Shown: positions 1-59,875 of the stretch, one piece after another | How the letters are laid out: each line of letters opens with the position of its first letter | Numbering within the stretch: position 1 is the first letter of the stretch | Source: a virus | Lineage: Duplodnaviria > Caudoviricetes | DNA length: 59,875 bases | Virus record (IMG/VR): IMGVR_UViG_3300023179_008242 | Span: 1-59,875 of that record | Direction: 5' to 3' (one strand) | Notes under the pieces: model-generated | Seen by the model: only the letters and a program-made list of their open reading frames with translations | Databases searched by the model: none | Told to the model about the DNA's origin: nothing | Translations under genes and position numbers: made by a program

Positions 1-103
1 CTGGGGGTGGCCCTCCTCCTGGTGGTCCTGGGGGTGGCCCTCCTCCTGGCGGCCCCGAGGGCGGTCCAGCTTCGTTTACGAGGAATTGGTGAAATGTGAG
101 CAT
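1..103 (-). CDS. Pro/Gly-rich protein, N-terminal part only (runs off window start)
   Basis: Manual translation from ATG at 103: MLTFHQFLVNEAGPPSGPPGGGPPPGPPGGGPPP. Shares the F-x-x-F/W-L-x-E N-terminus; ATACATA 5 nt upstream. Not in ORF track. Confidence 0.65.
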   Translation of the reverse strand, partial: MLTFHQFLVNEAGPPSGPPGGGPPPGPPGGGPPP

Positions 104-151
104 CGTTTTATGTATCCAGGGTGATAGATAAATTCAGCAAGGAGGTCGATC

Positions 152-328
152 ATGAAGGACATGGACGCCAGAGATCTCATAATCATTATTGCCACCCTAT
201 TTGTCCCGCCTCTCGGTGTGGCCGTCAAAATAGGATTCGGAGCGCAATTCTGGATCAATCTGATTTTGACTCTGCTCGGGCATATTCCGGGTGTGATTCA
301 CGGACTATGGGTTGTTCTAAAAGACTAG
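152..328 (+). CDS. YqaE/Pmp3 family (UPF0057) small membrane protein, 58 aa
   Basis: Manual translation MKDMDARDLIIIIATLFVPPLGVAVKIGFGAQFWINLILTLLGHIPGVIHGLWVVLKD with Pmp3 signatures PPLGV, FWINLILTLLG, PGVIH; GGAGG RBS at 141-145; below ORF-track length cutoff. Confidence 0.9.
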   Translation: MKDMDARDLIIIIATLFVPPLGVAVKIGFGAQFWINLILTLLGHIPGVIHGLWVVLKD

Positions 329-912
329 AAACGAAGTTGTGGTATCTTGGATAGAATGAGGTTCCAGTTGGAGCGAACCCATGCGTGGAATTCCGACTCT
401 GCCCTCTTCGGGCCATTTTCGTCGGTTTTTCCTAGGGTCTGGAATTCGATCTCATGTGTCGCCTCGTGGACTATGGTGCTTGCTATCTCGACGACCGCCT
501 GAGGCGTGTCGCCCAGTTCGGCTACTATCCTTCGAACGTTGACGTGTATGACGTCGCTGGGGGCGATCTGCCTCTCGTCGATGTCCGGTATATACTGCTT
601 TATGACTACGTTGGCGAGCCTCTGGGTGTTTACGTTCGTCAGGGCGTCCTGTCCGAACTTGAACTTGATCTTGTTTGCGGCGGCGGGGCCGATGACCTTC
701 TTGTTCTCGCCGGAATTGTACAGGCCGTAGACCCCGGAGGACAAAGGGGCAACCGTGCTGATGTTCTTTAGCAGGCCTTTGTTGGTGGCCTTGCTGTACA
801 TCTGGACGAGTTTGATGGCGTATTTGGCCTTGTCGTACAGAGCGTCTATCTGGCTGTTGACTTCGTCCGTACCCACGGTGTTGGCCTCTAGCCACTTTTT
901 GAATTCTGCCAT
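325..912 (-). CDS. Putative zinc metallopeptidase-like protein (HExxH), probable internal virion protein
   Basis: TIVHEATHE followed by a downstream Glu (AESE); N-terminus MAEFKKWLE. Confidence 0.6.
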   Translation of the reverse strand: MAEFKKWLEANTVGTDEVNSQIDALYDKAKYAIKLVQMYSKATNKGLLKNISTVAPLSSGVYGLYNSGENKKVIGPAAANKIKFKFGQDALTNVNTQRLANVVIKQYIPDIDERQIAPSDVIHVNVRRIVAELGDTPQAVVEIASTIVHEATHEIEFQTLGKTDENGPKRAESEFHAWVRSNWNLILSKIPQLRF

Positions 913-942
913 TGTCTGGTATATATGTCTCGGAGGGAAACA

Positions 943-1137
943 ATGGATTTATTGTGGATTTCGCTTGCGGTTTTTCTGGCCTCGGTGGCGGCCATCGTGT
1001 GGCACAAAAGGCGTGCAAAAGATAGAGTCGAGGCGCAGTTTGTGGTGACCGGAACCCTGCTCGTGGTCTTCTATGCTATCTGCTTCCTTTCCGGGATTTG
1101 CAGCATTCTCAACTTTTTATTCAGATGGGTTCTGTGA
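943..1137 (+). CDS. Small two-TM membrane protein
   Basis: GGAGG at 932-936 before ATG 943; two hydrophobic segments separated by basic HKRRAK. Confidence 0.65.
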   Translation: MDLLWISLAVFLASVAAIVWHKRRAKDRVEAQFVVTGTLLVVFYAICFLSGICSILNFLFRWVL

Positions 1138-1883
1138 CGAATTTAATTTTGAGGGGACACGTACGCAGGTCTTTTCAGGACGACGGTCTGTACAGGCTGG
1201 TTCGGGGTATTTCCGAACGCGGACCTCTCAAGATTTTCATACACACCTGGGGTGCGGTCCAGAGCCGCGTCAGTTGGCGCACCATGCCGGATGATCCGAC
1301 GCCCGTGGACGACAGCATGGTGCGTCGCTATTTCCGCGACCTTTCTGGCAACATAGAGGCTCTTGCTGTGGAGCCGGAATCCAGCGTGCAGATCTCAGGG
1401 CGCAGGGAGGGGGTTGTCGCGATGTCGTGGAGTCCGATAGACGGATACAAACGGATGTTCTACGGAATGATGAGGGCGGCGGAAATGGCCAGGGCGAGGT
1501 GCGAGCCCGGGGACGTGGTCGTGCAGACGAGGCTGGACGTGCTCTCCAACTGGGCGAGCTTGAGTCACGAGAAAGTGTTAAATTTCCTGGATGATGTGCC
1601 CGAAGACTGGGAGAGGATCAGATTCCTGATCAGGCCGGCAGCTTCTAAAAAAGAATTAGAACTGAGATTCGACAGGTGGATGAGGTGGGGGGCAGAGTAC
1701 GAACCTCACTGGACGACGGGGGTCGACAACATGTACATGGCCACGGCCAAGGACATGTTGGACTTCACCAGACACATGTATACCAACCTCGACGCAATAA
1801 GCGACAAGTACAGGCATTTCATACACCAGGAGTGGATCAGCATGTTCGAGGCCTTCAACCCCGAGTGGGCGACACCCTGGTGA
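1134..1883 (+). CDS. Hypothetical protein, possibly glycosyltransferase-like
   Basis: GTGA overlap with upstream stop; L-R-G-x-x-R..F, IFIHTW and DVVVQTRLD motifs resemble phage GT-like proteins. Confidence 0.55.
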   Translation: MTNLILRGHVRRSFQDDGLYRLVRGISERGPLKIFIHTWGAVQSRVSWRTMPDDPTPVDDSMVRRYFRDLSGNIEALAVEPESSVQISGRREGVVAMSWSPIDGYKRMFYGMMRAAEMARARCEPGDVVVQTRLDVLSNWASLSHEKVLNFLDDVPEDWERIRFLIRPAASKKELELRFDRWMRWGAEYEPHWTTGVDNMYMATAKDMLDFTRHMYTNLDAISDKYRHFIHQEWISMFEAFNPEWATPW

Positions 1884-2934
1884 TTCTGTGCGTGACCTTG
1901 GGGTTTTCGATGAACGCCCCCGCGTACTCGCCGTCCCTCACCCTTTCCATGACGGTGGTGGGCTTGTTCTTGTCGTTCATGAGCATGAACCTATTGTCTG
2001 CGGAGTCCCAGTAGGTCTCGTTTTTGTTTTGGTATAGCCCAACCGTCTTGTCGTCCTCAAAAGTCATGACGCCGATGTGACTTTTTACGCCGTTTTCCTC
2101 CCTCCAAAAATCCCAAAATTCTTTTTGGGATTCGGGGGGAGGCGGACGTTTTCCCTTGCTTTCGAGCATCCTCCTCTTGAAAAGCTCGTAGCCGCTCCAC
2201 TTCTCCGTGACATAGTGTATGTGCGAAAACCTCCCGTTGGGAACGACGGCGCTGTACTCCTCAGACTTGCAGAATGGGCTCATGAAGAGGCACTCGACTA
2301 TCGGAACCTTCGACATCTTGGCCGCCACGTAGGGGACTTGGTCGCCGAATATGGGTCGGTACCTCGCGCAGTGGCCGTAGAACTCTCCGATGCGCTCCCA
2401 GCGCTTGATCCTCTCGACCGCCGGGGCGGAGAATATCGACGGCTCCCACGCGTGTATGAAGTACGGCGTGGTGTCGAACTTGTTGATGTCCTTCGTGCCG
2501 AAGAAGAAGTTCTTGACGTTCATTATCCTCATGATGTTCTGCTGCGACAGCTCCAGGTCGGTGTTCCTGCCGCCCATGAGCAGCATGCAGTCTCCGCTGT
2601 CGTAGTACTGGTCGAGGAGCTCCATCGTCTTGTCTATGTCGGTGCTGGAGTCGTCGTCCACCTGCATGAGCCAGCGGAAGTCGACGGGCTCGTCCTTGAT
2701 GAACTTCAGGAGCCTGCAGCTGAGGGGTGTGCCCGGGCAGTTGTACCAGCCGAAGGATTCGTCCAGGAAATCCGGCTTGGGTTCGTCCTCCACGAGGAAG
2801 ACTATCTTGAGTTTTATCCCCTCGTTCTGGGCCTTGTATCCGTAGCTGTCGACGAATTCCTTGAGCCTCTTCTTGTATTTTTCGTTCTTTGCGCAGGCCA
2901 AGACGCAAAGAACGATGTCGAATGGTGTTCCCAT
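1855..2934 (-). CDS. Glycosyltransferase-like protein (GT-A fold, GT31/fringe-like)
   Basis: FRWLMQVDDDS DxD motif; start taken at MGTPFDIVLCVLACAK because the longer track ORF overlaps the helicase. Confidence 0.6.
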   Translation of the reverse strand: MGTPFDIVLCVLACAKNEKYKKRLKEFVDSYGYKAQNEGIKLKIVFLVEDEPKPDFLDESFGWYNCPGTPLSCRLLKFIKDEPVDFRWLMQVDDDSSTDIDKTMELLDQYYDSGDCMLLMGGRNTDLELSQQNIMRIMNVKNFFFGTKDINKFDTTPYFIHAWEPSIFSAPAVERIKRWERIGEFYGHCARYRPIFGDQVPYVAAKMSKVPIVECLFMSPFCKSEEYSAVVPNGRFSHIHYVTEKWSGYELFKRRMLESKGKRPPPPESQKEFWDFWREENGVKSHIGVMTFEDDKTVGLYQNKNETYWDSADNRFMLMNDKNKPTTVMERVRDGEYAGAFIENPKVTHRITRVSPTRG

Positions 2935-3018
2935 GCAGTAATATAGGCCAGAAGCGGCCTGAAATGAGCAGGGTTCGCGGGAATTGTTGACGGATCGCCA
3001 CTTTGATAAGATTAGATC

Positions 3019-4428
3019 ATGGAAGGCACCGTACTCCGAATACAGAACTGCTACTCCTGGCTCTACTGCGACCGGATGGACATACTGTCCGTCCTGCACG
3101 AGAGCATGAGGTTCAAGGAGAGGGGCTACTTCCACAGCAGGCTCTACAAACAGAAACTCTGGGACGGATACACGGAGTTCTTCAGCAAGAAGACGGGCAG
3201 GTTCCTCACCGGCCTGCTCCCCGAGGTCAAGGCCGCTCTGAAGCACCTCGGGGTTGAGTACGAGACGCTGGACGAGCGTGGAGAGTTCGAGTTCGCCGTC
3301 CCAGAGATAGACGAGGGCTTCCTCGGTGGCGGGGTGAGGCTTCACGACTACCAGGTCGAACTAACCAACGCCCTGATCAGGAACAGGAGGGGCGTCATAT
3401 GTGCGCCGACTGCCGCGGGCAAGACTTTCGTGATGGTCTCCATCCTCAAGGCGCTGCCTAAGGGATGCCCCACCCTCGTCCTGGCCAACAAGAAGAGCCT
3501 CGTGGAGCAGAACTACGAGGAGATCGTGAAGTGGGGGTTCCAGAACGTCGGAAGGCTGTACGGGAAGTACCACGAACCCGGCGTCATCACGTGTGCCACC
3601 GTCCAGTCACTGCACAAGATGGAGCCCCTCCTCGACAAGATCAAGGCCCTCGTCGTGGACGAGATACACGAGAACATGAGCAAGGAACCCAAGAAGTACT
3701 TCAACAAGATGAAGGGGTGTTCCGTGCGGGCTGCGGTCAGCGCCACGCCGTTCAAGTTCGGAGGCAAGGACCAGTGCCAGAAGTGGCTCGTCAAGGGCTA
3801 CTTCGGCCCGGCGCTGAAGTCGAAGAGCGCGGGGGGCGTTCTCACCACCAAGCACCTGCAGGAACGGGGGACGCTCGCCAAGTCGATATGCACCTTCTAC
3901 CCGGTCAGGGAGCCCGACCTCAAGTACGAGGTCTACATGGACGCCGTGACCCGCGGAATCGCCGAGAACTGGCATTTCCACGAGATGGTCGTGAGGCTGG
4001 TCGGGGGGATGAGCGGCAGGACGCTGATACTGGTGGACAGGATCGCCCACGGCGACGCCCTGAACTCCCTGATGCCGGGTTCGCTGTGGGTCCAGGGGAA
4101 GGACGATCTGGGCACGAGGAAGATGGTCATCGACAAGCTCAAGAACTCGAAGGAGCGGGTCGTCGGGATCGCGACTCAGCAGATATTCAACGCGGGCATC
4201 AACGTCATGGTGCACAACGTGGTGAACGCCGCGGGGGGTCAGGCCGACCACCACATCATCCAGAGGGTTGGCCGAGGGCTCAGGACCGCCAGCGACAAGG
4301 AAATCCTGAACTACTACGACTTCGTCTTCGAGAACAACGAGTACCTCCTGCAGCACAGCAAAAAAAGGATAAAGATACTGACGAAGGAGGGCCACGAAAT
4401 CGTGGTCAAGGACCAAGTCGACTTCTAG
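3019..4428 (+). CDS. uvsW: UvsW-like superfamily 2 DNA helicase
   Basis: Q motif LHDYQ, Walker A APTAAGKT, DEIH, SAT, and QRVGRGLR (motif VI). Confidence 0.85.
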   Translation: MEGTVLRIQNCYSWLYCDRMDILSVLHESMRFKERGYFHSRLYKQKLWDGYTEFFSKKTGRFLTGLLPEVKAALKHLGVEYETLDERGEFEFAVPEIDEGFLGGGVRLHDYQVELTNALIRNRRGVICAPTAAGKTFVMVSILKALPKGCPTLVLANKKSLVEQNYEEIVKWGFQNVGRLYGKYHEPGVITCATVQSLHKMEPLLDKIKALVVDEIHENMSKEPKKYFNKMKGCSVRAAVSATPFKFGGKDQCQKWLVKGYFGPALKSKSAGGVLTTKHLQERGTLAKSICTFYPVREPDLKYEVYMDAVTRGIAENWHFHEMVVRLVGGMSGRTLILVDRIAHGDALNSLMPGSLWVQGKDDLGTRKMVIDKLKNSKERVVGIATQQIFNAGINVMVHNVVNAAGGQADHHIIQRVGRGLRTASDKEILNYYDFVFENNEYLLQHSKKRIKILTKEGHEIVVKDQVDF

Positions 4429-4885
4429 GTCCGAAGTGAGAGTCTGCGATCTTCTCGGCCTCGTCCGCCGAAAGCCCTTTGCCGACGAGGTGGCTCACCA
4501 TTGACCTCCTGTCCCGTGTGCGAGAAGGGGTCTGTCTCGCCATGGACATCCTGATGTCCGCATGCCTTGCCATGCTGTCGAACTCCGACTCGTACGCCCC
4601 CTCCGCAATCGAGGAATCCGAGACCATCTTCACGAGTCCTCCCACGGATATCCCGTCGTCTATAGCCTTCAGGACGGATGGCCTGGACGGCGAGGACTTG
4701 ACCGCCCCGAGGTTTTTGAGATTTCCTCTTATTTCGGCGGAAAAGTCCGTGGTTTTTCTGGAGAGCAGGTGCTCCTCCTCCTCTCTTCCGACCTCGGCCC
4801 CTCCCGATACGACGCCGACCACGGCCTTTTTCGCATCGGACGACTCCATCCACGCCCGAAATCCATGTTCAAACGGCTCTCGCAT
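4406..4885 (-). CDS. Hypothetical protein
   Basis: Starts MREPFEHGFRAWMES; divergent from the 4902 gene across an ATATATA element. Confidence 0.55.
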   Translation of the reverse strand: MREPFEHGFRAWMESSDAKKAVVGVVSGGAEVGREEEEHLLSRKTTDFSAEIRGNLKNLGAVKSSPSRPSVLKAIDDGISVGGLVKMVSDSSIAEGAYESEFDSMARHADIRMSMARQTPSRTRDRRSMVSHLVGKGLSADEAEKIADSHFGPRSRLGP

Positions 4886-4901
4886 GACATATATACGGTT
4901 C

Positions 4902-5705
4902 ATGACTACGTTTAGGCATTGGCTCCTCGGAGAGGGCCGCGACATATTCGGCTTCGAGTCGAGGCGAGGAAGCAGGCCAGAGGCATCGGCTCCCAAGGAC
5001 AAGCCCATAAAGGTCATCAACTCCGACCTCGTCATGGAGTTCATGATGTCCAGCAGCGTCGGCGGCACGGAGCCGGTTCTCGAGTTCTCCAACCAGGTCA
5101 AGTGGGGAGACCAGCCCGGCGCCATGATGATGACTATAAGCCCGCTTGGATCGTACAAAAGCATAGTCAGGAGGCTTCAGATCGACCTGGAGGGCCGGGA
5201 GGTCTGGGTGTGCAAGCGCATGTTCCTGTACAAGGACCTCGCGTACGCGAGCGAGCAGTTCGACGAACGGCTTGCGAGCCACATGTTCGAGCACATCGAC
5301 CTGATATCCAAGCAGGACATAGAGGCCCCTTCTCACGACTACAACGGCCTGAAGAAATTGGTGCTGAAGACGGCGAGGATGGCACAGAGGAAGGACGTCA
5401 TACCAGAGATATTCATCTTCAGGGGCGTTCGGGAGGTGGAGAAGGACAGGAACTACCTCATCGTTTTCGAACTCAGGGGGCAGGGCGTGGAGGCTCCGGG
5501 AAGCTCCAGGGTGGAGCAGTTCACCATAACGATGAGCTACAACCCCAAGACCGGAATGATCAGAAGCTTCGGAAACGACATTCAGTCGCCCGCAAAGGGC
5601 CACAGGTGGACGCCCCAGCCTTCGGAATGGGACGAATACTTCTCGTCGGGGCAGAAGGAGAGCGAGATAGCGGACTGCGTGGCGGCGGCCTTGAGTACCT
5701 ACTGA
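4902..5705 (+). CDS. Hypothetical protein (capsid-targeting-like N-terminus)
   Basis: Start MTTFRHWLLGE; GC3-rich coding bias; ATATATA 6 nt upstream. Confidence 0.75.
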   Translation: MTTFRHWLLGEGRDIFGFESRRGSRPEASAPKDKPIKVINSDLVMEFMMSSSVGGTEPVLEFSNQVKWGDQPGAMMMTISPLGSYKSIVRRLQIDLEGREVWVCKRMFLYKDLAYASEQFDERLASHMFEHIDLISKQDIEAPSHDYNGLKKLVLKTARMAQRKDVIPEIFIFRGVREVEKDRNYLIVFELRGQGVEAPGSSRVEQFTITMSYNPKTGMIRSFGNDIQSPAKGHRWTPQPSEWDEYFSSGQKESEIADCVAAALSTY

Positions 5706-5899
5706 TGGACAACAGAAAAATTAAGTTTCGTGAAATGGCCGGCACATTCGCAATAGTCGGGTGCGAAGACAACCCCAACTTCCAGGTTTGGGGGGCGAGG
5801 TCTGACCTGAAGTGTCGCAAGAAGAAGAAAAGCAAGATTCTCACGATGAGTTTCAAGGATTGGATCGAAATCGAAGGGAGGGGACATGGCAGACAATAA
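5705..5899 (+). CDS. Small basic hypothetical protein
   Basis: TGATG coupling; MDNRKIKFREMAG..., with an internal MSFKDWIEIE motif. Confidence 0.55.
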   Translation: MDNRKIKFREMAGTFAIVGCEDNPNFQVWGARSDLKCRKKKKSKILTMSFKDWIEIEGRGHGRQ

Positions 5900-6098
5900 G
5901 AGCAACCTGAAGGACGCCATAATGGACATAGCGAGGAGCCTAGAGACCGTGTTCAAGAAATATACCAGACAGACCAGAACGAAGGCGTGGGACAAGATAA
6001 CGTCCAGGGATGGAGAAAAAGACATGGAAAGGATACTGAGAGACCCAAGCCTGACCGTTTCGCCGTTCGGCAAGCTGGCGAACCAGAAGGATCGGTAG
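5886..6098 (+). CDS. Small hypothetical protein
   Basis: GGAGG RBS; 70 aa ORF in an operon-like run. Confidence 0.6.
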   Translation: MADNKSNLKDAIMDIARSLETVFKKYTRQTRTKAWDKITSRDGEKDMERILRDPSLTVSPFGKLANQKDR

Positions 6099-6124
6099 TC
6101 TACATTTTTACTGGGGAGGTCGAG

Positions 6125-6520
6125 ATGAAGTTTTCAGATTGGATGGAGCAAAGATCGAGGCGCGACGCCTGCTACCACAAGGTCAAGTCAAGGTACAACA
6201 AGTGGCCGAGCGCATACGCCTCAGGGGCGCTCGTGAAGTGCCGCAAGGTCGGGGCGGAAAATTGGGGCGAATCCGATGTGAATGAGTCCATATTCGGCCT
6301 GGAGAGGGAGAGGGGTCTCAAGGGGTGGTTCGACCGCAACCGAGGCAAGGGTTGGGTCGATTGCAAGGCAAGCAGAAAGGGAAAGATAGTCCCCTGCGGG
6401 AGGAAGAAGGCCGGACGCGGCGCCGAGCGCAAGTATCCGGCGTGCCGTCCAACCCTTGCGGCGTGCAACGCGAAAGGGAAGAAAAGGAAGAAAGATGGCA
6501 AGCCGATATCGTGGAAGTGA
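6125..6520 (+). CDS. Basic Cys-containing phage protein
   Basis: MKFSDWME start; DACYHKVKSRY..WPSAYASGALVKCRK and GWVDC..PCGR..YPACRP motifs resemble hypothetical proteins of aquatic T4-like phages (from memory). Confidence 0.75.
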   Translation: MKFSDWMEQRSRRDACYHKVKSRYNKWPSAYASGALVKCRKVGAENWGESDVNESIFGLERERGLKGWFDRNRGKGWVDCKASRKGKIVPCGRKKAGRGAERKYPACRPTLAACNAKGKKRKKDGKPISWK

Positions 6521-6524
6521 TGCC

Positions 6525-9500
6525 TCACGGGGCGCGGTTGCAATCGTCCTCTGACATGCCGAATGTGCCAAATCCATAGGGCGAGCACTCGCCGCCGATC
6601 TTCTCGAACCTTGTAAGGCACACTGATTCGCACTCGTCCTCGAGGTAGCCGTTCGTGCGGTGACCTATGAAGACACACCCTTCTTTTTCGTCGCATCCGT
6701 AACGAGGCAGGCAAGCGTCGGCCGTTCCCATGGCCTCACGCTTGTCTTTGTTTTCGAACCTGTATATGGGCGCGGCGCCAACATCGGAGTCGCACTTGTG
6801 GCCAACGGGGAAACATTGGTTGGTCACGTCGAATTCGGAAGTGCCGTTCACAGAATAGTATCCCGCAGGCCTTGGCCCGTGCATGTGGTCGCACTCCCAC
6901 ACCTGGACGCATTCGAAGCATTCGTGCGAGCCCTTTTTGCTCGGAAGCGGCCCCGCGAAGTGGTCGCATATGCACATTTCTCGACTGCCAGGATCGGACG
7001 GCACTCTCTTGAGCCTCAAGTCCGTGGAGCCGTCTTTTTTTGCGTACATCTGGAACACGTTTGGAGTTTTCCTGACCATCGGAGCGACGCACCCCCCGTC
7101 AGTGATCGTCCAGCCGTATGCGACTAGCGCGGCTCGGGCGGCCTCGGCAGCCGAGCCGCATGTGTACTTGCTGCCGCCGAAGTTCGGACTCAGGTCGGAC
7201 CTGTAGGCGGCCTTGGATGCGTTCCAGCCGACCAGCGTGGCGTCGTAGTTCGCGGTGGACAGACCCGTGGAGTCGCTCATGAATTCGTTGAGGCTAAAAC
7301 TTACGGAAAGGGACGAAAGGTTCCACGAGGCCATGTTGCAGTCGTAGGCGTCGGCGTCGAAGAACATCGCGCTCATGTTCAGAACAGAACCTGTGTCCCA
7401 TGAAGACAGGTCCGAGTTGAAGGACTGGCATTCGTAGAACATACCGGCCATGTTTGTTGCGGACGATGTGTTCCAAGAGGACAGGTCGGCATCGAACTGC
7501 TGGCACCCTCTGAACATGTTCTGCATGTTAGTCACGGAAGATACATCCCACATGGCGACCCTGTGGTCGTTGAAAGAGGCGCAAGAATGGAACATTTCGG
7601 AGCAGTTGGTGACCCCCGAAGGTAGTTGATCGGGAACTTCGGTCAGATTTATGCACCCTCTGAACGCCCGAAGCATGTTGGTTATTCCCAGGCTACCGAA
7701 TGAAAGACACCTTGTAAGTTTCAGCTTGTTGTTCTGTAGATGGTCGCCTGTTCCGTGATCCAGGCTGGTCATGGTTCCCGACACATGTACCGTGTAAACC
7801 CCCGGAGACGCGTAGGTGTGCGTCTTGAAGCCAGTTGTGGTGTAGTTGTTGAATGTCCCGTCGCCCCATTCCACCATGACGTCGACCGTTCCCGCAAGGG
7901 GCAAAGAAACAGTATTGTCGGATGGTTCGTTTGTTGTGTCGTAAACCAGCAACAGACCATAAGGATAACTTGAACTAGAACTTGAGCTGGAACTGGGGCT
8001 TAATTCGGAAATAGAAGACGATTCTTCGGTGCTAGATGATGCCTCTGTCGAACTGGACGAAGGCCCCGCCGTGCTGGAGGAAGCCTCTGTCGAACTAGAC
8101 GACGGTGCCGCTGTGCTGGAGGAAGCCTCTGTCGAACTGGACGAAGGCCCCGCCGTGCTGGAGGAAGCCTCTGTCGAACTGGAAGGCGGCGTGGCCGAAC
8201 TAGAAGACGAGGAGCCATCTGTGAATTCTATGGAACTTGACGATGAACTGCTTGGCGATGAACTGCTTGACGATTGAGGACAGGGCAACGACGGAGCGAC
8301 CCCGTTGTTCGGCGAGGGCTCAAATTCGCAGCTTTCTCCATTGAAGAAGAAGTACTTGACATCTTTGAGTACCGGGGATCCTTCCAAGCAAGTATCGCAC
8401 CATTCGTACTCCGCATAGAAGCCAAAACAAGACTGAACGACCCCTCCTCCTGTCTTCTTCGGCACCACATATCCGCATCGATCTTCAAATTCTGGAGCCG
8501 TGTTGTCGTCCGCTTGGTCGCAGCAGGTGGTGCTTGATGAGTCGCCTCCTCCGCCGCTGTCAGAGGACGAGCCTCCTCCCGTTCCCGAGCAGTCTCCCCA
8601 TATGAATTGCTGTTGCTGGTAGGAGCAGGCCGCCGGATTCCAGAAAGTCGACAAAATCAATCCGTACTGGGTTCCGTCTGGACATAGGAGCGGAACGGAG
8701 GAAGGGGGGAGCGGGGGCGGGTAGCACTGCTTGCACTGGCCTCCGAAGCAGGTCTGCTGGCCTTTGCACAAGGAGACGCACGAGGCTCCGTTGCACTGTT
8801 CGCACGGACCACAGGCGAAGGTGCAGGTGCCCGACACGCAAACCTCGCACGGACCGCAGGGCTTGGGGACGCATTCGTGGCCTCCATCTGTCGGAGAGCA
8901 CTGTTCGCAGGGGCTACAAAGGGGCACGCAATTCCCTGTTTCCGGGTCGCAGTTGAAGCAAGGGTCGCAGGTCTTGGTCGTCTTGCACTCCCCGCCCTCG
9001 CACGTCTGGCATTTGTTGCATGTTGTGGCACACTTGTTTTCTGGTCCGCCGCAGGTCTCGCATGGGCCGCATTGAACCGCAACGCACTCGTGGAAGACCC
9101 CGTCCGCCATGGAGCGAATCTCGTGCATCCTGTGGAGTTCGGAAAGCCTGTGGAGCGTGTCCGCGGAGCAGGTGGTTACCTCGCCTCCCAACGAAAAGAA
9201 TTTGGATGCCCCCACGGACAGGTCTTCCCACCTGTTGTTCCTTATCTCCGGTATGACGTCCAGGCTCTGGCCGTCCTTGAGCACGACTATGTTTCTTCTC
9301 TTCTCCGAGAAGTCTACCCCTGAAAAGGCGGACGCGTCGCCCGTCATCTCGGACATCGACGCCCGTAGCCTCTCCATGTTATCTGGTGATGTTCTGTAGA
9401 CGATGTCTATGTCGTTGAACGAGGACTGCATGCCGTGCATGTGTCGGGCGAAACTTCCTATGATCACATGCTCGACTCCGTGACTAGAAAGTATCCTCAT

Positions 9501-11375
9501 GGCCGACTCGTAGTCATGCGAGGGAGCCATGAAGGTTTGGCTCGGGACGCCTCCGTCGGGCGTGCAGACTTGGCACGGCGGGCAGTCGTTCTTGCAGGTT
9601 CCTCCCTCGCACTTCTGGCAACTGGCACAGGGCGGTTCGCACGGCGCGGGAGGGCAATCGCACGGAACCGTCTCGTATGTTTCGGTGCACTCTCCTTGTT
9701 GGCACACATATCGATTCACAGTGCGCTCGCACTCTCCTTCACCGAGCTCTCTGCATTCGCCCTCGTACGGCTCCGCGCACTCGTTGCCCTCTCCTTGGAT
9801 GCAACAGTCATCGCAAGGTTCGGTGGTTATGTCGCCTGTGCAGAATGGCTGGTTGTTCTCGTCCAGCGTGCAGGGATGGTTGAAGACCTCCCTGACGCAG
9901 AAATCTGGATCGCAGGGAAGGTAATCGGGGTCGGGACATTGGAATCCGGCACACCCGCAGTCGGCGTCGGCCCCGTCGAGACACGACGGTTCGTCATCGT
10001 ACGGGCCCGTCGTTCCCTCCTCGCACTTGGAGGCGCTGACGCAGTACCACTTGCCTCCGCCCGTGGAGGAACTAGACAACGGGTCGCATGGCTCCTCTTG
10101 GCACTTTCCGTCGCAGCAGTAGCCGGGATCAGGGCCCCAAGACGTAATGCACGGAGGCCGCTGCGGGGCGTTCGCGAACGCCCAAGCCGGGCGATCCTCT
10201 GGAGCGACGTTGGCCGGTACTCGAACTCTCTCGGGTGGCGGAGCTGGATCACAAGATAAGAACATATAGGTAAAGTAGAAGCAGTCACCGGCCGTCGTAC
10301 ACCCGCCGCTGGAACTAGAATTCCCACCCGCACAGGCTTCTGGATCGCATCCTACAGTTCGCTCGTCCGTTACGCACTCGCCCCCCAAGCATATGTATTC
10401 GGTCACCGTCTGGCGGCATTCTCCATCTTGGTCCAGCGCGCATTCGCTGTAAAGGGGATCTCCGCAGGCCTCCCTCTCGGGACAATCCGAGCCGGAGCTG
10501 CCCTGGGTCGACGATGAATTTTCTTCTGTGGGACTGCTAGATTTTCCGCAATTATTCGCACACTCTCCCACGGATTCATAACAAGTTCCCCCAAAATATT
10601 CGCAATATTTACGACCGCTTACATTCGAAACGCAAAAAGGTATAGGCCCCCCTCCAGCATAGCAACCTACTTTTATGCAATAGCTGCCAAGATTCCCACC
10701 GCTTTCACGCCACGCTTCATAACCTTCGACATCGTCAAAGGGAGAGATTTGTTCAGGATTGTCAATTACGGATTTTGCGCTTGTGCATGGTGATCCCCCA
10801 CAGCACGGGATAATGTTATCGTATTCAGGAGGCAGGTACTCGCATCGGGGCGGGCGGTATGGCAATCCTTCGCGATTTTCTTCTGGAAAACAGCAGTGAC
10901 ATCCTGTAGGGGGGTCGGGCGGAACAGAACTGGACGAACTGCTGGGGGGGTCGGGCGGACCAGAACTGGACGAACTGCTGGGGGGCGGGGGAATTCGGCA
11001 CCAGTATTCTCTGATTCCCGCAAATAATTCTTCTTCGGTCGGGGCGGGAAGTTCACTTGCCGGGACACACTCGCAATCGGTGCCTATGTAACAAAAATTT
11101 TGAAGCTCCTGCCAATCTGCTCCGGCTTCCGACAGGATGTAATAGCAAAAACTTCCATAGCAATAATCGGGTTCTCCTGTGCTGCTGCTTCCTGATGTAC
11201 TGCTGCTTGCACACTGTTCCGGGGGGTTGCAGGTGCCGTCGTAGCAGTATCCGCAAGGACAACATATGGGGTCTCCGAGCGGCGTGGTTCCAACCTGGCA
11301 CCACCCGTCGCCCTGAGGGCACGGCGGGGGCTTGTCCGTGAGGCTGAATAGGATTTCTGGTGTGGTTTTGTACAT
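6525..11375 (-). CDS. 1616-aa Cys-rich mosaic protein: Cys-rich modules, poly-Ser linkers, nucleotidyltransferase-like insert, PKD-like domain, BspA/DUF285-type repeats
   Basis: CxPCxxC repeats; IIGSFA..H...NDIDI NTase motif; VEWGDG..HTY.SPG.YTV (PKD-like); W(D/N)(T/V)SSVTNM..MF repeats (DUF285). Confidence 0.8.
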   Translation of the reverse strand: MYKTTPEILFSLTDKPPPCPQGDGWCQVGTTPLGDPICCPCGYCYDGTCNPPEQCASSSTSGSSSTGEPDYCYGSFCYYILSEAGADWQELQNFCYIGTDCECVPASELPAPTEEELFAGIREYWCRIPPPPSSSSSSGPPDPPSSSSSSVPPDPPTGCHCCFPEENREGLPYRPPRCEYLPPEYDNIIPCCGGSPCTSAKSVIDNPEQISPFDDVEGYEAWRESGGNLGSYCIKVGCYAGGGPIPFCVSNVSGRKYCEYFGGTCYESVGECANNCGKSSSPTEENSSSTQGSSGSDCPEREACGDPLYSECALDQDGECRQTVTEYICLGGECVTDERTVGCDPEACAGGNSSSSGGCTTAGDCFYFTYMFLSCDPAPPPERVRVPANVAPEDRPAWAFANAPQRPPCITSWGPDPGYCCDGKCQEEPCDPLSSSSTGGGKWYCVSASKCEEGTTGPYDDEPSCLDGADADCGCAGFQCPDPDYLPCDPDFCVREVFNHPCTLDENNQPFCTGDITTEPCDDCCIQGEGNECAEPYEGECRELGEGECERTVNRYVCQQGECTETYETVPCDCPPAPCEPPCASCQKCEGGTCKNDCPPCQVCTPDGGVPSQTFMAPSHDYESAMRILSSHGVEHVIIGSFARHMHGMQSSFNDIDIVYRTSPDNMERLRASMSEMTGDASAFSGVDFSEKRRNIVVLKDGQSLDVIPEIRNNRWEDLSVGASKFFSLGGEVTTCSADTLHRLSELHRMHEIRSMADGVFHECVAVQCGPCETCGGPENKCATTCNKCQTCEGGECKTTKTCDPCFNCDPETGNCVPLCSPCEQCSPTDGGHECVPKPCGPCEVCVSGTCTFACGPCEQCNGASCVSLCKGQQTCFGGQCKQCYPPPLPPSSVPLLCPDGTQYGLILSTFWNPAACSYQQQQFIWGDCSGTGGGSSSDSGGGGDSSSTTCCDQADDNTAPEFEDRCGYVVPKKTGGGVVQSCFGFYAEYEWCDTCLEGSPVLKDVKYFFFNGESCEFEPSPNNGVAPSLPCPQSSSSSSPSSSSSSSIEFTDGSSSSSSATPPSSSTEASSSTAGPSSSSTEASSSTAAPSSSSTEASSSTAGPSSSSTEASSSTEESSSISELSPSSSSSSSSSYPYGLLLVYDTTNEPSDNTVSLPLAGTVDVMVEWGDGTFNNYTTTGFKTHTYASPGVYTVHVSGTMTSLDHGTGDHLQNNKLKLTRCLSFGSLGITNMLRAFRGCINLTEVPDQLPSGVTNCSEMFHSCASFNDHRVAMWDVSSVTNMQNMFRGCQQFDADLSSWNTSSATNMAGMFYECQSFNSDLSSWDTGSVLNMSAMFFDADAYDCNMASWNLSSLSVSFSLNEFMSDSTGLSTANYDATLVGWNASKAAYRSDLSPNFGGSKYTCGSAAEAARAALVAYGWTITDGGCVAPMVRKTPNVFQMYAKKDGSTDLRLKRVPSDPGSREMCICDHFAGPLPSKKGSHECFECVQVWECDHMHGPRPAGYYSVNGTSEFDVTNQCFPVGHKCDSDVGAAPIYRFENKDKREAMGTADACLPRYGCDEKEGCVFIGHRTNGYLEDECESVCLTRFEKIGGECSPYGFGTFGMSEDDCNRAP
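8041..8183. repeat. 42-bp tandem repeat (~3.4 copies) encoding SSSTEASSSTA(G/A)PS
   Basis: gcctctgtcgaact recurs at 8041, 8083, 8125 and 8167. Confidence 0.9.
10911..10985. repeat. 36-bp tandem duplication encoding PPSSSSSS(G/V)PPD
   Basis: ggggtcgggcgga.cagaactggacgaactgctggg occurs twice in tandem. Confidence 0.8.
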
Positions 11376-11387
11376 ATTGGTCGAAGG

Positions 11388-12599
11388 CTATTCGACCAAG
11401 AATCTGAACTTGAAATTCTCGGCGACAGCCTCGATGGCCCTCATGTTTTCGTCGGAAATTTTTTCCGAAGACACGACGTCTATCGTATTTAGTCCGCAGA
11501 GCACGCGTTTGATCCCGAGAACCGAAAGGGATTCGATCTTTTTCCTGATGTCTAGGATGCACAGTCCCTTGAGCGAGAAGGGCCTGCTCTCCATGAACTC
11601 GAAGGGCCTGAAGAGGCGTCCGCATACGCATCTCGTGTAGGAATTCGATATCGAGCAGTAGTCTCCGTTCCAGTACCTCACGAACGGGCTGGCGAGGTTG
11701 AAGTAGTCGGTGCAGACCAGCCTGCCTTCGGATTCCTCCGCCCACGACAGGTTGTCCATCAGGTGGTAGGTGCCGTGGCGGCAAGTGAAGAACGAGGCGC
11801 CACCGTCCCAGCACCTCATGTGGTCGCAGACCCATTCCGCCCTGCCGTCCAGGAGGAACTCCCTGTCGGAGGGGAGCAGCCTCTCGTTCGTGTTGCTCAC
11901 GAGCGAACACAGCCTGTCCCTCCTCTTGCTCTTCCTGACGGCATCGCAGAGGGCGTTGATCGTCGACCCCGGGGCGAATATGACGTCGACCCTGTTTCTG
12001 ACCAGGTGTCCCATGATGTGACGCATGTAGGATTGTCTGTCCCTCTCCATGGCCTTGAAGTTGACGTAGTGGACGAAGGCCCTCCTCTTGAGGCCGTGGT
12101 GATCCATGAAGTTCTGCGAGTCCTCCCGCACGGTTACCGCCAATGATGAGTCGTACATCTTGCTGTTGAACATGTTGAGTATGTGGGGCGTCCGGGGCAT
12201 GCCGAACTCGTCCATCACGAGGTCGTAGTGGTTGTCTGCCTCTATCGGATAAAGAGATGGGTCCCACCTCAGGTAACCGAATGGATAACCCGTCGTGCTG
12301 CCGCTGGTGGACATCCTCGCCGACTCGTTGGACACCGATGGCGCGTGCCACCTCGAACCGTCCATGAGGCGTTCTCGGGTGAGAATCTCGTCCTCGATTT
12401 GGGCGTACACGGGGCTGTTGGAGGAGGCCCACGATTTGATGTTGGATCGAAGCAAGGAAACGACTTCGCGCACCAGTTCCTCTTCCTGGTACATGACCCA
12501 CCTGCACAGGGGGAAGTAGTCGTGGAGCATCTCCTTGCTCGGGAGGCACTCGCCCTTCCACTTTTCGACGAACTCCGTCAGCTCCTGTGTATTCCGCAT
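11388..12599 (-). CDS. Phenylacetate-CoA ligase/CapK-like adenylate-forming enzyme
   Basis: STSGSTTGYP P-loop; LVCTDYFN..PFVRYWNGD; C-x-CGR motif. Confidence 0.7.
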   Translation of the reverse strand: MRNTQELTEFVEKWKGECLPSKEMLHDYFPLCRWVMYQEEELVREVVSLLRSNIKSWASSNSPVYAQIEDEILTRERLMDGSRWHAPSVSNESARMSTSGSTTGYPFGYLRWDPSLYPIEADNHYDLVMDEFGMPRTPHILNMFNSKMYDSSLAVTVREDSQNFMDHHGLKRRAFVHYVNFKAMERDRQSYMRHIMGHLVRNRVDVIFAPGSTINALCDAVRKSKRRDRLCSLVSNTNERLLPSDREFLLDGRAEWVCDHMRCWDGGASFFTCRHGTYHLMDNLSWAEESEGRLVCTDYFNLASPFVRYWNGDYCSISNSYTRCVCGRLFRPFEFMESRPFSLKGLCILDIRKKIESLSVLGIKRVLCGLNTIDVVSSEKISDENMRAIEAVAENFKFRFLVE

Positions 12600-13255
12600 C
12601 CTTCCCTCAGGTAGAAGTTGAGGGTGACGCGGTTCGTGTGGGACCATCTGACGCCTTCCCACCTCGACACCAGGTCCCAGTCGTTCCCCTTGGGGACCCT
12701 GCGCCAACCTCCGTATCTATCTATGAGGATGCGCCTGTGCATTATCTCGCTCGTGTCGACGTATCCCTGCTTGGGGGCGTCGGGGTGGACGCGCTCCCCA
12801 ACAACCTTCATGTCGTGGCTCCACAGCCTCGTGCCCGTGTAGGCCATGTCCGAGTCCCTCTCCGATATCGCCTCGTAGAGGGCCTCCAGATGGTTGTCCT
12901 CGTACCAGTTGTCGTCGTCCAGGTAGCAGATGAGGTCGTTCCGCGAGTTCATTATGGCGAAGTTCCTCGGTCCCCATCCCGCGGCTCCGCAGTTGACCGG
13001 AAGCGAATGGAAGATGAACCTCGGGTCTGATATGGACCTGCAGAAACCTACGGTCTCCTTGCATATTTCGCACTCCATGCACGACCTGACGCCCTCGGCG
13101 TGCCTGCAGCCGTCCTTGACGATCATGCACTCGAAGTTCTCGTAGGTCTGGGCAGCCACGGATGTCACGGCCCTGTCGACCCACTCCAGCGACGAGTGGT
13201 ACGTGGGCATCACGACCAGAATCCTCTCCTTCCTTGCGGACTCCCCCAGTCTCAT
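12578..13255 (-). CDS. Glycosyltransferase family 2
   Basis: VVMPTY, SVAAQTYENFE, IVKDG, PRN.AI, YLDDDN and DWDL motifs. Confidence 0.9.
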   Translation of the reverse strand: MRLGESARKERILVVMPTYHSSLEWVDRAVTSVAAQTYENFECMIVKDGCRHAEGVRSCMECEICKETVGFCRSISDPRFIFHSLPVNCGAAGWGPRNFAIMNSRNDLICYLDDDNWYEDNHLEALYEAISERDSDMAYTGTRLWSHDMKVVGERVHPDAPKQGYVDTSEIMHRRILIDRYGGWRRVPKGNDWDLVSRWEGVRWSHTNRVTLNFYLREGCGIHRS

Positions 13256-13412
13256 AACGCCTCCTGCGCTTCTTGTGCGTCACTTCCGTGACGATGTATT
13301 TACGATCCGCGAGCCTCCATGATTGAAGAATTGGGAAAAAAATGAGGCCGATAGTTGCGACGGAGGGCATAGATACAAGTTGGTTTACGGAACCGTTAAA
13401 CGGGAGGGATTC

Positions 13413-14237
13413 ATGTTCGTAAGGTTTTTCCTCATCCTGCTGGCCCTTTGCTCGGCCTGCCCCGGGGGCACGATTGACCCCGTGGTGTCGGACGAAAAAT
13501 ATGTGTCGTACGGCGGCCTCCACGAGTGCGTGGTTCCCATATACGGGAACTGCGAGTGCGGAATGGAAGGCGGCAAGCCCCACAAGTTCGCCGCCAGCGC
13601 GGTGGTGGTCGGGAGGAAGTGGGTCGTGACCGCCGCCCACGTCGTGGCGAAGAGCTCAGGCGTTAAGGTCAGGGTGAGGGGCAAGGAACACGCCATGAGG
13701 CGAGTGATAGTCAACTCCGGGTTCAAGCAGGAGACGATGGGAAGGTACGACATCGCGATGTGCGAGTCCGAGGAAGATATGCACCTGGACTTCTACCCGG
13801 CCCTGTACGAGGGCGACGGGGAGAGCGGCAAGGTGGCGAGCATCTGCGGCTACGGCATAACCGGAACGTTCTCGACCGGGGCCGTGAGGGGGGACGGCAA
13901 GAAGCGGGCCGGGTCGAACACCATCGATAGGGCAGAGAACCACGTCCTCTTCTGCTCCGTGGTCGGAGGCAAGAAGACCGAGATGGAGTTCCTGATAGCT
14001 CCGGGCGACAGCGGTGGAGGCATGTTCATCGACCAGAAGCTCGCCGGCATCAACTCGTTCGTTTCGGCCAGCGACGGCAAGTCCAACTCGGACTACGGCG
14101 ATGAGTGCGCCTTCACGAGGGTCAGCCTGTTCGCGCCATGGATGAGGGCGTGCATGAACGGCGAGGAGCGCACGTCCCTAATCGACGACGGAGTCGATGT
14201 AGTCCTCAACCCTGAACGAGGGGCTCCATCCGAATGA
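13413..14237 (+). CDS. Trypsin-like (S1) serine protease with signal or lipoprotein-like leader
   Basis: TAAHV, YDIA and GDSGG catalytic-triad motifs; hydrophobic N-terminus MFVRFFLILLALCSAC; GGAGG RBS. Confidence 0.85.
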   Translation: MFVRFFLILLALCSACPGGTIDPVVSDEKYVSYGGLHECVVPIYGNCECGMEGGKPHKFAASAVVVGRKWVVTAAHVVAKSSGVKVRVRGKEHAMRRVIVNSGFKQETMGRYDIAMCESEEDMHLDFYPALYEGDGESGKVASICGYGITGTFSTGAVRGDGKKRAGSNTIDRAENHVLFCSVVGGKKTEMEFLIAPGDSGGGMFIDQKLAGINSFVSASDGKSNSDYGDECAFTRVSLFAPWMRACMNGEERTSLIDDGVDVVLNPERGAPSE

Positions 14238-15080
14238 CTTGAGAGCCTTCAGGTTGTCGGCGAGCGTCTCTCTAGCCTCGCCTTTTCGAGGCGGAAGGTA
14301 TGCCGTCCTGTCGGACATCCTGTTCGCAACCTCCAAAACGGACAAGTTCCTGCCCGACCCTATGTTGAAGACCGAACCGAAGCATTCATCGTCAATGTCG
14401 GACTCCGCCGCCAGTATGTTGGCTCGTGCGACGTCGTAGACGTGCGTGAAGTCCCTGCGCTGGAGCCCGTCGCCCACCACGGTGAGTGGCTGTCCGGCCT
14501 CGAGTTGCCTGCGGAATATGCCAATCACGGACGCATACTGTCCCTTCTGGGGCTCCCTGGGCCCGTAGACATTGAAGTACCTGAGCGTCAGGGTGCGCAG
14601 CCCGAAGGTCTTCCAGTACATCTCGCAGGCGATCTCCCCGGCCACCTTCGAGGCGGAGTAGGGGTTGAGGGGGTCGGGGCGCTGGTGCTCCCTGTATGGC
14701 ACAGGGTTGCCTCCGTAGGCCGAGCTCGTGGACGAATACACGAACCTCTTGGTTCCGTTGATCCTTGCGGACTCCAAGGCCACGGCCGTGCCGAGGGAGT
14801 TGGTGCGGAACGCCCTTACGGGATCCTCCATCGACAGGCCTATTCTAGAGGCCGCCGCGAGATGGAACACGAAATCGACGCCCGCGGAGAGCCTCTTCAT
14901 TGAATCTAGGTCGCACACGTCGACTTTGTGGTTTTCCGCTCCGCCGTTCCAGTGGTACCTGCCGTTGGACTCCGACGACTCGTTGTCCACGCACACGACC
15001 TCGTGGCCGACCCCGAGCAGGGCGTCGACGAGGTTCGACCCCACGAATCCTGCTCCCCCTGTTACTAGACTCCTGGGCAC
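14178..15080 (-). CDS. NAD-dependent epimerase/dehydratase (GalE-like extended SDR)
   Basis: VTGGAGFVGS, FHLAA, YSASK (YxxxK), RYFNVYGP, RDFTHV; GTG start with AGGAG RBS. Confidence 0.92.
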   Translation of the reverse strand: MPRSLVTGGAGFVGSNLVDALLGVGHEVVCVDNESSESNGRYHWNGGAENHKVDVCDLDSMKRLSAGVDFVFHLAAASRIGLSMEDPVRAFRTNSLGTAVALESARINGTKRFVYSSTSSAYGGNPVPYREHQRPDPLNPYSASKVAGEIACEMYWKTFGLRTLTLRYFNVYGPREPQKGQYASVIGIFRRQLEAGQPLTVVGDGLQRRDFTHVYDVARANILAAESDIDDECFGSVFNIGSGRNLSVLEVANRMSDRTAYLPPRKGEARETLADNLKALKSFGWSPSFRVEDYIDSVVD

Positions 15081-15772
15081 GCGTGGGTCTCCTGACGGAA
15101 TTCGTGCGGGAAGGATTCTCGGAAGAACCTTTCTATATCCGGCGTGGCGGCTGCCCTGTAGTACATTCTGTCGACTCCCAGATCGGACGGGTCGCGCACG
15201 AACTCCCGCACCCAGGGGGAAAGGGTCGCGTAGAAGCCGGAAAGCCTTCCGCTCCTGATCCATCGTACGACTTCGTCCTTGCGCGCTAGGAAGGACGATT
15301 GGTCGGTGAGTCCCGCCTCGCTCATCAATTCCATGGATGCCGAAATTTCCGCCCGGGCCTTCCTGTCGCTCGGGCGTATGGACATGTCCGAGGGGGACCG
15401 CGGACGAGCCATGATCTTGTCGCGCCTGCTCTTCCAGAGTTTCCACCTGCGCCAAGCCTTCTCCCCCACGAGGCAGTGGGGCTCTATGAGGGCGTGGACG
15501 TTGCCGTCGTTGATCGACTTGAGCATCTGTATCTGCGCCTGCACGTACATCGGGATTTCCTTGTCCGCGATTATCCCGGCCATCTCCTTGGCCAGTTTGT
15601 AGCAGTACTTGAAAAGGAGGCACCTTCTCGGGTCGGCCCCCGTCTTGAGCCTCGCGTAGGGCTCGTTCGGAATCTCCCTACGGCATTCGTCCTGCCAAAC
15701 AAGTGCTATTTTGTAGGCCTTCGCCTCGATTGGATCCATCCTGTAGCCTATGATTGGCTCGAGTTCTCTCAT
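15065..15772 (-). CDS. Hypothetical protein
   Basis: ORF starting MRELEPIIGY; no recognisable motif. Confidence 0.65.
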   Translation of the reverse strand: MRELEPIIGYRMDPIEAKAYKIALVWQDECRREIPNEPYARLKTGADPRRCLLFKYCYKLAKEMAGIIADKEIPMYVQAQIQMLKSINDGNVHALIEPHCLVGEKAWRRWKLWKSRRDKIMARPRSPSDMSIRPSDRKARAEISASMELMSEAGLTDQSSFLARKDEVVRWIRSGRLSGFYATLSPWVREFVRDPSDLGVDRMYYRAAATPDIERFFRESFPHEFRQETHACPGV

Positions 15773-15782
15773 GATTCTGCTA

Positions 15783-15811
15783 TTGCCCCTCCCGATAGAT
15801 CTAGTTATGTT
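15783..15811 (+). promoter_or_regulatory. Sigma70-like promoter for the candidate ncRNA/PolA unit
   Basis: TTGCCC-17 nt-TATGTT. Confidence 0.5.
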
Positions 15812-15817
15812 GTGTGG

Positions 15818-16215
15818 CGAACAAAACCTGCAATAACCTATAACGAACAGCAAAAACTTTCAACCCGAACTAGATTCGAATGGAGAACACTGTCGAGTCC
15901 GCGTTCGAGAGATCGCGGAGCCACGGGGATTATACTTCCCTGGTCCCTAAGCCTTTGCGTTGAAACTCGCATAGCCAATGACGGAGGAGGCTGAGTCGCC
16001 TGTAGAAAAACCTTTTGGCGCGGAGGAATCCGTGCTTTTCCGTGTAACCCGACGCTAGTCGATGCGTCGTGGGCCTGGGTCACGGTCCGAAATGGGTACG
16101 AATCAAAAGGTTGTAATAATACAGGCAGAGGGGTTCGGGCAATCGTCGTGTTAGCGGAACTCGGTGTACAAACGAAGGGAGAGGCACAAGGCCATATAAC
16201 TTGTGTCTCTTTTAT
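15818..16215 (+). ncRNA. Candidate large structured ncRNA (~400 nt), family unknown
   Basis: Nested long-range helices 15864-70/16133-39, 15998-16004/16120-26 and 16009-17/16104-12; local hairpins with GAGA and GAAA loops; possible pseudoknot; closing 14-bp hairpin 16177-16213; wobble pairs are G-U on the + strand. Confidence 0.6.
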
Positions 16216-16292
16216 AGGGGTACCCGGAGGGAAGGCCCATTCTCTAGACTGAAACATAGGCACATCTTCTTATTTTATGAAAGGACGATTAA

Positions 16293-16508
16293 TTGAGTAG
16301 CAAGAAAAAAACAAGAAGGCACATCAGGAGGATGGCAGAGAGGAAGGGCATCGGCTATAGGGAGGCAATATGCCGCTTCTACGACTCCGACTTGGAGTCC
16401 ATCAACAAGAGCCTTGTCTATTCGCTTCACAAGAACACAAGAGCCGGACGGATTTTAATATCGCCACTCATCGGGTATGATCGCGGCAACAATGTCAGAG
16501 ATGTCTGA
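16293..16508 (+). CDS. Small basic hypothetical protein
   Basis: TTG start after AAGGA; MSSKKKTRRHIRRM; overlaps the start of the PolA gene. Confidence 0.45.
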   Translation: MSSKKKTRRHIRRMAERKGIGYREAICRFYDSDLESINKSLVYSLHKNTRAGRILISPLIGYDRGNNVRDV

Positions 16509-17784
16509 AGTCATGCCCCGGTTCAGGGGACATGACATTTATTTTTACATGCACGGATCCGGCTCTTCGCTCGGCGACGAGCTGCGGTTCTACTACGGAG
16601 GCGGTAGGGCCGTAGTTCCGTGCTCGGACTCGGTGTCGATTAGCGTCCTCGCGTCCTCGATCCAGCATTTCGTGGACGCCGACCGCCTTCTAATCGCGTG
16701 GTCTGCGAAGGACATCTTCTCGTTCGTGAAGTCGCGCACGGAGATGTCCATGGAGGTCGGGAGCGTGCTCTACGACCTCTCGGTCATCTCCTCCTACCTT
16801 TCGGTTGAGTGCGAGGTTCCGACCTCGTTCTCCTCGGCCGTGAGGCTCTTGAAGCGGCTTCTGGGGCACCCGGGCTGGCCTGCCTTCAAGCCTTTCTACT
16901 TCGAGGTCTACATGCCCCTCGTTACCTCCGTGCTCCCCGAAATGGAGACCTGCTGCCTTGTGGACAACTCCAAGCGCATGTGCGTCTACCCTTCCTACGT
17001 CGTCGAGGGTCAGGCCAACGGGCGCCTGAAGGCTGTCGTGCCGTCGGAGGCCCACTACAACCCTCACTCGCTCGGGAGGGAGCAGAGGGCCAGTCTGAGG
17101 CCGGCGGGCTACGACGAGGTGTTCGTCTACTTCGACTACAAGAACATGGAGGTGAATGTCCTCCAGTGGCTTTCGGGCGACCCGAACCTCGGGGCGATAC
17201 TGGCGTCCGGGGAAGACCCGTACAGGTCGATATGGTCGCGTGTGATACGCGGAGAGGCAACCGAGTCCCAGAGGCGCATCTGCAAGGACATCTTCCTGCC
17301 CGTGGTTTTTGGCCAGGGTTCGCGCTCGCTGGCGGAGCGGGCCGGCATCAAGGAAGAAATTGCTTCCAGAATCATAGATACGCTGGTTGATGCCTTTCCT
17401 GTCGCCTTTGACTGGGTAACCTCCCAGTCGCCCGACGGCGACAAAATGGCCGTGGACTTCTTCGGGAGGCGGCGCCGCTTCGAGGGCCGAGAGCTCTACA
17501 AGACGCGCAACTTCTCCGTCCAGTCCCCTGCCAGCATGATATGCCTTCGGAAGCTCGTACGACTCCACCGCTCCTTGTCGGGGCTGGCGCGTACATGCTT
17601 CCATGTTCACGACGGATACTGCGTTGTATGCGACAAGAACAAGGTCGACGAGGTTTTCGAGGTCGGCACCTCGGTGCTCGAGGAGGAGGACGCTATGTTC
17701 CCCGGACTCAAGCTGAAGACCTCGTGCGTCCACGGCCCCTGCCTAGAAGAAACCAAACCCACCAGAAAAGGAGCATTAGCATGA
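16477..17784 (+). CDS. Short family-A DNA polymerase-like protein lacking the thumb subdomain
   Basis: GQANGRL (TGRL-like), motif A FDYKNMEV, motif B RRICKDIFLPVVFGQG, NFSVQSPAS, motif C HVHDG. Confidence 0.8.
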   Translation: MIAATMSEMSEVMPRFRGHDIYFYMHGSGSSLGDELRFYYGGGRAVVPCSDSVSISVLASSIQHFVDADRLLIAWSAKDIFSFVKSRTEMSMEVGSVLYDLSVISSYLSVECEVPTSFSSAVRLLKRLLGHPGWPAFKPFYFEVYMPLVTSVLPEMETCCLVDNSKRMCVYPSYVVEGQANGRLKAVVPSEAHYNPHSLGREQRASLRPAGYDEVFVYFDYKNMEVNVLQWLSGDPNLGAILASGEDPYRSIWSRVIRGEATESQRRICKDIFLPVVFGQGSRSLAERAGIKEEIASRIIDTLVDAFPVAFDWVTSQSPDGDKMAVDFFGRRRRFEGRELYKTRNFSVQSPASMICLRKLVRLHRSLSGLARTCFHVHDGYCVVCDKNKVDEVFEVGTSVLEEEDAMFPGLKLKTSCVHGPCLEETKPTRKGALA

Positions 17785-18341
17785 AACACATCCACGACTC
17801 ATTCCCGGTCACCGAGGAGGAGTACGCCATCCTCGACGACAAGTTCGGCGAGCTCTGCGAGTACCAGGCCTGGCAGCTCATCAAGAAGAACACGAGGAAC
17901 AACCACACGGACAGCCAGGAGGACATAGCCCAGGACATGAGGATCGCGCTGCTGCGAGCCGCGTCGTACTACAAGCGCCAGTGCTACATCGAGGACTGCC
18001 TGGATCTTTGCAAGAAGCAAGCCAAGGACGAGGTCATCAAGTCGGTCGTCCGCCAGCTCGCCGGCCTGTGGAAGAACAAGACCCGCCACGGGGCCAACAA
18101 GCAGAAGTTCGGCCCGCACCAGGAGAAGATGCTCGACAAGCTCGTGAGGAGCCTCGTGCCGCAGAAGCAGAGGCCGAACCGTCGAGCCCCGCTTCGCATG
18201 GACGCCAAGTTCATCACTTACTGCAAGGCGATCACGTGGAACGCCCAGAAGTCGCTTGGCAAGAAGATCACGCGGGAGAAGGGCATCAGGACGGGCATGG
18301 TGTCGCTTTCGGAGTACGACTACCTGGGCGGCAAGGACTGA
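17781..18341 (+). CDS. Putative sigma70 region-2-like factor (gp55-style)
   Basis: EDIAQDMRIALLRAASYY resembles region 2.2; KFITYCKAITWN resembles region 2.3/2.4; no region 4; ATGA coupling with PolA. Confidence 0.5.
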   Translation: MKHIHDSFPVTEEEYAILDDKFGELCEYQAWQLIKKNTRNNHTDSQEDIAQDMRIALLRAASYYKRQCYIEDCLDLCKKQAKDEVIKSVVRQLAGLWKNKTRHGANKQKFGPHQEKMLDKLVRSLVPQKQRPNRRAPLRMDAKFITYCKAITWNAQKSLGKKITREKGIRTGMVSLSEYDYLGGKD

Positions 18342-18344
18342 CCT

Positions 18345-18623
18345 TCAGTCCCAGTGCTCCGTTCCCGACTCGTCGAACCAGTGGAGAACCCATCCCATGG
18401 TCGAGTAATACATCCTGTCGACGCCTATCTTCCCCTCATGCACCTTTCGGTGGCAGTTGGCACAGCACGTTACCACGTTGAGCGGGACGTACTCGCCTCC
18501 CTTCTCCCCCGGCAGAATCCTGTGCACGTCGAGGACGCAGTAGTTGTCCTCGCCGCAGAACTTGCACTTCCCGTCCGACTTCTTCTTGGCGGCCTTGTCG
18601 ACCAGTTTCTTCTTCCTTGGCAC
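18345..18623 (-). CDS. HNH endonuclease
   Basis: CKFCG...LDVHRI.PG..GG.Y...NVVTCCANCHRKVH. Confidence 0.85.
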   Translation of the reverse strand: MPRKKKLVDKAAKKKSDGKCKFCGEDNYCVLDVHRILPGEKGGEYVPLNVVTCCANCHRKVHEGKIGVDRMYYSTMGWVLHWFDESGTEHWD

Positions 18624-18643
18624 GCATTACTCTAGCGAACGGA

Positions 18644-18672
18644 TTGACTAAAAATATGCGGATGATTAGATT
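18644..18672 (+). promoter_or_regulatory. Sigma70-like promoter upstream of the replicative helicase
   Basis: TTGACT-17 nt-TAGATT. Confidence 0.6.
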
Positions 18673-18734
18673 TACGGGCCTGGAGCGTCGACAAGGCGAC
18701 AGGATCCGCCGCTAGATACTGAACGGGAAGCTAA

Positions 18735-20339
18735 TTGAACAGCATGCAGGAAGAAGACGGCGGACTCACGGATGCCGAGATCGCGGAGCTCGAGGGCCTC
18801 ACGAACCCTGACTCCAAGAAGCAGGAGCGGTACCGATGGGACGAGGACTTCCAGCGCACCGTGGTCGGGCTCCTGCTCAACGACCGCTGGTTTGTCAACC
18901 AGTGCCGCGACCTCGTCCTCCCCTCCTACTTCGCTGACGAGCGCCACCAGACGCTCTGTCGCATCCTCTTCGACTACATGGACCAGTACAAGTCCATACC
19001 GCCCAAGACCGTAGTGATTCAGGAGGTCAAGAACCAGACCTCGAACAGGGATCCGGCGATGCAGGCGGAGTACCTCTCCGAGGCCGAGATTGTCTACAAG
19101 AAGTTCGTGCCGGGCCTCGAGACGAGGGAGTACCTGCTCGGCAAGATCGTCAACTTCGCGAAGCTGATGAGCCTCAAGGCCGCCTTCGACAAGTCGATCG
19201 TCATGGTGAAGCGGGACCCGGAGGGCGAGAAGACCTGGAACTCCATACGCGAGGAGCTCCAGAAGGCCCTCATCGTCGAGAGGAACTTCGAGCCCGGCCT
19301 CAACTACTTCGAGACCTTCGAGGAACGCTACGCTAGGATGGCGAACGAGGAGGCCGCCCGCGAGAGGTTCACCAGCGGTTTCGAGATGATCGACGACGCC
19401 CTCCTCGGGGGCGGGTGCCACCGCGGCGAGATATACTCGTGGATAGGGCTCAGCGGCAGCGGCAAGAGCCTCGCCCTCGTCGGCGCTGCCCTCAAGAACG
19501 TCACGCAGCTGGGGAAGAAGGTGCTGTACATCTCCCTTGAGATGGGCGAGGACGCCATAGCGGAGAGGTTCGACGCCCAGATGGCCGACGTCGACATCAA
19601 CAAGCTCCAGGACATGAAGGATCGGGTCAAGTCCGCCTTCGAGGAATTCTCGAGGGACAAGCAGGACAAAAGGATGCTCGTCATCAAGCAGTTCCCCGCT
19701 GGCTCGATGAGCGTGGCCTCGCTCCGCGCCTACATGCAGCAGCTACAGATGGTGGGCTTCGTCCCCGACCTGCTCGTTATAGACTACATCGGCGAGATGA
19801 AGGACTTCCCCGGCATGCCCACCTGGGAGTCGCGCTACAGGATAGTCAGGGACCTCCGCGGCCTCGCCACCGAGGATAATATCTGCATATTCACAGCCAT
19901 GCAGCCGAACAAGGACGCCCGCTCGGCCCAGAATAAGAACTCCACACTCGGCGACGGCGTGATCGACGACACGAACCTTGCCGACTCCTATGGACAGATC
20001 AGACCCCTCGACGGCTGCTGGAGCATCAACCAGATGCAGGCCGAGAAGGAGGCGGGCATCGCGAGGATATTCGTCATCAAGCACCGCCACGGCAAGAGCA
20101 GGTTCACGTGCTGGGCCCAGTTCGACAGGAAGACGCTGCAGATAAGGCAGATCAGCGAGAACAGGTACAACGAAATCTGGAAGGAATACTCTTTCAATAA
20201 GACCGAGCGCGCCTCTGACATGGACAACCAAGTGAAGAGCATAGTCGGAAAGGGTAAGATCAAGGGCTTCTCGTCGGACTCGGGGTACGACGACCCCGAC
20301 CAGCCCGACGAGCGTCCTCCACTGGAAGAAAGGAACTGA
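18735..20339 (+). CDS. Replicative DnaB/gp41-like helicase
   Basis: Walker A GLSGSGKS, YISLEM, LLVIDY, TAMQ, ADS, KHRHG. Confidence 0.9.
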   Translation: MNSMQEEDGGLTDAEIAELEGLTNPDSKKQERYRWDEDFQRTVVGLLLNDRWFVNQCRDLVLPSYFADERHQTLCRILFDYMDQYKSIPPKTVVIQEVKNQTSNRDPAMQAEYLSEAEIVYKKFVPGLETREYLLGKIVNFAKLMSLKAAFDKSIVMVKRDPEGEKTWNSIREELQKALIVERNFEPGLNYFETFEERYARMANEEAARERFTSGFEMIDDALLGGGCHRGEIYSWIGLSGSGKSLALVGAALKNVTQLGKKVLYISLEMGEDAIAERFDAQMADVDINKLQDMKDRVKSAFEEFSRDKQDKRMLVIKQFPAGSMSVASLRAYMQQLQMVGFVPDLLVIDYIGEMKDFPGMPTWESRYRIVRDLRGLATEDNICIFTAMQPNKDARSAQNKNSTLGDGVIDDTNLADSYGQIRPLDGCWSINQMQAEKEAGIARIFVIKHRHGKSRFTCWAQFDRKTLQIRQISENRYNEIWKEYSFNKTERASDMDNQVKSIVGKGKIKGFSSDSGYDDPDQPDERPPLEERN

Positions 20340-20340
20340 A

Positions 20341-20862
20341 ATGGAAGTATCCGACCTCATACCCAAGGCGGACATTGACCGTCTGTCGCCTCACGCCCAG
20401 ACCGTCATCAAGCTCGGGGGGCAGGAGGTTGTGCTGGACAACTCGAGGCTGTCGTTCAACGAGACCAGCCTCAACGCCTTCATGGAAAACCTGGCCCTGT
20501 GGTACGACTACTTCAGCCAGAAGCTCGCCGAGGCGGAGGCCATAATGGCCTACAAGGAGTACGAGTACGACGTGCTCTTCTCCGCCTCCTACGAAAGGAG
20601 CAAGGAGAGCGGGTGCACGGACAAGCTGGCGGAGGCCAACGCCAAGAAGGACCCCAACGTGTGCGATGCCAAGAAGGAGATCATCGGCGCCAAGCACAAG
20701 GTCACGCTCCTCAAGCAACACCTCAAGGCCTGGGACAAGGCGCACGAGAACGCCATGAGCCGCGGCCACATGGTACGCAAGGAGATGGACAAGCTAAACA
20801 CGGACATCGTGTTCAGGAACAAGGACGACCGCGTGGGTGAGATCGTGGGCCGCGGCCAATGA
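20341..20862 (+). CDS. UvsY-like recombination mediator (coiled coil)
   Basis: Helical protein of matching size with a TDK.AEA...DP pattern; located in the helicase/SSB/RecA cluster. Confidence 0.5.
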   Translation: MEVSDLIPKADIDRLSPHAQTVIKLGGQEVVLDNSRLSFNETSLNAFMENLALWYDYFSQKLAEAEAIMAYKEYEYDVLFSASYERSKESGCTDKLAEANAKKDPNVCDAKKEIIGAKHKVTLLKQHLKAWDKAHENAMSRGHMVRKEMDKLNTDIVFRNKDDRVGEIVGRGQ

Positions 20863-21446
20863 ACTACCTGGTCGACCCGGACAACATCACCGACTTCGGT
20901 CTGTCCGACGACGGCCTAGAACTCGTCCTCCTCTTCTGGGTTTGCGCCGCCGGCAAGAAGGCCTCGGTGGCCGCGGCGAACCTGTGCCGACTTCTTGAGG
21001 ATGGCAGGGCTCGGTTCGGAGAGGATTCGCCCTTTTCCATAGTGCTAAGCTTCGGCCACGGCCTCGCCGAGGCCCTGCGATCGCACGGGATAGGTTGTTA
21101 CAACAACAAGTCCCGCTCCATGCTGGAGTTGGCCTCCTCCGGTGTTGATTTGCGCTCCTGCACCGTCGCCGAACTGGAATCGGTGAGGGGAATCGGCCCG
21201 AAGACCGCGAGGTGTTTCCTCATCCACAGCCGAAGGGGCGTTCGGCACGCCGGCTTGGACACCCATGTGCTGAAGTACATGAGGGCCAAAGGAATCGATG
21301 TTCCCAAGTCGACGCCCTCCGGCAGGAGGTACCTAGAACTTGAGGAGATTTTCCTTGGGATGGCGGACTGTTCGGGCAAGTCCGTAGCCGAGTTCGACCT
21401 TGAAATATGGAAGTCCTACAGCTCGGGCGTCGTTCGGAATAGATAG
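20859..21446 (+). CDS. HhH-GPD DNA glycosylase, Ogg (8-oxoguanine) type
   Basis: HhH VRGIGPKTARCFL, LDTHVLKYM, YLELE, FDLEIW. Confidence 0.8.
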   Translation: MNYLVDPDNITDFGLSDDGLELVLLFWVCAAGKKASVAAANLCRLLEDGRARFGEDSPFSIVLSFGHGLAEALRSHGIGCYNNKSRSMLELASSGVDLRSCTVAELESVRGIGPKTARCFLIHSRRGVRHAGLDTHVLKYMRAKGIDVPKSTPSGRRYLELEEIFLGMADCSGKSVAEFDLEIWKSYSSGVVRNR

Positions 21447-21480
21447 ACTAGAAAAAGCCCCTTCGTCCATAAATACGTCT

Positions 21481-21855
21481 ATGGATATCAAAATAAGCGA
21501 ACTTCCCGCCGGCGTGGCGACGCCCGATGCCGTGGTGCCCGCGACGAACGCGGAGGACACCCTCACGGAGAAGATCACCTTGGGGGACATAGCGGGTTTG
21601 GTCGGAGCCGAGTCGCAAGGCATTCAGGGAACGCAAGGAACCACGGGCATTCAAGGCCCTATCGGTTTGCAAGGGACAACGGGCGCTCAAGGCACAATTG
21701 GAATTCAAGGCTCCACAGTTCTAGACGGCTCGTCATTTAGCAATCCGTCTGGTATCAACGGAGCCACGGCGATCACCAACATCGTCGCCATCTCGCAGGC
21801 GAACTACGACCAGTTGTCTACGAAAAATTCAACCACGCTTCACGTGATCACCTGA
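21481..21855 (+). CDS. Short collagen-like (G-x-y) fibre or structural protein
   Basis: KISELP start; QGIQGTQGTTGIQG repeats; ISQANYDQL..K..TTLHVI C-terminus; ATAAATA 5 nt upstream. Confidence 0.7.
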   Translation: MDIKISELPAGVATPDAVVPATNAEDTLTEKITLGDIAGLVGAESQGIQGTQGTTGIQGPIGLQGTTGAQGTIGIQGSTVLDGSSFSNPSGINGATAITNIVAISQANYDQLSTKNSTTLHVIT

Positions 21856-21857
21856 TT

Positions 21858-22520
21858 ATGACACAAAAACTCGGAACGGCGTTTGCTGATCTTGCCGACG
21901 GCGGCCCTTTCGCCGCCGCGGCCGCGGAAGTTGCAAGGAGGATCGGAGCCCAAGGCATATCTTCTCGTGCGCTTCTGGGGGGCATGCGTCTCATAGACGA
22001 GTCCTCGAGGCTCACGGGACAGTACCAGGACCCCAACTACCTCCCCATGTACTACCACATGGGGAGGGTCTTCGATCCCAAGAGGGTGCTCTGCGTGGGC
22101 CTGAACCTCGGCTTGCATGTAAGCTGCCTTCTTCGGGGATGCCGAAGCCCCGAGTCGGCCGTGTGCGTCGAGTCCCCGTCTGAATCTTTCTATTCGCCTC
22201 GGCTGGCCGTTTCGAACATCAAGTCCGCCGCCGGCAGGAGGTTTCCCGTTCGGGTTCACGTCGGCGACCTGCACGACCCGTCTCTTGCGAATTCGTGCCG
22301 GGGCACCGACATGGCCGCCGTCACCTACGAGATGGGGAGCGACGAGCTCATGCATTGCATGGACTTCTGCTGGGCCTCCCTGTCGAACGGCGGCGTGATG
22401 TGCGTCGACCGCCTGTCGCACAAGGACTCAAGGGCCGTCTTCGATGACTTCTGTCGAGCCAAGGGCGCCAGCCCGTTCTTTCTCGCCACCCGCGACGGCT
22501 CCGGGATCGTGGAGAGGTAG
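21858..22520 (+). CDS. Class I SAM methyltransferase-like protein (degenerate)
   Basis: PKRVLCVGLNLG (motif I-like); LSNGGVMCVD. Confidence 0.45.
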   Translation: MTQKLGTAFADLADGGPFAAAAAEVARRIGAQGISSRALLGGMRLIDESSRLTGQYQDPNYLPMYYHMGRVFDPKRVLCVGLNLGLHVSCLLRGCRSPESAVCVESPSESFYSPRLAVSNIKSAAGRRFPVRVHVGDLHDPSLANSCRGTDMAAVTYEMGSDELMHCMDFCWASLSNGGVMCVDRLSHKDSRAVFDDFCRAKGASPFFLATRDGSGIVER

Positions 22521-22532
22521 CTAGTTTAGTCC

Positions 22533-23258
22533 ATGGGATACGAGATCATCTACAGGTACAAGGAGGCGACCGAGGTCCCGGGCGTCTACTCCGAAGAGGT
22601 CAAGGAGCGGAGCGCCAAGATCGGCAAGGTGACGGAGGACGTCGGGCTCGACGCGCTGGCGGCGAAGATCATGACCCAGCTCGCCCGCAGGAACGTGCTG
22701 ATCGTCGACGTCGAGATATACGAGTACGCGAGGAAGCGGGTGTCGTACAGGGAGACCGCCTCGGGCATCGTCATCAAGAATAAGAAGTTCTCGTTCGACT
22801 CCGGGGCGGTGGTGGAGACGGGCGAGTTCGAGGAGCCCGCCGCTGAAGCCTCGCCCCTGGAGGACTTCAAGCCCCTCCCCTCCCCGTCCAAGGAGGCGGC
22901 GGACAGGTCGTGCCCCGTCGCCGCGAGGAACCTGGCCAGGAGGCCGCTTCGCCACGAGCGATACGACCCGGATCCGATGTCCGCGATCAAGGCCAAGCAG
23001 AAGGGACTTCGGTTCACGCCTGGCAAGCAGTACCCCATATGGTCGGAGAAGTCCATGGGTACTATCCTTCTCTATTCCACAACCGACGACGCGGGCCGCG
23101 ACGTGGACGCAAGCGCAGAGTACTTCGTAGCCATAGGCTCCGGGCTAGTCCAGCAGGACGAAGGTCCGACCTACGTGGGGGCGGAGGACCGCAAGGAGGA
23201 GGTGAACCTGTGGGGGAACTACGAGCACGTGGACATGCCTGACATAAGGAGAAAGTGA
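22533..23258 (+). CDS. Hypothetical protein
   Basis: Strong GC3 coding bias; in operon context. Confidence 0.75.
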   Translation: MGYEIIYRYKEATEVPGVYSEEVKERSAKIGKVTEDVGLDALAAKIMTQLARRNVLIVDVEIYEYARKRVSYRETASGIVIKNKKFSFDSGAVVETGEFEEPAAEASPLEDFKPLPSPSKEAADRSCPVAARNLARRPLRHERYDPDPMSAIKAKQKGLRFTPGKQYPIWSEKSMGTILLYSTTDDAGRDVDASAEYFVAIGSGLVQQDEGPTYVGAEDRKEEVNLWGNYEHVDMPDIRRK

Positions 23259-23683
23259 TGCCAACCAAGAAGCAGATGCAGAAGAAGAAGGCCAGGGAGC
23301 TCAAGGGCAAGGCCAGGGCGGCGGCGAGGAGGCACAAGCTGCACGCGGCCTCCAAGGAGGAGCGACGCAGGGCGAGCCTCGACAGGAAGTTCAGGGACAA
23401 GATCGCCCCCATAGTCAACGACCCGGAGAAGAAGAAGGCCGCGGAGGAGGCCGATAAGAAGAGGGTCTTGGAACGGCTCCAAAGGAATGCCGAGATACTC
23501 AAGGCGCTAGAGGACGAGTACGAGCGAGACGCGGCCCAGAAAAAGGCGATCAACGACAGTCTAGAGGCCGAAGGGCACCACACGCTAAAGGAGAAGTTCG
23601 GGGCTCTGGAGGCGAAGGCCAGGGCTGCCAGTGCAGATTCGGGTCTAGAGGGACAATTGGACACCACCCAGCCTTCCGAATGA
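23255..23683 (+). CDS. Basic coiled-coil hypothetical protein
   Basis: K/R/E-rich; start overlaps the upstream stop. Confidence 0.7.
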   Translation: MMPTKKQMQKKKARELKGKARAAARRHKLHAASKEERRRASLDRKFRDKIAPIVNDPEKKKAAEEADKKRVLERLQRNAEILKALEDEYERDAAQKKAINDSLEAEGHHTLKEKFGALEAKARAASADSGLEGQLDTTQPSE

Positions 23684-23709
23684 ATTCTGAAAAAATCCGC
23701 TAAAGTCTA

Positions 23710-23738
23710 TTGACCGTTTCTCCGATCTTATGTATAAC
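23710..23738 (+). promoter_or_regulatory. Sigma70-like promoter upstream of SSB
   Basis: TTGACC-17 nt-TATAAC. Confidence 0.55.
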
Positions 23739-23796
23739 ATGTTGACGCGGCACGGAAGTGTCGCCGAAACCTTAACCTTTACAACGGAGAAATGAC

Positions 23797-24732
23797 ATGG
23801 GACTTGATCTTGGATCACTTCAGAACGACTATAAGACGCTCAAGGCGGCTGAGGGCGGCGGTGGGTCTTTCCTTGAGAACTTTGTGAGGATGCCGGAGGG
23901 CAAGGGAAGCGTTGTGATGCGCCTCCTCCCGCCAGCCCCCAAGGGCGCCTTCGGCAGGGATGATAACCCCTTCTACCTCGTCACCGCCCTCCACAGGGTG
24001 AACGGCAAGAGCCTGCACGACATACGGGACTATGTTAATGGCAAGTGGGTCGGACGCAATCCGATCTGCGAGTACATGCGGCACCTCTGGAAGGAAAGCG
24101 AGCAGGCTGCGCCCGCGGAGGCAGAGCAGAAGAGGAACCTCTATCGGCAGATCAAGCCGATCGAGAGGTACTACTACAACGTCATCGTCCGCGAGGAGCG
24201 GTCGGAGGACGGCACGGTCAAGAAGAACGTCGGCCCGAAGATTCTCTCCGTGGGCAAGACCGTCCACGAGATCATCTTGAGGGGCATCCTCGGCGACAAG
24301 GAGATGAACCAGGACAGGCTCGGCGACGTGACCGACTTCAAGGCCGGCTACGACTTCAAGCTCGTCAAGACCATCCGCAAGTCGGGCGACCAGAGTTTCC
24401 CGAACTACGAGAGCTCGCACTTCCTTGATCAGAGCCCCGCCGGCGACCCCGACGAGTGCAAGCGGTGGATGGAGAACCTCCACGACCTCAAGGCCCTCAG
24501 GATTCTGAAGACCTACGAGGAGTTGGAGCACGAGCTCCTCGTCCATCTCGGCCTCAAGCAGGAGACCGAGGGAGGCTTCGATCCCACGAAGTACGTCGGC
24601 CGCTCCGCTGCCGCCGAAACGAAGGCTCCCGTCGCGCCGGCCCCGGTCGCCGCCGCGGTCGCCCACGAGTCGGACTCTGACGATTCCGACGCCGACGAGG
24701 ACTTCCTCGAGGAGCTCAGGAAGCTCGGCTGA
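23797..24732 (+). CDS. T4 gp32-like single-stranded DNA-binding protein
   Basis: MRLLP, NPICE, RYYYNV, GPKILSVGK, GYDFKL, FPNYESS; acidic tail DSDDSDADEDFLEEL. Confidence 0.85.
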   Translation: MGLDLGSLQNDYKTLKAAEGGGGSFLENFVRMPEGKGSVVMRLLPPAPKGAFGRDDNPFYLVTALHRVNGKSLHDIRDYVNGKWVGRNPICEYMRHLWKESEQAAPAEAEQKRNLYRQIKPIERYYYNVIVREERSEDGTVKKNVGPKILSVGKTVHEIILRGILGDKEMNQDRLGDVTDFKAGYDFKLVKTIRKSGDQSFPNYESSHFLDQSPAGDPDECKRWMENLHDLKALRILKTYEELEHELLVHLGLKQETEGGFDPTKYVGRSAAAETKAPVAPAPVAAAVAHESDSDDSDADEDFLEELRKLG

Positions 24733-24749
24733 TTCTTTTCTGTCGGAAC

Positions 24750-24785
24750 GGCGTCCCCTGTGGCAATCGGGCCACAGGGGACGCC
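24750..24785 (+). terminator. Perfect 15-bp hairpin between SSB and RecA
   Basis: ggcgtcccctgtggc / gccacaggggacgcc with a 6-nt loop; weak U-tract. Confidence 0.6.
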
Positions 24786-24820
24786 CTATTCCCGCCATTC
24801 GAACACTGAAGGAGACCATC

Positions 24821-26011
24821 ATGGCCAAGGCCAAGAAGAACGAGGATGCGATTCTGGACGAGATACTCTCGTCCACTGGCGGCGAGACCCTGCGCAACGC
24901 GGGCATAGTTCCTTACTATGTCAACACCGGCAACCTCGCCATCAACTACGCCTGCAGCGGAAAGTTCGTCAAGGGAGGCTTTCCGGGCGGACGCATCATC
25001 GAGGCCTTCGGCCCGGAGGCCTCGGGCAAGTCGTTCCTCGGCTACTGTTTCCTGGGAGCAATCCAGAATCAGGGCGGCATAGCGGTTCTCCTTGATTGCG
25101 AGAGGTCCAGCGGCAGCGAGTTCGCGGAGAGGTGTGGGCATGTGAACCCGGACAAGCTCATCGTGTACAGCCCGGTCACCCTCCAGCAGGTCGAGAAGCA
25201 GATAATCTCTGTGGTGAGGGCGATAAGGTCGAAGTTCCCCGACAAGCCGATCGGCATAGTCTGGGACAGCATCGGCGTGAACCCCACGGAGCGCGAGTTC
25301 AGCGAGGTCGAGCTCCCCGACAACCCCACCAAGGCCCAGATCGACGCGGTCGGCCAGGAGCGCCCCGGCGAGCGGGCCAAGTTCGCGAACAAGATTCTGA
25401 GGAGTCTGAACCCGTTCCTCAACGACAACGACGCCACCCTGTACGTCATCAACCAGGTGCGCAAGAAGATCGGCGTTATCTACGGAAACGACGAGACGAC
25501 CAGCGGAGGAGGCGAGGCCCTCAAGTTCTACGCCTCCCTCAGGTTCAGGACCGGCGCCCCCAAGTCGTTCCAGGACAAGGACACGAAGCTGTCCCTCGGG
25601 GTCAACATGACGATTGCCAACAAGAAGAATCGTCACTTCACCCCGGGCATAAAGGTCGAGAACGTCCCTCTCTTCTTCGATTCCGGCATCAACCCTCTCG
25701 GCGGCCTGCTTGACGCCCTCCTTATGGCGAAGCGGGTGGAGCCCGCGAAGGGGGCTGGCAAGTATGCGGTGCTCGCTCCTTGGAACGGCGGCGACGATGG
25801 GGCAACATTCCAACAGGCGAAGTCCGCTCCGTTCGACTCTTCCATACTCATGAAGTATCCGGCGCTCGTCGACGCAGAGAGCCCGGAGGAGGTGTCCGAA
25901 TATCTCAAGGAGTGGTCGGCGGCGATAGCGCTCACCAACAGCGACAGCGTGGAGCAGATCGACACCCACCAGGATGTCGGGCACCTTATCGGCTCGAAGG
26001 ACGAGGACTGA
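24821..26011 (+). CDS. recA: RecA/UvsX-like recombinase
   Basis: GRIIEAFGPEASGKS, VWDS, INQVR, TTSGGGEALKFYASLR, KNR. Confidence 0.92.
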   Translation: MAKAKKNEDAILDEILSSTGGETLRNAGIVPYYVNTGNLAINYACSGKFVKGGFPGGRIIEAFGPEASGKSFLGYCFLGAIQNQGGIAVLLDCERSSGSEFAERCGHVNPDKLIVYSPVTLQQVEKQIISVVRAIRSKFPDKPIGIVWDSIGVNPTEREFSEVELPDNPTKAQIDAVGQERPGERAKFANKILRSLNPFLNDNDATLYVINQVRKKIGVIYGNDETTSGGGEALKFYASLRFRTGAPKSFQDKDTKLSLGVNMTIANKKNRHFTPGIKVENVPLFFDSGINPLGGLLDALLMAKRVEPAKGAGKYAVLAPWNGGDDGATFQQAKSAPFDSSILMKYPALVDAESPEEVSEYLKEWSAAIALTNSDSVEQIDTHQDVGHLIGSKDED

Positions 26012-26020
26012 GGCTCCGCC

Positions 26021-26275
26021 CTAGCGCTTGCGTTGTTTTGGCTTGGCCTGGCCTTCGGCCTTGAATTTTACATTCGCCGTCCTGTGCGACTTGTCGCACA
26101 CCGCTGACACCAGGCTGGATATGCCTGCCAGCTGCGACCTTTTGAGTTCGGCCCTCACGACTTGGGTCTTCGCCCCGAAGGCGCGGCAGTACTCTCCGAG
26201 CATTTTCCTGCAGGCAATCGGCAGGAAGAATCGCTTCCTGTCGGAGGTCTCTACCATGAGGCACTTCACAGACAT
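26021..26275 (-). CDS. Small hypothetical protein
   Basis: MSVKCLMVETSDRKRFF after GAGG-rich RBS. Confidence 0.55.
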   Translation of the reverse strand: MSVKCLMVETSDRKRFFLPIACRKMLGEYCRAFGAKTQVVRAELKRSQLAGISSLVSAVCDKSHRTANVKFKAEGQAKPKQRKR

Positions 26276-26438
26276 TTTGCTCCCCTCCTCTCTGCCATTC
26301 CGTTCGCCCAACTAAATTAGACCAACCGCGGGCGTATTGCCAAACCGCCAAAAAACAGTCCATTAAACGGGCGTTTTTGGACAAACCGGTCGCTTTTATT
26401 CAGTCTCTCCGGGATACATATTGCAGAGGGCACAGGCC

Positions 26439-26888
26439 ATGTCGAACTTCGACGCCAGACTAGACAACTTGAGGAATCTTTCCCGCGACCTGGTGCCGTA
26501 CAACTTCCCGCTTGGCCCTGTCGAACTGGAATACTATCTTTCGCCCCTGAAAAGGTCCGAGGCTGAGGCGGACGGATACTCCCTCGTCTTTCACTTCAAC
26601 AGGGCGGCATACAACGACCACTATCTCGAGTCGTTCCAGGTCTACAACAAATACGCCCCGTTCCTCCCTTTCTCTCTGGTTACGAAGCTGGCCAAGAAGG
26701 CGTTGGGGCCGCACCAGCTCGCCCTCGTCGAGTTCTACCAAGAAGACAAGAAGGTCTACTGCTGGAGCGTCTGCCTCGACTCTAGGGGCCGGCCGATAGC
26801 TTCGCCCATGAAGGAGAGGACTGAAACGCGGGAGTTCGAGGGCCTCAGATATGCCTACATGAGGCCCGAACAATTGAATCTGTATTGA
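26439..26888 (+). CDS. Hypothetical protein
   Basis: ORF with coding bias; ATACATA upstream. Confidence 0.65.
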   Translation: MSNFDARLDNLRNLSRDLVPYNFPLGPVELEYYLSPLKRSEAEADGYSLVFHFNRAAYNDHYLESFQVYNKYAPFLPFSLVTKLAKKALGPHQLALVEFYQEDKKVYCWSVCLDSRGRPIASPMKERTETREFEGLRYAYMRPEQLNLY

Positions 26889-26921
26889 GCACCGACCCCT
26901 TAATTCAGGAGGTTTTCAACC

Positions 26922-27227
26922 ATGAATTCGGCCGCCAAGAACAAGATACAGAGACTGCTCGTCGAGTACCTGCTCAAGGAGGGCACGCTGGAGCTCGCCC
27001 TCCCGAGCGGGATGGTTCTCGAGGTCGGCGTCACGCAGGAGAACAGGCACGGCGACCAGGAGATAACCCCGGATTACTGCTGGGTGGTGGCATCCCAGAG
27101 AAACCGTTCGGTCTCCATAGACAGGTACAACCTAGGGCTAAGGTACCGCGGCGACAGGGAGATGGTGTGCCAGCAGTCCATCCTTGACGACGACGGAACG
27201 AGCGTCAACATACTTGATGTTCTTTAG
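26922..27227 (+). CDS. Hypothetical protein
   Basis: AGGAGG RBS; 101 aa. Confidence 0.7.
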   Translation: MNSAAKNKIQRLLVEYLLKEGTLELALPSGMVLEVGVTQENRHGDQEITPDYCWVVASQRNRSVSIDRYNLGLRYRGDREMVCQQSILDDDGTSVNILDVL

Positions 27228-27236
27228 AAATACGTA

Positions 27237-27265
27237 TTGACCGCTGCATCAATCTGCATTATTCT
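27237..27265 (+). promoter_or_regulatory. Sigma70-like promoter
   Basis: TTGACC-17 nt-TATTCT. Confidence 0.55.
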
Positions 27266-27332
27266 AAATAAGTGTCGCGATCGACGCACATGTGTGCCGT
27301 CGTGGTTCGGCTCATCGCAGTGGGGATCAAAC

Positions 27333-27608
27333 ATGGTTCAGTCAAAGAAGAGGGTCGGGAAGTCGGAGACGGTTCTTGTGAAGGAGTTCTGTGCCAGGGC
27401 CGGGGACGAGGACTTGCGAACCCTTGCGGATCTCCTGCCTCAGACTATGGCGTTCGACAGGTCGATTGCCTGCGCCATACTGCAGCGGGACAACCAAGTC
27501 GACCGGTGGCTTGCCCAGGCCACGGGGGCCGACGACTGGTTCGTGCGAATCGACTCTATCGGCGACGCGGCCGCCGCCGAGCTTGATCGAAGATCCTCGA
27601 AGAAATAG
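27333..27608 (+). CDS. Hypothetical protein
   Basis: MVQSKKRVG start downstream of the promoter. Confidence 0.65.
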   Translation: MVQSKKRVGKSETVLVKEFCARAGDEDLRTLADLLPQTMAFDRSIACAILQRDNQVDRWLAQATGADDWFVRIDSIGDAAAAELDRRSSKK

Positions 27609-27628
27609 GGACGCGGGAACCACCCCTT

Positions 27629-29644
27629 ATGTCTCTCATAACCCTGACCGACCAGAACGACCTTGTTGAGGCCTCTGCCTTCAAGCACGGAAGGTACCCG
27701 TTCGATTACTTCAACAAGGTCCAGAGCAGGGTCTTCGAGGTGCACGATAGGGACTGCAACTGCGTGATAGCGGCCCCCACGGGCGTGGGCAAGACCATAT
27801 GCGCGGAGCTTTTCATGGCCCACGAGGTCAGGAAGAGGGGAGGTAAGGCCATATACCTCGCCCCGCTCCGGGCTCTCGCCAAGGAGAAGATCGACGACTG
27901 GACTTCGCCCGGATCCGTGTTCGACGGCCTCAAGGTGGCCATATGCACGGGCGACTACAGGCTCACGGAGGCGCGCCACAAGGAGCTCGAGGAGGCTGAC
28001 GTGATAGTCATGACCTCTGAGATGTTGTCTTCGCGCTGCAGGAACATGGAGTCGGAGAAGAACGAGTTCCTGAAGGACTGCGGCACGATAGTTGTTGACG
28101 AGTCGCACCTCCTCACTGTCCCGGGTAGGGGCGACCACCTCGAGGTCGGACTCATGAAGTTCTCCAAGATCGCCCGCGACTTGCGGATAGTATTCCTGTC
28201 CGCGACGATGCCAAACGTCGACGAGATCGCGAATTGGGTGGCGTGCAGCCTTGTCAAGAAGGATACCTACCTCATAGTCTCCGACTACAGGCCGTGCCCG
28301 CTCGATATCCACTACGAGGAGTACGAGGTCGCCGAAACCTACGACCAGACCGAGGAGTACAAGGCGGAGAAGGCAGTCGATCTGATCAGGGAATACAAGG
28401 ACGACAAGTTTCTGGTCTTCGTCCACTCCAAGGCCACCGGAGAGAGGATCAGGTCGGCTCTGGCCGATCGGAGGATAGAGTGCGAGTTCCACAACGCCGA
28501 TCTGGAGAAGGAAAAGAGACACGCCGTCGAGGACAGGTTCAAGAACGGCGACTTGAGGGTATTGATCGCGACGAGCACCGTCGCGTGGGGCTGTAATCTT
28601 CCCGCCCGCAGGGTGATCATCGCCGGCGTCCACCGCGGAATGACGGAGGTCGAGACCTACGACATTTTCCAGATGGCAGGCCGAGCCGGCAGGCCGGGGT
28701 ACGACCCTCGTGGCGACGTTTACATCCTTGTGCCTGACAGGAACCCGGATCACCACATCGAGCGCCTATCCGTCCCCAAGAAGATAGAGTCACAGCTGCT
28801 TAACCATACTGGTAGCGAGGACGATCCGCACTACAAGACCCTCGCTTTCCATCTCGTCAGCGACATACATCACGGCTTGATATCTTGCATGGCCGACGTC
28901 CACGACTGGTACGCACGATCCCTCGCGTACTTCCAGTACAAGGAACTCGACGACTTGATAGCCGACAAGACCATAGACCTCCTCCTCAGGGTTGGGGCGA
29001 TCAAGGAGGAGGGTGGCAGGTACGAGGTCACCTCCGTCGGCAAGGTGTCGAGCATGCTTTACTACAGCCCGTTCGACGTCGCCGACCTTCGGCGCAACTT
29101 CAAGCATTTGTTCGCCAAATCCAACGAGTCGAACGATTTGGCCGTCGCCATGGCCCTCGGCAATGTGGATTCCATCCGGAGTGGCTTCGTGACAAGGGCG
29201 GAGAAGGACGAGATGGAGTTCTTCGCCGTCAAGTTCAGGAAGGCCTTCGGCGACTGGCCTGATGGAACCGTAAAAGGCGCCTACGCCTACCATTGCCTCT
29301 TCAACGGGTCTCCCCTTGGCCCCTTCGCGTCCATGGCAAGAGGTCTCCAGATGGACTTTGACAGGCTTGCCAGCGTCCTCAATCTTCTGGATTCGATGGC
29401 CGCCAAATGGAACAAGTCCTCGTTCTTCAGGGATCTTTCTATGCGTATCGCGTATGGCGTGCGCCAGGAACTTGTGGAGTTCTGCAGGCTTCCGGGAGTG
29501 GGAAAGGTTAGGGCCGAGAGGCTGTATGCCGCGGGATTCCGTAGGTCATCCGACATCCTCAAAAACCCCGCCGGGGCAAGCAAGGCTCTCAACATGAAAG
29601 AGGACAAGGTGGCGGACATACTGAACTATATCAAGGGGTCTTAA
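27629..29644 (+). CDS. Ski2/Hel308(Hjm)-like SF2 helicase
   Basis: FNKVQ, APTGVGKT, PLRALA.EK, DESH, LSATMPN, FHNADL, QMAGRAGRPGYD; C-terminal HhH LPGVGKVRAERLY. Confidence 0.9.
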   Translation: MSLITLTDQNDLVEASAFKHGRYPFDYFNKVQSRVFEVHDRDCNCVIAAPTGVGKTICAELFMAHEVRKRGGKAIYLAPLRALAKEKIDDWTSPGSVFDGLKVAICTGDYRLTEARHKELEEADVIVMTSEMLSSRCRNMESEKNEFLKDCGTIVVDESHLLTVPGRGDHLEVGLMKFSKIARDLRIVFLSATMPNVDEIANWVACSLVKKDTYLIVSDYRPCPLDIHYEEYEVAETYDQTEEYKAEKAVDLIREYKDDKFLVFVHSKATGERIRSALADRRIECEFHNADLEKEKRHAVEDRFKNGDLRVLIATSTVAWGCNLPARRVIIAGVHRGMTEVETYDIFQMAGRAGRPGYDPRGDVYILVPDRNPDHHIERLSVPKKIESQLLNHTGSEDDPHYKTLAFHLVSDIHHGLISCMADVHDWYARSLAYFQYKELDDLIADKTIDLLLRVGAIKEEGGRYEVTSVGKVSSMLYYSPFDVADLRRNFKHLFAKSNESNDLAVAMALGNVDSIRSGFVTRAEKDEMEFFAVKFRKAFGDWPDGTVKGAYAYHCLFNGSPLGPFASMARGLQMDFDRLASVLNLLDSMAAKWNKSSFFRDLSMRIAYGVRQELVEFCRLPGVGKVRAERLYAAGFRRSSDILKNPAGASKALNMKEDKVADILNYIKGS

Positions 29645-30552
29645 CGCCTTCTTCGTCTTCCCCTGACCTTGTCGGTTGCCATACGTACCTTGGCCACGAG
29701 CTCTTTCCTGTCGAGCGTGAGCGTCGACTTGTCTCTGTTGCTTTTCTGAACCCACAGCCCGGCAGACTGCGAGGAACAGTCGGACATGGTCTTGCAGCAC
29801 GAGCAACTTCCCTCGGTTTGCAGTTCGACTTCGATCGCCTCTCCGTCTTCCACGAACACGGTGCTTGAGCTCTGCCCGTTTATCACCAGAGTCACCGGAC
29901 ACCCGTCCAGATCAGGACCCGTGAGAGTCGCCGAAACTTCGCCGGCGCCGACAGCCTCCACGCCACCAGACGCCAGGTATAGACAGCATCCGTTGGTTGT
30001 GATCTTCACCGATGCGGTCTTGCAAACGCACGAACTGCTGGACGAAGAACTGCTGGACGACGAAGAACTCTCCGACGACGAAGAACTCTCCGACGACGAA
30101 GAACTGCTGGATGACGAAGAACTCTCCGACGACGAAGAACTCTCCGACGATGACGACGAATCCTCCACGGATGACGAGCTGCTACTGGGTTCCGTCGTCG
30201 TGGATGAACTTGGCTCTACCGTGGTGCTGCTGGGCTCTTCTGTTGTGGAGGAACTCGGTATGGATGGGACCGTGCCGCCAGCGGCGAATGTGAAGCCATT
30301 CGCCTCGAGAACCTTTTTTGAGAAGGATGGTATTCCGATAGTGCGCGGCTTCTTTTTCTTGAACAATAGGCCGTTGAAGTTGTAGCTTTGTTGGCATTCA
30401 CAGCCGCAGCCGCACTCGAACTCTATGGTTATGGCATCGCAGCAACCCTCTGGAGGACATATCTTCCCGCAGCAGTCCACGAAGCACTGTTGGCTGGGCA
30501 CTACGGCCTTGGCTGGTCTCCCCCTTTTGAACGGCCCGCAACAATTCCCCAT
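29641..30552 (-). CDS. Cys-rich protein with long poly-Ser linker
   Basis: MGNCCG start; multiple CC and CxCxC; ~70-aa S/E/T tract. Confidence 0.7.
   Translation of the reverse strand: MGNCCGPFKRGRPAKAVVPSQQCFVDCCGKICPPEGCCDAITIEFECGCGCECQQSYNFNGLLFKKKKPRTIGIPSFSKKVLEANGFTFAAGGTVPSIPSSSTTEEPSSTTVEPSSSTTTEPSSSSSSVEDSSSSSESSSSSESSSSSSSSSSSESSSSSESSSSSSSSSSSSSCVCKTASVKITTNGCCLYLASGGVEAVGAGEVSATLTGPDLDGCPVTLVINGQSSSTVFVEDGEAIEVELQTEGSCSCCKTMSDCSSQSAGLWVQKSNRDKSTLTLDRKELVAKVRMATDKVRGRRRRR
30031..30160. repeat. Imperfect tandem repeats encoding SSSSES
   Basis: gacgaagaactctccgac and gacgaagaactgctg units repeated. Confidence 0.8.
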
Positions 30553-30798
30553 CTACCTCCCGAAGAACCCGTCGGGGTACTCGATTTTCACTGTTCCATT
30601 GCCGTCCGTAGCCTCCCCGGTCTTGGGATCTTCCACCCACCACCTGACCTGCTCCACAGGTATGCCCAGATCGTCCATGTGGCATCTGTCGCTCGGGCTG
30701 ACAGGCATGTGCAGTGTTTCTCCCTCGACTAGAATTGCGACCTTGCATCGCTCGTTCGCCCTGTCAAAAAGTAGGCAGTTTCCGCAGATTGGTTCCAT
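30553..30798 (-). CDS. Small Cys-containing hypothetical protein
   Basis: CGNC...C...C motif; CTAAATA upstream; abuts the next gene. Confidence 0.65.
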   Translation of the reverse strand: MEPICGNCLLFDRANERCKVAILVEGETLHMPVSPSDRCHMDDLGIPVEQVRWWVEDPKTGEATDGNGTVKIEYPDGFFGR

Positions 30799-30823
30799 GT
30801 GTCACCTGTGTGTTATTTAGGCT

Positions 30824-30851
30824 TTGAAATCTGGCATTAGAAGAGTATAAT
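30824..30851 (+). promoter_or_regulatory. Sigma70-like promoter upstream of dNMP kinase
   Basis: TTGAAA-16 nt-TATAAT. Confidence 0.55.
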
Positions 30852-30869
30852 GCCAATAAGGAGGACGAC

Positions 30870-31472
30870 ATGATAGTAGGGGTTGCCGGGCAGCTCAGGC
30901 AGGGAAAAGATGTGGCCGCCGACCACATCGCCAGAGAATTGGGCCTCGGTCGAGGCGCCTTCGCAGGCAGCGTCAAGCAGGCTTTTTGCGAGTACTTTGG
31001 CGTGGATATGGAATTCGTCGAGCGCTGGAAGGTGATTCATGACCCTCCGCCGGGCTTCAAGATCAACGTCAGAAAGGCCCTTCAGTTCATAGGTGACGGG
31101 TTCCGCGGGATCAAGGAGGAGGTCTGGATAGAGACCTTTTTCAGAAAGTCGCCGAAGGGCGTGGTGATTTCAGATGTCAGATACAGGAACGAGCTCGCGG
31201 CGGTCAGGCAGAGGGGCGGATTTAACATGCTGATGTTCCGCCCGGGATTCCTGAATGACGACCCAAACGGATCCGAATCCCAGATACGCAGGTTTGTCGA
31301 TCGCTTTTTGGAGGACGGCAAAGAGGGCAGGGTCGAGGCCGAGGGAGATTTCGGCCTGGTGGATTTTTTCATCGTCAACGACGGCACGATCGACGACCTT
31401 TACGCGAAGATCGACGAGATGGTGATTCCATTTCTGAAGCGATCAGGGATGGCCAGGTGCGCCTCACGATGA
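30870..31472 (+). CDS. Deoxynucleoside monophosphate kinase (T4 gp1-like)
   Basis: IVGVAG...GKD, FAGSVK, R.ALQ.IG, VISDVRY.NE, SE, NDGT..DL. Confidence 0.88.
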   Translation: MIVGVAGQLRQGKDVAADHIARELGLGRGAFAGSVKQAFCEYFGVDMEFVERWKVIHDPPPGFKINVRKALQFIGDGFRGIKEEVWIETFFRKSPKGVVISDVRYRNELAAVRQRGGFNMLMFRPGFLNDDPNGSESQIRRFVDRFLEDGKEGRVEAEGDFGLVDFFIVNDGTIDDLYAKIDEMVIPFLKRSGMARCASR

Positions 31473-31917
31473 AGCTCGGGAAGCTCTCCGCCAGCCAGTC
31501 GCGGAACCCAAACCCAGGCCTGGATTCGACGTACTGTTCGAAGTTGCTCGCATTTTTGTCGATCTGCGACACGACTATGTCTTCTGGGCCAATCTCGACC
31601 CCCTGCCGCTTCCTCCAAGTGTACGCGGATCCTGTTTCGTAGGTGCCCGGGGGGATGTCTATCGTGTACACGCCCTCCCTGAATCTTGCCACCACATAAA
31701 CATGGACTTCGCCGATTGACTGCGAGACGGTAGCGGCCTCAACTCCGTGGCCCTCCAGCACGCCGGCGATGGCGTCTGCTATGGAGTGGCATATGCCCCC
31801 GTACCCGAACTCTTCGTCGTGTCCGTCTGAGTCTTGTGTCCACGCGTCGTACACCGATTGAGCCTCGCGGGCAATCTGTGGAAGCATGGGGGTCAAGGAT
31901 GACACGGAAGGATCCAT
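31375..31917 (-). CDS. Hypothetical protein
   Basis: GGICH.IA and HVY motifs; start overlaps the upstream stop (TAATG). Confidence 0.65.
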   Translation of the reverse strand: MDPSVSSLTPMLPQIAREAQSVYDAWTQDSDGHDEEFGYGGICHSIADAIAGVLEGHGVEAATVSQSIGEVHVYVVARFREGVYTIDIPPGTYETGSAYTWRKRQGVEIGPEDIVVSQIDKNASNFEQYVESRPGFGFRDWLAESFPSFIVRRTWPSLIASEMESPSRRSSRKGRRSCRR

Positions 31918-32315
31918 TACGGAGTTCCTGCGGCGGGAGGCGGCTGGAAATCTTGAGACAGAAGTTTGTCTAGTTCGTCTATCGGCACGACGAAGGTTCC
32001 CTCGTCTGCCTCACCCTCCATCCTTCGGATGCCGTCTTTTCCTTGTCTGTATCTTCTGTCGTTTATTGCTCGGTCTTCAATCGTCCTCACGACGGCGTGG
32101 GTCGGCGACCCGTCGGAGTCTCTGATGATCTTGACCACTCGGTACGCGCCTAGGTTTTTTATGTCCTTGCCCAGGGAGTAGAAACTCCCGACCTGCGGCT
32201 CCTCGCCCAGATCGTCGGGGTTTATCCCGAGTTCGTCGCTTATCGCGTCGATGTAGGGGGTGCTGACTTCCCGCTCCTTGTCTTCTACGAATTTCCTGAA
32301 CGATTTTGGTCTCAT
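31917..32315 (-). CDS. Hypothetical protein (capsid-targeting-like N-terminus)
   Basis: MRPKSFRKFVED; CTATATA 7 nt upstream. Confidence 0.7.
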   Translation of the reverse strand: MRPKSFRKFVEDKEREVSTPYIDAISDELGINPDDLGEEPQVGSFYSLGKDIKNLGAYRVVKIIRDSDGSPTHAVVRTIEDRAINDRRYRQGKDGIRRMEGEADEGTFVVPIDELDKLLSQDFQPPPAAGTP

Positions 32316-32357
32316 CGCAAAGTATATAGAGTCCGTGACTCTTTATTGGGGGATTAG

Positions 32358-32741
32358 ATGTTCTCGGATTTTAGGAGCCTGATGGACAGGTGGGACAGCG
32401 CGAGCAGGGTGATGGTCGAGAGCGACCTGTGCCTGTTCTTCCGCAAGGACGGGAGGCTCTACGGAGCCGGAGAATCGTCCAGGATCACCTTCGCCAGGAT
32501 GAAGAACCCGGAGACGAAAGAGGACAGGGAGTGGCGCAAGGAGGCCACCTTCTCGGCGCACGACCTCGAGAAAACCGCCGATGGCTCGGGTTCCATGGTG
32601 GTCATGACGGCGGCCGACCTCCCGGAGATAGAGGTGGTCGACCATGCCGTGGCGGAAAGGGAGATGAAGAAGATGGGCAAGCCTTTGCCTGCGGTGTCGG
32701 ACGACGACGATGTGCGGGGCAAGTCCATAGGGGAGGAGTGA
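32358..32741 (+). CDS. Hypothetical protein
   Basis: ORF with coding bias. Confidence 0.65.
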   Translation: MFSDFRSLMDRWDSASRVMVESDLCLFFRKDGRLYGAGESSRITFARMKNPETKEDREWRKEATFSAHDLEKTADGSGSMVVMTAADLPEIEVVDHAVAEREMKKMGKPLPAVSDDDDVRGKSIGEE

Positions 32742-32926
32742 CCGTGGCCTCCTACAATTCGATAGAGAGTTGGGCGAGCCGCCTCGGCTACGTGGTGGAG
32801 CGCTGCGAGGGCGGCTACGTCTGGCATCCCGCGCACGAACAGGCCGTGAACTTTTGCGCCACCTCGCGTGAGGCCATGGAGAAGATTCTCGAGGCCATCA
32901 AGGGGGAATACAAGGGGGGAGAATGA
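32738..32926 (+). CDS. Small hypothetical protein
   Basis: GTGA coupling upstream and ATGA coupling downstream. Confidence 0.55.
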   Translation: MTVASYNSIESWASRLGYVVERCEGGYVWHPAHEQAVNFCATSREAMEKILEAIKGEYKGGE

Positions 32927-33585
32927 CGATGCAGTTCGGCGACTCTGCCGGAAAGCACGTGTGCTTCTGCTGCGGCGTACAGTTCTCGTCGTATGACGAG
33001 TTCAAGTCCCACATACTTGAGTCCCACGAGGAGGGCAGGGACTTCGTTCGTTGCCCTCTGGATCACTGCGGAGCCCCGGTGAGGGACGCCAAACTCCACA
33101 TCAAGGTGAAGCACCCGAGGTACGACTTGCGTAACTTCAGGGGACAGGCCAAGGCCATCGTGTGGCACGACTTCTCCGCCAAGGGCAAGAAGACCAAGAA
33201 GCCGAGGTTCAAGCAGGGCAAGTACGAGTCGACCAAGACGGGGCGCGTGCTGGGCTACCGTTCCGGTCTGGAGGAGAAGCTCTACAAGATACTGGACCGG
33301 CACGACGAGGTGGTCTCCTTTTACGAGGAACCCTTCAACATCGACTACATCCACAGGGGCCAGGCTCACAAGTACATACCCGACCTTTTCGTCACCTTCA
33401 TGGACGGGCACAAGGAGCTTTGGGAGGTCAAGCCCACCAGCCAGACCGACCTAGAGCAGAACAAGAACAAGTGGCGCGCGGCCGAGCAGGCTTGCAAGAT
33501 AAGGGGCTGGAAGTTCGAGGTATTCACGGAGCAGAGGATCGACAAGCTCGCCCAGGAGGTCAGGAGGCAGAGTCTGGACGACTAG
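32923..33585 (+). CDS. TnsA-N / T4 gp4 head-completion-like PD-(D/E)xK nuclease with N-terminal C2H2-like zinc fingers
   Basis: CFCC..H...H and CP..HC...H...H; YRSGLE, EEP..I.Y, YIPDLFV, EVKP, K..AA...C...GWKFEVFTE. Confidence 0.8.
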   Translation: MTMQFGDSAGKHVCFCCGVQFSSYDEFKSHILESHEEGRDFVRCPLDHCGAPVRDAKLHIKVKHPRYDLRNFRGQAKAIVWHDFSAKGKKTKKPRFKQGKYESTKTGRVLGYRSGLEEKLYKILDRHDEVVSFYEEPFNIDYIHRGQAHKYIPDLFVTFMDGHKELWEVKPTSQTDLEQNKNKWRAAEQACKIRGWKFEVFTEQRIDKLAQEVRRQSLDD

Positions 33586-33610
33586 GTCTTCGTTTGCTTA
33601 TAATCCGGGC

Positions 33611-33949
33611 ATGGAAATAGTCATCAAGGGCTGGGGCCACGAGAAGGTAATCCACAACTCCGACGGCTACTGCGGCAAAATCCTCTGCTTCAGGAAGGGC
33701 GGGAGGTGCAGCTACCACTACCACCGCACCAAGACGGAGACTTTCTACTGCGTGGGCAGGGTTGTCGTAAGGCACGGATGGTCTGACGATGTGGCCTCAG
33801 CAGAGGAGACCGTCTTGACCACGGGGGACTCGTTCCATGTCCCGGCCGGACTCAGGCACCAGATGGAGGCTCTCGAGGACTCCGAGTTGTACGAGTTCTC
33901 GACCCCGGACTCGCCCGAAGATTCCATAAGAATCGTCTTGGGCGACTAG
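33611..33949 (+). CDS. Cupin-domain protein (sugar isomerase-like)
   Basis: KGWGHE, SYHYH..K.ETFY, HVPAG.RH, EFST. Confidence 0.85.
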   Translation: MEIVIKGWGHEKVIHNSDGYCGKILCFRKGGRCSYHYHRTKTETFYCVGRVVVRHGWSDDVASAEETVLTTGDSFHVPAGLRHQMEALEDSELYEFSTPDSPEDSIRIVLGD

Positions 33950-33957
33950 ATATCCCC

Positions 33958-34770
33958 ATGGGATTCAAGGAGTGGCTTGTGGAGGAGGGTTCAAGAGAGC
34001 TTGCCAAGGCATATTCGGATGCCTTGAGGGATGTCCCTGAGAATCCAGAGCACCACCCGGAGGGGACTACACTAAAGCATGTTAAGCTGGTGCGGAGGGC
34101 TGTTCTGGGAGCCGCCGAAGAACTGCGCAAACTGAAGTCCGACCCCTCCCTTGGCGACATACTGGCCAACATTGATTTTTCCCTGTCGGACCGGGAGGTG
34201 CAGATACTTAACCTTGCCGCTTGGCTCCACGACATAGGCAAAGCGACGGCCACCACGATAGGAGGTCTGCCTTTTAGAAACGCCATGGGAGCCGGGGGGA
34301 AGATACAGGCCATAGGCCACGAGAAGCCCGACCACTACTCCCCGCAGATAGACATGCTTCGGTCTGTGGCTCCTGATTCATTGGTGAGGCTTTACGACGA
34401 GAACCGCGATCTTGTCAACTTTCTTATAGAAAGACACATGGACTTTGCCCACGGCGGGTTCCCGAATCGCGTGATCGCCGACTTTTTCGACAACGGCAGA
34501 ATCAAGAACGACCAGCGCATGAAACTGCTTCTGGTTCTTATGTGGGCAGACAAGATGGGGAGGGCCAAGGAGCCGAACCTAGAGAAAAGCGTCGCGAGGC
34601 TCAAGGATGCCGCGGAGAAGAGCCGAAGGGCTGGAGCCAACACAGGCAGGCGTTCTAATCCGTTCTTCGGGAACGAGGAAGAGTTCAGGGCCATGCTCAA
34701 ATCGCGCGGACTCGACCAGGCGTCAATAGACGCCGCCGCAGAGGCCAAATTCCCGAAGGTTCGAAGTTGA
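33958..34770 (+). CDS. HD-domain phosphohydrolase with capsid-targeting-like N-terminus
   Basis: HHPEG...H, AAWLHDIGK, GHE, HM, WADKMGR resemble the HD domain of CCA-adding enzymes; start MGFKEWLVEE. Confidence 0.75.
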   Translation: MGFKEWLVEEGSRELAKAYSDALRDVPENPEHHPEGTTLKHVKLVRRAVLGAAEELRKLKSDPSLGDILANIDFSLSDREVQILNLAAWLHDIGKATATTIGGLPFRNAMGAGGKIQAIGHEKPDHYSPQIDMLRSVAPDSLVRLYDENRDLVNFLIERHMDFAHGGFPNRVIADFFDNGRIKNDQRMKLLLVLMWADKMGRAKEPNLEKSVARLKDAAEKSRRAGANTGRRSNPFFGNEEEFRAMLKSRGLDQASIDAAAEAKFPKVRS

Positions 34771-34805
34771 CATAAATAATCGGTTTTCATAGACTCTTTG
34801 AGATC

Positions 34806-35846
34806 ATGAAAACCGACCTGTATGTCTTCCAGTGGATATCCGACCTTGGCGGCGCGGACACCCGACTCAAGGAGTTACTCGTCCTTCTCAAGGACGACTT
34901 CAACATCACCTGCATTCCCAATGACGAATTCAGGTTGGGAGAGAAGCACAACACGGACTTCTTGGACGCGCTGGGCGTTAAATACTGCATGCCCGAGAAG
35001 CTCCCCAAGAGGCCGAAGGGGTTCGCGTACGCCAACTGCAACTTCCGGCTGTTCAAGGAGCCGAAAAGGATAGACTTCATCAATGGCCTGGGGCTTAAAT
35101 TCCTCTGGTCTAACGACATGATGTGGACTACGGGCGAGGAGATAGAGGCGATAAAGAAGGGCAAGGTCGACTGCTGCCTTTTTACCTCGCCGTTCCACGA
35201 GAGCGTCATAGGAAAAAAGTTCACGGACGCCAAGAAGGGCCAAAAGACGGCCATTCTTGAGAACTACTTCGACAGCTCCACGTGGCCGTATGTGGAGCGT
35301 CCTGCGCGCGAGTCGATGGTCTGCGGAAAGGTCAGCAGAAGCGACCAGATGAAGTTCTCCGAGGACTTCCCTGTGTTCTACGAGCGGGCCGCGGACGGGC
35401 TCCCCGTCTCGTTCAGAGTCATGGGGTGGAGCAAGGAGATCGCCGCAAAGTACTCCTGGTTTGAGTTCGACGGCAGGTGGGACCTCCTTTCCACCAACAA
35501 GGAGCCGACGCAGAAGTTCTACGAGTCGATCGACGTGTTCCTCTACAATTGCAACCACAAGTTCATAGAGAACCAGAGCAGGGCGATTGTCGAGTCCCAA
35601 TTGACGGGGCTACCCGTCGTCGCTCCGAACAAGTGGAACTTCCCCAACATGATTTGGGACGAGAGGACGGGATTCCTCTGGGAGACGCTTTCGCACATGA
35701 AGGACGCGCTGGCGCAACTCGCCGACCCCGTGATCCGCAGGAAGATGGGCCGGCTAGCAAGCGAATGCACTAGGGAAATCTGGTGCGACGCGGCCGTGGC
35801 CAAGAAAAAATGGGACAAACTTTTGAACTTTGTGGAGGCAGCATGA
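34806..35846 (+). CDS. Glycosyltransferase (GT4-like, GT-B fold)
   Basis: GGAD at N-terminus; ENQSRAIVESQLTGLPVV (EX7E-like). Confidence 0.8.
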   Translation: MKTDLYVFQWISDLGGADTRLKELLVLLKDDFNITCIPNDEFRLGEKHNTDFLDALGVKYCMPEKLPKRPKGFAYANCNFRLFKEPKRIDFINGLGLKFLWSNDMMWTTGEEIEAIKKGKVDCCLFTSPFHESVIGKKFTDAKKGQKTAILENYFDSSTWPYVERPARESMVCGKVSRSDQMKFSEDFPVFYERAADGLPVSFRVMGWSKEIAAKYSWFEFDGRWDLLSTNKEPTQKFYESIDVFLYNCNHKFIENQSRAIVESQLTGLPVVAPNKWNFPNMIWDERTGFLWETLSHMKDALAQLADPVIRRKMGRLASECTREIWCDAAVAKKKWDKLLNFVEAA

Positions 35847-36706
35847 AGACCCTTATCTGGTCGGTCGCTTGGGGGGACTACAGGTACATGACGCAGGCGC
35901 TGATGGACTCCATCAGGTCCGTCGGCATAACTCACGACATACTGACCTTTTCGGACGAGCCTCTCGCCAACGTCGTGTCTTGCGAGATGGACAAATCTAT
36001 CGAGATGGACTTCAAGCAGTACTGGAAGTTCCACTACCTCCGCAAGTTGGAGGCCATGGACTACGACCTGTTCGTGTTCATAGACAGTGACCACTATTTC
36101 GTTAGAAAGCCCTCCAAGGACTTTTCGGAGATCATAGGTTCCGACCCGTGGCACTCCTTCCTAGAGTCTCCCATCAACTCCCCGGAAACCAAAAGGGGCG
36201 ATTGGTGGGGCGTGCCGAATCAGGCCATGACGCTCATCTACAGGGATTTTGGCGTCGTCCAAGACGTGGTCTACAACACGAACGGAGGATTCTGGATGTG
36301 CAAGAAGCCTTTCATCAAGCACGCCGCCGCCACCGGCCTTCTTTTCAAAGACTACCAGAGAAACCTTGGCCTCGACCTCCCGGAGGAGGTTGCCATAGCC
36401 GTCATGTCCCATCTTTTTAGCAGGGACTACTCGAACAGGTTTCACTCTCAAAACACGGACATGTGGGCGAGCGAGTGGACGGGCGCGCTCAAGGACAAGG
36501 TCCCCGACGGCTCCCCTTGGGAGTTCCAGGAGTACATGACAAACGCTCGCTTCACGGTGAACCCAGCCATCGTCCACGCCATGAGAAGCAAGTCTGCCTT
36601 GACGGCCGCTGGGAAGCAGGTTTTCGAACGCACCAAGATGGAAAGGATTTTCACGCCTTGGGACGAGGCGAAGAGGTTGGGTGCCAAGAAGGGCGTCTTC
36701 TCGTGA
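35843..36706 (+). CDS. Glycosyltransferase-like protein (GT-A fold)
   Basis: YDLFVFIDSDH, NTNGGFW, IVH motifs. Confidence 0.65.
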   Translation: MKTLIWSVAWGDYRYMTQALMDSIRSVGITHDILTFSDEPLANVVSCEMDKSIEMDFKQYWKFHYLRKLEAMDYDLFVFIDSDHYFVRKPSKDFSEIIGSDPWHSFLESPINSPETKRGDWWGVPNQAMTLIYRDFGVVQDVVYNTNGGFWMCKKPFIKHAAATGLLFKDYQRNLGLDLPEEVAIAVMSHLFSRDYSNRFHSQNTDMWASEWTGALKDKVPDGSPWEFQEYMTNARFTVNPAIVHAMRSKSALTAAGKQVFERTKMERIFTPWDEAKRLGAKKGVFS

Positions 36707-37347
36707 AAGTCGAATTAATTGGACATTTCGGAGACGACCTCATGGTCGTCAACGCCGCGCGCGTCAGCTACGGCAAGAGCAAGTCGGAGTTCGACGACAA
36801 GGACGCGAGGCTGATACGTTTTCTGGTCGACCACGGGCACACCTCGCCGTTCAGGCACCCGCAGCTGCAGTTCAGGATTCAATGTCCCATATTCGTGGAA
36901 CGCCAGCTCTTCAAGCATCAGGTCGGCCTCACCGCCAATAGCATAAGCGGTCGATATGTGGACTTTTCCGACGAGTACTGGCTTCCCGAAAGGCTCCGCC
37001 TGCAGTCGAAGGACAGCAAGCAGGGCAGCTCGGGAGACCTTGACTACGAGACCAACTCGCGTTTTGTGGAGAAGATCAAGTCTTTGGTTGAAGACTGCAA
37101 GTCCCTGTATTCTGAGATGGATTCTGCGGGCGTCGCCAAGGAGCAGTGCCGAGTCGTTCTGCCGCTCTGCCTTGAGACGCAGTTCGTTTGGACAGGTTCT
37201 TTGGCCGCCTTCGTCCACCTATGGAGACTCAGGCTGAAAACCGACACGCAGGCCGAAACGCGCGAGGTGGTCGGCATGATGCTCGACGAGGTGAAGAGCA
37301 TCCCTGGTTCCCCGTTTCAACGCACGCTTGAGGCGTTCGGCCTGTGA
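36703..37347 (+). CDS. thyX: FAD-dependent thymidylate synthase ThyX
   Basis: VNAARVSY, GHTSPF, PIFVERQLFKH...NSISGRY, GVAKEQCR.VLP, LR..TQ.E; GTG start. Confidence 0.95.
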   Translation: MKVELIGHFGDDLMVVNAARVSYGKSKSEFDDKDARLIRFLVDHGHTSPFRHPQLQFRIQCPIFVERQLFKHQVGLTANSISGRYVDFSDEYWLPERLRLQSKDSKQGSSGDLDYETNSRFVEKIKSLVEDCKSLYSEMDSAGVAKEQCRVVLPLCLETQFVWTGSLAAFVHLWRLRLKTDTQAETREVVGMMLDEVKSIPGSPFQRTLEAFGL

Positions 37348-38702
37348 ACGAGCTGCTCCAGAGGATGTACGACTTCAGGCCGAAGGTTGCCGTGTGCGGC
37401 GACGCCATGGTGGACGAATACTACGAGGTGCGCGCCGACAAAGTCAGCCCGGAGTTCCCCATACCCGTGCTTCTGTCCGACAGAAACATTCCCGTGTCCG
37501 TCTCCCCGGGCGGAGCCTCGAATGTCTGTGCGCAGATGAGGAACTTCAATGTGGATGCTAGTCTTTTCGCCCTGACGAACGAGCGCATCAAGAAAATGAG
37601 CGCGGGCGTAAACATGGAGGGTTGCATATTCGCAAGGCGCGTGCCCGTGAAGAGGAGGTACTACAGCGGGGGTTTCCCGCTTTGTCGCCTTGACGAGGAG
37701 ACCAAGAACTACGGTCTTTCCGACGATTCCTTGAAAGACCTTCAGGCCAAGATACTCGGGCGCCTTTTCTCGTCCGGCCCTTACGACGTCGTCGTGTTTT
37801 CCGACTACGACAAGGGATTTTTCTGCGGCGTGAGCGACCTCGCCTCTCGCGTCGGGGACGCCATCACGATAGTCGATCCCAAGCACGGGCCGCTGGAGCG
37901 CTGGAGCGGATGCACGATCATCAAGCCTAACGCCAAGGAGGCCAGGGAGCTAACGGGCTTCGACGACTGGCGAGACCAATGCGCACAGATCATGGACAGA
38001 ACCGGATGCCAGGCCGTCGTCATAACCAACGCCGGAGAGGGAGTGTTCGGCAATGTGCAGGGAATTCCATTCGAGCACAGACCGCAGAGCCCCGTTTCCG
38101 CCAGGTCGGTCATCGGGGCCGGCGACTGCTTCGTTGCCTTCTTGGCCATGTGCATGTGTCATTCCATAGACATACGTCGTGCCGTTTCTATCGCGTTCGA
38201 GGCGTGCTCCGTGTACGTTTCCAACGACGAGAATCGGCCGCTGTACCCCTACCAGATAGCCGACACCAAGTTCATTGATCCTAGGATGCTGGCGTGCAGG
38301 GACTTCTCGCTGGCCTTCTCCAACGGGTGCTTCGATGTGTTGCACCCGGGCCATGTCGAGCTGCTTTCGTACGCGAAGTCAAGGGCGGATGCGCTTGTGG
38401 TGGCCCTAAACACCGACGAGAGCGTCGCCCTCCAGAACAAGTCTCACCCTCTCGTCAATGACCTGTCTTACCGAAAGTCGATGGTCGCCGCCCTCGGTTG
38501 CGTGGACTTTGTCTTGGATTTTGCGGAGCCTACGCCCTACGAGATCATCAAGAGGGTCATGCCCGACGTTTTGGTCAAAGGATCCGACTGGCCCGATCCG
38601 GTCGGTTCAGACCTCGTGCGTGAGGTTTGTTCTTTTGGCCTTGTGGGCGGACATTCGACCACCGAGGTTATAAGAAAAATAGTGAGCGTCGGGTCTACAT
38701 AA
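37344..38702 (+). CDS. hldE: Bifunctional ADP-heptose synthase HldE/RfaE (kinase + adenylyltransferase)
   Basis: GDAMVDEY, VSPE.P.PV, GGASNV, SDYDKG, VDPK, GAGD; FSNGCFDVLHPGH, VKGSD, STT. Confidence 0.92.
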   Translation: MNELLQRMYDFRPKVAVCGDAMVDEYYEVRADKVSPEFPIPVLLSDRNIPVSVSPGGASNVCAQMRNFNVDASLFALTNERIKKMSAGVNMEGCIFARRVPVKRRYYSGGFPLCRLDEETKNYGLSDDSLKDLQAKILGRLFSSGPYDVVVFSDYDKGFFCGVSDLASRVGDAITIVDPKHGPLERWSGCTIIKPNAKEARELTGFDDWRDQCAQIMDRTGCQAVVITNAGEGVFGNVQGIPFEHRPQSPVSARSVIGAGDCFVAFLAMCMCHSIDIRRAVSIAFEACSVYVSNDENRPLYPYQIADTKFIDPRMLACRDFSLAFSNGCFDVLHPGHVELLSYAKSRADALVVALNTDESVALQNKSHPLVNDLSYRKSMVAALGCVDFVLDFAEPTPYEIIKRVMPDVLVKGSDWPDPVGSDLVREVCSFGLVGGHSTTEVIRKIVSVGST

Positions 38703-38706
38703 CTCC

Positions 38707-38979
38707 ATGCAATTCATGGCGTTTTCGGAATGGATAGTTGCACGGGAGCAGGCGGTCGGCGCGACGCCGATGACCCCCACGGCCAACAAGCCCAAGGGTC
38801 CGTCGGTGGACTCGGAGATCAAGCAGGCAATCGTCGCTACCATGGGAAAGCCCAAGGCGACGCAGACTTCGGCCTTGGCGGCGCTTGCCAAGAAGAAGCA
38901 GGCGGACCCCAAGGCTTCCCCCAAAGACCTCCAGGCCATCGCGGACGTCATCTCCGCCGGAGATCAGGCCAAGAAATGA
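38707..38979 (+). CDS. Small hypothetical protein (capsid-targeting-like N-terminus)
   Basis: MQFMAFSEWIVARE; CTACATA 5 nt upstream. Confidence 0.65.
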   Translation: MQFMAFSEWIVAREQAVGATPMTPTANKPKGPSVDSEIKQAIVATMGKPKATQTSALAALAKKKQADPKASPKDLQAIADVISAGDQAKK

Positions 38980-39140
38980 AGCCATTTTCCGAATGGCTTG
39001 CCAAAAGGTCGAGAAACAAGGGTTCGAAGATCACGGCCACGGGCCTCAATGCCGGCGGGCAGGCACAGTCGGGCATGCGCATTCGATATTCGATTCGTCC
39101 GCCCTCCCCGCCTCGACCTTCTTTGCGAGTTGGGAACTAA
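38976..39140 (+). CDS. Small basic protein (capsid-targeting-like N-terminus)
   Basis: MKPFSEWLAKR; ATGA coupling. Confidence 0.55.
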   Translation: MKPFSEWLAKRSRNKGSKITATGLNAGGQAQSGMRIRYSIRPPSPPRPSLRVGN

Positions 39141-39148
39141 TCTAATTC

Positions 39149-39610
39149 GTGGTTCCCAAAGGGCTTGTGATATCTATAGAGTGCCGGTGCATCCCGTGTC
39201 ATGACTGGATGGCCTTCGCGGCGTGGTATTCGTTCAAGAAGGCGCTTCCGGACTGCAGGGTGTTTGTGGAGGTCGACCTGATCCATCCAATTTTCAGATG
39301 GGCGTCCGTCTTTGGAGTCTTGGGGCGGCCGGCGAAGGCGGACTTCAGGTTCGGACCCACAGTGATGGCCGTTCGCGACTTCGAGGGCGACTGGACGCCC
39401 GCCACGGCCAAGTCAAACGACCAGAGGTTCCTCGTTGATTATTCTGGAGGATGCGGCAATTTTGTCGTCGAAGAATGGATAAATAGGAATCAGGTGCCCT
39501 TCCACAGGGCCCTGAAGAGATTCGGCACTTCATCCGCCACGGTGAACGAGGTCGCCGTCCTCAAAGTTTGGGAGAAGTGCAACAACCTTTACAGATCGGC
39601 GGGGGTTTGA
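39149..39610 (+). CDS. Hypothetical protein
   Basis: GTG-start ORF in operon context. Confidence 0.6.
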   Translation: MVPKGLVISIECRCIPCHDWMAFAAWYSFKKALPDCRVFVEVDLIHPIFRWASVFGVLGRPAKADFRFGPTVMAVRDFEGDWTPATAKSNDQRFLVDYSGGCGNFVVEEWINRNQVPFHRALKRFGTSSATVNEVAVLKVWEKCNNLYRSAGV

Positions 39611-39873
39611 TGAAGAGGTTTTATTTCGGCAACGACGAGGGCGGGGAGGAGGACGAAGGAAACGAGTTCGAGATGCCGCCCCCGACCGAGTTCATATCAA
39701 TGACGCAGATGGAGAGCCCGGCGCGCCACCTCATGGACTGTTCGATAAAGATGTGCGAGGGCACCTTCGGTTGGAGGTTCATGTCCCCCGACGACAAGCT
39801 GGCGATGGTCGCCAAGGTTTTCAAAGGTCTTGCGGAGATAAGGAAGGAGTACGACGAAAATGCCGATTTATGA
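39610..39873 (+). CDS. Hypothetical protein
   Basis: TGATG coupling; MKRFYFG start. Confidence 0.6.
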   Translation: MKRFYFGNDEGGEEDEGNEFEMPPPTEFISMTQMESPARHLMDCSIKMCEGTFGWRFMSPDDKLAMVAKVFKGLAEIRKEYDENADL

Positions 39874-40210
39874 AATGGTGTGCGACAAGTGCGGCGAGGG
39901 ATACGACGTATGGTGCTCGATGACCAAGAAGGAGGAGTCCGTGTCGTCCGCGGCGTGCCCCGCCTGCGGCAGCACAGAAAAGACGGAAACGGTGGGGTGC
40001 CCTTCGGTAAGTTTCACGAATCCAGTTGGAACCGACAGGTGGAACAGCGAGTCCAAGGGGCACGACTACAGGTTCAAGCACAATATGGACAAGCCGGGAG
40101 GAACGAGGGACCAAAGGGCGGCCGCGGCGAGGGCCTCTAAGGTCGGCGCAGAGCCGTACAGAAGGATAGACGACATATCCAGCGGCAAGCACTTCGGAGA
40201 GGTGAAGTGA
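39860..40210 (+). CDS. FmdB-family zinc-ribbon protein
   Basis: MPIYE..CDKCG...CPACGS. Confidence 0.85.
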   Translation: MPIYEMVCDKCGEGYDVWCSMTKKEESVSSAACPACGSTEKTETVGCPSVSFTNPVGTDRWNSESKGHDYRFKHNMDKPGGTRDQRAAAARASKVGAEPYRRIDDISSGKHFGEVK

Positions 40211-40214
40211 CGGG

Positions 40215-40243
40215 TTGATTTTAATGGCAAGTCTGACTAGATT
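40215..40243 (+). promoter_or_regulatory. Sigma70-like promoter for the prkA operon
   Basis: TTGATT-17 nt-TAGATT; AAGGA RBS downstream. Confidence 0.6.
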
Positions 40244-40275
40244 ACATTGGATACACATCCGAAAGGAATGCCAAT

Positions 40276-42354
<2,079 letters not shown>

Positions 42355-42366
42355 AGGGAGACTTCC

Positions 42367-43575
42367 ATGCCGCGCCGGATCGACGAAGATCACAAAGACT
42401 TCCAAGACGTCTACGGGGGTATCAGGCGCAAGGAACTCAAGAAGTACATCAAGAACGGATCGATATTCCGGAGCCGAGGCAAGAACGGCAAGGTCGTCGT
42501 CACCATCCCCAAGATCGACATCCCCCACATCGTTTATGGGGAGGGCACCGGCGGAGTGGGCCGGGGGCAGGGCAACGAGGGCGACGTCATAGGCAAAGAC
42601 CCCCAGAAGGGCGATGCCAAGGGCAATAAGGCCGGTCAAGACCCCGGCGACGGCATCGACGTCGCTGTCGACCTCGAGGAGGTTCTCAAGTTCATGAAGG
42701 AGGAGCTGGAACTCCCCGATATGAAGCCGAAGCCCAGCGACACCTACGAGGAGATAGTCAAGAAGTACAACAATATCTCCTTGGTGGGGCCGGAGAGCCT
42801 GCGCCACAACGCAAGGACGCTCAAGCAGGCGCTCAAGAGACAGTGCGCCGACGGAAGCATCAACAAGCTGCATCAGATACCGGGCTTCGCCAACCCGGTC
42901 AGGATGATCACCCCGATCAACAGCGACAAGCGCTACCGCCAGTTCAATGAGATAAAAGTCCCCACAAGCAGCGCCGTAATATTTTTCGCCCGCGACGGGT
43001 CGGCCTCGATGGACCAGTTCAAGTGCGACATCGTCAGCGACATGAGCTGGTGGATAGACGTGTGGATACGCCAGTTCTACGACAAGGTTGAGCGCGTCTA
43101 TGTCTGGCACGACACCGTGGCCAAGGAGGTTGACGAGAAGAAGTTCTACAAGCACAGGTACGGAGGAGGCACGACCTGCTCCACCGCCCTGAAGCTGATA
43201 TCGGGCATGTTTGAGAACAGGTTCGACCCGATCAAGTGGAACATCTACTTGTTTTATTTCACGGACGGCGAGAACTGGGACGGCGACAACGAGGTCTTCT
43301 GCAAGATGCTCGACACCGACTTCCGTCCCGATGTCGTCAACATGGCGGGCATCGCCCAGGTTCTCCCGTGGAGGTACGAGCACAGCCTTAAGCACCATGT
43401 GGACGAACACTGCCGCGGAAAGAACATACGAACCACGCAGGTCGGCACCATGGGCATGAGCCCCGCCAACGAAGAGGAACGCGACAAGTCCATAAGGGCT
43501 TCTATATCCGACCTGCTCGGAAGGTCGAAGGGCAAGGAGGGCGGCTACTGGCAGGGAGCCGCGAACTACTTATGA
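42367..43575 (+). CDS. yeaH: YeaH/YhbH (DUF444) vWA-like protein
   Basis: GGVG.G.G, D.RYR, RDGSASM (MIDAS-like), GGT.CS.A, WNIY.FYFTDGENW. Confidence 0.92.
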   Translation: MPRRIDEDHKDFQDVYGGIRRKELKKYIKNGSIFRSRGKNGKVVVTIPKIDIPHIVYGEGTGGVGRGQGNEGDVIGKDPQKGDAKGNKAGQDPGDGIDVAVDLEEVLKFMKEELELPDMKPKPSDTYEEIVKKYNNISLVGPESLRHNARTLKQALKRQCADGSINKLHQIPGFANPVRMITPINSDKRYRQFNEIKVPTSSAVIFFARDGSASMDQFKCDIVSDMSWWIDVWIRQFYDKVERVYVWHDTVAKEVDEKKFYKHRYGGGTTCSTALKLISGMFENRFDPIKWNIYLFYFTDGENWDGDNEVFCKMLDTDFRPDVVNMAGIAQVLPWRYEHSLKHHVDEHCRGKNIRTTQVGTMGMSPANEEERDKSIRASISDLLGRSKGKEGGYWQGAANYL

Positions 43576-46406
43576 GGCAGAACAAGTTCATGTTCGGGTC
43601 GCCCGTGCTGATGGGCGACAGCACTGTTCCGGGCGTCCCGATGTCGGAGGAGTTCAAGAGGCTCCTCCCCGAGATATTCAGGAAGGTTCACGAGTTCGGG
43701 TGCGACTTCCCTCCGACGGTCGTCGAGATGCTGACCTACGACGAAATCAGTGAGATCGCCGCGTACGGAGGCTTCCCGGTGCGCTACCCCCACTGGCGGT
43801 GGGGCATGGAGTACGAGGAGCTCCAACAGGGATACATGCACGGCATGCACAAGATCTACGAGATGGTCGTGAACACGTCTCCGTGCTACCTGTACTGCCT
43901 CGACTCCAACACTTTGGTCGACAACGTCACCGTGGTCGCCCACGCCCTCGGCCACGCAGACTTCTTCAAGAACAACATCTACTTCTCCCAGACAAGCCAG
44001 AACATGATGAACGAGCTGGCCAACCACGGAACGCGCATCAGGCGTTACATGACGCGCTGGGGCAAGGAACGCGTCACGGAGTTCATCGACCACGTCCTCC
44101 GCATAGAGACCCTCATAGACCCGGCGAAGGCCTGGGAACCCAAGAGGTACAAGGACAGCATCCACAAGGACAGCAGGAAGTACCACCACCCCAGCCGCCT
44201 CAAGGTGGAAGAGGGTCACGACTACATGGAGGGGTACCTGAACACGGAGGAGTGGCTCAAGAAGCAGCACGAGCGGATCGAGAAGATCGAGGCCGCGGAG
44301 TACCTCGACATGTTCGTCGGCTCCACTAAGGACATCATGGGCTTCATACGCGACAATGCCCCGCTCAAGCCCTGGGAGAGCGACATAGTTTCGATGCTTT
44401 ACGAGGAGAGCATCTACTTCGCTCCGCAGAGAATGACCAAGGTGACCAACGAGGGGCATGCCTGTGTCGGTCCGGACACACTCATACCAACCAGTAAAGG
44501 CATGATCGCCGCAAAGAATATTGTAGACAAAAAGATGTCGTGTTTAGTTCACGATGGCGAAAGTTGTAGGAAAATAACCGATTGGTTTCGCTTCGAAGAC
44601 ACAAATACCGTAACCATAGAGACCAGCAGGGGATACAAGATCGTAGGCTCCGACACCCACAGGATTTGGGATTCTATGGGCGAGTGGGTTTACATGAGGG
44701 ATGCGAAGGAGGGAAGTGCGATCCGAATAGCCAAATCGGACATTTGGCCCACGGAATTGGTATCTGTGGATTATGTTGAAGAAGAAAGATTGGACACCAA
44801 AAAAATAAAGAATATTCTTGGATCTCGATACTGGAAATATCATGAATACAGGATGGGAAGGCGCACAGACGATTGTGCTGGACAAGAAATTGTAGAAATA
44901 AGCAGAATTGTGGACGAGCAGATTGCCAGACTAGGGCAGACCCAAACAATCAGAAGGAAAAAGATATCCGTACCGCCCGTCGTCGACTCTCGCCTTGCCA
45001 GTTTTCTTGGCTATATGATTGGCGACGGTCACATTTCTGAATCGGGCAGAACTTTGGGCTTAACTTCTGGCGACCTTGAGCAGGTGGAAGCCTACGAGGA
45101 ATTGCTATACTCATTGTTTGGAATTAGGGGGAGAAGAAAATGGGATGGAAGTTCTAAAAACGGAAGATGGAGGGTGTCCTTGTCTTCCAAAGCTCTTCGG
45201 GAATTCCTAAAGAGCCTAGGTCTTCATACCGGCAAATGCGCCAGAAAAAAAACGATCCCAGAATGCATAATGATGTCTCCCAAAAACGTCATGTCTGCCT
45301 TCTTGCGTGCGTACTTCGACTGTGACGGATACGCCGGCAAGGGCGGCGTGATACTATCTACATCAAGTGAAAAAATGGGAGAGCAGGTGCAGAATGTACT
45401 GCTCAATTACGGAATTATATGTTCTAGAAAGAAGGCGAAATCCTCTGATGAGAGCAAGACTCATATTTGGCATATTCGCATGGGCGGAATCCAGACCAAG
45501 AAATTCATGGAGGAAATAGGGTTCGGACTAAAGAGGAAGCGGGATTCCTTGTCAAATCATGTCGGCAATAGAGTGTGGTTCACCAAGGAAGATTGTTTTG
45601 ATGAGGTTGTTGCCATTCAGCATGGAAGAGGAACTGTATACGACATAACAGTGGAGGAAACCCACAGGTATTCTGCACAAGGTTTCATAAACCATAACAG
45701 CTGGGTCGACTACAACATCATCGCAAAACAGGGACTCGCCTCCCTCGGGTTGGAGCACGACAGCGCAGGAATCATCGAGTACGCCCAGCACAAGATGGGA
45801 GTGCTCGGTGGTAAATACAGCATGAATCCCTACAAACTCGGGTTCAACCTCTTGTGCGACATAGAGGATCGCTGGAACAAGGGGCAATTCGGCAGGGAGT
45901 GGGAGGAGTGCGACGACCTGAAGAGGAAGGAGGACTGGGACCTGAACCTTGGCCTAGGACGGGAGAAGGTGTTCGAGGTTCGCAATCTTTACAACGACCT
46001 CACGCTCATCATGGAATTCTTTACGCCGGAGTTCTGTGAGAAGTACGAGTTCTTCGAATGGAAGAAGTACCCGAACGGCGAGTACAAGATCGAGAGCAAA
46101 GACCCCGAGAGGATTAAGGCGAAACTCTTGTCAAGGCACCTGAACGGAGGCCTGCCGGACATAAGGCTTGTCGACCCGAACCACAGGGGCAAGGGCATCA
46201 TGTTCCTTCAGCACGCCTGGACGGGTCGCCCCCTCCACGACGCCTATGTGGGCCCGGTCCTGGAGTCGCTCCGCAAGCTCTGGAAGAACGACGTATACCT
46301 GTCGACCAAGAACTCTGCCGGCATAGAGTACATATACAGATGTATAGGAGACAATTGCGAGGTTGATTTGGTTTCGCGCGAGGAGTACGACGAATACTCC
46401 CGCTGA
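43572..46406 (+). CDS. spoVR: SpoVR/YcgB family protein containing an intein
   Basis: GFPVRYPHWRWG, IYEMVVN..PC, HA.GH.DFFKNN, YFAPQ..TK..NEG.A|S, NPYKLG, GLPDI. Confidence 0.93.
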   Translation: MRQNKFMFGSPVLMGDSTVPGVPMSEEFKRLLPEIFRKVHEFGCDFPPTVVEMLTYDEISEIAAYGGFPVRYPHWRWGMEYEELQQGYMHGMHKIYEMVVNTSPCYLYCLDSNTLVDNVTVVAHALGHADFFKNNIYFSQTSQNMMNELANHGTRIRRYMTRWGKERVTEFIDHVLRIETLIDPAKAWEPKRYKDSIHKDSRKYHHPSRLKVEEGHDYMEGYLNTEEWLKKQHERIEKIEAAEYLDMFVGSTKDIMGFIRDNAPLKPWESDIVSMLYEESIYFAPQRMTKVTNEGHACVGPDTLIPTSKGMIAAKNIVDKKMSCLVHDGESCRKITDWFRFEDTNTVTIETSRGYKIVGSDTHRIWDSMGEWVYMRDAKEGSAIRIAKSDIWPTELVSVDYVEEERLDTKKIKNILGSRYWKYHEYRMGRRTDDCAGQEIVEISRIVDEQIARLGQTQTIRRKKISVPPVVDSRLASFLGYMIGDGHISESGRTLGLTSGDLEQVEAYEELLYSLFGIRGRRKWDGSSKNGRWRVSLSSKALREFLKSLGLHTGKCARKKTIPECIMMSPKNVMSAFLRAYFDCDGYAGKGGVILSTSSEKMGEQVQNVLLNYGIICSRKKAKSSDESKTHIWHIRMGGIQTKKFMEEIGFGLKRKRDSLSNHVGNRVWFTKEDCFDEVVAIQHGRGTVYDITVEETHRYSAQGFINHNSWVDYNIIAKQGLASLGLEHDSAGIIEYAQHKMGVLGGKYSMNPYKLGFNLLCDIEDRWNKGQFGREWEECDDLKRKEDWDLNLGLGREKVFEVRNLYNDLTLIMEFFTPEFCEKYEFFEWKKYPNGEYKIESKDPERIKAKLLSRHLNGGLPDIRLVDPNHRGKGIMFLQHAWTGRPLHDAYVGPVLESLRKLWKNDVYLSTKNSAGIEYIYRCIGDNCEVDLVSREEYDEYSR
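44463..45698 (+). mobile_element. Intein (412 aa) with LAGLIDADG homing endonuclease in SpoVR
   Basis: Starts CVGPDT; block B GSDTHRI; FLGYMIGDG and FLRAYFDCDG; ends VYDITV...GFINHN followed by Ser; visibly more AT-rich than the flanks. Confidence 0.93.
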
Positions 46407-46411
46407 AAACG

Positions 46412-46470
46412 CCCGCCCGATGGGGCCGAATCTTCGGGCAAACTGCGGTCTTCGGGTTTGGTTTTTTTTG
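46412..46470 (+). terminator. Possible intrinsic terminator after spoVR
   Basis: Imperfect GC-rich stem followed by a T8 tract. Confidence 0.45.
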
Positions 46471-46523
46471 GCCTCCCGGACGGCTAGATAACTCGTCCCA
46501 GGAGCCCCCGCGGAGAGCCCACA

Positions 46524-47210
46524 ATGAGCCAGATTTCGAAGAGAAGCGTTTCTGTCGAGCAGCTCATAAGCGAAATCCACGACCACCACATCAACCACCT
46601 CAACAGGGAGATTTACCTGCACGGGTACGTTGACGCGGAGGAGGAGCCGGGCGTCGAGTACAGGATGGCGACGTCGTTCGTGAAGAACCTGCACATCCTG
46701 GAGGCCCAGAACGCCCAGAACATCCTCGTCCACATGCACACCATCGGCGGGAACTGGAGCGACGGCATGGCAATATTCAACGCGATAAGGCTCTCGAGGG
46801 CGCCCGTCACCATCCTGGGCTACGCACAGGCCAGCAGCATGAGCGGAATAGTTTTCCAGGCCGCCGACAAGCGGGTGCTCATGCCCGACTGCGACATGAT
46901 GATCCACCACGGCTCCATCGAACTCAACGACAACACCATGGCGGTGAGCAGCGCGGTCGACCAGAACAACAGGTTCTGCAGGAGGATGCTGGAGATATTC
47001 GCCCAGAGGGCGGTGGACGGCAAGTACTTCAAGGACAGGAAGTTTAGCGCGCGAAAGGTCATGAACTTCATGGATGCCAAGATCAAGCAGTTGAGCGACT
47101 GGTACCTAACCGCCGAGGAGGCCGTATACTACGGCTTTGCCGACGGGATTCTCGGCGAGAAGGGCTTCGAGAACGCCACGAAGATCAGGGCCGCCAGGAA
47201 GCGAAAGTAG
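46524..47210 (+). CDS. clpP: ClpP-family protease subunit
   Basis: NREIYL.G, HTIGG..DG.AI, AQASSMS (catalytic Ser), MIHH (His), DWYLTAEEA..YGFAD. Confidence 0.85.
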   Translation: MSQISKRSVSVEQLISEIHDHHINHLNREIYLHGYVDAEEEPGVEYRMATSFVKNLHILEAQNAQNILVHMHTIGGNWSDGMAIFNAIRLSRAPVTILGYAQASSMSGIVFQAADKRVLMPDCDMMIHHGSIELNDNTMAVSSAVDQNNRFCRRMLEIFAQRAVDGKYFKDRKFSARKVMNFMDAKIKQLSDWYLTAEEAVYYGFADGILGEKGFENATKIRAARKRK

Positions 47211-47225
47211 ACGCCCCGGAAGTCT

Positions 47226-47253
47226 TTGATTTGCGTCGTGTTTTTGCTATGAT
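47226..47253 (+). promoter_or_regulatory. Sigma70-like promoter
   Basis: TTGATT-16 nt-TATGAT with extended TGn. Confidence 0.5.
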
Positions 47254-47288
47254 AATCGGCAGACCACTGTTCAAATAGAAAGGTTTTC

Positions 47289-47498
47289 ATGAACGAGCAA
47301 GAGATTCTGTTGACGGACGAGTTTGTGGAATTTTCCAAGGCCGTCGCCGCGGTTCACGAGGAGAAGAAGGCTCTGGAGGAGCACTTCAAGAAGCACTTCG
47401 ACGAGTACAAGTCGAAGAAGAAGCAGTTGGAGACAAGGGTCGCGGACGCCAGCGCCATTTGGGAGAACTTCAAGAAAGAGCAGCTCGCCAAGAAATGA
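47289..47498 (+). CDS. Small coiled-coil protein
   Basis: AAAGG RBS; 69 aa. Confidence 0.65.
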   Translation: MNEQEILLTDEFVEFSKAVAAVHEEKKALEEHFKKHFDEYKSKKKQLETRVADASAIWENFKKEQLAKK

Positions 47499-47797
47499 GG
47501 TTCAGGAAGAGGCCCGTAGAGGTCGAGGCCGTCAGGTTCCTGGCGACCCCCGAAGGGATATCGGAACTGAAGGAGTTCTGCGGCACTGCCCTAGGCCGAG
47601 TGCTTCGTGAGTCTCCTTCCTCCCCGGCCGAGGCGGAGATATGCACCCTTGAGGACGGCTCAAGGCTAACGGTGCGCCACATAGCCACCGAGGGCGACTG
47701 GGTGATCAGGGGCGTCGTCGGCGAGTTTTACCCGATCAAGCCCGACATATTCGAGGCCTCCTACGAGGCAGTCGTCGAATCCGCTCCCAACGACTAA
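47495..47797 (+). CDS. Conserved phage hypothetical protein
   Basis: RKRPVEVEAV...TLE......GDWVIRG..GEFYP.KPDIF..SYE, a common phage motif set. Confidence 0.8.
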   Translation: MRFRKRPVEVEAVRFLATPEGISELKEFCGTALGRVLRESPSSPAEAEICTLEDGSRLTVRHIATEGDWVIRGVVGEFYPIKPDIFEASYEAVVESAPND

Positions 47798-47817
47798 TCT
47801 AATCTTGGAGGTGATCC

Positions 47818-48153
47818 GTGTCGGAAGCGATGCTGGGTTTCGATTCGTTGGCGGAGGGCTCGCGCTTCCTCTTGAGGAGGATCGGCCCCTTCGGGAGCGT
47901 GGCGGAGGACGTTCTTTTGGAGAGATCGCCCAGCGCGGGCTACCTGAAGTTCGCGAGGATGGGCTGGATGTCGTCCTGCGACCTGTCCCGCTTCGAGCTT
48001 CTAGAATTGCTTGGCTGCGAGTCCGGCGATGACGACATGTGTCCCAACTGCGTGACGCCGTGGAAGTGCAACGGTCCCCATCTCAAGCCTTGTCGGGGAG
48101 CCCCAGGCGGAAGCCCCCAACTCGACGAGTATCTTAAGTCCTTGGGCATCTGA
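47818..48153 (+). CDS. Hypothetical protein
   Basis: GGAGGT RBS; CPNCVTPWKCNGPH motif. Confidence 0.6.
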   Translation: MSEAMLGFDSLAEGSRFLLRRIGPFGSVAEDVLLERSPSAGYLKFARMGWMSSCDLSRFELLELLGCESGDDDMCPNCVTPWKCNGPHLKPCRGAPGGSPQLDEYLKSLGI

Positions 48154-48211
48154 ACGTATTGCTCGGCAAGTTCTGGTTACTTACAATTGGCATTTTAGCA
48201 AGGACAAACAC

Positions 48212-48646
48212 ATGAGCCCCGATTTGGAAAAGCGGCTGGTGGAGAAGTTCCCCTCCCTGTTCGCTGACTACGGGAAGAGCCCGCAGGAGTCGTGCATGGC
48301 GTGGGGGTGCGAGCACTCCGACGGTTGGTTCGGCATCATCTTGGCCATGTGCAGGTCTATAGCCAGCCACCTTGATGCCTCCAAAGAGCCGATAGAGTTC
48401 AAGTTCGCCCAGATCAAGGAGAAGTTCGGCACCCTCAGGGTTTATGTGGACGGGGGAGACGAGTACATACAGGGAGTCGTGCGCATGGCCGAGGAGATGA
48501 GCATGCAGACCTGCGAGGTCACCGGACTGCCGGGCGAGATGTGCAGGAATGGCGGCTGGTACAGGACGCTCTCGAGGGAGCAGGCCCGAGCGGACGGCTA
48601 CATTGTTTGCTCCGACGAGAAAGAGGCCCAAGTTGAAGGCGGTTGA
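48212..48646 (+). CDS. Conserved phage hypothetical protein
   Basis: GW..II...QIKEKFGTLR.Y...S..TCE..G motif; TTGCTC-17 nt-TACAAT promoter at 48159-48187. Confidence 0.8.
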   Translation: MSPDLEKRLVEKFPSLFADYGKSPQESCMAWGCEHSDGWFGIILAMCRSIASHLDASKEPIEFKFAQIKEKFGTLRVYVDGGDEYIQGVVRMAEEMSMQTCEVTGLPGEMCRNGGWYRTLSREQARADGYIVCSDEKEAQVEGG

Positions 48647-50240
48647 TCTATACTCAGGCGTGGGCGGTTGGTCGCTTGGCTTGAGGATGGCGGGCGTCGA
48701 CGTGGTGGCGTCCTACGAGTGGTGGCCGCTTGCGAACCTGACGAACTTGAAGAACAACGGCCACTCCACCGTCGAGATGGACATTCGTTCGCTGGACCCG
48801 TCGTCCGTTCCCGAGGTGGACGTCGTGGTGGGGAGCCCGCCCTGCACCCACTTCTCTCTCGCCAACAGGGGCGGCAAGGGGGACATCCTGGAGGGGCTCA
48901 AGGATGTCGAGAAATTCCTAGAGGTCATCGACCGAGTCCGGCCCTCCTTCTGGGCCCTCGAGAACGTGCCCCGGCTTGCCGCGATATTCCAGCACGAGAT
49001 GAACCAAGGCGGCGTCCTCCATCGTTTTGCCCACCTCAACCCAATCGTCGCCGTCCTAGACGCTAGCGAGTGGGGGGTGCCGCAGCGCCGAAAGCGCGCA
49101 ATCATCGGGCGGTTCGACTTGGACCTGCTCCTCTCTTACAGGGCTCTGGCGGCCCCCAGGACGCTCGGTGACGTCCTCTCGGCTCTGTCGGCAGAACCGC
49201 CGAGAGACCCCCTGTACGGCCTTGTAATACGTCCTGGCGACCTCACAGAGACCGCCCGCGAGGAGCCCCTGTCCTCCGAGGAGATTCGCCTCAACAGGGA
49301 CGCCAAGGCGAACCACCCCGTCTACAACGGCATGAGGTTCCCCGACGACCCGTCCAGGCCCTCCAGGACGGTCACTGCGACCTGCACGAGGGTCTCCCGG
49401 GAGAGCATAGTGGTGCCCGACGGAGAGGGCTTCAGGAGGCTCACGTTGCGCGAGAAGGCGTGTCTCCAGTCCTTTCCGGCGACCTACCAGTTCTATGCTC
49501 CATCCAACTCCCTCAAGCAGAAGATGGTTGGCAACGCCGTGCCTCCCCTTCTGACCTACCACATCGCCCACGCCATGATGGACACCTCGCCGTCAGACCT
49601 GCCCAAGCCTAGGGATTCTTTCGCGGCGTTCGTCCTGCCCGCAGACGCCCCACCCGCCACGATGCCCGATAGGCCGAGTCGTTCCTACTCCGCCGACAGG
49701 CGCTTCAAGGCCTGCGTGCCGGGGCTCCGCTTCAAGAGCGGCATGAGGTTCGAGCTGTCGAATTCCTTCCACAAGGGCAGGGCTTCTTGGCGGGTCAGGT
49801 TCTTCTACGGCGGCTCCGGCAAGGTGCGCGAGGTCGTCCTCGACGGCAAACTACTCGCGAACGCGAGGAAGTTCTGCGGGTCGGGGTCGCCCGAGTCCAA
49901 GGCTCTGAATGCCATAGTGGAATCCGGCGGTGTCGTGGACTCCCTAAACCCTGACGCGCTCCAGAGGGTGTGGTCGGGAAGGGAAGAAAAGGGCCCGCAC
50001 CCCCACACTCTTGCAGATTCCGTCGGCCGTGCCGCCGCCCTATTCGTCGAACGGGACGACGGATCGTTCTCGGACGGCTTCGTGTCGTCCCTGATGGAGT
50101 CCGATGGCAACCCCCCGGGCCACGCGAAGGTCTTGCGCAACGCCAAGGCGGTGTTCGCGGGACTTTTGGTGGGCTCGCTGGTCAACACGCATCTCGCCGA
50201 GGCGGAGCGGAACGGCAAGAGGAAGGCGGCGACCAATTGA
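48633..50240 (+). CDS. DNA (cytosine-5)-methyltransferase with C-terminal extension
   Basis: DLYSGVGG, GSPPC, ENV, PQRRKR, RRLTLRE..LQSFP, GNAVPP; TTG start. Confidence 0.92.
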   Translation: MKAVDLYSGVGGWSLGLRMAGVDVVASYEWWPLANLTNLKNNGHSTVEMDIRSLDPSSVPEVDVVVGSPPCTHFSLANRGGKGDILEGLKDVEKFLEVIDRVRPSFWALENVPRLAAIFQHEMNQGGVLHRFAHLNPIVAVLDASEWGVPQRRKRAIIGRFDLDLLLSYRALAAPRTLGDVLSALSAEPPRDPLYGLVIRPGDLTETAREEPLSSEEIRLNRDAKANHPVYNGMRFPDDPSRPSRTVTATCTRVSRESIVVPDGEGFRRLTLREKACLQSFPATYQFYAPSNSLKQKMVGNAVPPLLTYHIAHAMMDTSPSDLPKPRDSFAAFVLPADAPPATMPDRPSRSYSADRRFKACVPGLRFKSGMRFELSNSFHKGRASWRVRFFYGGSGKVREVVLDGKLLANARKFCGSGSPESKALNAIVESGGVVDSLNPDALQRVWSGREEKGPHPHTLADSVGRAAALFVERDDGSFSDGFVSSLMESDGNPPGHAKVLRNAKAVFAGLLVGSLVNTHLAEAERNGKRKAATN

Positions 50241-50656
50241 GCGACGAAGTGGACTGGCGCGTGGTCACCAACAAGGTGGCCAATCTGTTTGTGGAAAGGG
50301 TTAAGGACATAAGACGTGACGTCCCCGCCGACGAGATCGTGTCCCGAACCATTGAGTCCTTTTCGAAATCCTCATTTTCCGTGACCACCGAGGACGCCAC
50401 CGGCGATCTCGATGTGGGACACATTGCGGCACTCATACGGCAAATAAACGAATCCCACCACGTTCGCATAAGGCTCCTCGCCAGTTCCCTCGGGGAGGTC
50501 GTGGGGGAGAGTCATCTGGACGAGGTTTTCGCGACAGACATATTCGGCTTCGCCGGTGAGGAGGAGTCGCACGTCCTCATGCGCGTGGACGGAACGCTGA
50601 TAAGGGTCGGCAAGGAAGCGGCCCTGAAGGTGCTGGCTCTCGGCTATGTGCCTTAG
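50237..50656 (+). CDS. Hypothetical protein
   Basis: TTGA coupling with the MTase stop. Confidence 0.55.
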   Translation: MSDEVDWRVVTNKVANLFVERVKDIRRDVPADEIVSRTIESFSKSSFSVTTEDATGDLDVGHIAALIRQINESHHVRIRLLASSLGEVVGESHLDEVFATDIFGFAGEEESHVLMRVDGTLIRVGKEAALKVLALGYVP

Positions 50657-50666
50657 GTGACGACCG

Positions 50667-51046
50667 ATGCCCAGCATGTCCAAGAAGAAGTTGAAGAGGG
50701 CGCCGACCCCATTCGTCATGCGGGGGTCGGAACAATTCGAGGAGAAGGTCATATCCGCGATGAGGGTCGCCTTCGAAAGGATGTTCGGCGACAGGTACGA
50801 CCTTTCCACGAGCGAGCGCAAGTCGTGGGGGTGTTCCTGTACTCTAGGGGCATCCACTGGGAGCTGACGCTCGCCAAGGTGCCCCACCCCTCCAACAGGG
50901 CCTGGGAAGGGTGGGACTTCCACAGGGGAGAGAGGGGCCAGGTGCTCGCCAAGCCGTCGTCCCTGGACGGCCATGTCTTGGCGAGGTGCTATTTCGTGCC
51001 CGAGGAGCTCGCCGCCATAATGGTCGTGTTGGGCGACCTTCTTTGA
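50667..51046 (+). pseudogene. Probable frameshifted hypothetical gene
   Basis: Frame MPSMSKKKLKR...ERKS appears to continue as VGVFLYSRGIHWEL... in another frame; the switch falls near a G5 run at ~50827-50831. Confidence 0.45.
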
Positions 51047-51063
51047 GGAAACTATATTACCCC

Positions 51064-51414
51064 ATGCTCGCAAAGCAGGCTGTAGAGTGCGGAAGCTTTT
51101 TGAGGCCCCTTCTGGTTCCGACCTCTTCCACGAAGGGGCCGTCGTTGAGCAACCCGTCCGTGTGCCGCACGAAGGGCGGGGAGTTCCTCGTCAACATCCG
51201 CAACCTGAACTACGTGCTGTACCACAGCGAGATGGGCGTCCACGAGCATAGCTGGGAACCCCTGTGCTACCTGCACAAGGAGAACGACATAATGTGTAGG
51301 CTCGACGAAAAGTTTGACATCTCGACCAGCGCCGTCGTCGACACCGCCCTCCTGGACAGTGACCCTCTCTGGGAGTTCGATGATGTGTCTCATGTGTGCC
51401 GCCAGACGAGGTAG
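51064..51414 (+). pseudogene. Truncated beta-propeller glycosidase-like (GH130-like) gene fragment
   Basis: NPSV, VNIRNLNY, PLWEF; ends where a GxEDxR motif would be expected, at the edge of the repeated cassette. Confidence 0.45.
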
Positions 51415-51491
51415 CAGAGGCAGAGGGTTTGGAGGACCTCGCAGAGGAGGAAGATCACTTCTTCGTCCTGGAGGGCGTAGAGGAGGGTCAT
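51390..51491 (-). CDS. 33-aa membrane peptide, copy 1
   Basis: MTLLYALQDEEVIFLLCEVLQTLCLCYLVWRHT; ATGA coupling to the upstream fibre gene. Confidence 0.65.
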   Translation of the reverse strand: MTLLYALQDEEVIFLLCEVLQTLCLCYLVWRHT

Positions 51492-52540
51492 GTCAACAGA
51501 TACCTAACTATCACAACACCAGAGCCGCCATTGTTTTGTCCATGATTTGCGCCCGCTCCGCGATTTGCTGATACAGAGCCTCCATTGCCACCCCCGCTGC
51601 CATTGCCTCCTTTCCCATAAACCACACCAAACACCGTAATGCCCGAGCCTCCTGCTCCTCCGTAATTGTCAGAATTTGCACCAACACCACCAGCTCCGCC
51701 GCCACCACCACCGCTACTATCGTCTCCATTCACTGTTCCTCCGCCGCCGCCGTTTCCTACAGAGGTACTCGTGCTAGTTGGTATGCCAGATGTTCCTCCT
51801 GTACCACCACCATACCCGAAAGGACCAGCACCGGCTCGACCGCCGCCAGTGGCAACGCGACCAGCAAATGAAGAAGACTGTGCCGCAGCCCCTCCGTTTG
51901 CAATGCCGCCGTTTCCAACAATGACTGAGTAACTGCCAGTCGTAATTGTTTGATTAGTTTGATACAATACGCCGCCGCCGCCACCGCCTGAGTTAAAGTA
52001 AAAATAGTCGCACTGTCCACCTCCACCCACGACAAGCACATCGCAAGTCAAAGTGCCAGAGATTTGTAGCGTACCGTTGCTTGTGAACGTGTGATACTTA
52101 TATCCGTCGCCGGGCGTTGTGATTGTCCCGCCTGTCACCACCAACAAGTCCGGCGTCGCCGTCGCCGCCCCGCTGTAATCGCCCGCCGTAAAGTTCACCG
52201 CCGCCACTCGCACACTGTACGAAGTGCCGTTGGTCAGCCCTGTCAGCGTGTAAGAAGTGCCGGTGCTGCCCGTCAGCACATATGCCGCACTGCCACCCGA
52301 CGCTGTGTATTCAACGAGGTAGTTGGTGATGGTTCCGTGAGTAGTCGCCGGTGCTGTCCAACTAAGCAAGATTCGAGCGTCGCCAGCCGCTGCCGTGAGA
52401 CTCGTCGGAGCGGCGGGGCCGCGAGGCCACTCGCTTGCACGGCGGCGCGACTCTGCTTCGCCGAGCGTGAAGATGCCGCTGGCAGCCGTTGTCGTTGTGG
52501 CTCGATTGAACCCAATGTAGCCGCCTATTCTTCTGCTCAT
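51488..52540 (-). CDS. FN3 + glycine-rich domain fibre/virion protein
   Basis: GGYIG..ASG leader; FN3 (LSW..P...Y.VEY...TGLTNG..Y..RV.AVN); YHTFTS.G; LVVGGGG; GGSGVVIVRY. Confidence 0.8.
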   Translation of the reverse strand: MSRRIGGYIGFNRATTTTAASGIFTLGEAESRRRASEWPRGPAAPTSLTAAAGDARILLSWTAPATTHGTITNYLVEYTASGGSAAYVLTGSTGTSYTLTGLTNGTSYSVRVAAVNFTAGDYSGAATATPDLLVVTGGTITTPGDGYKYHTFTSNGTLQISGTLTCDVLVVGGGGQCDYFYFNSGGGGGGVLYQTNQTITTGSYSVIVGNGGIANGGAAAQSSSFAGRVATGGGRAGAGPFGYGGGTGGTSGIPTSTSTSVGNGGGGGTVNGDDSSGGGGGGAGGVGANSDNYGGAGGSGITVFGVVYGKGGNGSGGGNGGSVSANRGAGANHGQNNGGSGVVIVRYLLT

Positions 52541-52648
52541 GCGGGTATATATATGAGCTTATGACAGTTTTCGTCTGCGCCTCTCGGACTGTGAAGATTT
52601 CGCCCAGACCCGCTGCCAGTACGCCGATTATTCCGCCGCTTGGTCGGG

Positions 52649-53242
52649 TCATTGCGCTTGATTTTCCCACGCGTCTTTGGCGGCGCAGAATCCGAACATG
52701 AACAGAATTCGCGGGTTATCGCCGAAACACTGATCAACGCTGTGGTAATATTCGCTAACGAGGTAGGCCATCAAATCACCCTCGTTCAGGTCGTAAGTCT
52801 TGTCTTCAACATGAATCAGGCCGCCCGTTTCGGCTTTGCTGACCAGAATGTTAAATCGTAGCGCAACAGTGTCGGGAACTTGGGCATTCACTGCCGGGTC
52901 TTTGTGCTTGTAAACATCGCCGTCGTTGTATGTGATGCTCACAACCACTCCGTCTTTGCCGTGACCGCGAATAACTTCTGCGTTTGTGATTAGTGGAAAA
53001 GTTTCTCTTAAGCGATTTTGAATACTATAAACCAACTCTGGGTACGCTATCTTGTCTCCCACCATCCTGTTGGTGAGTCGTGTTTTTACCCTTGTGAATT
53101 CTTTCGTGTCCCAATTGCCGCTAACTCCGTCAACAAATTGAGTTGAAGAGTTCTCTAGCGCCCAATTTTTGAGGTCATCACACTCTGCTTGCGAAATCAA
53201 ATTCCTTACCACCAAAACTCTGCCGTCGTGTTGTGTACGCAT
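52649..53242 (-). CDS. 2OG-Fe(II) oxygenase
   Basis: HKD, GG, YHSV and distal R pattern. Confidence 0.8.
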   Translation of the reverse strand: MRTQHDGRVLVVRNLISQAECDDLKNWALENSSTQFVDGVSGNWDTKEFTRVKTRLTNRMVGDKIAYPELVYSIQNRLRETFPLITNAEVIRGHGKDGVVVSITYNDGDVYKHKDPAVNAQVPDTVALRFNILVSKAETGGLIHVEDKTYDLNEGDLMAYLVSEYYHSVDQCFGDNPRILFMFGFCAAKDAWENQAQ

Positions 53243-53243
53243 A

Positions 53244-54425
53244 TTAATGCTCCAGAAATAAACAGTTAACATCGCTACTATCGCTCGGGCCAAACGCATA
53301 GCCCAGCGGAACATTGCCGTTCATCAATCGTCTTGGAAGTCGTGAATTGCTGAAAAAGTAAATATCTCGCAATCTTCCTGCCACATTAGCCGTTGAATAA
53401 TACCTGAATGTGAGCGGAACTTTAACCAATCTGCCGGATCGTGTGAACATGGATGCCACAGAAAGTCTGCCACTAGCGAGCGCCGCAGACCAAGTAGCCA
53501 TTCCGCCCAAATCAATCAAAAGTTGGTCAGGATACCACAGCAGAGGACTTATTCTGACGCCGGTTGATGTTCCCGGTTGATAAATCAAACTTCTGACGGT
53601 TTTTAAACCGTCTGTTGATGAACCTACTACTCCGTTATTAAAAGATGCGACCCCACTAAATGATATGGTAACATTTTCTTTTACGCTAGATAACCAGTTG
53701 GTGACCGGCCATGGCAGACTATTGGTAATTCCAGACGATGCTGTAAAAGTATTGGTTATCATGCCATAAAGCTTACCATCACTTTCACTATCCAACGTTG
53801 TGTCAGGACTCTCAGGATCAATTATTGCTCCTGCAAGTAGAAAATAATTTTGCGAACCCACAAAGGCCACAGCCAAACAATCCGTTGACTCATAAACATG
53901 AACGTTGCCCGTGAATCCTGAGTTTGTAGTAATTAAGGATCGATAGTATCCGTAAAAAGAGCCGCTAGTAAAAGGATTAACAGCGGTCCAATGAGAATAT
54001 GTTCCGGGGTTTTTTATGATGGTGGAAAAAATTGTGAATCTACCAACACCGTCAACTTGACCCTCCCCCCAAAAGGTGGTGCATCCCACTTTGTCACAAT
54101 AAGTAGCAAACGCACCTTCTCCACTTGCTAATGTCGGAAGCCTACTCGCTCCGTTGGGTAAACTCGCAGTACCACCAGTATCCGCACACAACACTATTTT
54201 GTTGTTTATGGTACGCACAGATGGATCAATGTGCAATACTCTGGTCGTACCACTGGAAACAAGATTGTATGTTCCGGCAGAACCGCTACCGGGAGTTCTT
54301 GCTGAACCATCGGGATAGGTTGTGCCTAATCCCAAATTGTAAATTCCCTCGATAATTGTTGCTGTATTTGCGGAAGCACAAGGGACAACTCCCAAATATC
54401 TCCACTGTGTTTTTGGTAAACTCAT
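53244..54425 (-). CDS. Hypothetical protein, probably virion-associated (lower GC)
   Basis: AGGAG RBS before MSLPKTQWRY; S/T/G-rich, beta-strand-like. Confidence 0.65.
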   Translation of the reverse strand: MSLPKTQWRYLGVVPCASANTATIIEGIYNLGLGTTYPDGSARTPGSGSAGTYNLVSSGTTRVLHIDPSVRTINNKIVLCADTGGTASLPNGASRLPTLASGEGAFATYCDKVGCTTFWGEGQVDGVGRFTIFSTIIKNPGTYSHWTAVNPFTSGSFYGYYRSLITTNSGFTGNVHVYESTDCLAVAFVGSQNYFLLAGAIIDPESPDTTLDSESDGKLYGMITNTFTASSGITNSLPWPVTNWLSSVKENVTISFSGVASFNNGVVGSSTDGLKTVRSLIYQPGTSTGVRISPLLWYPDQLLIDLGGMATWSAALASGRLSVASMFTRSGRLVKVPLTFRYYSTANVAGRLRDIYFFSNSRLPRRLMNGNVPLGYAFGPSDSSDVNCLFLEH

Positions 54426-54438
54426 GATAATACTCCTA

Positions 54439-55473
54439 TTAACTTGTAAAAACATCAAAACGAGAAACACTTGCTCCAACACCCAAACTTAAGCCGGTAA
54501 AATTATTTCCAGAAAATGTACTGTCGCTAACACTGGCAATTTGAACATCATTCACTAAGGCAATAATTTGTGAGTTATTTACCATAATCCCAACCGTGTC
54601 GCCAGTTTGCAGTTGCGGAGTTTGAAATGTTGTTAAAGCAACAGAAGAGAATCTTTGATTTCTATTAATTGATCCGGTTGTTCCGCTTGAAAAAAAGACT
54701 GTATACCCAACAGAATAATTGCCGGGAGAAGCAGTGCTGCCGGTTGTGCGACCATATAGGCCAACAAAGCCATTTGCCGTGGCGATTGTGGCAACTGCAT
54801 AAAAATTTGATCTTCCAGTATCTAATACGCTTCCAGAATTTCCGTATACATCTGTTGGTCCTCGCTCGGCAGATGATGTTCCAGTAAGTCGCAAACTACT
54901 TTGTGATCCTTCTACGGACAAATTGCCCCATCGAGGAGATCTAGAAGCATTAGATAGAAGAACACCTGCTGAACCATCAAATAAATCAGCAATAGAACTA
55001 CCCGGAATGGCCGATATTGTATTAGTAAAGTCGCTAGAACCTACTGAATCGACGACTCTTATTCGTATTGTGTAGCTGATGCCATTGGTCAATTCAGTTA
55101 ATACATGACTATTAGATGAGCTATTGGTGTTTATGGTGAACGAAGATCCCCCAGATTCTGTATATTCTATTATGTGATTGATTGCTGCAGCAGTATTTGT
55201 CTATGAAAGAAACAATTTTGTATTTCCAGGTAGAGCAACTAGTTGTGTTGGTGCATTTGGGTTGATTAAAAAGGTATAATGCTTATCAAGTGTGGTTATA
55301 AGATTGTCACCCAAGCCAGCCTCGGTATAGTAGTTGGAAGACAAAATTTGAGGCGGGTTAGGATCGTAAAAAGATTCGGGCCAATTGCCGTTTTTAATAT
55401 GAAAGTTGACATCGTTCAATTTCCATATGCCCCCGGCCCCATACTTGTTTGGAATTCTTGGATTTTCACTCAT
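54439..55473 (-). pseudogene. FN3 fibre paralog interrupted by an in-frame TAG at 55201-55203
   Basis: Track ORFs 55201..55473 and 54439..55092 are in the same frame. Read-through gives KLFLS*TNTAAAINHIIEYTESGG; the stop aligns with the Trp of LSWT in the paralogs. Confidence 0.75.
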
Positions 55474-56023
55474 TCTTCAACCTCTCGTACAGCGCTATAT
55501 CGTCAGCAAAGATTTGGTTTACTCTTGCCAATTCGTCATCATTTAATTTTGGCTTGTTCTGTTCGCCGTTTAATTCGGGCAATGGGGTGTCTAGCCCGAG
55601 ATAAGCGGCGCAATTATTTATTTGGGTTTCAAACAAGAAATATTTGACTTTTGGGGCGTCTAGTAGCCCCATGCTTTTTAGTGTCCAAACATGAACATTA
55701 TCCATATGATTGTCCAAAACTTCTGTAGGGCTTTTCATCAATCTGGCGCACGAACTGGCGAATCTGCCTACGGGGTTTCGCACGACCACAGCAAATTCTT
55801 TCTCTAAAAACTCTTTTGGTTCGTGACTCATATCAATAATGTTGGGCAGATTCATCACAGGATGCCATCTGTCCGCAGTATTTACAAACGGCCAATTACC
55901 GCCGTCTTGAGGCAACTCTGGATAGTATTTGCTTAGTATGCTCTTGAACAGAGCATGACTGCCGCTTCGTGTCACCAAGGCCACGCCCACATTACCATTG
56001 TGCCATAAAACGCCTTTACTCAT
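55466..56023 (-). CDS. Sulfotransferase-like protein
   Basis: TRSGSHAL (5'-PSB-like); VVRNPVGRFAS (3'-PB-like); FADD..LY. Confidence 0.65.
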   Translation of the reverse strand: MSKGVLWHNGNVGVALVTRSGSHALFKSILSKYYPELPQDGGNWPFVNTADRWHPVMNLPNIIDMSHEPKEFLEKEFAVVVRNPVGRFASSCARLMKSPTEVLDNHMDNVHVWTLKSMGLLDAPKVKYFLFETQINNCAAYLGLDTPLPELNGEQNKPKLNDDELARVNQIFADDIALYERLKNE

Positions 56024-56208
56024 ATGTTTTCCTGTTTCACTATCTCATGACGCCTCGGTAATCGTGTGCTTGAATACTGCGTCCGCGATTTTCTGGTTCG
56101 TCCACTCACTGCCGTCGGGCTTTCCGCCTCGCGCAGCGTCCACACACCGCCCGCCGCCGCATTCGCAGGCGTCACGTTCGCACCGATCAATCCTCCTCGC
56201 CCCCTCAT
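56020..56208 (-). pseudogene. Orphan fibre N-terminal module
   Basis: MRGRGGLIG...GGVWTLREAES matches the paralog leader, then diverges and stops at 62 aa. Confidence 0.55.
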
Positions 56209-56231
56209 GCGTCATCTCCTGCGGATGTAGC
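56189..56231. repeat. 43-bp direct repeat, identical copy at 58115-58157
   Basis: aatcctcctcgccccctcatgcgtcatctcctgcggatgtagc spans the RBS and start of the MRGRGG modules. Confidence 0.9.
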
Positions 56232-56321
56232 CGCCCGAACCGACTGCTTTAAGTCAAGGTCGGATATTCTTGAGTCTTCTACGTACGAATTGGCCATGCC
56301 CTATATAGTCGAAACGGCCGA

Positions 56322-56978
56322 TTAATAGCTGAGGTCGTGCCTGAAGTGGAACACCCCGATGTGGGACAGTTGCCTGCTGACTGTGTTGTCGCAGAGTATC
56401 TTGTACCCCTTGTCTTTTGCCTTCTGAAAGAAGAAAATGTCCTCGCCGATCTCCATTTTTCTTTTCTTGTCGTAGTCTATGATGTAGTAGGGCTCGCCCA
56501 GCTTCTCGTAGACCTCCCTCTTGACGAGGCAGCACCCGTGTCCGACCACGTCCACGAACTCCGTGTCGGGGCTCTCGTTCGTGAGTTCCACCGGATCGCT
56601 CCCGTCGATGATCGACTTTTTGGTCGACCTCCCCGCGATGAACGAGGGGTTGGGGAACCTCCTCTTCCTGTAGTTGCATCCCACTATCGGGACGTCGTGT
56701 TGCAGGAGCCTCGAGCCCGCGTCGAAGGGGAATGTCATGTCGTAGTCCAGCCACCAGATGTGCTCGAAGTCGGTGGACATGAAGTACTGAACCAGCTCCC
56801 TTCTGTTCTTGCCGACGTAGCTCCCGATGTTCAAGGCGACATTGACGGTGTATCCCTGTGAAACGAGGTACCCCGTGGCGAGACTCAAGCACTGGGCAAA
56901 TTCCGCGGCGACCTGCTCCGTGGAGGGGACTGCGATAAGTATCTTTTGCGATTCCGCACTTTTTGGTTTTTTACTCAT
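56322..56978 (-). CDS. Glycosyltransferase-like protein (GT-A fold)
   Basis: ILIAVP, R..LV, WWLDYDM, G.GC.LVKREV, GEDIFF, HIG. Confidence 0.75.
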   Translation of the reverse strand: MSKKPKSAESQKILIAVPSTEQVAAEFAQCLSLATGYLVSQGYTVNVALNIGSYVGKNRRELVQYFMSTDFEHIWWLDYDMTFPFDAGSRLLQHDVPIVGCNYRKRRFPNPSFIAGRSTKKSIIDGSDPVELTNESPDTEFVDVVGHGCCLVKREVYEKLGEPYYIIDYDKKRKMEIGEDIFFFQKAKDKGYKILCDNTVSRQLSHIGVFHFRHDLSY

Positions 56979-57005
56979 ATTATATGATAGTGGTTAATCA
57001 TTCAA

Positions 57006-57119
57006 TTATGTACGCCGGGCGTGAGCCTCCGCGAGTGCCAGCGGCAGGATCGCGTAGCACCGCCAGACGCAGTATGCGCCGATCGTGCCGCAGGCGAGGA
57101 GTTCGATCATGTGCCTCAT
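57006..57119 (-). CDS. 37-aa hydrophobic peptide
   Basis: MRHMIELLACGTIGAYCVWRCYAILPLALAEAHARRT; ATGA-coupled. Confidence 0.45.
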   Translation of the reverse strand: MRHMIELLACGTIGAYCVWRCYAILPLALAEAHARRT

Positions 57120-57217
57120 GGATGCCGCCACACGAGATAGCAGAGGCAGAGGGTTTGCATGATCTCGCAGACGAGGTAGATCGTCTCTTCGTCTTGGAGG
57201 GCGTAGTAGAGGCTCAC
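57116..57217 (-). CDS. 33-aa membrane peptide, copy 2
   Basis: MSLYYALQDEETIYLVCEIMQTLCLCYLVWRHP; GTG start. Confidence 0.6.
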   Translation of the reverse strand: MSLYYALQDEETIYLVCEIMQTLCLCYLVWRHP

Positions 57218-57285
57218 GACAGTTCCTTCCACAACGCAACGCCGGTCGTGGAGCAGAGCAGGAGTTTGATGAAGTGACTCATGGG

Positions 57286-58134
57286 TTATGAAATCCAGAG
57301 CCGGAACTTTCCTTTAATGCGAATATCATCATCAGTCCAATCCCGTCCGTACTGATACGAATTGCCGGTCGTTGAACTCAATTTAATCACATCTCCTGCG
57401 GTAACAGTTAGAGTTCTACGCGCTCCGTGTGTGCCAAAAAATGTCTGACTAGCCGCAAATGTTGTAGATAGAGTGCCGTTTCGTACATACCTCACAAAAT
57501 TAGGAATCTCCGCGCCTTCATTCTCTCTGCCGCCAAACTCAACAGTAAGAGTTCCCGAAACTCCACAAGTAAACGTCCAAAGACGGTAAGTATTTGCGCC
57601 GTAACCGGAACCCCAATCAATTCCGTTTGGCGCAGCCGCATCGCTGGTTTCAAGCGGGCTTGCTGCGGTTCCGCTGCCGCTCCACGAGTACGCTGTTCCA
57701 CCATCAGAGGTGCCGCTAGCGGGACTGACTGTAAGGTTCACCGCCCTCGCCGTCCCTGTCGCCGTCCCGCTCCAATCCCCAGCCGTAAAGTTCACCGCCG
57801 CCACTCGCACCGTGTACGAGGTGCCGTTGGTCAAACCCGTGAGCGTGTAACTAGTGCTGGTGCTGTTTGTCAGCACATACTGGGCACTCCCGCCCGACGC
57901 TGTGTATTCCACAAGGTAGTTTGTAATGGTTCCGTGCGTGGTCGTTGGTGCTGTCCAACTGAGCGCGAGTTGAGCGTCGCCAGCCGCTGCCGCGAGACTC
58001 GTCGGAGCGGCGGATCCACGAGGCCACTCGCCTGCACGACGGAGTGACTCTGCCTCGCGCACCGTCCACACTCCGCTGGCAGCCGTTGTCGTTGCGGCGC
58101 GGTTGAATCCGATGAATCCTCCTCGCCCCCTCAT
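57286..58134 (-). CDS. FN3 fibre/virion protein with distinct C-terminal domain
   Basis: Leader and FN3 nearly identical to paralogs; unrelated C-terminus. Confidence 0.8.
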   Translation of the reverse strand: MRGRGGFIGFNRAATTTAASGVWTVREAESLRRAGEWPRGSAAPTSLAAAAGDAQLALSWTAPTTTHGTITNYLVEYTASGGSAQYVLTNSTSTSYTLTGLTNGTSYTVRVAAVNFTAGDWSGTATGTARAVNLTVSPASGTSDGGTAYSWSGSGTAASPLETSDAAAPNGIDWGSGYGANTYRLWTFTCGVSGTLTVEFGGRENEGAEIPNFVRYVRNGTLSTTFAASQTFFGTHGARRTLTVTAGDVIKLSSTTGNSYQYGRDWTDDDIRIKGKFRLWIS

Positions 58135-58223
58135 GCGTCATCTCCTGCGGATGTAGCTGCCCTGGCCACCCAAGGCCATTTATTTAGAAGTTCTTTAGAG
58201 TTTTTCATAAAAACATGTAGTAT

Positions 58224-58337
58224 TTAGTCCTTGAAATTCTGCTGCCTCCACACGAGGTAGCAGAGGCAGAGGGTCTGCATGATGGCGCAGAGGAGGAAGA
58301 TCGTCATTTCGTCTTGGAGGGCGTAGAGGAGGGTCAT
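58224..58337 (-). CDS. 37-aa membrane peptide, copy 3
   Basis: MTLLYALQDEMTIFLLCAIMQTLCLCYLVWRQQNFKD; ATGA coupling. Confidence 0.65.
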   Translation of the reverse strand: MTLLYALQDEMTIFLLCAIMQTLCLCYLVWRQQNFKD

Positions 58338-59566
58338 GTGAATTGTATGTTCCCGCTGCCATTGGTGAATATGTATACTCTGTATCCAGTTCTTGATGTT
58401 GTACTGACCGTATAGGTAAGTCCGGCTCCGATGGAATTAATCGCTGGGTTTGAGGAGGGGTAGGCCAATATGACAACTCCTTTCTTTCCTCTCTTCACAG
58501 GATCGGCGCCTCGTACTTCTCCACCTCTGGTTGTGCCTCCGTTGCCAGTATTTTCGTTTTGAGCACTAGCAAGAGCATTAGCAGTGTCGCTCCCGCCAGC
58601 GGCATAAACCACTGACACGCCGGTAATAGAATTTGAAACTCCGGGTCCGCCTATTGCTGCATTATCGCCTCCTGCGCCCCCTGCGCCCCCTGCGCCTCCT
58701 CCTCCTCCTACTTCATTGAAGTAGGAGCCGTTGCTGCCAGCGAAGCCCTGACCGGAGGTTCCTGCTCCTCCGCCGCTCACATAGCCGCTATAACTTGTTC
58801 CCCCGCCGCCGCCGCCACTGCCGCCGCTTGAAGCATTGTTCAGAGGGTATAGACCAAATCTCACGTAGCCATTGGCTCCTGCGCCGCCTCCCAAACTCAC
58901 GATGTTTCCCAAAGAAGAATTGGAACCATTGGTTGCATATGTGAGTTGTTGAGCATCTATGCCATAATCCTCATTCCATTCAATATGGTCTAAACCTCCT
59001 TGCCCACCGTTCCCGACGGTAACATTTGTAGCGGTCAGCAAAGAGTGTGAGGTTATTGTTCCGGTTCTATAGCCTCCCGCTCCTCCTCCGCCGCCCCACA
59101 ATCCGAAATTTCCTCCGGCGCCGCCCCCGCCACCCACCACAAGGTATTCAATAGAAAATAAAGACAAAGTGGCTGGCGTCCCCGTCGCCGTCCCGCTCCA
59201 ATCCCCAGCGGTGAAGTTCACCGCCGCCACTCGTAAACTGTACGCAGTGCCGTTGGTCAATCCCGTGAGCGTGTAACTAGTGCTGGTGCTGTTTGTCAGC
59301 ACATACTGCGCACTCCCGCCCGACGCTGTGTATTCCACAAGGTAGTTGGTGATCGTGCCGTAGGTGGTAGTGGGTGCGGTCCAACTGAGCGACAGTTGAG
59401 CGTTGCCCGCCGATGCCGTGAGGCCGGTGGGGGCGACCGGGCCGCGAGGCCACTGCGTATTGGCTTTCAGGATCGCAGCGTCGTTGATTGTGAACACGCC
59501 GCTTGCCGAAGATGTAGAAAAAATCGGCAGCGAAGAATTTATGAATCCGCCTCTGTGGTGTCTCAT
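58334..59566 (-). CDS. FN3 + glycine-rich domain fibre/virion protein
   Basis: Same leader and FN3; EYLVVGGGG, YAAGG, GVVIL.YP, YRVYIFT.GSG. Confidence 0.82.
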   Translation of the reverse strand: MRHHRGGFINSSLPIFSTSSASGVFTINDAAILKANTQWPRGPVAPTGLTASAGNAQLSLSWTAPTTTYGTITNYLVEYTASGGSAQYVLTNSTSTSYTLTGLTNGTAYSLRVAAVNFTAGDWSGTATGTPATLSLFSIEYLVVGGGGGAGGNFGLWGGGGGAGGYRTGTITSHSLLTATNVTVGNGGQGGLDHIEWNEDYGIDAQQLTYATNGSNSSLGNIVSLGGGAGANGYVRFGLYPLNNASSGGSGGGGGGTSYSGYVSGGGAGTSGQGFAGSNGSYFNEVGGGGGAGGAGGAGGDNAAIGGPGVSNSITGVSVVYAAGGSDTANALASAQNENTGNGGTTRGGEVRGADPVKRGKKGVVILAYPSSNPAINSIGAGLTYTVSTTSRTGYRVYIFTNGSGNIQFT

Positions 59567-59579
59567 GTGTTGTACCAGT

Positions 59580-59873
59580 TCATATGGTTATCGTCCCCGT
59601 GCCAGCGGTGAAACGGTATATGTAAAATCCCGCCCGCGAGGAGGCGTCCAGCGTGTATATAAGTTCTGCACTAACTGCCATAAGCGACCGCTGCAACGCC
59701 AAGATCACTACGCCGCTACCGCCCGCTGCGCCTGTTCCATTACCTCCAGCGGCTCCGCCGCCGCCCCCAGTGTTTTTGCCTCCTGCCGTGTTCCTATCCC
59801 CGCCGCCACCGAGTCCAGCCCCGCCGCCGTCAATGCCGCCTGCACCGCCGCCAGCGTATCTCGTAGCAGTGCC
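59580..59873 (-). CDS. C-terminal part of another glycine-rich fibre protein (5' end beyond window)
   Basis: Manual translation ...RYAGGGAGG...NTGGGGG...GGSGVVIL...GFYIYRFTAGTGTITI*. Confidence 0.75.
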   Translation of the reverse strand, partial: GTATRYAGGGAGGIDGGGAGLGGGGDRNTAGGKNTGGGGGAAGGNGTGAAGGSGVVILALQRSLMAVSAELIYTLDASSRAGFYIYRFTAGTGTITI

Positions 59874-59875
59874 GG

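Follow-up and report, generated by a model that had tools for sequence, protein, structure and literature searches.

A large structured RNA family outside Rfam at the head of a phage DNA polymerase operon

The ColE1 plasmid makes a folded pre-primer, RNA II, from a promoter a few hundred nucleotides upstream of the origin, and an antisense RNA, RNA I, is directed against its 5' part. RNA II forms a persistent RNA-DNA hybrid, which is cut by RNase H and extended by a family A polymerase. Folded RNAs also serve as leaders that are bound by a product of their own operon, and lambda nutL-N, the T4 gene 43 operator, and the ribosomal-protein and rne leaders are generally known examples. Large structured RNAs described earlier have been ribozymes, ribonucleoprotein scaffolds, or unusual assemblies, and large RNAs in which many helices covary are rarely seen. 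The DNAVirus_N candidates, structured RNAs proposed from IMG/VR data, are 29 to 151 nt long in the accessible part of their description (PMC10690425). Here, we describe a ~380- to 430-nt RNA fold that, together with a conserved sigma70-like promoter ahead of it, occupies positions 15783 to 16245 on the plus strand of a phage DNA fragment, next to a gene for a family A DNA polymerase (PolA).

The DNA analyzed, referred to as the window, is an entire IMG/VR virus record of 59,875 bp with a CheckV completeness of 12%, and it is therefore a piece of a very large phage. Its DNA is present in lake and freshwater metagenome sequencing runs. A gap of 520 bp separates a leftward gene block on the left from a rightward block on the right and marks the switch point between leftward and rightward genes. 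The constant left neighbor of the RNA is a divergent gene (positions 15068 to 15772, minus strand) for a 235-aa protein of unassigned family that matched no profile in Pfam, PHROGs, NCBIfam, or PDB; its Atlas features resemble those of ParB/RepB helix-turn-helix proteins, a likeness that we treat as a lead only. The first gene after the RNA is a small basic open reading frame (ORF) of 71 aa with an arginine-rich N-terminal part (16293 to 16508, plus strand). This ORF is conserved at the protein level (11 aligned sequences); profile searches of Pfam, PHROGs, NCBIfam, and PDB gave no credible family for its product, and tblastn against phages returned only matches with E values of at least 5. 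The PolA gene follows (16477 to 17784, plus strand) and encodes 435 aa with a polymerase domain only (Pfam DNA_pol_A, E value of 5.6e-24), the Pfam match spanning no more than profile positions 101 to 376. The initial annotation had called this polymerase thumb-less, a description made doubtful by an Atlas structural match in which residues 1 to 428 align with the polymerase domain of Pol I (TM, 0.86). The last catalytic motif of PolA reads H-D-G-Y and was invariant across six divergent relatives (H378, D379, G380, and Y381 in alignment A4); in canonical Pol I enzymes, an acidic residue follows the aspartate of this motif. Where the small ORF overlaps the start of PolA, two adjacent hairpins (16488 to 16530, plus strand) gave a subthreshold match to RAGATH-25, (20.2 bits; gathering score, 49; E value, 0.034).

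Downstream of PolA lies a gene for a 186-aa protein (17781 to 18341, plus strand), for which the same four profile searches (Pfam, PHROGs, NCBIfam, and PDB) found no credible family. By eye, this protein is far more alike between the window and the syntenic locus L031 (4174 to 4728) than is PolA, which is 54% identical. An HNH endonuclease gene (18345 to 18623, minus strand) is located between the 186-aa gene and a helicase gene and is equally placed in L031 (5154 to 5489, minus strand). A promoter-like site, TTGACT-17-TAGATT, is present ahead of the helicase gene (18644 to 18672, plus strand). The genes to the right of the HNH endonuclease gene encode a DnaB-like helicase, an Ogg/HhH protein, a gp32-like single-stranded DNA-binding protein, a RecA-like protein, and a DEAD-box helicase, and the gap thus heads a replication block. 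The gap itself is crossed by a 141-aa ORF on the minus strand (15838 to 16263). We ruled this ORF out as a protein-coding gene, as it matched no Pfam or PHROG family and is not kept in L031, where no ORF of at least 60 aa covers the RNA; the gap therefore holds no credible ORF, as had been claimed initially.

To collect homologues of the RNA, the two flanking proteins, DNA motifs, and a covariance model were used in searches, and these yielded 12 distinct full-length copies, that of the window included (the others in L005, L009, L022, L025, L006, L002, L010, L031, L042, L043, and L045), as well as one partial copy (L024). The G+C content of the homologues ranges from ~0.30 to 0.60. The gene order was constant wherever the contig reached, with the 235-aa gene on the minus strand followed by the RNA, the small basic ORF, and PolA on the plus strand. 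In every locus found that extends far enough, the RNA was upstream of PolA and on the same strand, and this place and strand were retained down to PolA identities of 41 to 43%. Thus, the link to the polymerase that the initial annotation had proposed holds as synteny and not beyond it. Even where the flanking protein has only 47 to 51% identity, nhmmer detected the gap, with E values of 1e-20 to 1e-27. Comparison with a ~97%-identical strain showed 6 changes among 433 RNA positions (2 of them in the 276-nt body) and 14 among 315 positions of the coding DNA just downstream. Both observations point to selection on the RNA. It occurs as a single copy in the 59.9-kb window and in 154 kb of record G001. 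When the gap was compared by blastn with 50,697 phage records, nothing matched. The covariance model (R1) gave no hit in L004 and L011 to L014, regardless of the filter setting, and was likewise negative for 33 of 36 further PolA loci. Three motif matches in bacterial genomes and the viral matches L027 to L029 and L032 were dismissed as chance hits in G+C-rich coding DNA.

The plus strand of 15850 to 16215 folds at −135.7 kcal/mol (z = −3.67), with 0 of 100 shuffles folding as well, whereas the minus strand reached a z of −2.0 and was equaled by 5 of 100 shuffles. Single-sequence folds of nine homologues gave one common architecture. In a plain MAFFT alignment of the core of nine sequences, 89.6% of the cells in 57 pairs were paired and 21 pairs had changed on both sides; no shuffle of 500 reached the score, and slid controls were 30 to 47% paired. 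A second alignment (A5), which was fitted to the model, adds three AT-rich homologues (L042, L043, and L045) and covers a 201-position core in 12 sequences; here, 91.4% of the cells in 57 pairs were paired and 35 pairs had changed on both sides (0 of 500 shuffles; slid controls, 37 to 50% paired). Over the full length, eight sequences supported 98 pairs in 18 helices, of which 90.2% of the cells were paired and 36 pairs had changed on both sides (0 of 500 shuffles; slid controls, 37 to 51%). The 12 homologues fall into about five clades, and these pair counts are not numbers of independent events; the structures, moreover, were derived from the sequences on which they were evaluated. G-U pairs, which the initial annotation had taken as a sign of selection on RNA rather than DNA, account for 71 of 654 paired cells, and when the same pairs were read on the minus strand, the paired fraction fell from 91.4% to 82.7%, which places the RNA on the PolA strand. 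These results show a conserved RNA on the plus strand (15864 to 16240) with about 13 helices that belongs to a family outside Rfam.

The folded body of the RNA (15864 to 16139, plus strand) comprises helices P1 to P11, as defined by folding and covariation. P1 (15864 to 15870 with 16133 to 16139) lies directly 5' of P2 in the other clades and is positioned differently in the window and L005, which are also the only sequences with P1a (15875 to 15880 with 15892 to 15897). Hairpins P2 (15898 to 15919) and P3 (15921 to 15943) are followed by P4 (about 15945 to 15948 with 16130 to 16133), by P5 (15951 to 15955 with 15987 to 15992), which encloses hairpin P5a (15956 to 15971), and by P6 (15996 to 16004 with 16120 to 16129) and P7 (16009 to 16017 with 16104 to 16112). 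P8 (16019 to 16034) is a GNRA-type hairpin with a GGAA loop, which is GAAA or GAGA in relatives, and GAGA, GAAA, or GGAA loops are found in both P5a and P8. The remaining helices are P9 (16040 to 16050 with 16077 to 16085), P10 (16051 to 16068), and P11 (16086 to 16096). The positions of P1, P2, P3, and P7 are those of the initial annotation, and its helix at 15998 to 16004 with 16120 to 16126 and its hairpins at 15950 to 15992, 16048 to 16073, and 16177 to 16213 were likewise found where it had placed them. Two of its proposals had to be revised. A hairpin at 16018 to 16045 with a CCGUG loop is replaced by P8, as covariation pairs 16019 to 16024 with 16029 to 16034, so that 16030 to 16034 is the 3' strand of a helix. 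The pseudoknot drawn between 16030 to 16034 and 16081 to 16085 gives way to a nested helix, P9, in which 16081 to 16085 pairs with a second CCGUG at 16040 to 16044. P9 does not vary among the nine closer sequences, but a G-C pair is replaced by A-U in L042, L043, and L045, where the strands 16040 to 16044 and 16081 to 16085 become CCAUG and CAUGG. The core as a whole shows no variation among these nine and very little across all 12. A candidate pseudoknot between the 5' leader and the P5a loop (15858 to 15869 with 15954 to 15965) would be formed by complementary strands in the window, in the clade of L009, and in L042, whereas the strands are not complementary in L002, L031, and L045.

Behind the body, a variable linker (16140 to 16176), poorly conserved in alignments A1 and A2, leads to P12 (16177 to 16213), a long hairpin whose sequence varies while its pairing is kept (two-sided changes in 6 of its 9 pairs). 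P12 is terminator-like only in the window, L005, and L006, where a U run follows it; elsewhere, the U's lie within the stem or are absent. The terminator scan made no call on this hairpin, and we rejected P12 as a conserved intrinsic terminator. The element does not end at this 14-bp hairpin, as had been suggested, since most relatives lack the U tail and a conserved 3' motif, GGGTACCC..AGGGAAGGCCC, follows at 16218 to 16240 (plus strand) in all 12 homologues. Common to all clades is AGGGA, a spacer of 2 to 6 nt, and a C run, together a small GGG/CCC hairpin, and in the main clade a pyrimidine-rich tail comes after the C run. The motif occurs once in the window, against an expectation of 0 matches, and the lowest G+C content of the neighborhood lies directly behind it. 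The lengths of a G run in the core (16071 to 16073) and of the 3' C run (16236 to 16238) covary, a pattern that would fit a pairing of the two runs but is indistinguishable from the local GGG/CCC hairpin. In the AT-rich members, 12 to 45 nt separate the 3' motif from the start codon of the small ORF, with no U-tailed hairpin in between, and a terminator scan of 12000 to 31000 found no plus-strand terminator-like site between 16200 and 18400.

The sigma70-like promoter noticed in the initial annotation, TTGCCC-17-TATGTT, is present at 15783 to 15811 (plus strand), and a TTG(C/A)NN-16/17-TAnnnT box occurs at the equivalent place in 12/12 homologues; transcription would be expected to start near 15818. 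In the ~97%-identical strain, three clustered changes fall within the promoter spacer (window positions 15794 to 15797), and both hexamers are unchanged. The divergent 235-aa gene has a candidate promoter of its own, TTGAAA-17-TAGGTT (15835 to 15863, minus strand), and a TTGAAx/TTGTTC-17-TAnnnT box is found at the aligned place in eight of nine main-clade sequences, L005 being the exception, with the best such boxes of the three AT-rich sequences located elsewhere. Thus, the conserved and seemingly unpaired 5' leader (~15835 to 15863) is probably the promoter of the divergent gene, and the transcript of that gene is predicted to overlap the RNA by ~11 nt at their 5' ends. AACCU/AACUUUC repeats in this leader were dropped as RNA motifs or a template, as they form the −35/−10 pair of the divergent gene on the minus strand.

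A scan with the Rfam 15 models gave no match at gathering score in the window or in 140 kb of G001, nothing inside 15783 to 16260 at E values up to 10, and nothing within the RNA of eight related loci at E values up to 1. The families covered include group I and group II introns, RNase P, tmRNA, SRP, 6S, GOLLD, ROOL, HEARO, OLE, raiA, riboswitches, self-cleaving ribozymes, and RNAI. ARAGORN found neither a tRNA nor a tmRNA. A group I or group II intron is ruled out because the RNA lies between divergent genes, its left neighbor being on the minus strand. A search of the full-text literature found no description of the RNA. The DNAVirus_N candidates come from the same data source and rest on the same kind of evidence (intergenic covariation) in the part of PMC10690425 that is accessible, and they may include pieces of the present RNA, which differs in being ~400 nt long. 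A preprint on reverse-transcriptase arrays (10.64898/2026.09.22.753630) is, as far as its accessible part goes, unrelated. The proposal of a new large structured RNA on the plus strand is therefore borne out by the lack of an Rfam match together with the conservation and covariation among relatives.

We also examined the same position in sister clades. A PolA-relative profile identified 47 loci, of which 28 were mapped. The present RNA was found in three of these (L042, L043, and L045), whereas 13 had ~490 to 830 nt without an ORF of at least 90 aa ahead of PolA (L048, L049, L051, L052, L054, L056, L065, L069, L070, L073, L075, L077, and L079), five had no gap and a gene for ~425 aa abutting PolA (L066, L067, L068, L071, and L074), and seven were cut by a contig end or unclear (L046, L047, L055, L058, L076, L078, and L081). 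The gap sequences in front of PolA are conserved within clusters. Cluster B (L051, positions 1655 to 2100, with L052, L055, L056, and L076) has 55 predicted pairs, of which 21 had changed on both sides among five sequences, and its entry in L013 (3240 to 3830, minus strand) folds with a z of −4.0 and has no Rfam match. The cluster B RNA belongs to a clade further removed, where it is likewise flanked by the 235-aa gene and PolA but where the small basic ORF is missing. In cluster C (L069, positions 1773 to 2266, with L070, L075, L077, and L079), 15 of 45 predicted pairs had changed on both sides among five sequences, and the two members of cluster D (L065 and L073) are alignable over about 840 nt at 70% identity. 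Model R1 matched neither cluster B nor cluster C, and these share no common motif with the present RNA; they would be either separate families or relatives that have diverged past recognition. Two further structured RNA families at the equivalent position suggest a wider phenomenon that has not been described.

The ~425-aa gene (positions 659 to 1948 in L067, 1043 to 2323 in L071, and 984 to 2246 in L074; partial in L066 and L068) is similar to AEP primases, with E values for PF22548 of 2.3e-8, 5.7e-5, and 9.2e-5 and a match to phrog_3022, "DNA primase," at 1.7e-5. It was present in 4/4 records of its own type and absent from 10 records that bear the RNA or a gap, two of which are 63% and 69% complete; this alternation is drawn from neighborhoods and partial genomes. 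Other primases are encoded elsewhere in gap-bearing genomes (a DnaG-like primase and a Prim-Pol in G006 and a Prim-Pol in G013), so that the RNA is no simple replacement of a primase, and the idea of an outright replacement is weakened.

Our best explanation, which is tentative and to which we give somewhat less than an even chance, is that the RNA is a folded, protein-binding leader of the mRNA that carries the small ORF, PolA, and the 186-aa gene, with the arginine-rich small protein as its likeliest partner. Host RNA polymerase would start at the conserved sigma70-type promoter (15783 to 15811), and the folded RNA would form the first ~430 nt of a transcript continuing into the three genes. 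The fold would act on its own transcript by determining how the polymerase message is translated, stabilized, or processed, and the leader may later be released as a stable ribonucleoprotein. The best candidate for a binding partner would be the arginine-rich protein encoded right behind the RNA, with PolA as the other candidate. We infer the co-transcription of the RNA with PolA, and both ends of the RNA, from sequence. The RNA would be the 5' part of this transcript because the place and strand are constant, because only 12 to 45 nt, with no terminator, precede the start codon in the AT-rich members, and because the next plus-strand promoter-like site is that at 18644 to 18672. The promoter kept in 12/12 homologues, the position upstream of PolA on its strand, and the single copy would all count for co-transcription. 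As a partner, the small basic ORF is favored by its occurrence in 12/12 full-length RNA loci versus 0/13 gaps of other clusters.

Like lambda nutL-N, the T4 gene 43 operator, and the ribosomal-protein and rne leaders, the RNA lies directly behind an early promoter, its first gene encodes a small arginine-rich protein, and P5a and P8 have GNRA-type loops. However, it is 5 to 10 times larger than those leaders, and the small protein has no similarity to known families. Processive antitermination of the N/nut or put type is unlikely because there is no plus-strand terminator-like site between 16200 and 18400. Several observations count against a leader. To our knowledge, ~400 nt, 13 helices, and a near-invariant core go far beyond the needs of any known leader operator; the small protein would be an RNA-binding protein with no match to known RNA-binding families; and in the window, L005, and L006, the RNA could stop ahead of the ORF, at P12 and its short U run. 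Additionally, distant clades keep a large RNA without the small ORF, so that the conserved link is with PolA or the locus and not with the small protein.

The main rival, which we consider unlikely on balance but a serious contender, is a pre-primer or origin transcript like ColE1 RNA II or the origin transcripts of T7 and mitochondria. Host RNA polymerase would make the RNA, its 3' part would stay hybridized near the 3' motif and the AT-rich stretch, and the hybrid RNA would be cut and its 3'-OH extended by the adjacent family A polymerase. Pol I-type enzymes extend pre-primer RNAs of the ColE1 RNA II kind, and the resemblance to RNA II includes a host-type promoter, a conserved fold of several hundred nucleotides, occurrence as a single copy, and a link with a family A polymerase, which here consists of gene adjacency. 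The RNA is directly upstream of and co-oriented with PolA at the head of the replication genes, at the switch between leftward and rightward genes, and behind its conserved 3' motif, with a G run and a C run, the G+C content is the lowest in the neighborhood. The AEP primase-like gene that abuts PolA in five distinct loci without a gap (PF22548, E values of 2e-8 to 9e-5), found in all records of its own type and in none of the 10 RNA- or gap-bearing ones, also points in this direction, although the alternation is known from neighborhoods and partial genomes and gap-bearing genomes (G006 and G013) have other primases. However, the GC skew is flat with no turning point at the locus, no iterons or repeats were found, and a core that is invariant in nine sequences and nearly so in 12 is atypical of primer RNAs. 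The RNA also differs from RNA II in being a phage element rather than a plasmid one, in lacking any match by sequence or model, and in a transcript that probably continues into genes. For an antisense regulator like RNA I, the Rfam scan gave no RNAI match, and the only candidate overlap is the predicted ~11 nt shared with the divergent mRNA. The leader and the pre-primer are compatible, and one read-through transcript could serve both.

A broader proposal, which we regard as doubtful, is that the slot before the minimal PolA holds an interchangeable initiator, either one of at least three unrelated large folded RNA families or an AEP primase-like protein, the RNAs being structure-dependent primers or initiators. 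If true, this would be a case of RNA-for-protein replacement in the initiation of phage replication.

We judge it less probable still that the RNA is a stand-alone, trans-acting stable RNA, terminated or cut out, that serves as a scaffold, a decoy, or a catalyst, like the orphan phage RNAs. Its size, number of helices, GNRA-type loops, and near-invariant core do resemble those of large stand-alone RNAs, it has a strong host-type promoter of its own, and a 3' end could be provided by P12 with its U run in the window, L005, and L006 or, in the main clade, by the GC hairpin with a pyrimidine tail that follows the 3' motif. GOLLD, ROOL, OLE, raiA, and HEARO are likewise large, many-helix RNAs, and the present RNA also comes from phage DNA of lake metagenomes, but their Rfam models gave no match even at E values up to 10, and RNAs of the GOLLD/ROOL type are scattered or near tRNAs, whereas the present RNA is fixed beside one gene, PolA. 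Such strictness of place and strand down to 41 to 43% PolA identity would be unexpected for a free-standing gene, and the AT-rich members have no terminator. Finally, an element acting as DNA (an origin or initiation signal with hairpins formed in single-stranded DNA, or overlapping promoters with operators) is highly improbable, as 18 helices, some spanning 100 to 270 nt, keep their pairing through two-sided changes for which promoters and operators are insufficient and a conserved promoter is directed into the element, even though G-T wobble is possible in single-stranded DNA too, the 5' conserved block is best read as an opposite-strand promoter, and words resembling TCTAG are found both at the promoter and behind the 3' motif.

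Overall, the RNA is a real and previously uncatalogued large structured family that is tied to a phage polymerase operon. It is unusual in being locked to one context, the head of a phage replication operon beside a minimal PolA, and this gives a direct experimental handle. As a leader, it would be more elaborate than any other known at a polymerase gene. If it is a primer or an initiator, it would show how very large phages begin replication and would offer a natural example of one position occupied by either an RNA or a primase-like protein.

Follow-up and report, generated by a model that had tools for sequence, protein, structure and literature searches.

A huge-phage lineage of family-A DNA polymerases with an excised thumb, encoded at the head of a replication and recombination module

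Phage family-A DNA polymerases (PolAs) that have a truncated or absent thumb, lack an active exonuclease and are encoded beside a regular polymerase have been described as divPolA1 and divPolA2 (Yutin et al., 2024; PMC11348598). According to that study, divPolA1 of Immutovirus-like phages has a truncated thumb and an inactivated exonuclease, is additional to a regular polymerase and stands first in a cluster of genes for replication and recombination (SSB, RecA, and DnaB). In the same study, divPolA2 of barbaviruses combines a PolA palm without a homologous thumb with an unrelated N-terminal globular domain, has no exonuclease domain, lies beside a regular polymerase in a variable neighbourhood and is proposed to be non-replicative (PMC11348598). 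[quoted passage not shown] Among virioplankton, the Leu762 groups of PolA carry Leu at the position of Pol I F762 and have superfamily I/II helicases as neighbours, and the word 'thumb' occurs 0 times in the text of that study (PMC6302109). According to the same text, Leu at this position is common in phage PolAs and makes them slower but more accurate. In the portions of the literature covered (including PMC10201439, PMC7162821, and PMC6302109, main text as distinct from supplementary tables), we found no description of a thumbless PolA family of huge phages. Truncated-thumb phage PolAs are already published (PMC11348598), and what is new here is a separate lineage in which the thumb has been excised.

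This lineage is represented by a polA gene in a 59,875-nucleotide stretch of viral DNA (IMG/VR record IMGVR_UViG_3300023179_008242, a viral record 12% complete), which we refer to as the window. The gene and the parts of its product (window PolA) are as follows:

16477..17784, plus strand: thumbless family-A DNA polymerase gene (polA), 435 aa, ORF confirmed.
16477..16875, plus strand: residues 1-133, vestigial 3'-5' exonuclease-like domain in which no catalytic acids are conserved.
16966..16980, plus strand: residues 164-168, NSKRM hairpin turn in place of the Pol I thumb (residues 549-653, 105 residues).
17122..17154, plus strand: residues 216-226, motif A (FVYFDYKNMEV) with D220 and steric-gate E225, invariant in 28/28 aligned members.
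17272..17313, plus strand: residues 266-279, motif B/O-helix with R266, K270, F273-L274-P275-V276, and F278-G279, 28/28.
17602..17619, plus strand: residues 376-381, motif C (HVHDGY) with catalytic D379 and Gly for Pol I E883, 28/28.

Window PolA has a Klenow-like fold and is a member of family A by homology. It matches the PF00476 profile above the curated cut-off (85.2 bits against 34.3, E 5.6e-24), and the match pairs its residues 164-420 with profile positions 101-376 of 381 only. Some homologues begin at the residue aligned with M6 of the window protein. The AlphaFold2 model is confident (mean pLDDT 90.2, pTM 0.90), and VIA-align placed 392 of its 435 residues (2..428) on residues 295..832 of KlenTaq (3lwm_A, a 538-residue chain) with Z 32.9 and an rmsd of 2.8. 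Foldseek likewise returned KlenTaq and Bst entries (E 6e-20, query-normalised TM 0.72-0.81). The fold is therefore the one common to the bacterial Pol I large fragments (Klenow, KlenTaq, Bst), at 21-22% sequence identity to KlenTaq. The missing thumb together with the motif pattern described below is far beyond chance.

Several observations locate the deletion. On E. coli Pol I, profile positions 3-380 of PF00476 correspond to residues 551-925, so that the first 100 profile positions, which find no match in window PolA, are the thumb. At the residue level, D163-NSKRM-C169 of the window protein corresponds to D548-(105 residues)-R654 of E. coli Pol I; the MAFFT alignment with E. coli Klenow behind this comparison is valid from Pol I R654/window C169 onward, its N-terminal half being misaligned, and window 'YMPLV...LVD' was matched to Pol I 'EMPLV...KID' by eye rather than by MAFFT. 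In the model, a helix (134-156) is followed by two strands (161-163 and 168-172) that form a tight beta-hairpin with no helix between them. The five-residue link is free of insertions in all 28 aligned family members. The polymerase part has approximately the length of that of Pol I minus the thumb, with no compensating internal insertion, and palm and fingers are kept, leaving one of the three canonical right-hand subdomains missing. We found no separately encoded thumb: the sole extra PF00476 match in five large related records scored 16.9 bits, contained three stops and occurred in one record. An earlier note, made from the letters of this DNA, had claimed that the whole thumb is missing and replaced by about five residues; profile gap, alignment and AlphaFold hairpin all confirm this, and the model, when compared with Klenow-type structures, has no intact thumb.

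To assess the catalytic residues, we compared the 28 rows of the family alignment (alignment A1) with Pol I, whose numbering serves as reference. Both catalytic aspartates are kept (D220 = D705 in motif A and D379 = D882 in motif C), as are the steric-gate Glu (E225 = E710), the dNTP-binding residues of the O-helix (R266 = R754 and K270 = K758) and, within the minor-groove Arg/Asn/Gln set shared with the Pol I large fragment, N345 (= N845) and Q349 (= Q849); each of these numbered residues is identical in 28 of 28 rows. Equally invariant are the departures from Pol I. In motif B, L274, P275, F278, and G279 stand at F762, G763, Y766, and G767, so that the aromatic pair F762/Y766 of Pol I is Leu/Phe in the window family, and in motif C H378-D379-G380 replaces H881-D882-E883. 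The altered motifs B and C with retained aspartates that the earlier note had read from one sequence are thus a property of the whole alignment. With Gly replacing the motif C Glu in every one of the 28 rows, the enzyme may work more slowly or differently. F278, for its part, cannot hydrogen-bond a 2'-OH. The 5'-3' exonuclease (FEN) domains of Pol I (PF02739 and PF01367) are absent from window PolA. Its N-terminal domain can be superposed on KlenTaq's vestigial exonuclease domain (from residue 295), which is of similar size; PF01612, which matches E. coli Pol I, does not match window PolA, and by eye no Exo I/II/III acidic pattern is conserved in alignment A1. The earlier note had likewise seen no exonuclease acidic motifs in the N-terminal part. 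Just three columns within residues 1-133 are invariant (D100, S106, and P115), and the invariant or near-invariant residues include W75, K78, Y99, D100, S106, and Y107.

The family is large and maintained. It comprises at least 213 clusters at 50% identity (E<=1e-30), and nearly all of the 150 representatives listed have about 400-450 residues; among 90% clusters there are 179 matches at E<=1e-3, and of the 120 listed nearly all measure about 390-450 aa. All 28 aligned members, which reach down to 38% identity, have intact frames of constant length, as do nearly all of the 150 representatives. Estimates of dN/dS were 0.23 (window versus L002), 0.12 (L003 versus L007) and 0.12-0.17 for three further, more divergent pairs. 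The family comes from viral records; of 185,579 species genomes scanned, just one has a member.

Judged by sequence and compared with one presumed member, the window family is a lineage separate from divPolA1. The member in question, from phage immuto_3-5A, is presumed from the genome list and the described context and is of similar size (441 aa). Against window PolA it gave a BLASTP E of 11 and an hhalign probability of 0.27% for alignment A1, and the A1 profile left it unmatched at E<=10 while matching the regular PolA of the same phage (16.6 bits). Both polymerases are additional to a regular one (for window PolA this is DnaE, in relatives), but the thumb of divPolA1 is truncated where that of window PolA is excised, the neighbours of divPolA1 come in another order and are unrelated to those in the window, and its hosts have genomes of 155-190 kb. 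divPolA2 is set apart by its published description, as given above. Compared with CCPol, window PolA shows the reverse combination, with the thumb missing and an exonuclease-like domain kept, and its neighbour is helical and sigma-like. It shares Leu at the F762 position with the Leu762 groups, but those are described with superfamily I/II helicases as neighbours, and the window family adjoins DnaB.

We next consider the gene neighbourhood, for which 56 related loci were compared (counts for gp32 and UvsX are limited by the 10-kb flank):

15065..15853, minus strand: divergently oriented conserved ORF, 48/56 loci.
15950..16170, plus strand: structured non-coding element upstream of polA, blastn matches in 7/56 loci.
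16293..16508, plus strand: small basic ORF, 71 aa, overlapping the polA start, 11/56 loci.
17781..18341, plus strand: sigma-like gene, 186 aa, with a conserved C-terminal tail, directly after polA in 55/56 loci.
18735..20339, plus strand: DnaB-like replicative helicase (PF03796, phrog_19), downstream of polA in 54/56 loci.
20341..20862, plus strand: conserved helical ORF after DnaB, 173 aa (orf173), 51/56 loci.
23797..24732, plus strand: gp32-like ssDNA-binding protein (PF08804, phrog_1192), 30/56 loci within the flank.
24821..26011, plus strand: UvsX/RecA-like recombinase (PF00154, phrog_97), 28/56 loci within the flank.

The order is fixed: polA is followed by the sigma-like gene and DnaB, with gp32 and UvsX frequently further on. 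The ATG of the sigma-like gene overlaps the polA stop (ATGA), both in the window and in the closest loci, a tight coupling for which a pure repair role offers no explanation. The sigma-like protein is all-helical and looks like sigma region 2, unlike a DNA clamp. Six of 25 members (alignment A2) have a weak Sigma70_r2 match, and in a VIA-wide search its model matched many sigma domain-2 structures (Z 7.2-7.6), tied with designed helical bundles, so that 'sigma-like' remains a moderate lead; Foldseek of the model against the PDB gave no match at E<=0.001, and the A2 profile found chance-level matches only among PDB sequences (E >=0.6). Complex prediction for PolA (A1) and the sigma-like protein (A2) scored 0.00 in two runs without controls, which speaks neither for nor against a complex. 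Co-occurrence with polA, which the earlier note had raised for three neighbours, proved to be nearly constant for the sigma-like gene and was detectable in only a minority of loci for the other two: the small basic ORF is open and conserved (E<=1e-3) in the 11 loci listed, and the upstream RNA is detectable by blastn in seven. For the latter, RNAalifold on six sequences gave 38 pairs, 15 of them with compensatory changes, and no Rfam family was found near polA (best RAGATH-25, sub-threshold at 20.2 bits against 49). The divergent ORF matches no Pfam or PHROG family, and its homologues begin at a residue that aligns with M28 (near position 15772). At the thresholds used, no Pfam or PHROG family was found for orf262, the small ORF, the sigma-like gene, orf173, orf220, or orf241; for orf173, the sole pointer to UvsY is an ESM Atlas lead (12% of one cluster, rank 6), with Pfam support absent.

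Related records indicate which enzyme most likely copies these genomes. A DnaE-type family-C polymerase (PF07733) was found in all five related records that are at least 50% complete and in 7 of 12 further ones, including the 595-kb LR756511 (12/17 in total); the five records in which it was not found are all 18-44% complete. The window's own record, 12% complete, likewise yielded none, so the co-occurrence of DnaE with window PolA is inferred from relatives. Among five large related records, neither a family-B polymerase (0/5) nor a second full PolA was found. A DnaG-like primase, with the DnaG Zn ribbon and Toprim_2 in a single ORF (332-347 aa), occurs in 5 of 9 related records, among them LR756511 and a 511-kb record that is 100% complete by CheckV. 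In the same nine records, a DnaQ-like exonuclease (PF00929) occurs in three, FEN (PF02739) in none, so that the usual partner of Pol I-type primer replacement is not evident, and the Pfam clamp families PF02768 and PF09116 in none, although divergent forms of FEN or clamp can escape detection. The interpretation given in the earlier note therefore holds in part: its view that window PolA is unlikely to be a processive replicase, for which it had suggested looking for another replicative polymerase, is supported by the DnaE context, and specialised priming is weakened by the DnaG-like primase.

Losing the thumb while keeping the catalytic core suggests that the thumbless PolA is probably a short-patch helper and not the main copying enzyme of the phage. 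We propose, with a probability of roughly 0.55, that it is an accessory, distributive DNA polymerase making short patches at the replication fork or on recombination intermediates. The product is predicted to be a DNA-dependent DNA polymerase with a working active site and a dead exonuclease, in essence a Klenow/KlenTaq-type large fragment minus the thumb, in which the five-residue turn joins the two palm strands that otherwise flank the thumb. It retains the pair of catalytic aspartates, the O-helix Arg and Lys for triphosphate binding, the Glu of the steric gate against ribonucleotides and the Arg/Asn/Gln trio for reading the minor groove at the primer end. What it lacks is the subdomain that serves to wrap around duplex DNA upstream of the primer terminus. 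Without that subdomain, DNA binding is expected to be weak and distributive, suited to short patches. The gene belongs to a conserved operon-like replication and recombination module of huge phages (sigma-like gene, DnaB, helical ORF, gp32, and UvsX), and bulk synthesis in the related genomes would most likely be performed by the phage DnaE (often split), primed by the DnaG-like primase. Window PolA may then fill gaps after primer removal, or carry out the first extension of 3' ends (RNA primers and invading strands) before handing off to DnaE, or both. Enzymatic activity, low processivity and in vivo role are in each case predicted from sequence and model.

In the Klenow fragment, loss of no more than the thumb tip is enough to cripple both DNA binding and processivity. 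Here this canonical subdomain is cleanly gone from an old and large family that purifying selection maintains, leaving a natural minimal palm-plus-fingers PolA in which every catalytic and primer-end-reading residue is kept. Together with divPolA1 and divPolA2, the family suggests that large phages with a separate replicase repeatedly evolved thumb-reduced PolAs among SSB, recombinase and helicase genes, which points to a recurring task, either at the fork or within recombination-dependent replication. The open duplex-binding cleft could make the enzyme a tool, for instance for bulky or modified templates. Because window PolA is small and confidently predicted, its activity, processivity, and partner dependence are directly testable.

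The strongest competitor to an accessory short-patch role, although we consider it rather unlikely, is that window PolA is a polymerase of the core replisome or of recombination-dependent replication that becomes processive with a partner gripping the duplex in trans. The polA gene invariably heads the replication module and, in the window and closest loci, overlaps the next start, its 'dead' N-terminal domain keeps invariant or near-invariant residues that suggest a retained surface function, nothing has been inserted into PolA to compensate for the thumb, and a precedent exists in the PhiKZ polymerase with its Rhc processivity subunit (PMC13648687). The candidates for such a grip are the sigma-like protein, the small basic protein, a clamp, a UvsX/gp32 filament or the upstream RNA. 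However, the first resembles sigma region 2 and not a clamp, the small basic ORF and, by blastn, the RNA are each found in a minority of loci, and Pfam clamp families are absent from all nine records, though divergent ones may evade detection. Doubtful as well is a bolder form, in which the thumbless PolA would be an obligate subunit and a dedicated initiator of recombination-dependent replication linked to late transcription. The duplex would then be held by the sigma-like protein with its C-terminal tail, an undetected clamp, the UvsX/gp32 filament or RNA, and the open cleft would give access to 3' ends buried in D-loops or primer hybrids; if so, replication would be physically tied to late transcription in huge phages.

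Other readings change the activity itself. A PolA fold kept as a non-catalytic scaffold for protein or DNA binding would fit the loss of thumb, exonuclease and motif C Glu and the altered motif B, but metal-, dNTP- and primer-end residues that stay invariant down to 38% identity are hard to explain without catalysis, which makes this improbable. The order polymerase, small protein, helicase recalls the CCPol-MP-Cch2 operon (PMC7581432; PMC10061031) and with it a primase that initiates de novo on a PolA core; this is very unlikely, given the DnaG-like primase of related phages, the opposite domain losses of CCPol (PMC7581432) and the predicted OB fold of MP (PMC10061031) against an all-helical neighbour in the window. 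We give equally little credence to an RNA polymerase or transcription-coupled enzyme acting with the sigma-like protein. Its translational coupling to the sigma-like gene and a motif C without Glu would fit. T7-type RNA polymerases are likewise not known to carry this Glu. A similar role was put forward as possible for divPolA2 (PMC11348598). Against it stand the invariant steric-gate E225, Phe at the Tyr766 position and the structural matches, the best of which are DNA polymerases (Z 31-33) with no RNA polymerase among the 50 listed. Finally, nothing beyond the missing parts speaks for a decaying polA remnant, and the pseudogene-like decay that the earlier note had set up as the alternative is refuted by intact, constant-length frames and dN/dS values of 0.12-0.23, leaving it a negligible chance.

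In the window, PolA, a family-A DNA polymerase by Pfam (PF00476, E 5.6e-24, 85.2 bits) and a member of DNA polymerase families in PHROGs, lacks the thumb. Its gene lies in a replication module, and the window has the following features.

Features of the window (coordinates, strand, description)
6525-11375, minus strand: ORF of 1616 aa with a DUF285 domain, just upstream of the replication module
15950-16170, plus strand: conserved, structured non-coding element upstream of polA, in the intergenic region ~15773-16292
16293-16508, plus strand: small basic ORF, 71 aa, whose end lies within the start of polA
16477-17784, plus strand: thumbless polA gene, ORF of 435 residues
17781-18341, plus strand: sigma-like gene, 186 aa, next after polA
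18345-18623, minus strand: HNH endonuclease gene, between the sigma-like gene and DnaB
20341-20862, plus strand: helical ORF, 173 aa, directly 3' of DnaB
40276-46406, plus strand: phage-encoded PrkA/DUF444/SpoVR gene triad

The PF00476 match covers only profile positions 101-376 of 381, from residue 164 on, and alignments with the closest solved relatives by sequence (Taq, Klenow, Bst, Pol theta, and Pol nu) begin at about residue 161-218. Because E. coli Pol I fills profile positions 3-380 (residues 551-925), the first ~100 positions unmatched in the window represent the thumb. Alignment with translated E. coli polA pairs C169-V170...Y174...G182-R183 with R654-V655...Y659...G667-R668 of Pol I, and the Pol I stretch EMPLV...GVKID, which stops at D548, has a look-alike (YMPLV...CCLVD) that stops at D163, a pairing read by eye from the printed sequences (MAFFT placed the N-terminal part wrongly). 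Five residues (NSKRM) therefore stand in place of 105 in Pol I. In an AlphaFold2 model built from 28 relatives (pLDDT 90.2, pTM 0.90), a helix (134-156) leads into a beta-hairpin whose strands (161-163 and 168-172) have no further element between them. Residues 2..428 of the model superpose on 295..832 of the KlenTaq chain (392 residues, rmsd 2.8, Z 32.9), consistent with Foldseek (query-normalised TM 0.72-0.81), and this comparison revealed no insertion that compensates for the lost thumb. Since the whole model superposes on KlenTaq, residues 1-133 are predicted to form a vestigial exonuclease-like domain as large as that of KlenTaq, the remainder being palm and fingers. Profile coverage, alignment, and model thus bear out the missing thumb reported in the earlier note.

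That note described motifs A, B, and C exactly, as the residues concerned are identical in all 28 aligned members: D220 (Pol I D705) and E225 (E710, the steric gate) in motif A; R266 (R754), K270 (K758), L274 (F762), P275 (G763), F278 (Y766), and G279 in motif B; and H378-D379-G380 (H881-D882-E883) in motif C. R183 (R668), N345 (N845), and Q349 (Q849) are equally invariant. Leucine at position 762 is described as common in phage PolAs in the available text of PMC6302109. The earlier note had also seen no exonuclease acidic motifs in the N-terminal part, and indeed we found no conserved exonuclease motif in residues 1-133 among the 28 members, where the only invariant columns are D100, S106, and P115.

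A word-based search returned 179 clusters matching PolA at E<=1e-3, of which the best 120 are nearly all ~390-450 residues long, with identity down to 38%; an exhaustive search gave 213 representatives at E<=1e-30, with a few shorter fragments or longer forms among the matches listed. The dN/dS of polA is 0.23 and 0.12 for the two pairs whose dS is unsaturated; three pairs of greater divergence give 0.12-0.17. The constant length of the family and these ratios (0.12-0.23) rule out a decaying remnant, and judged by sequence the gene is live. Sequence comparison and model together mark PolA as a genuine, conserved enzyme of an unusual kind, with predicted activity. The family is viral: it occurs at 56 loci in IMG/VR and in one phage-collection record (LR756511, 595 kb), some relatives among the matches listed sit on 260-360 kb contigs, and just 1 of 185,579 species genomes has a member, on a 271-kb contig (L088). 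That contig comes from a metagenome-assembled genome and may belong to a huge phage binned together with a bacterium.

Gene order is constant across the 56 loci. A divergent ORF lies upstream of polA in 48, and downstream follow the sigma-like gene (55/56), DnaB (54/56), the 173-aa helical ORF (51/56) and then, as far as the 10-kb flank extends, two ORFs without assigned function, gp32 (30/56), and UvsX (28/56). In the window and its nearest relatives, the sigma-like gene starts with an ATG that overlaps the stop codon of polA; in distant relatives a few bases separate the two genes. The sigma-like protein is better conserved than the polymerase (43-95% versus 30-80% identity) and has an all-helical model with a nearly invariant, disordered acidic/aromatic C-terminal tail. 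Weak Sigma70_r2 matches occur in 6 of 25 members, and the model finds many sigma domain-2 structures at Z 7.2-7.6, equal with designed bundles. The protein may resemble the small sigma factor that T4-type phages use for late transcription, and its tail may be akin to the clamp-binding tails of T4 late-transcription proteins. The HNH gene, present in 10/56 loci at variable distance, shows a pattern typical of a mobile homing endonuclease. The helical ORF has a weak ESM Atlas lead to UvsY, from 12% of one cluster, and no Pfam support for it. Other window genes encode DnaB helicase, a gp32-like SSB, a UvsX-like recombinase, helicases, and a cytosine methylase.

The window is an entire viral record, 12% complete by CheckV, so that the full genome should measure several hundred kb; DnaE was not found in it, as expected for such a fragment and no evidence of absence. 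The search for another replicative polymerase succeeded in its relatives. In five large related records (one of 511 kb and 100% complete, the others 50-69%), the thumbless enzyme is the one full PolA, family-B polymerases were not found (0/5), and a DnaE-type polymerase is present in all five, split into two ORFs (~450-480 and ~820-930 aa) a few kb apart. DnaE was also detected in 7 of 12 further records, one of which, LR756511, has it as an unsplit 1183-aa frame; the other five are 18-44% complete. The split and unsplit forms were seen across the records behind loci L051, L027, L022, L034, L015, and L075. A DnaG-like primase occurs in 5 of 9 related records.

Given this DnaE replicase and primase, and the helicase/SSB/recombinase block, we propose, with a probability of roughly 0.55, that PolA is an accessory short-patch polymerase of the replication/recombination module. 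The residues kept are those required to add dNTPs on a template and to check the primer-terminal base pairs, and both the steric-gate Glu and the Phe that replaces Tyr766 argue for dNTP use. The part lost is the one that wraps around the duplex on the upstream side of the primer end. For a Pol I-type enzyme, such a loss predicts weak, distributive binding. The earlier note's interpretation is partly supported: its view that PolA is unlikely to be a processive replicase fits this context, and its priming role is made less likely by the DnaG-like gene. That gene and an architecture opposite to CCPol-MP, the PolA primase of SCCmec elements, make a comparable primase unlikely here, and E225 and F278 make an RNA polymerase unlikely.

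The main rival, in which PolA works in the replisome or at D-loops and owes its hold on DNA to a trans-acting partner, is less likely. Of the companions surveyed at the suggestion of the earlier note, the sigma-like gene accompanies polA almost throughout, and the two candidate partners are weak as general ones. The small basic ORF is open and conserved in 11/56 loci, all in the family's closer half; it shares an Arg/Lys-rich N-terminal motif with its homologues and matches no Pfam or PHROG family. The upstream element has blastn matches in 7/56 loci, and its core is 76-82% identical between loci whose PolAs are only 52-56% identical. RNAalifold on six sequences gave 38 pairs, 15 with compensatory changes, and one hairpin has four different stem sequences among the six; G-U pairs favour the plus strand, the single-sequence fold z-score is -2.6, and no Rfam family matches. 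Possible identities are a 5' leader, a small RNA, or a segment of an origin.

A comparable phage protein is divPolA1, reported in the available text of PMC11348598 (Yutin and co-workers) to have a truncated thumb and a dead exonuclease, to accompany a regular polymerase, and to be encoded ahead of replication genes; divPolA2 is described there as without a homologous thumb. In phage immuto_3-5A, one of the divPolA1 genomes of that paper, we found that the first gene encodes a 441-aa PolA; two small ORFs come next, then SSB, RecA, a 5'-3' exonuclease, and DnaB, and a regular PolA (778-aa open frame) is also present. This 441-aa PolA, the one presumed divPolA1 member compared, showed no specific similarity to the present family by BLASTP, hhalign, or the profile of the 28-member alignment, and its small neighbours are unrelated to those of the window's polA. 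The family described here is therefore of the same kind as divPolA1 but forms its own, far larger lineage; its thumb is more cleanly excised, its phages exceed the others in size several times over, and they have DnaE as regular polymerase. The available text of a 2023 PolA reclassification describes 'broken' thumbs and thumb insertions and no thumbless subfamily (PMC10201439), and in that of a huge-phage paper polA appears only as a marker gene (PMC7162821). Our literature searches yielded no description of the family; supplementary tables might list it.

Elsewhere in the window, the DUF285 ORF is grouped with genes for a glycosyltransferase, a trypsin-like protease, and an NAD-dependent epimerase, and an intein carrying a LAGLIDADG domain interrupts the SpoVR homologue.
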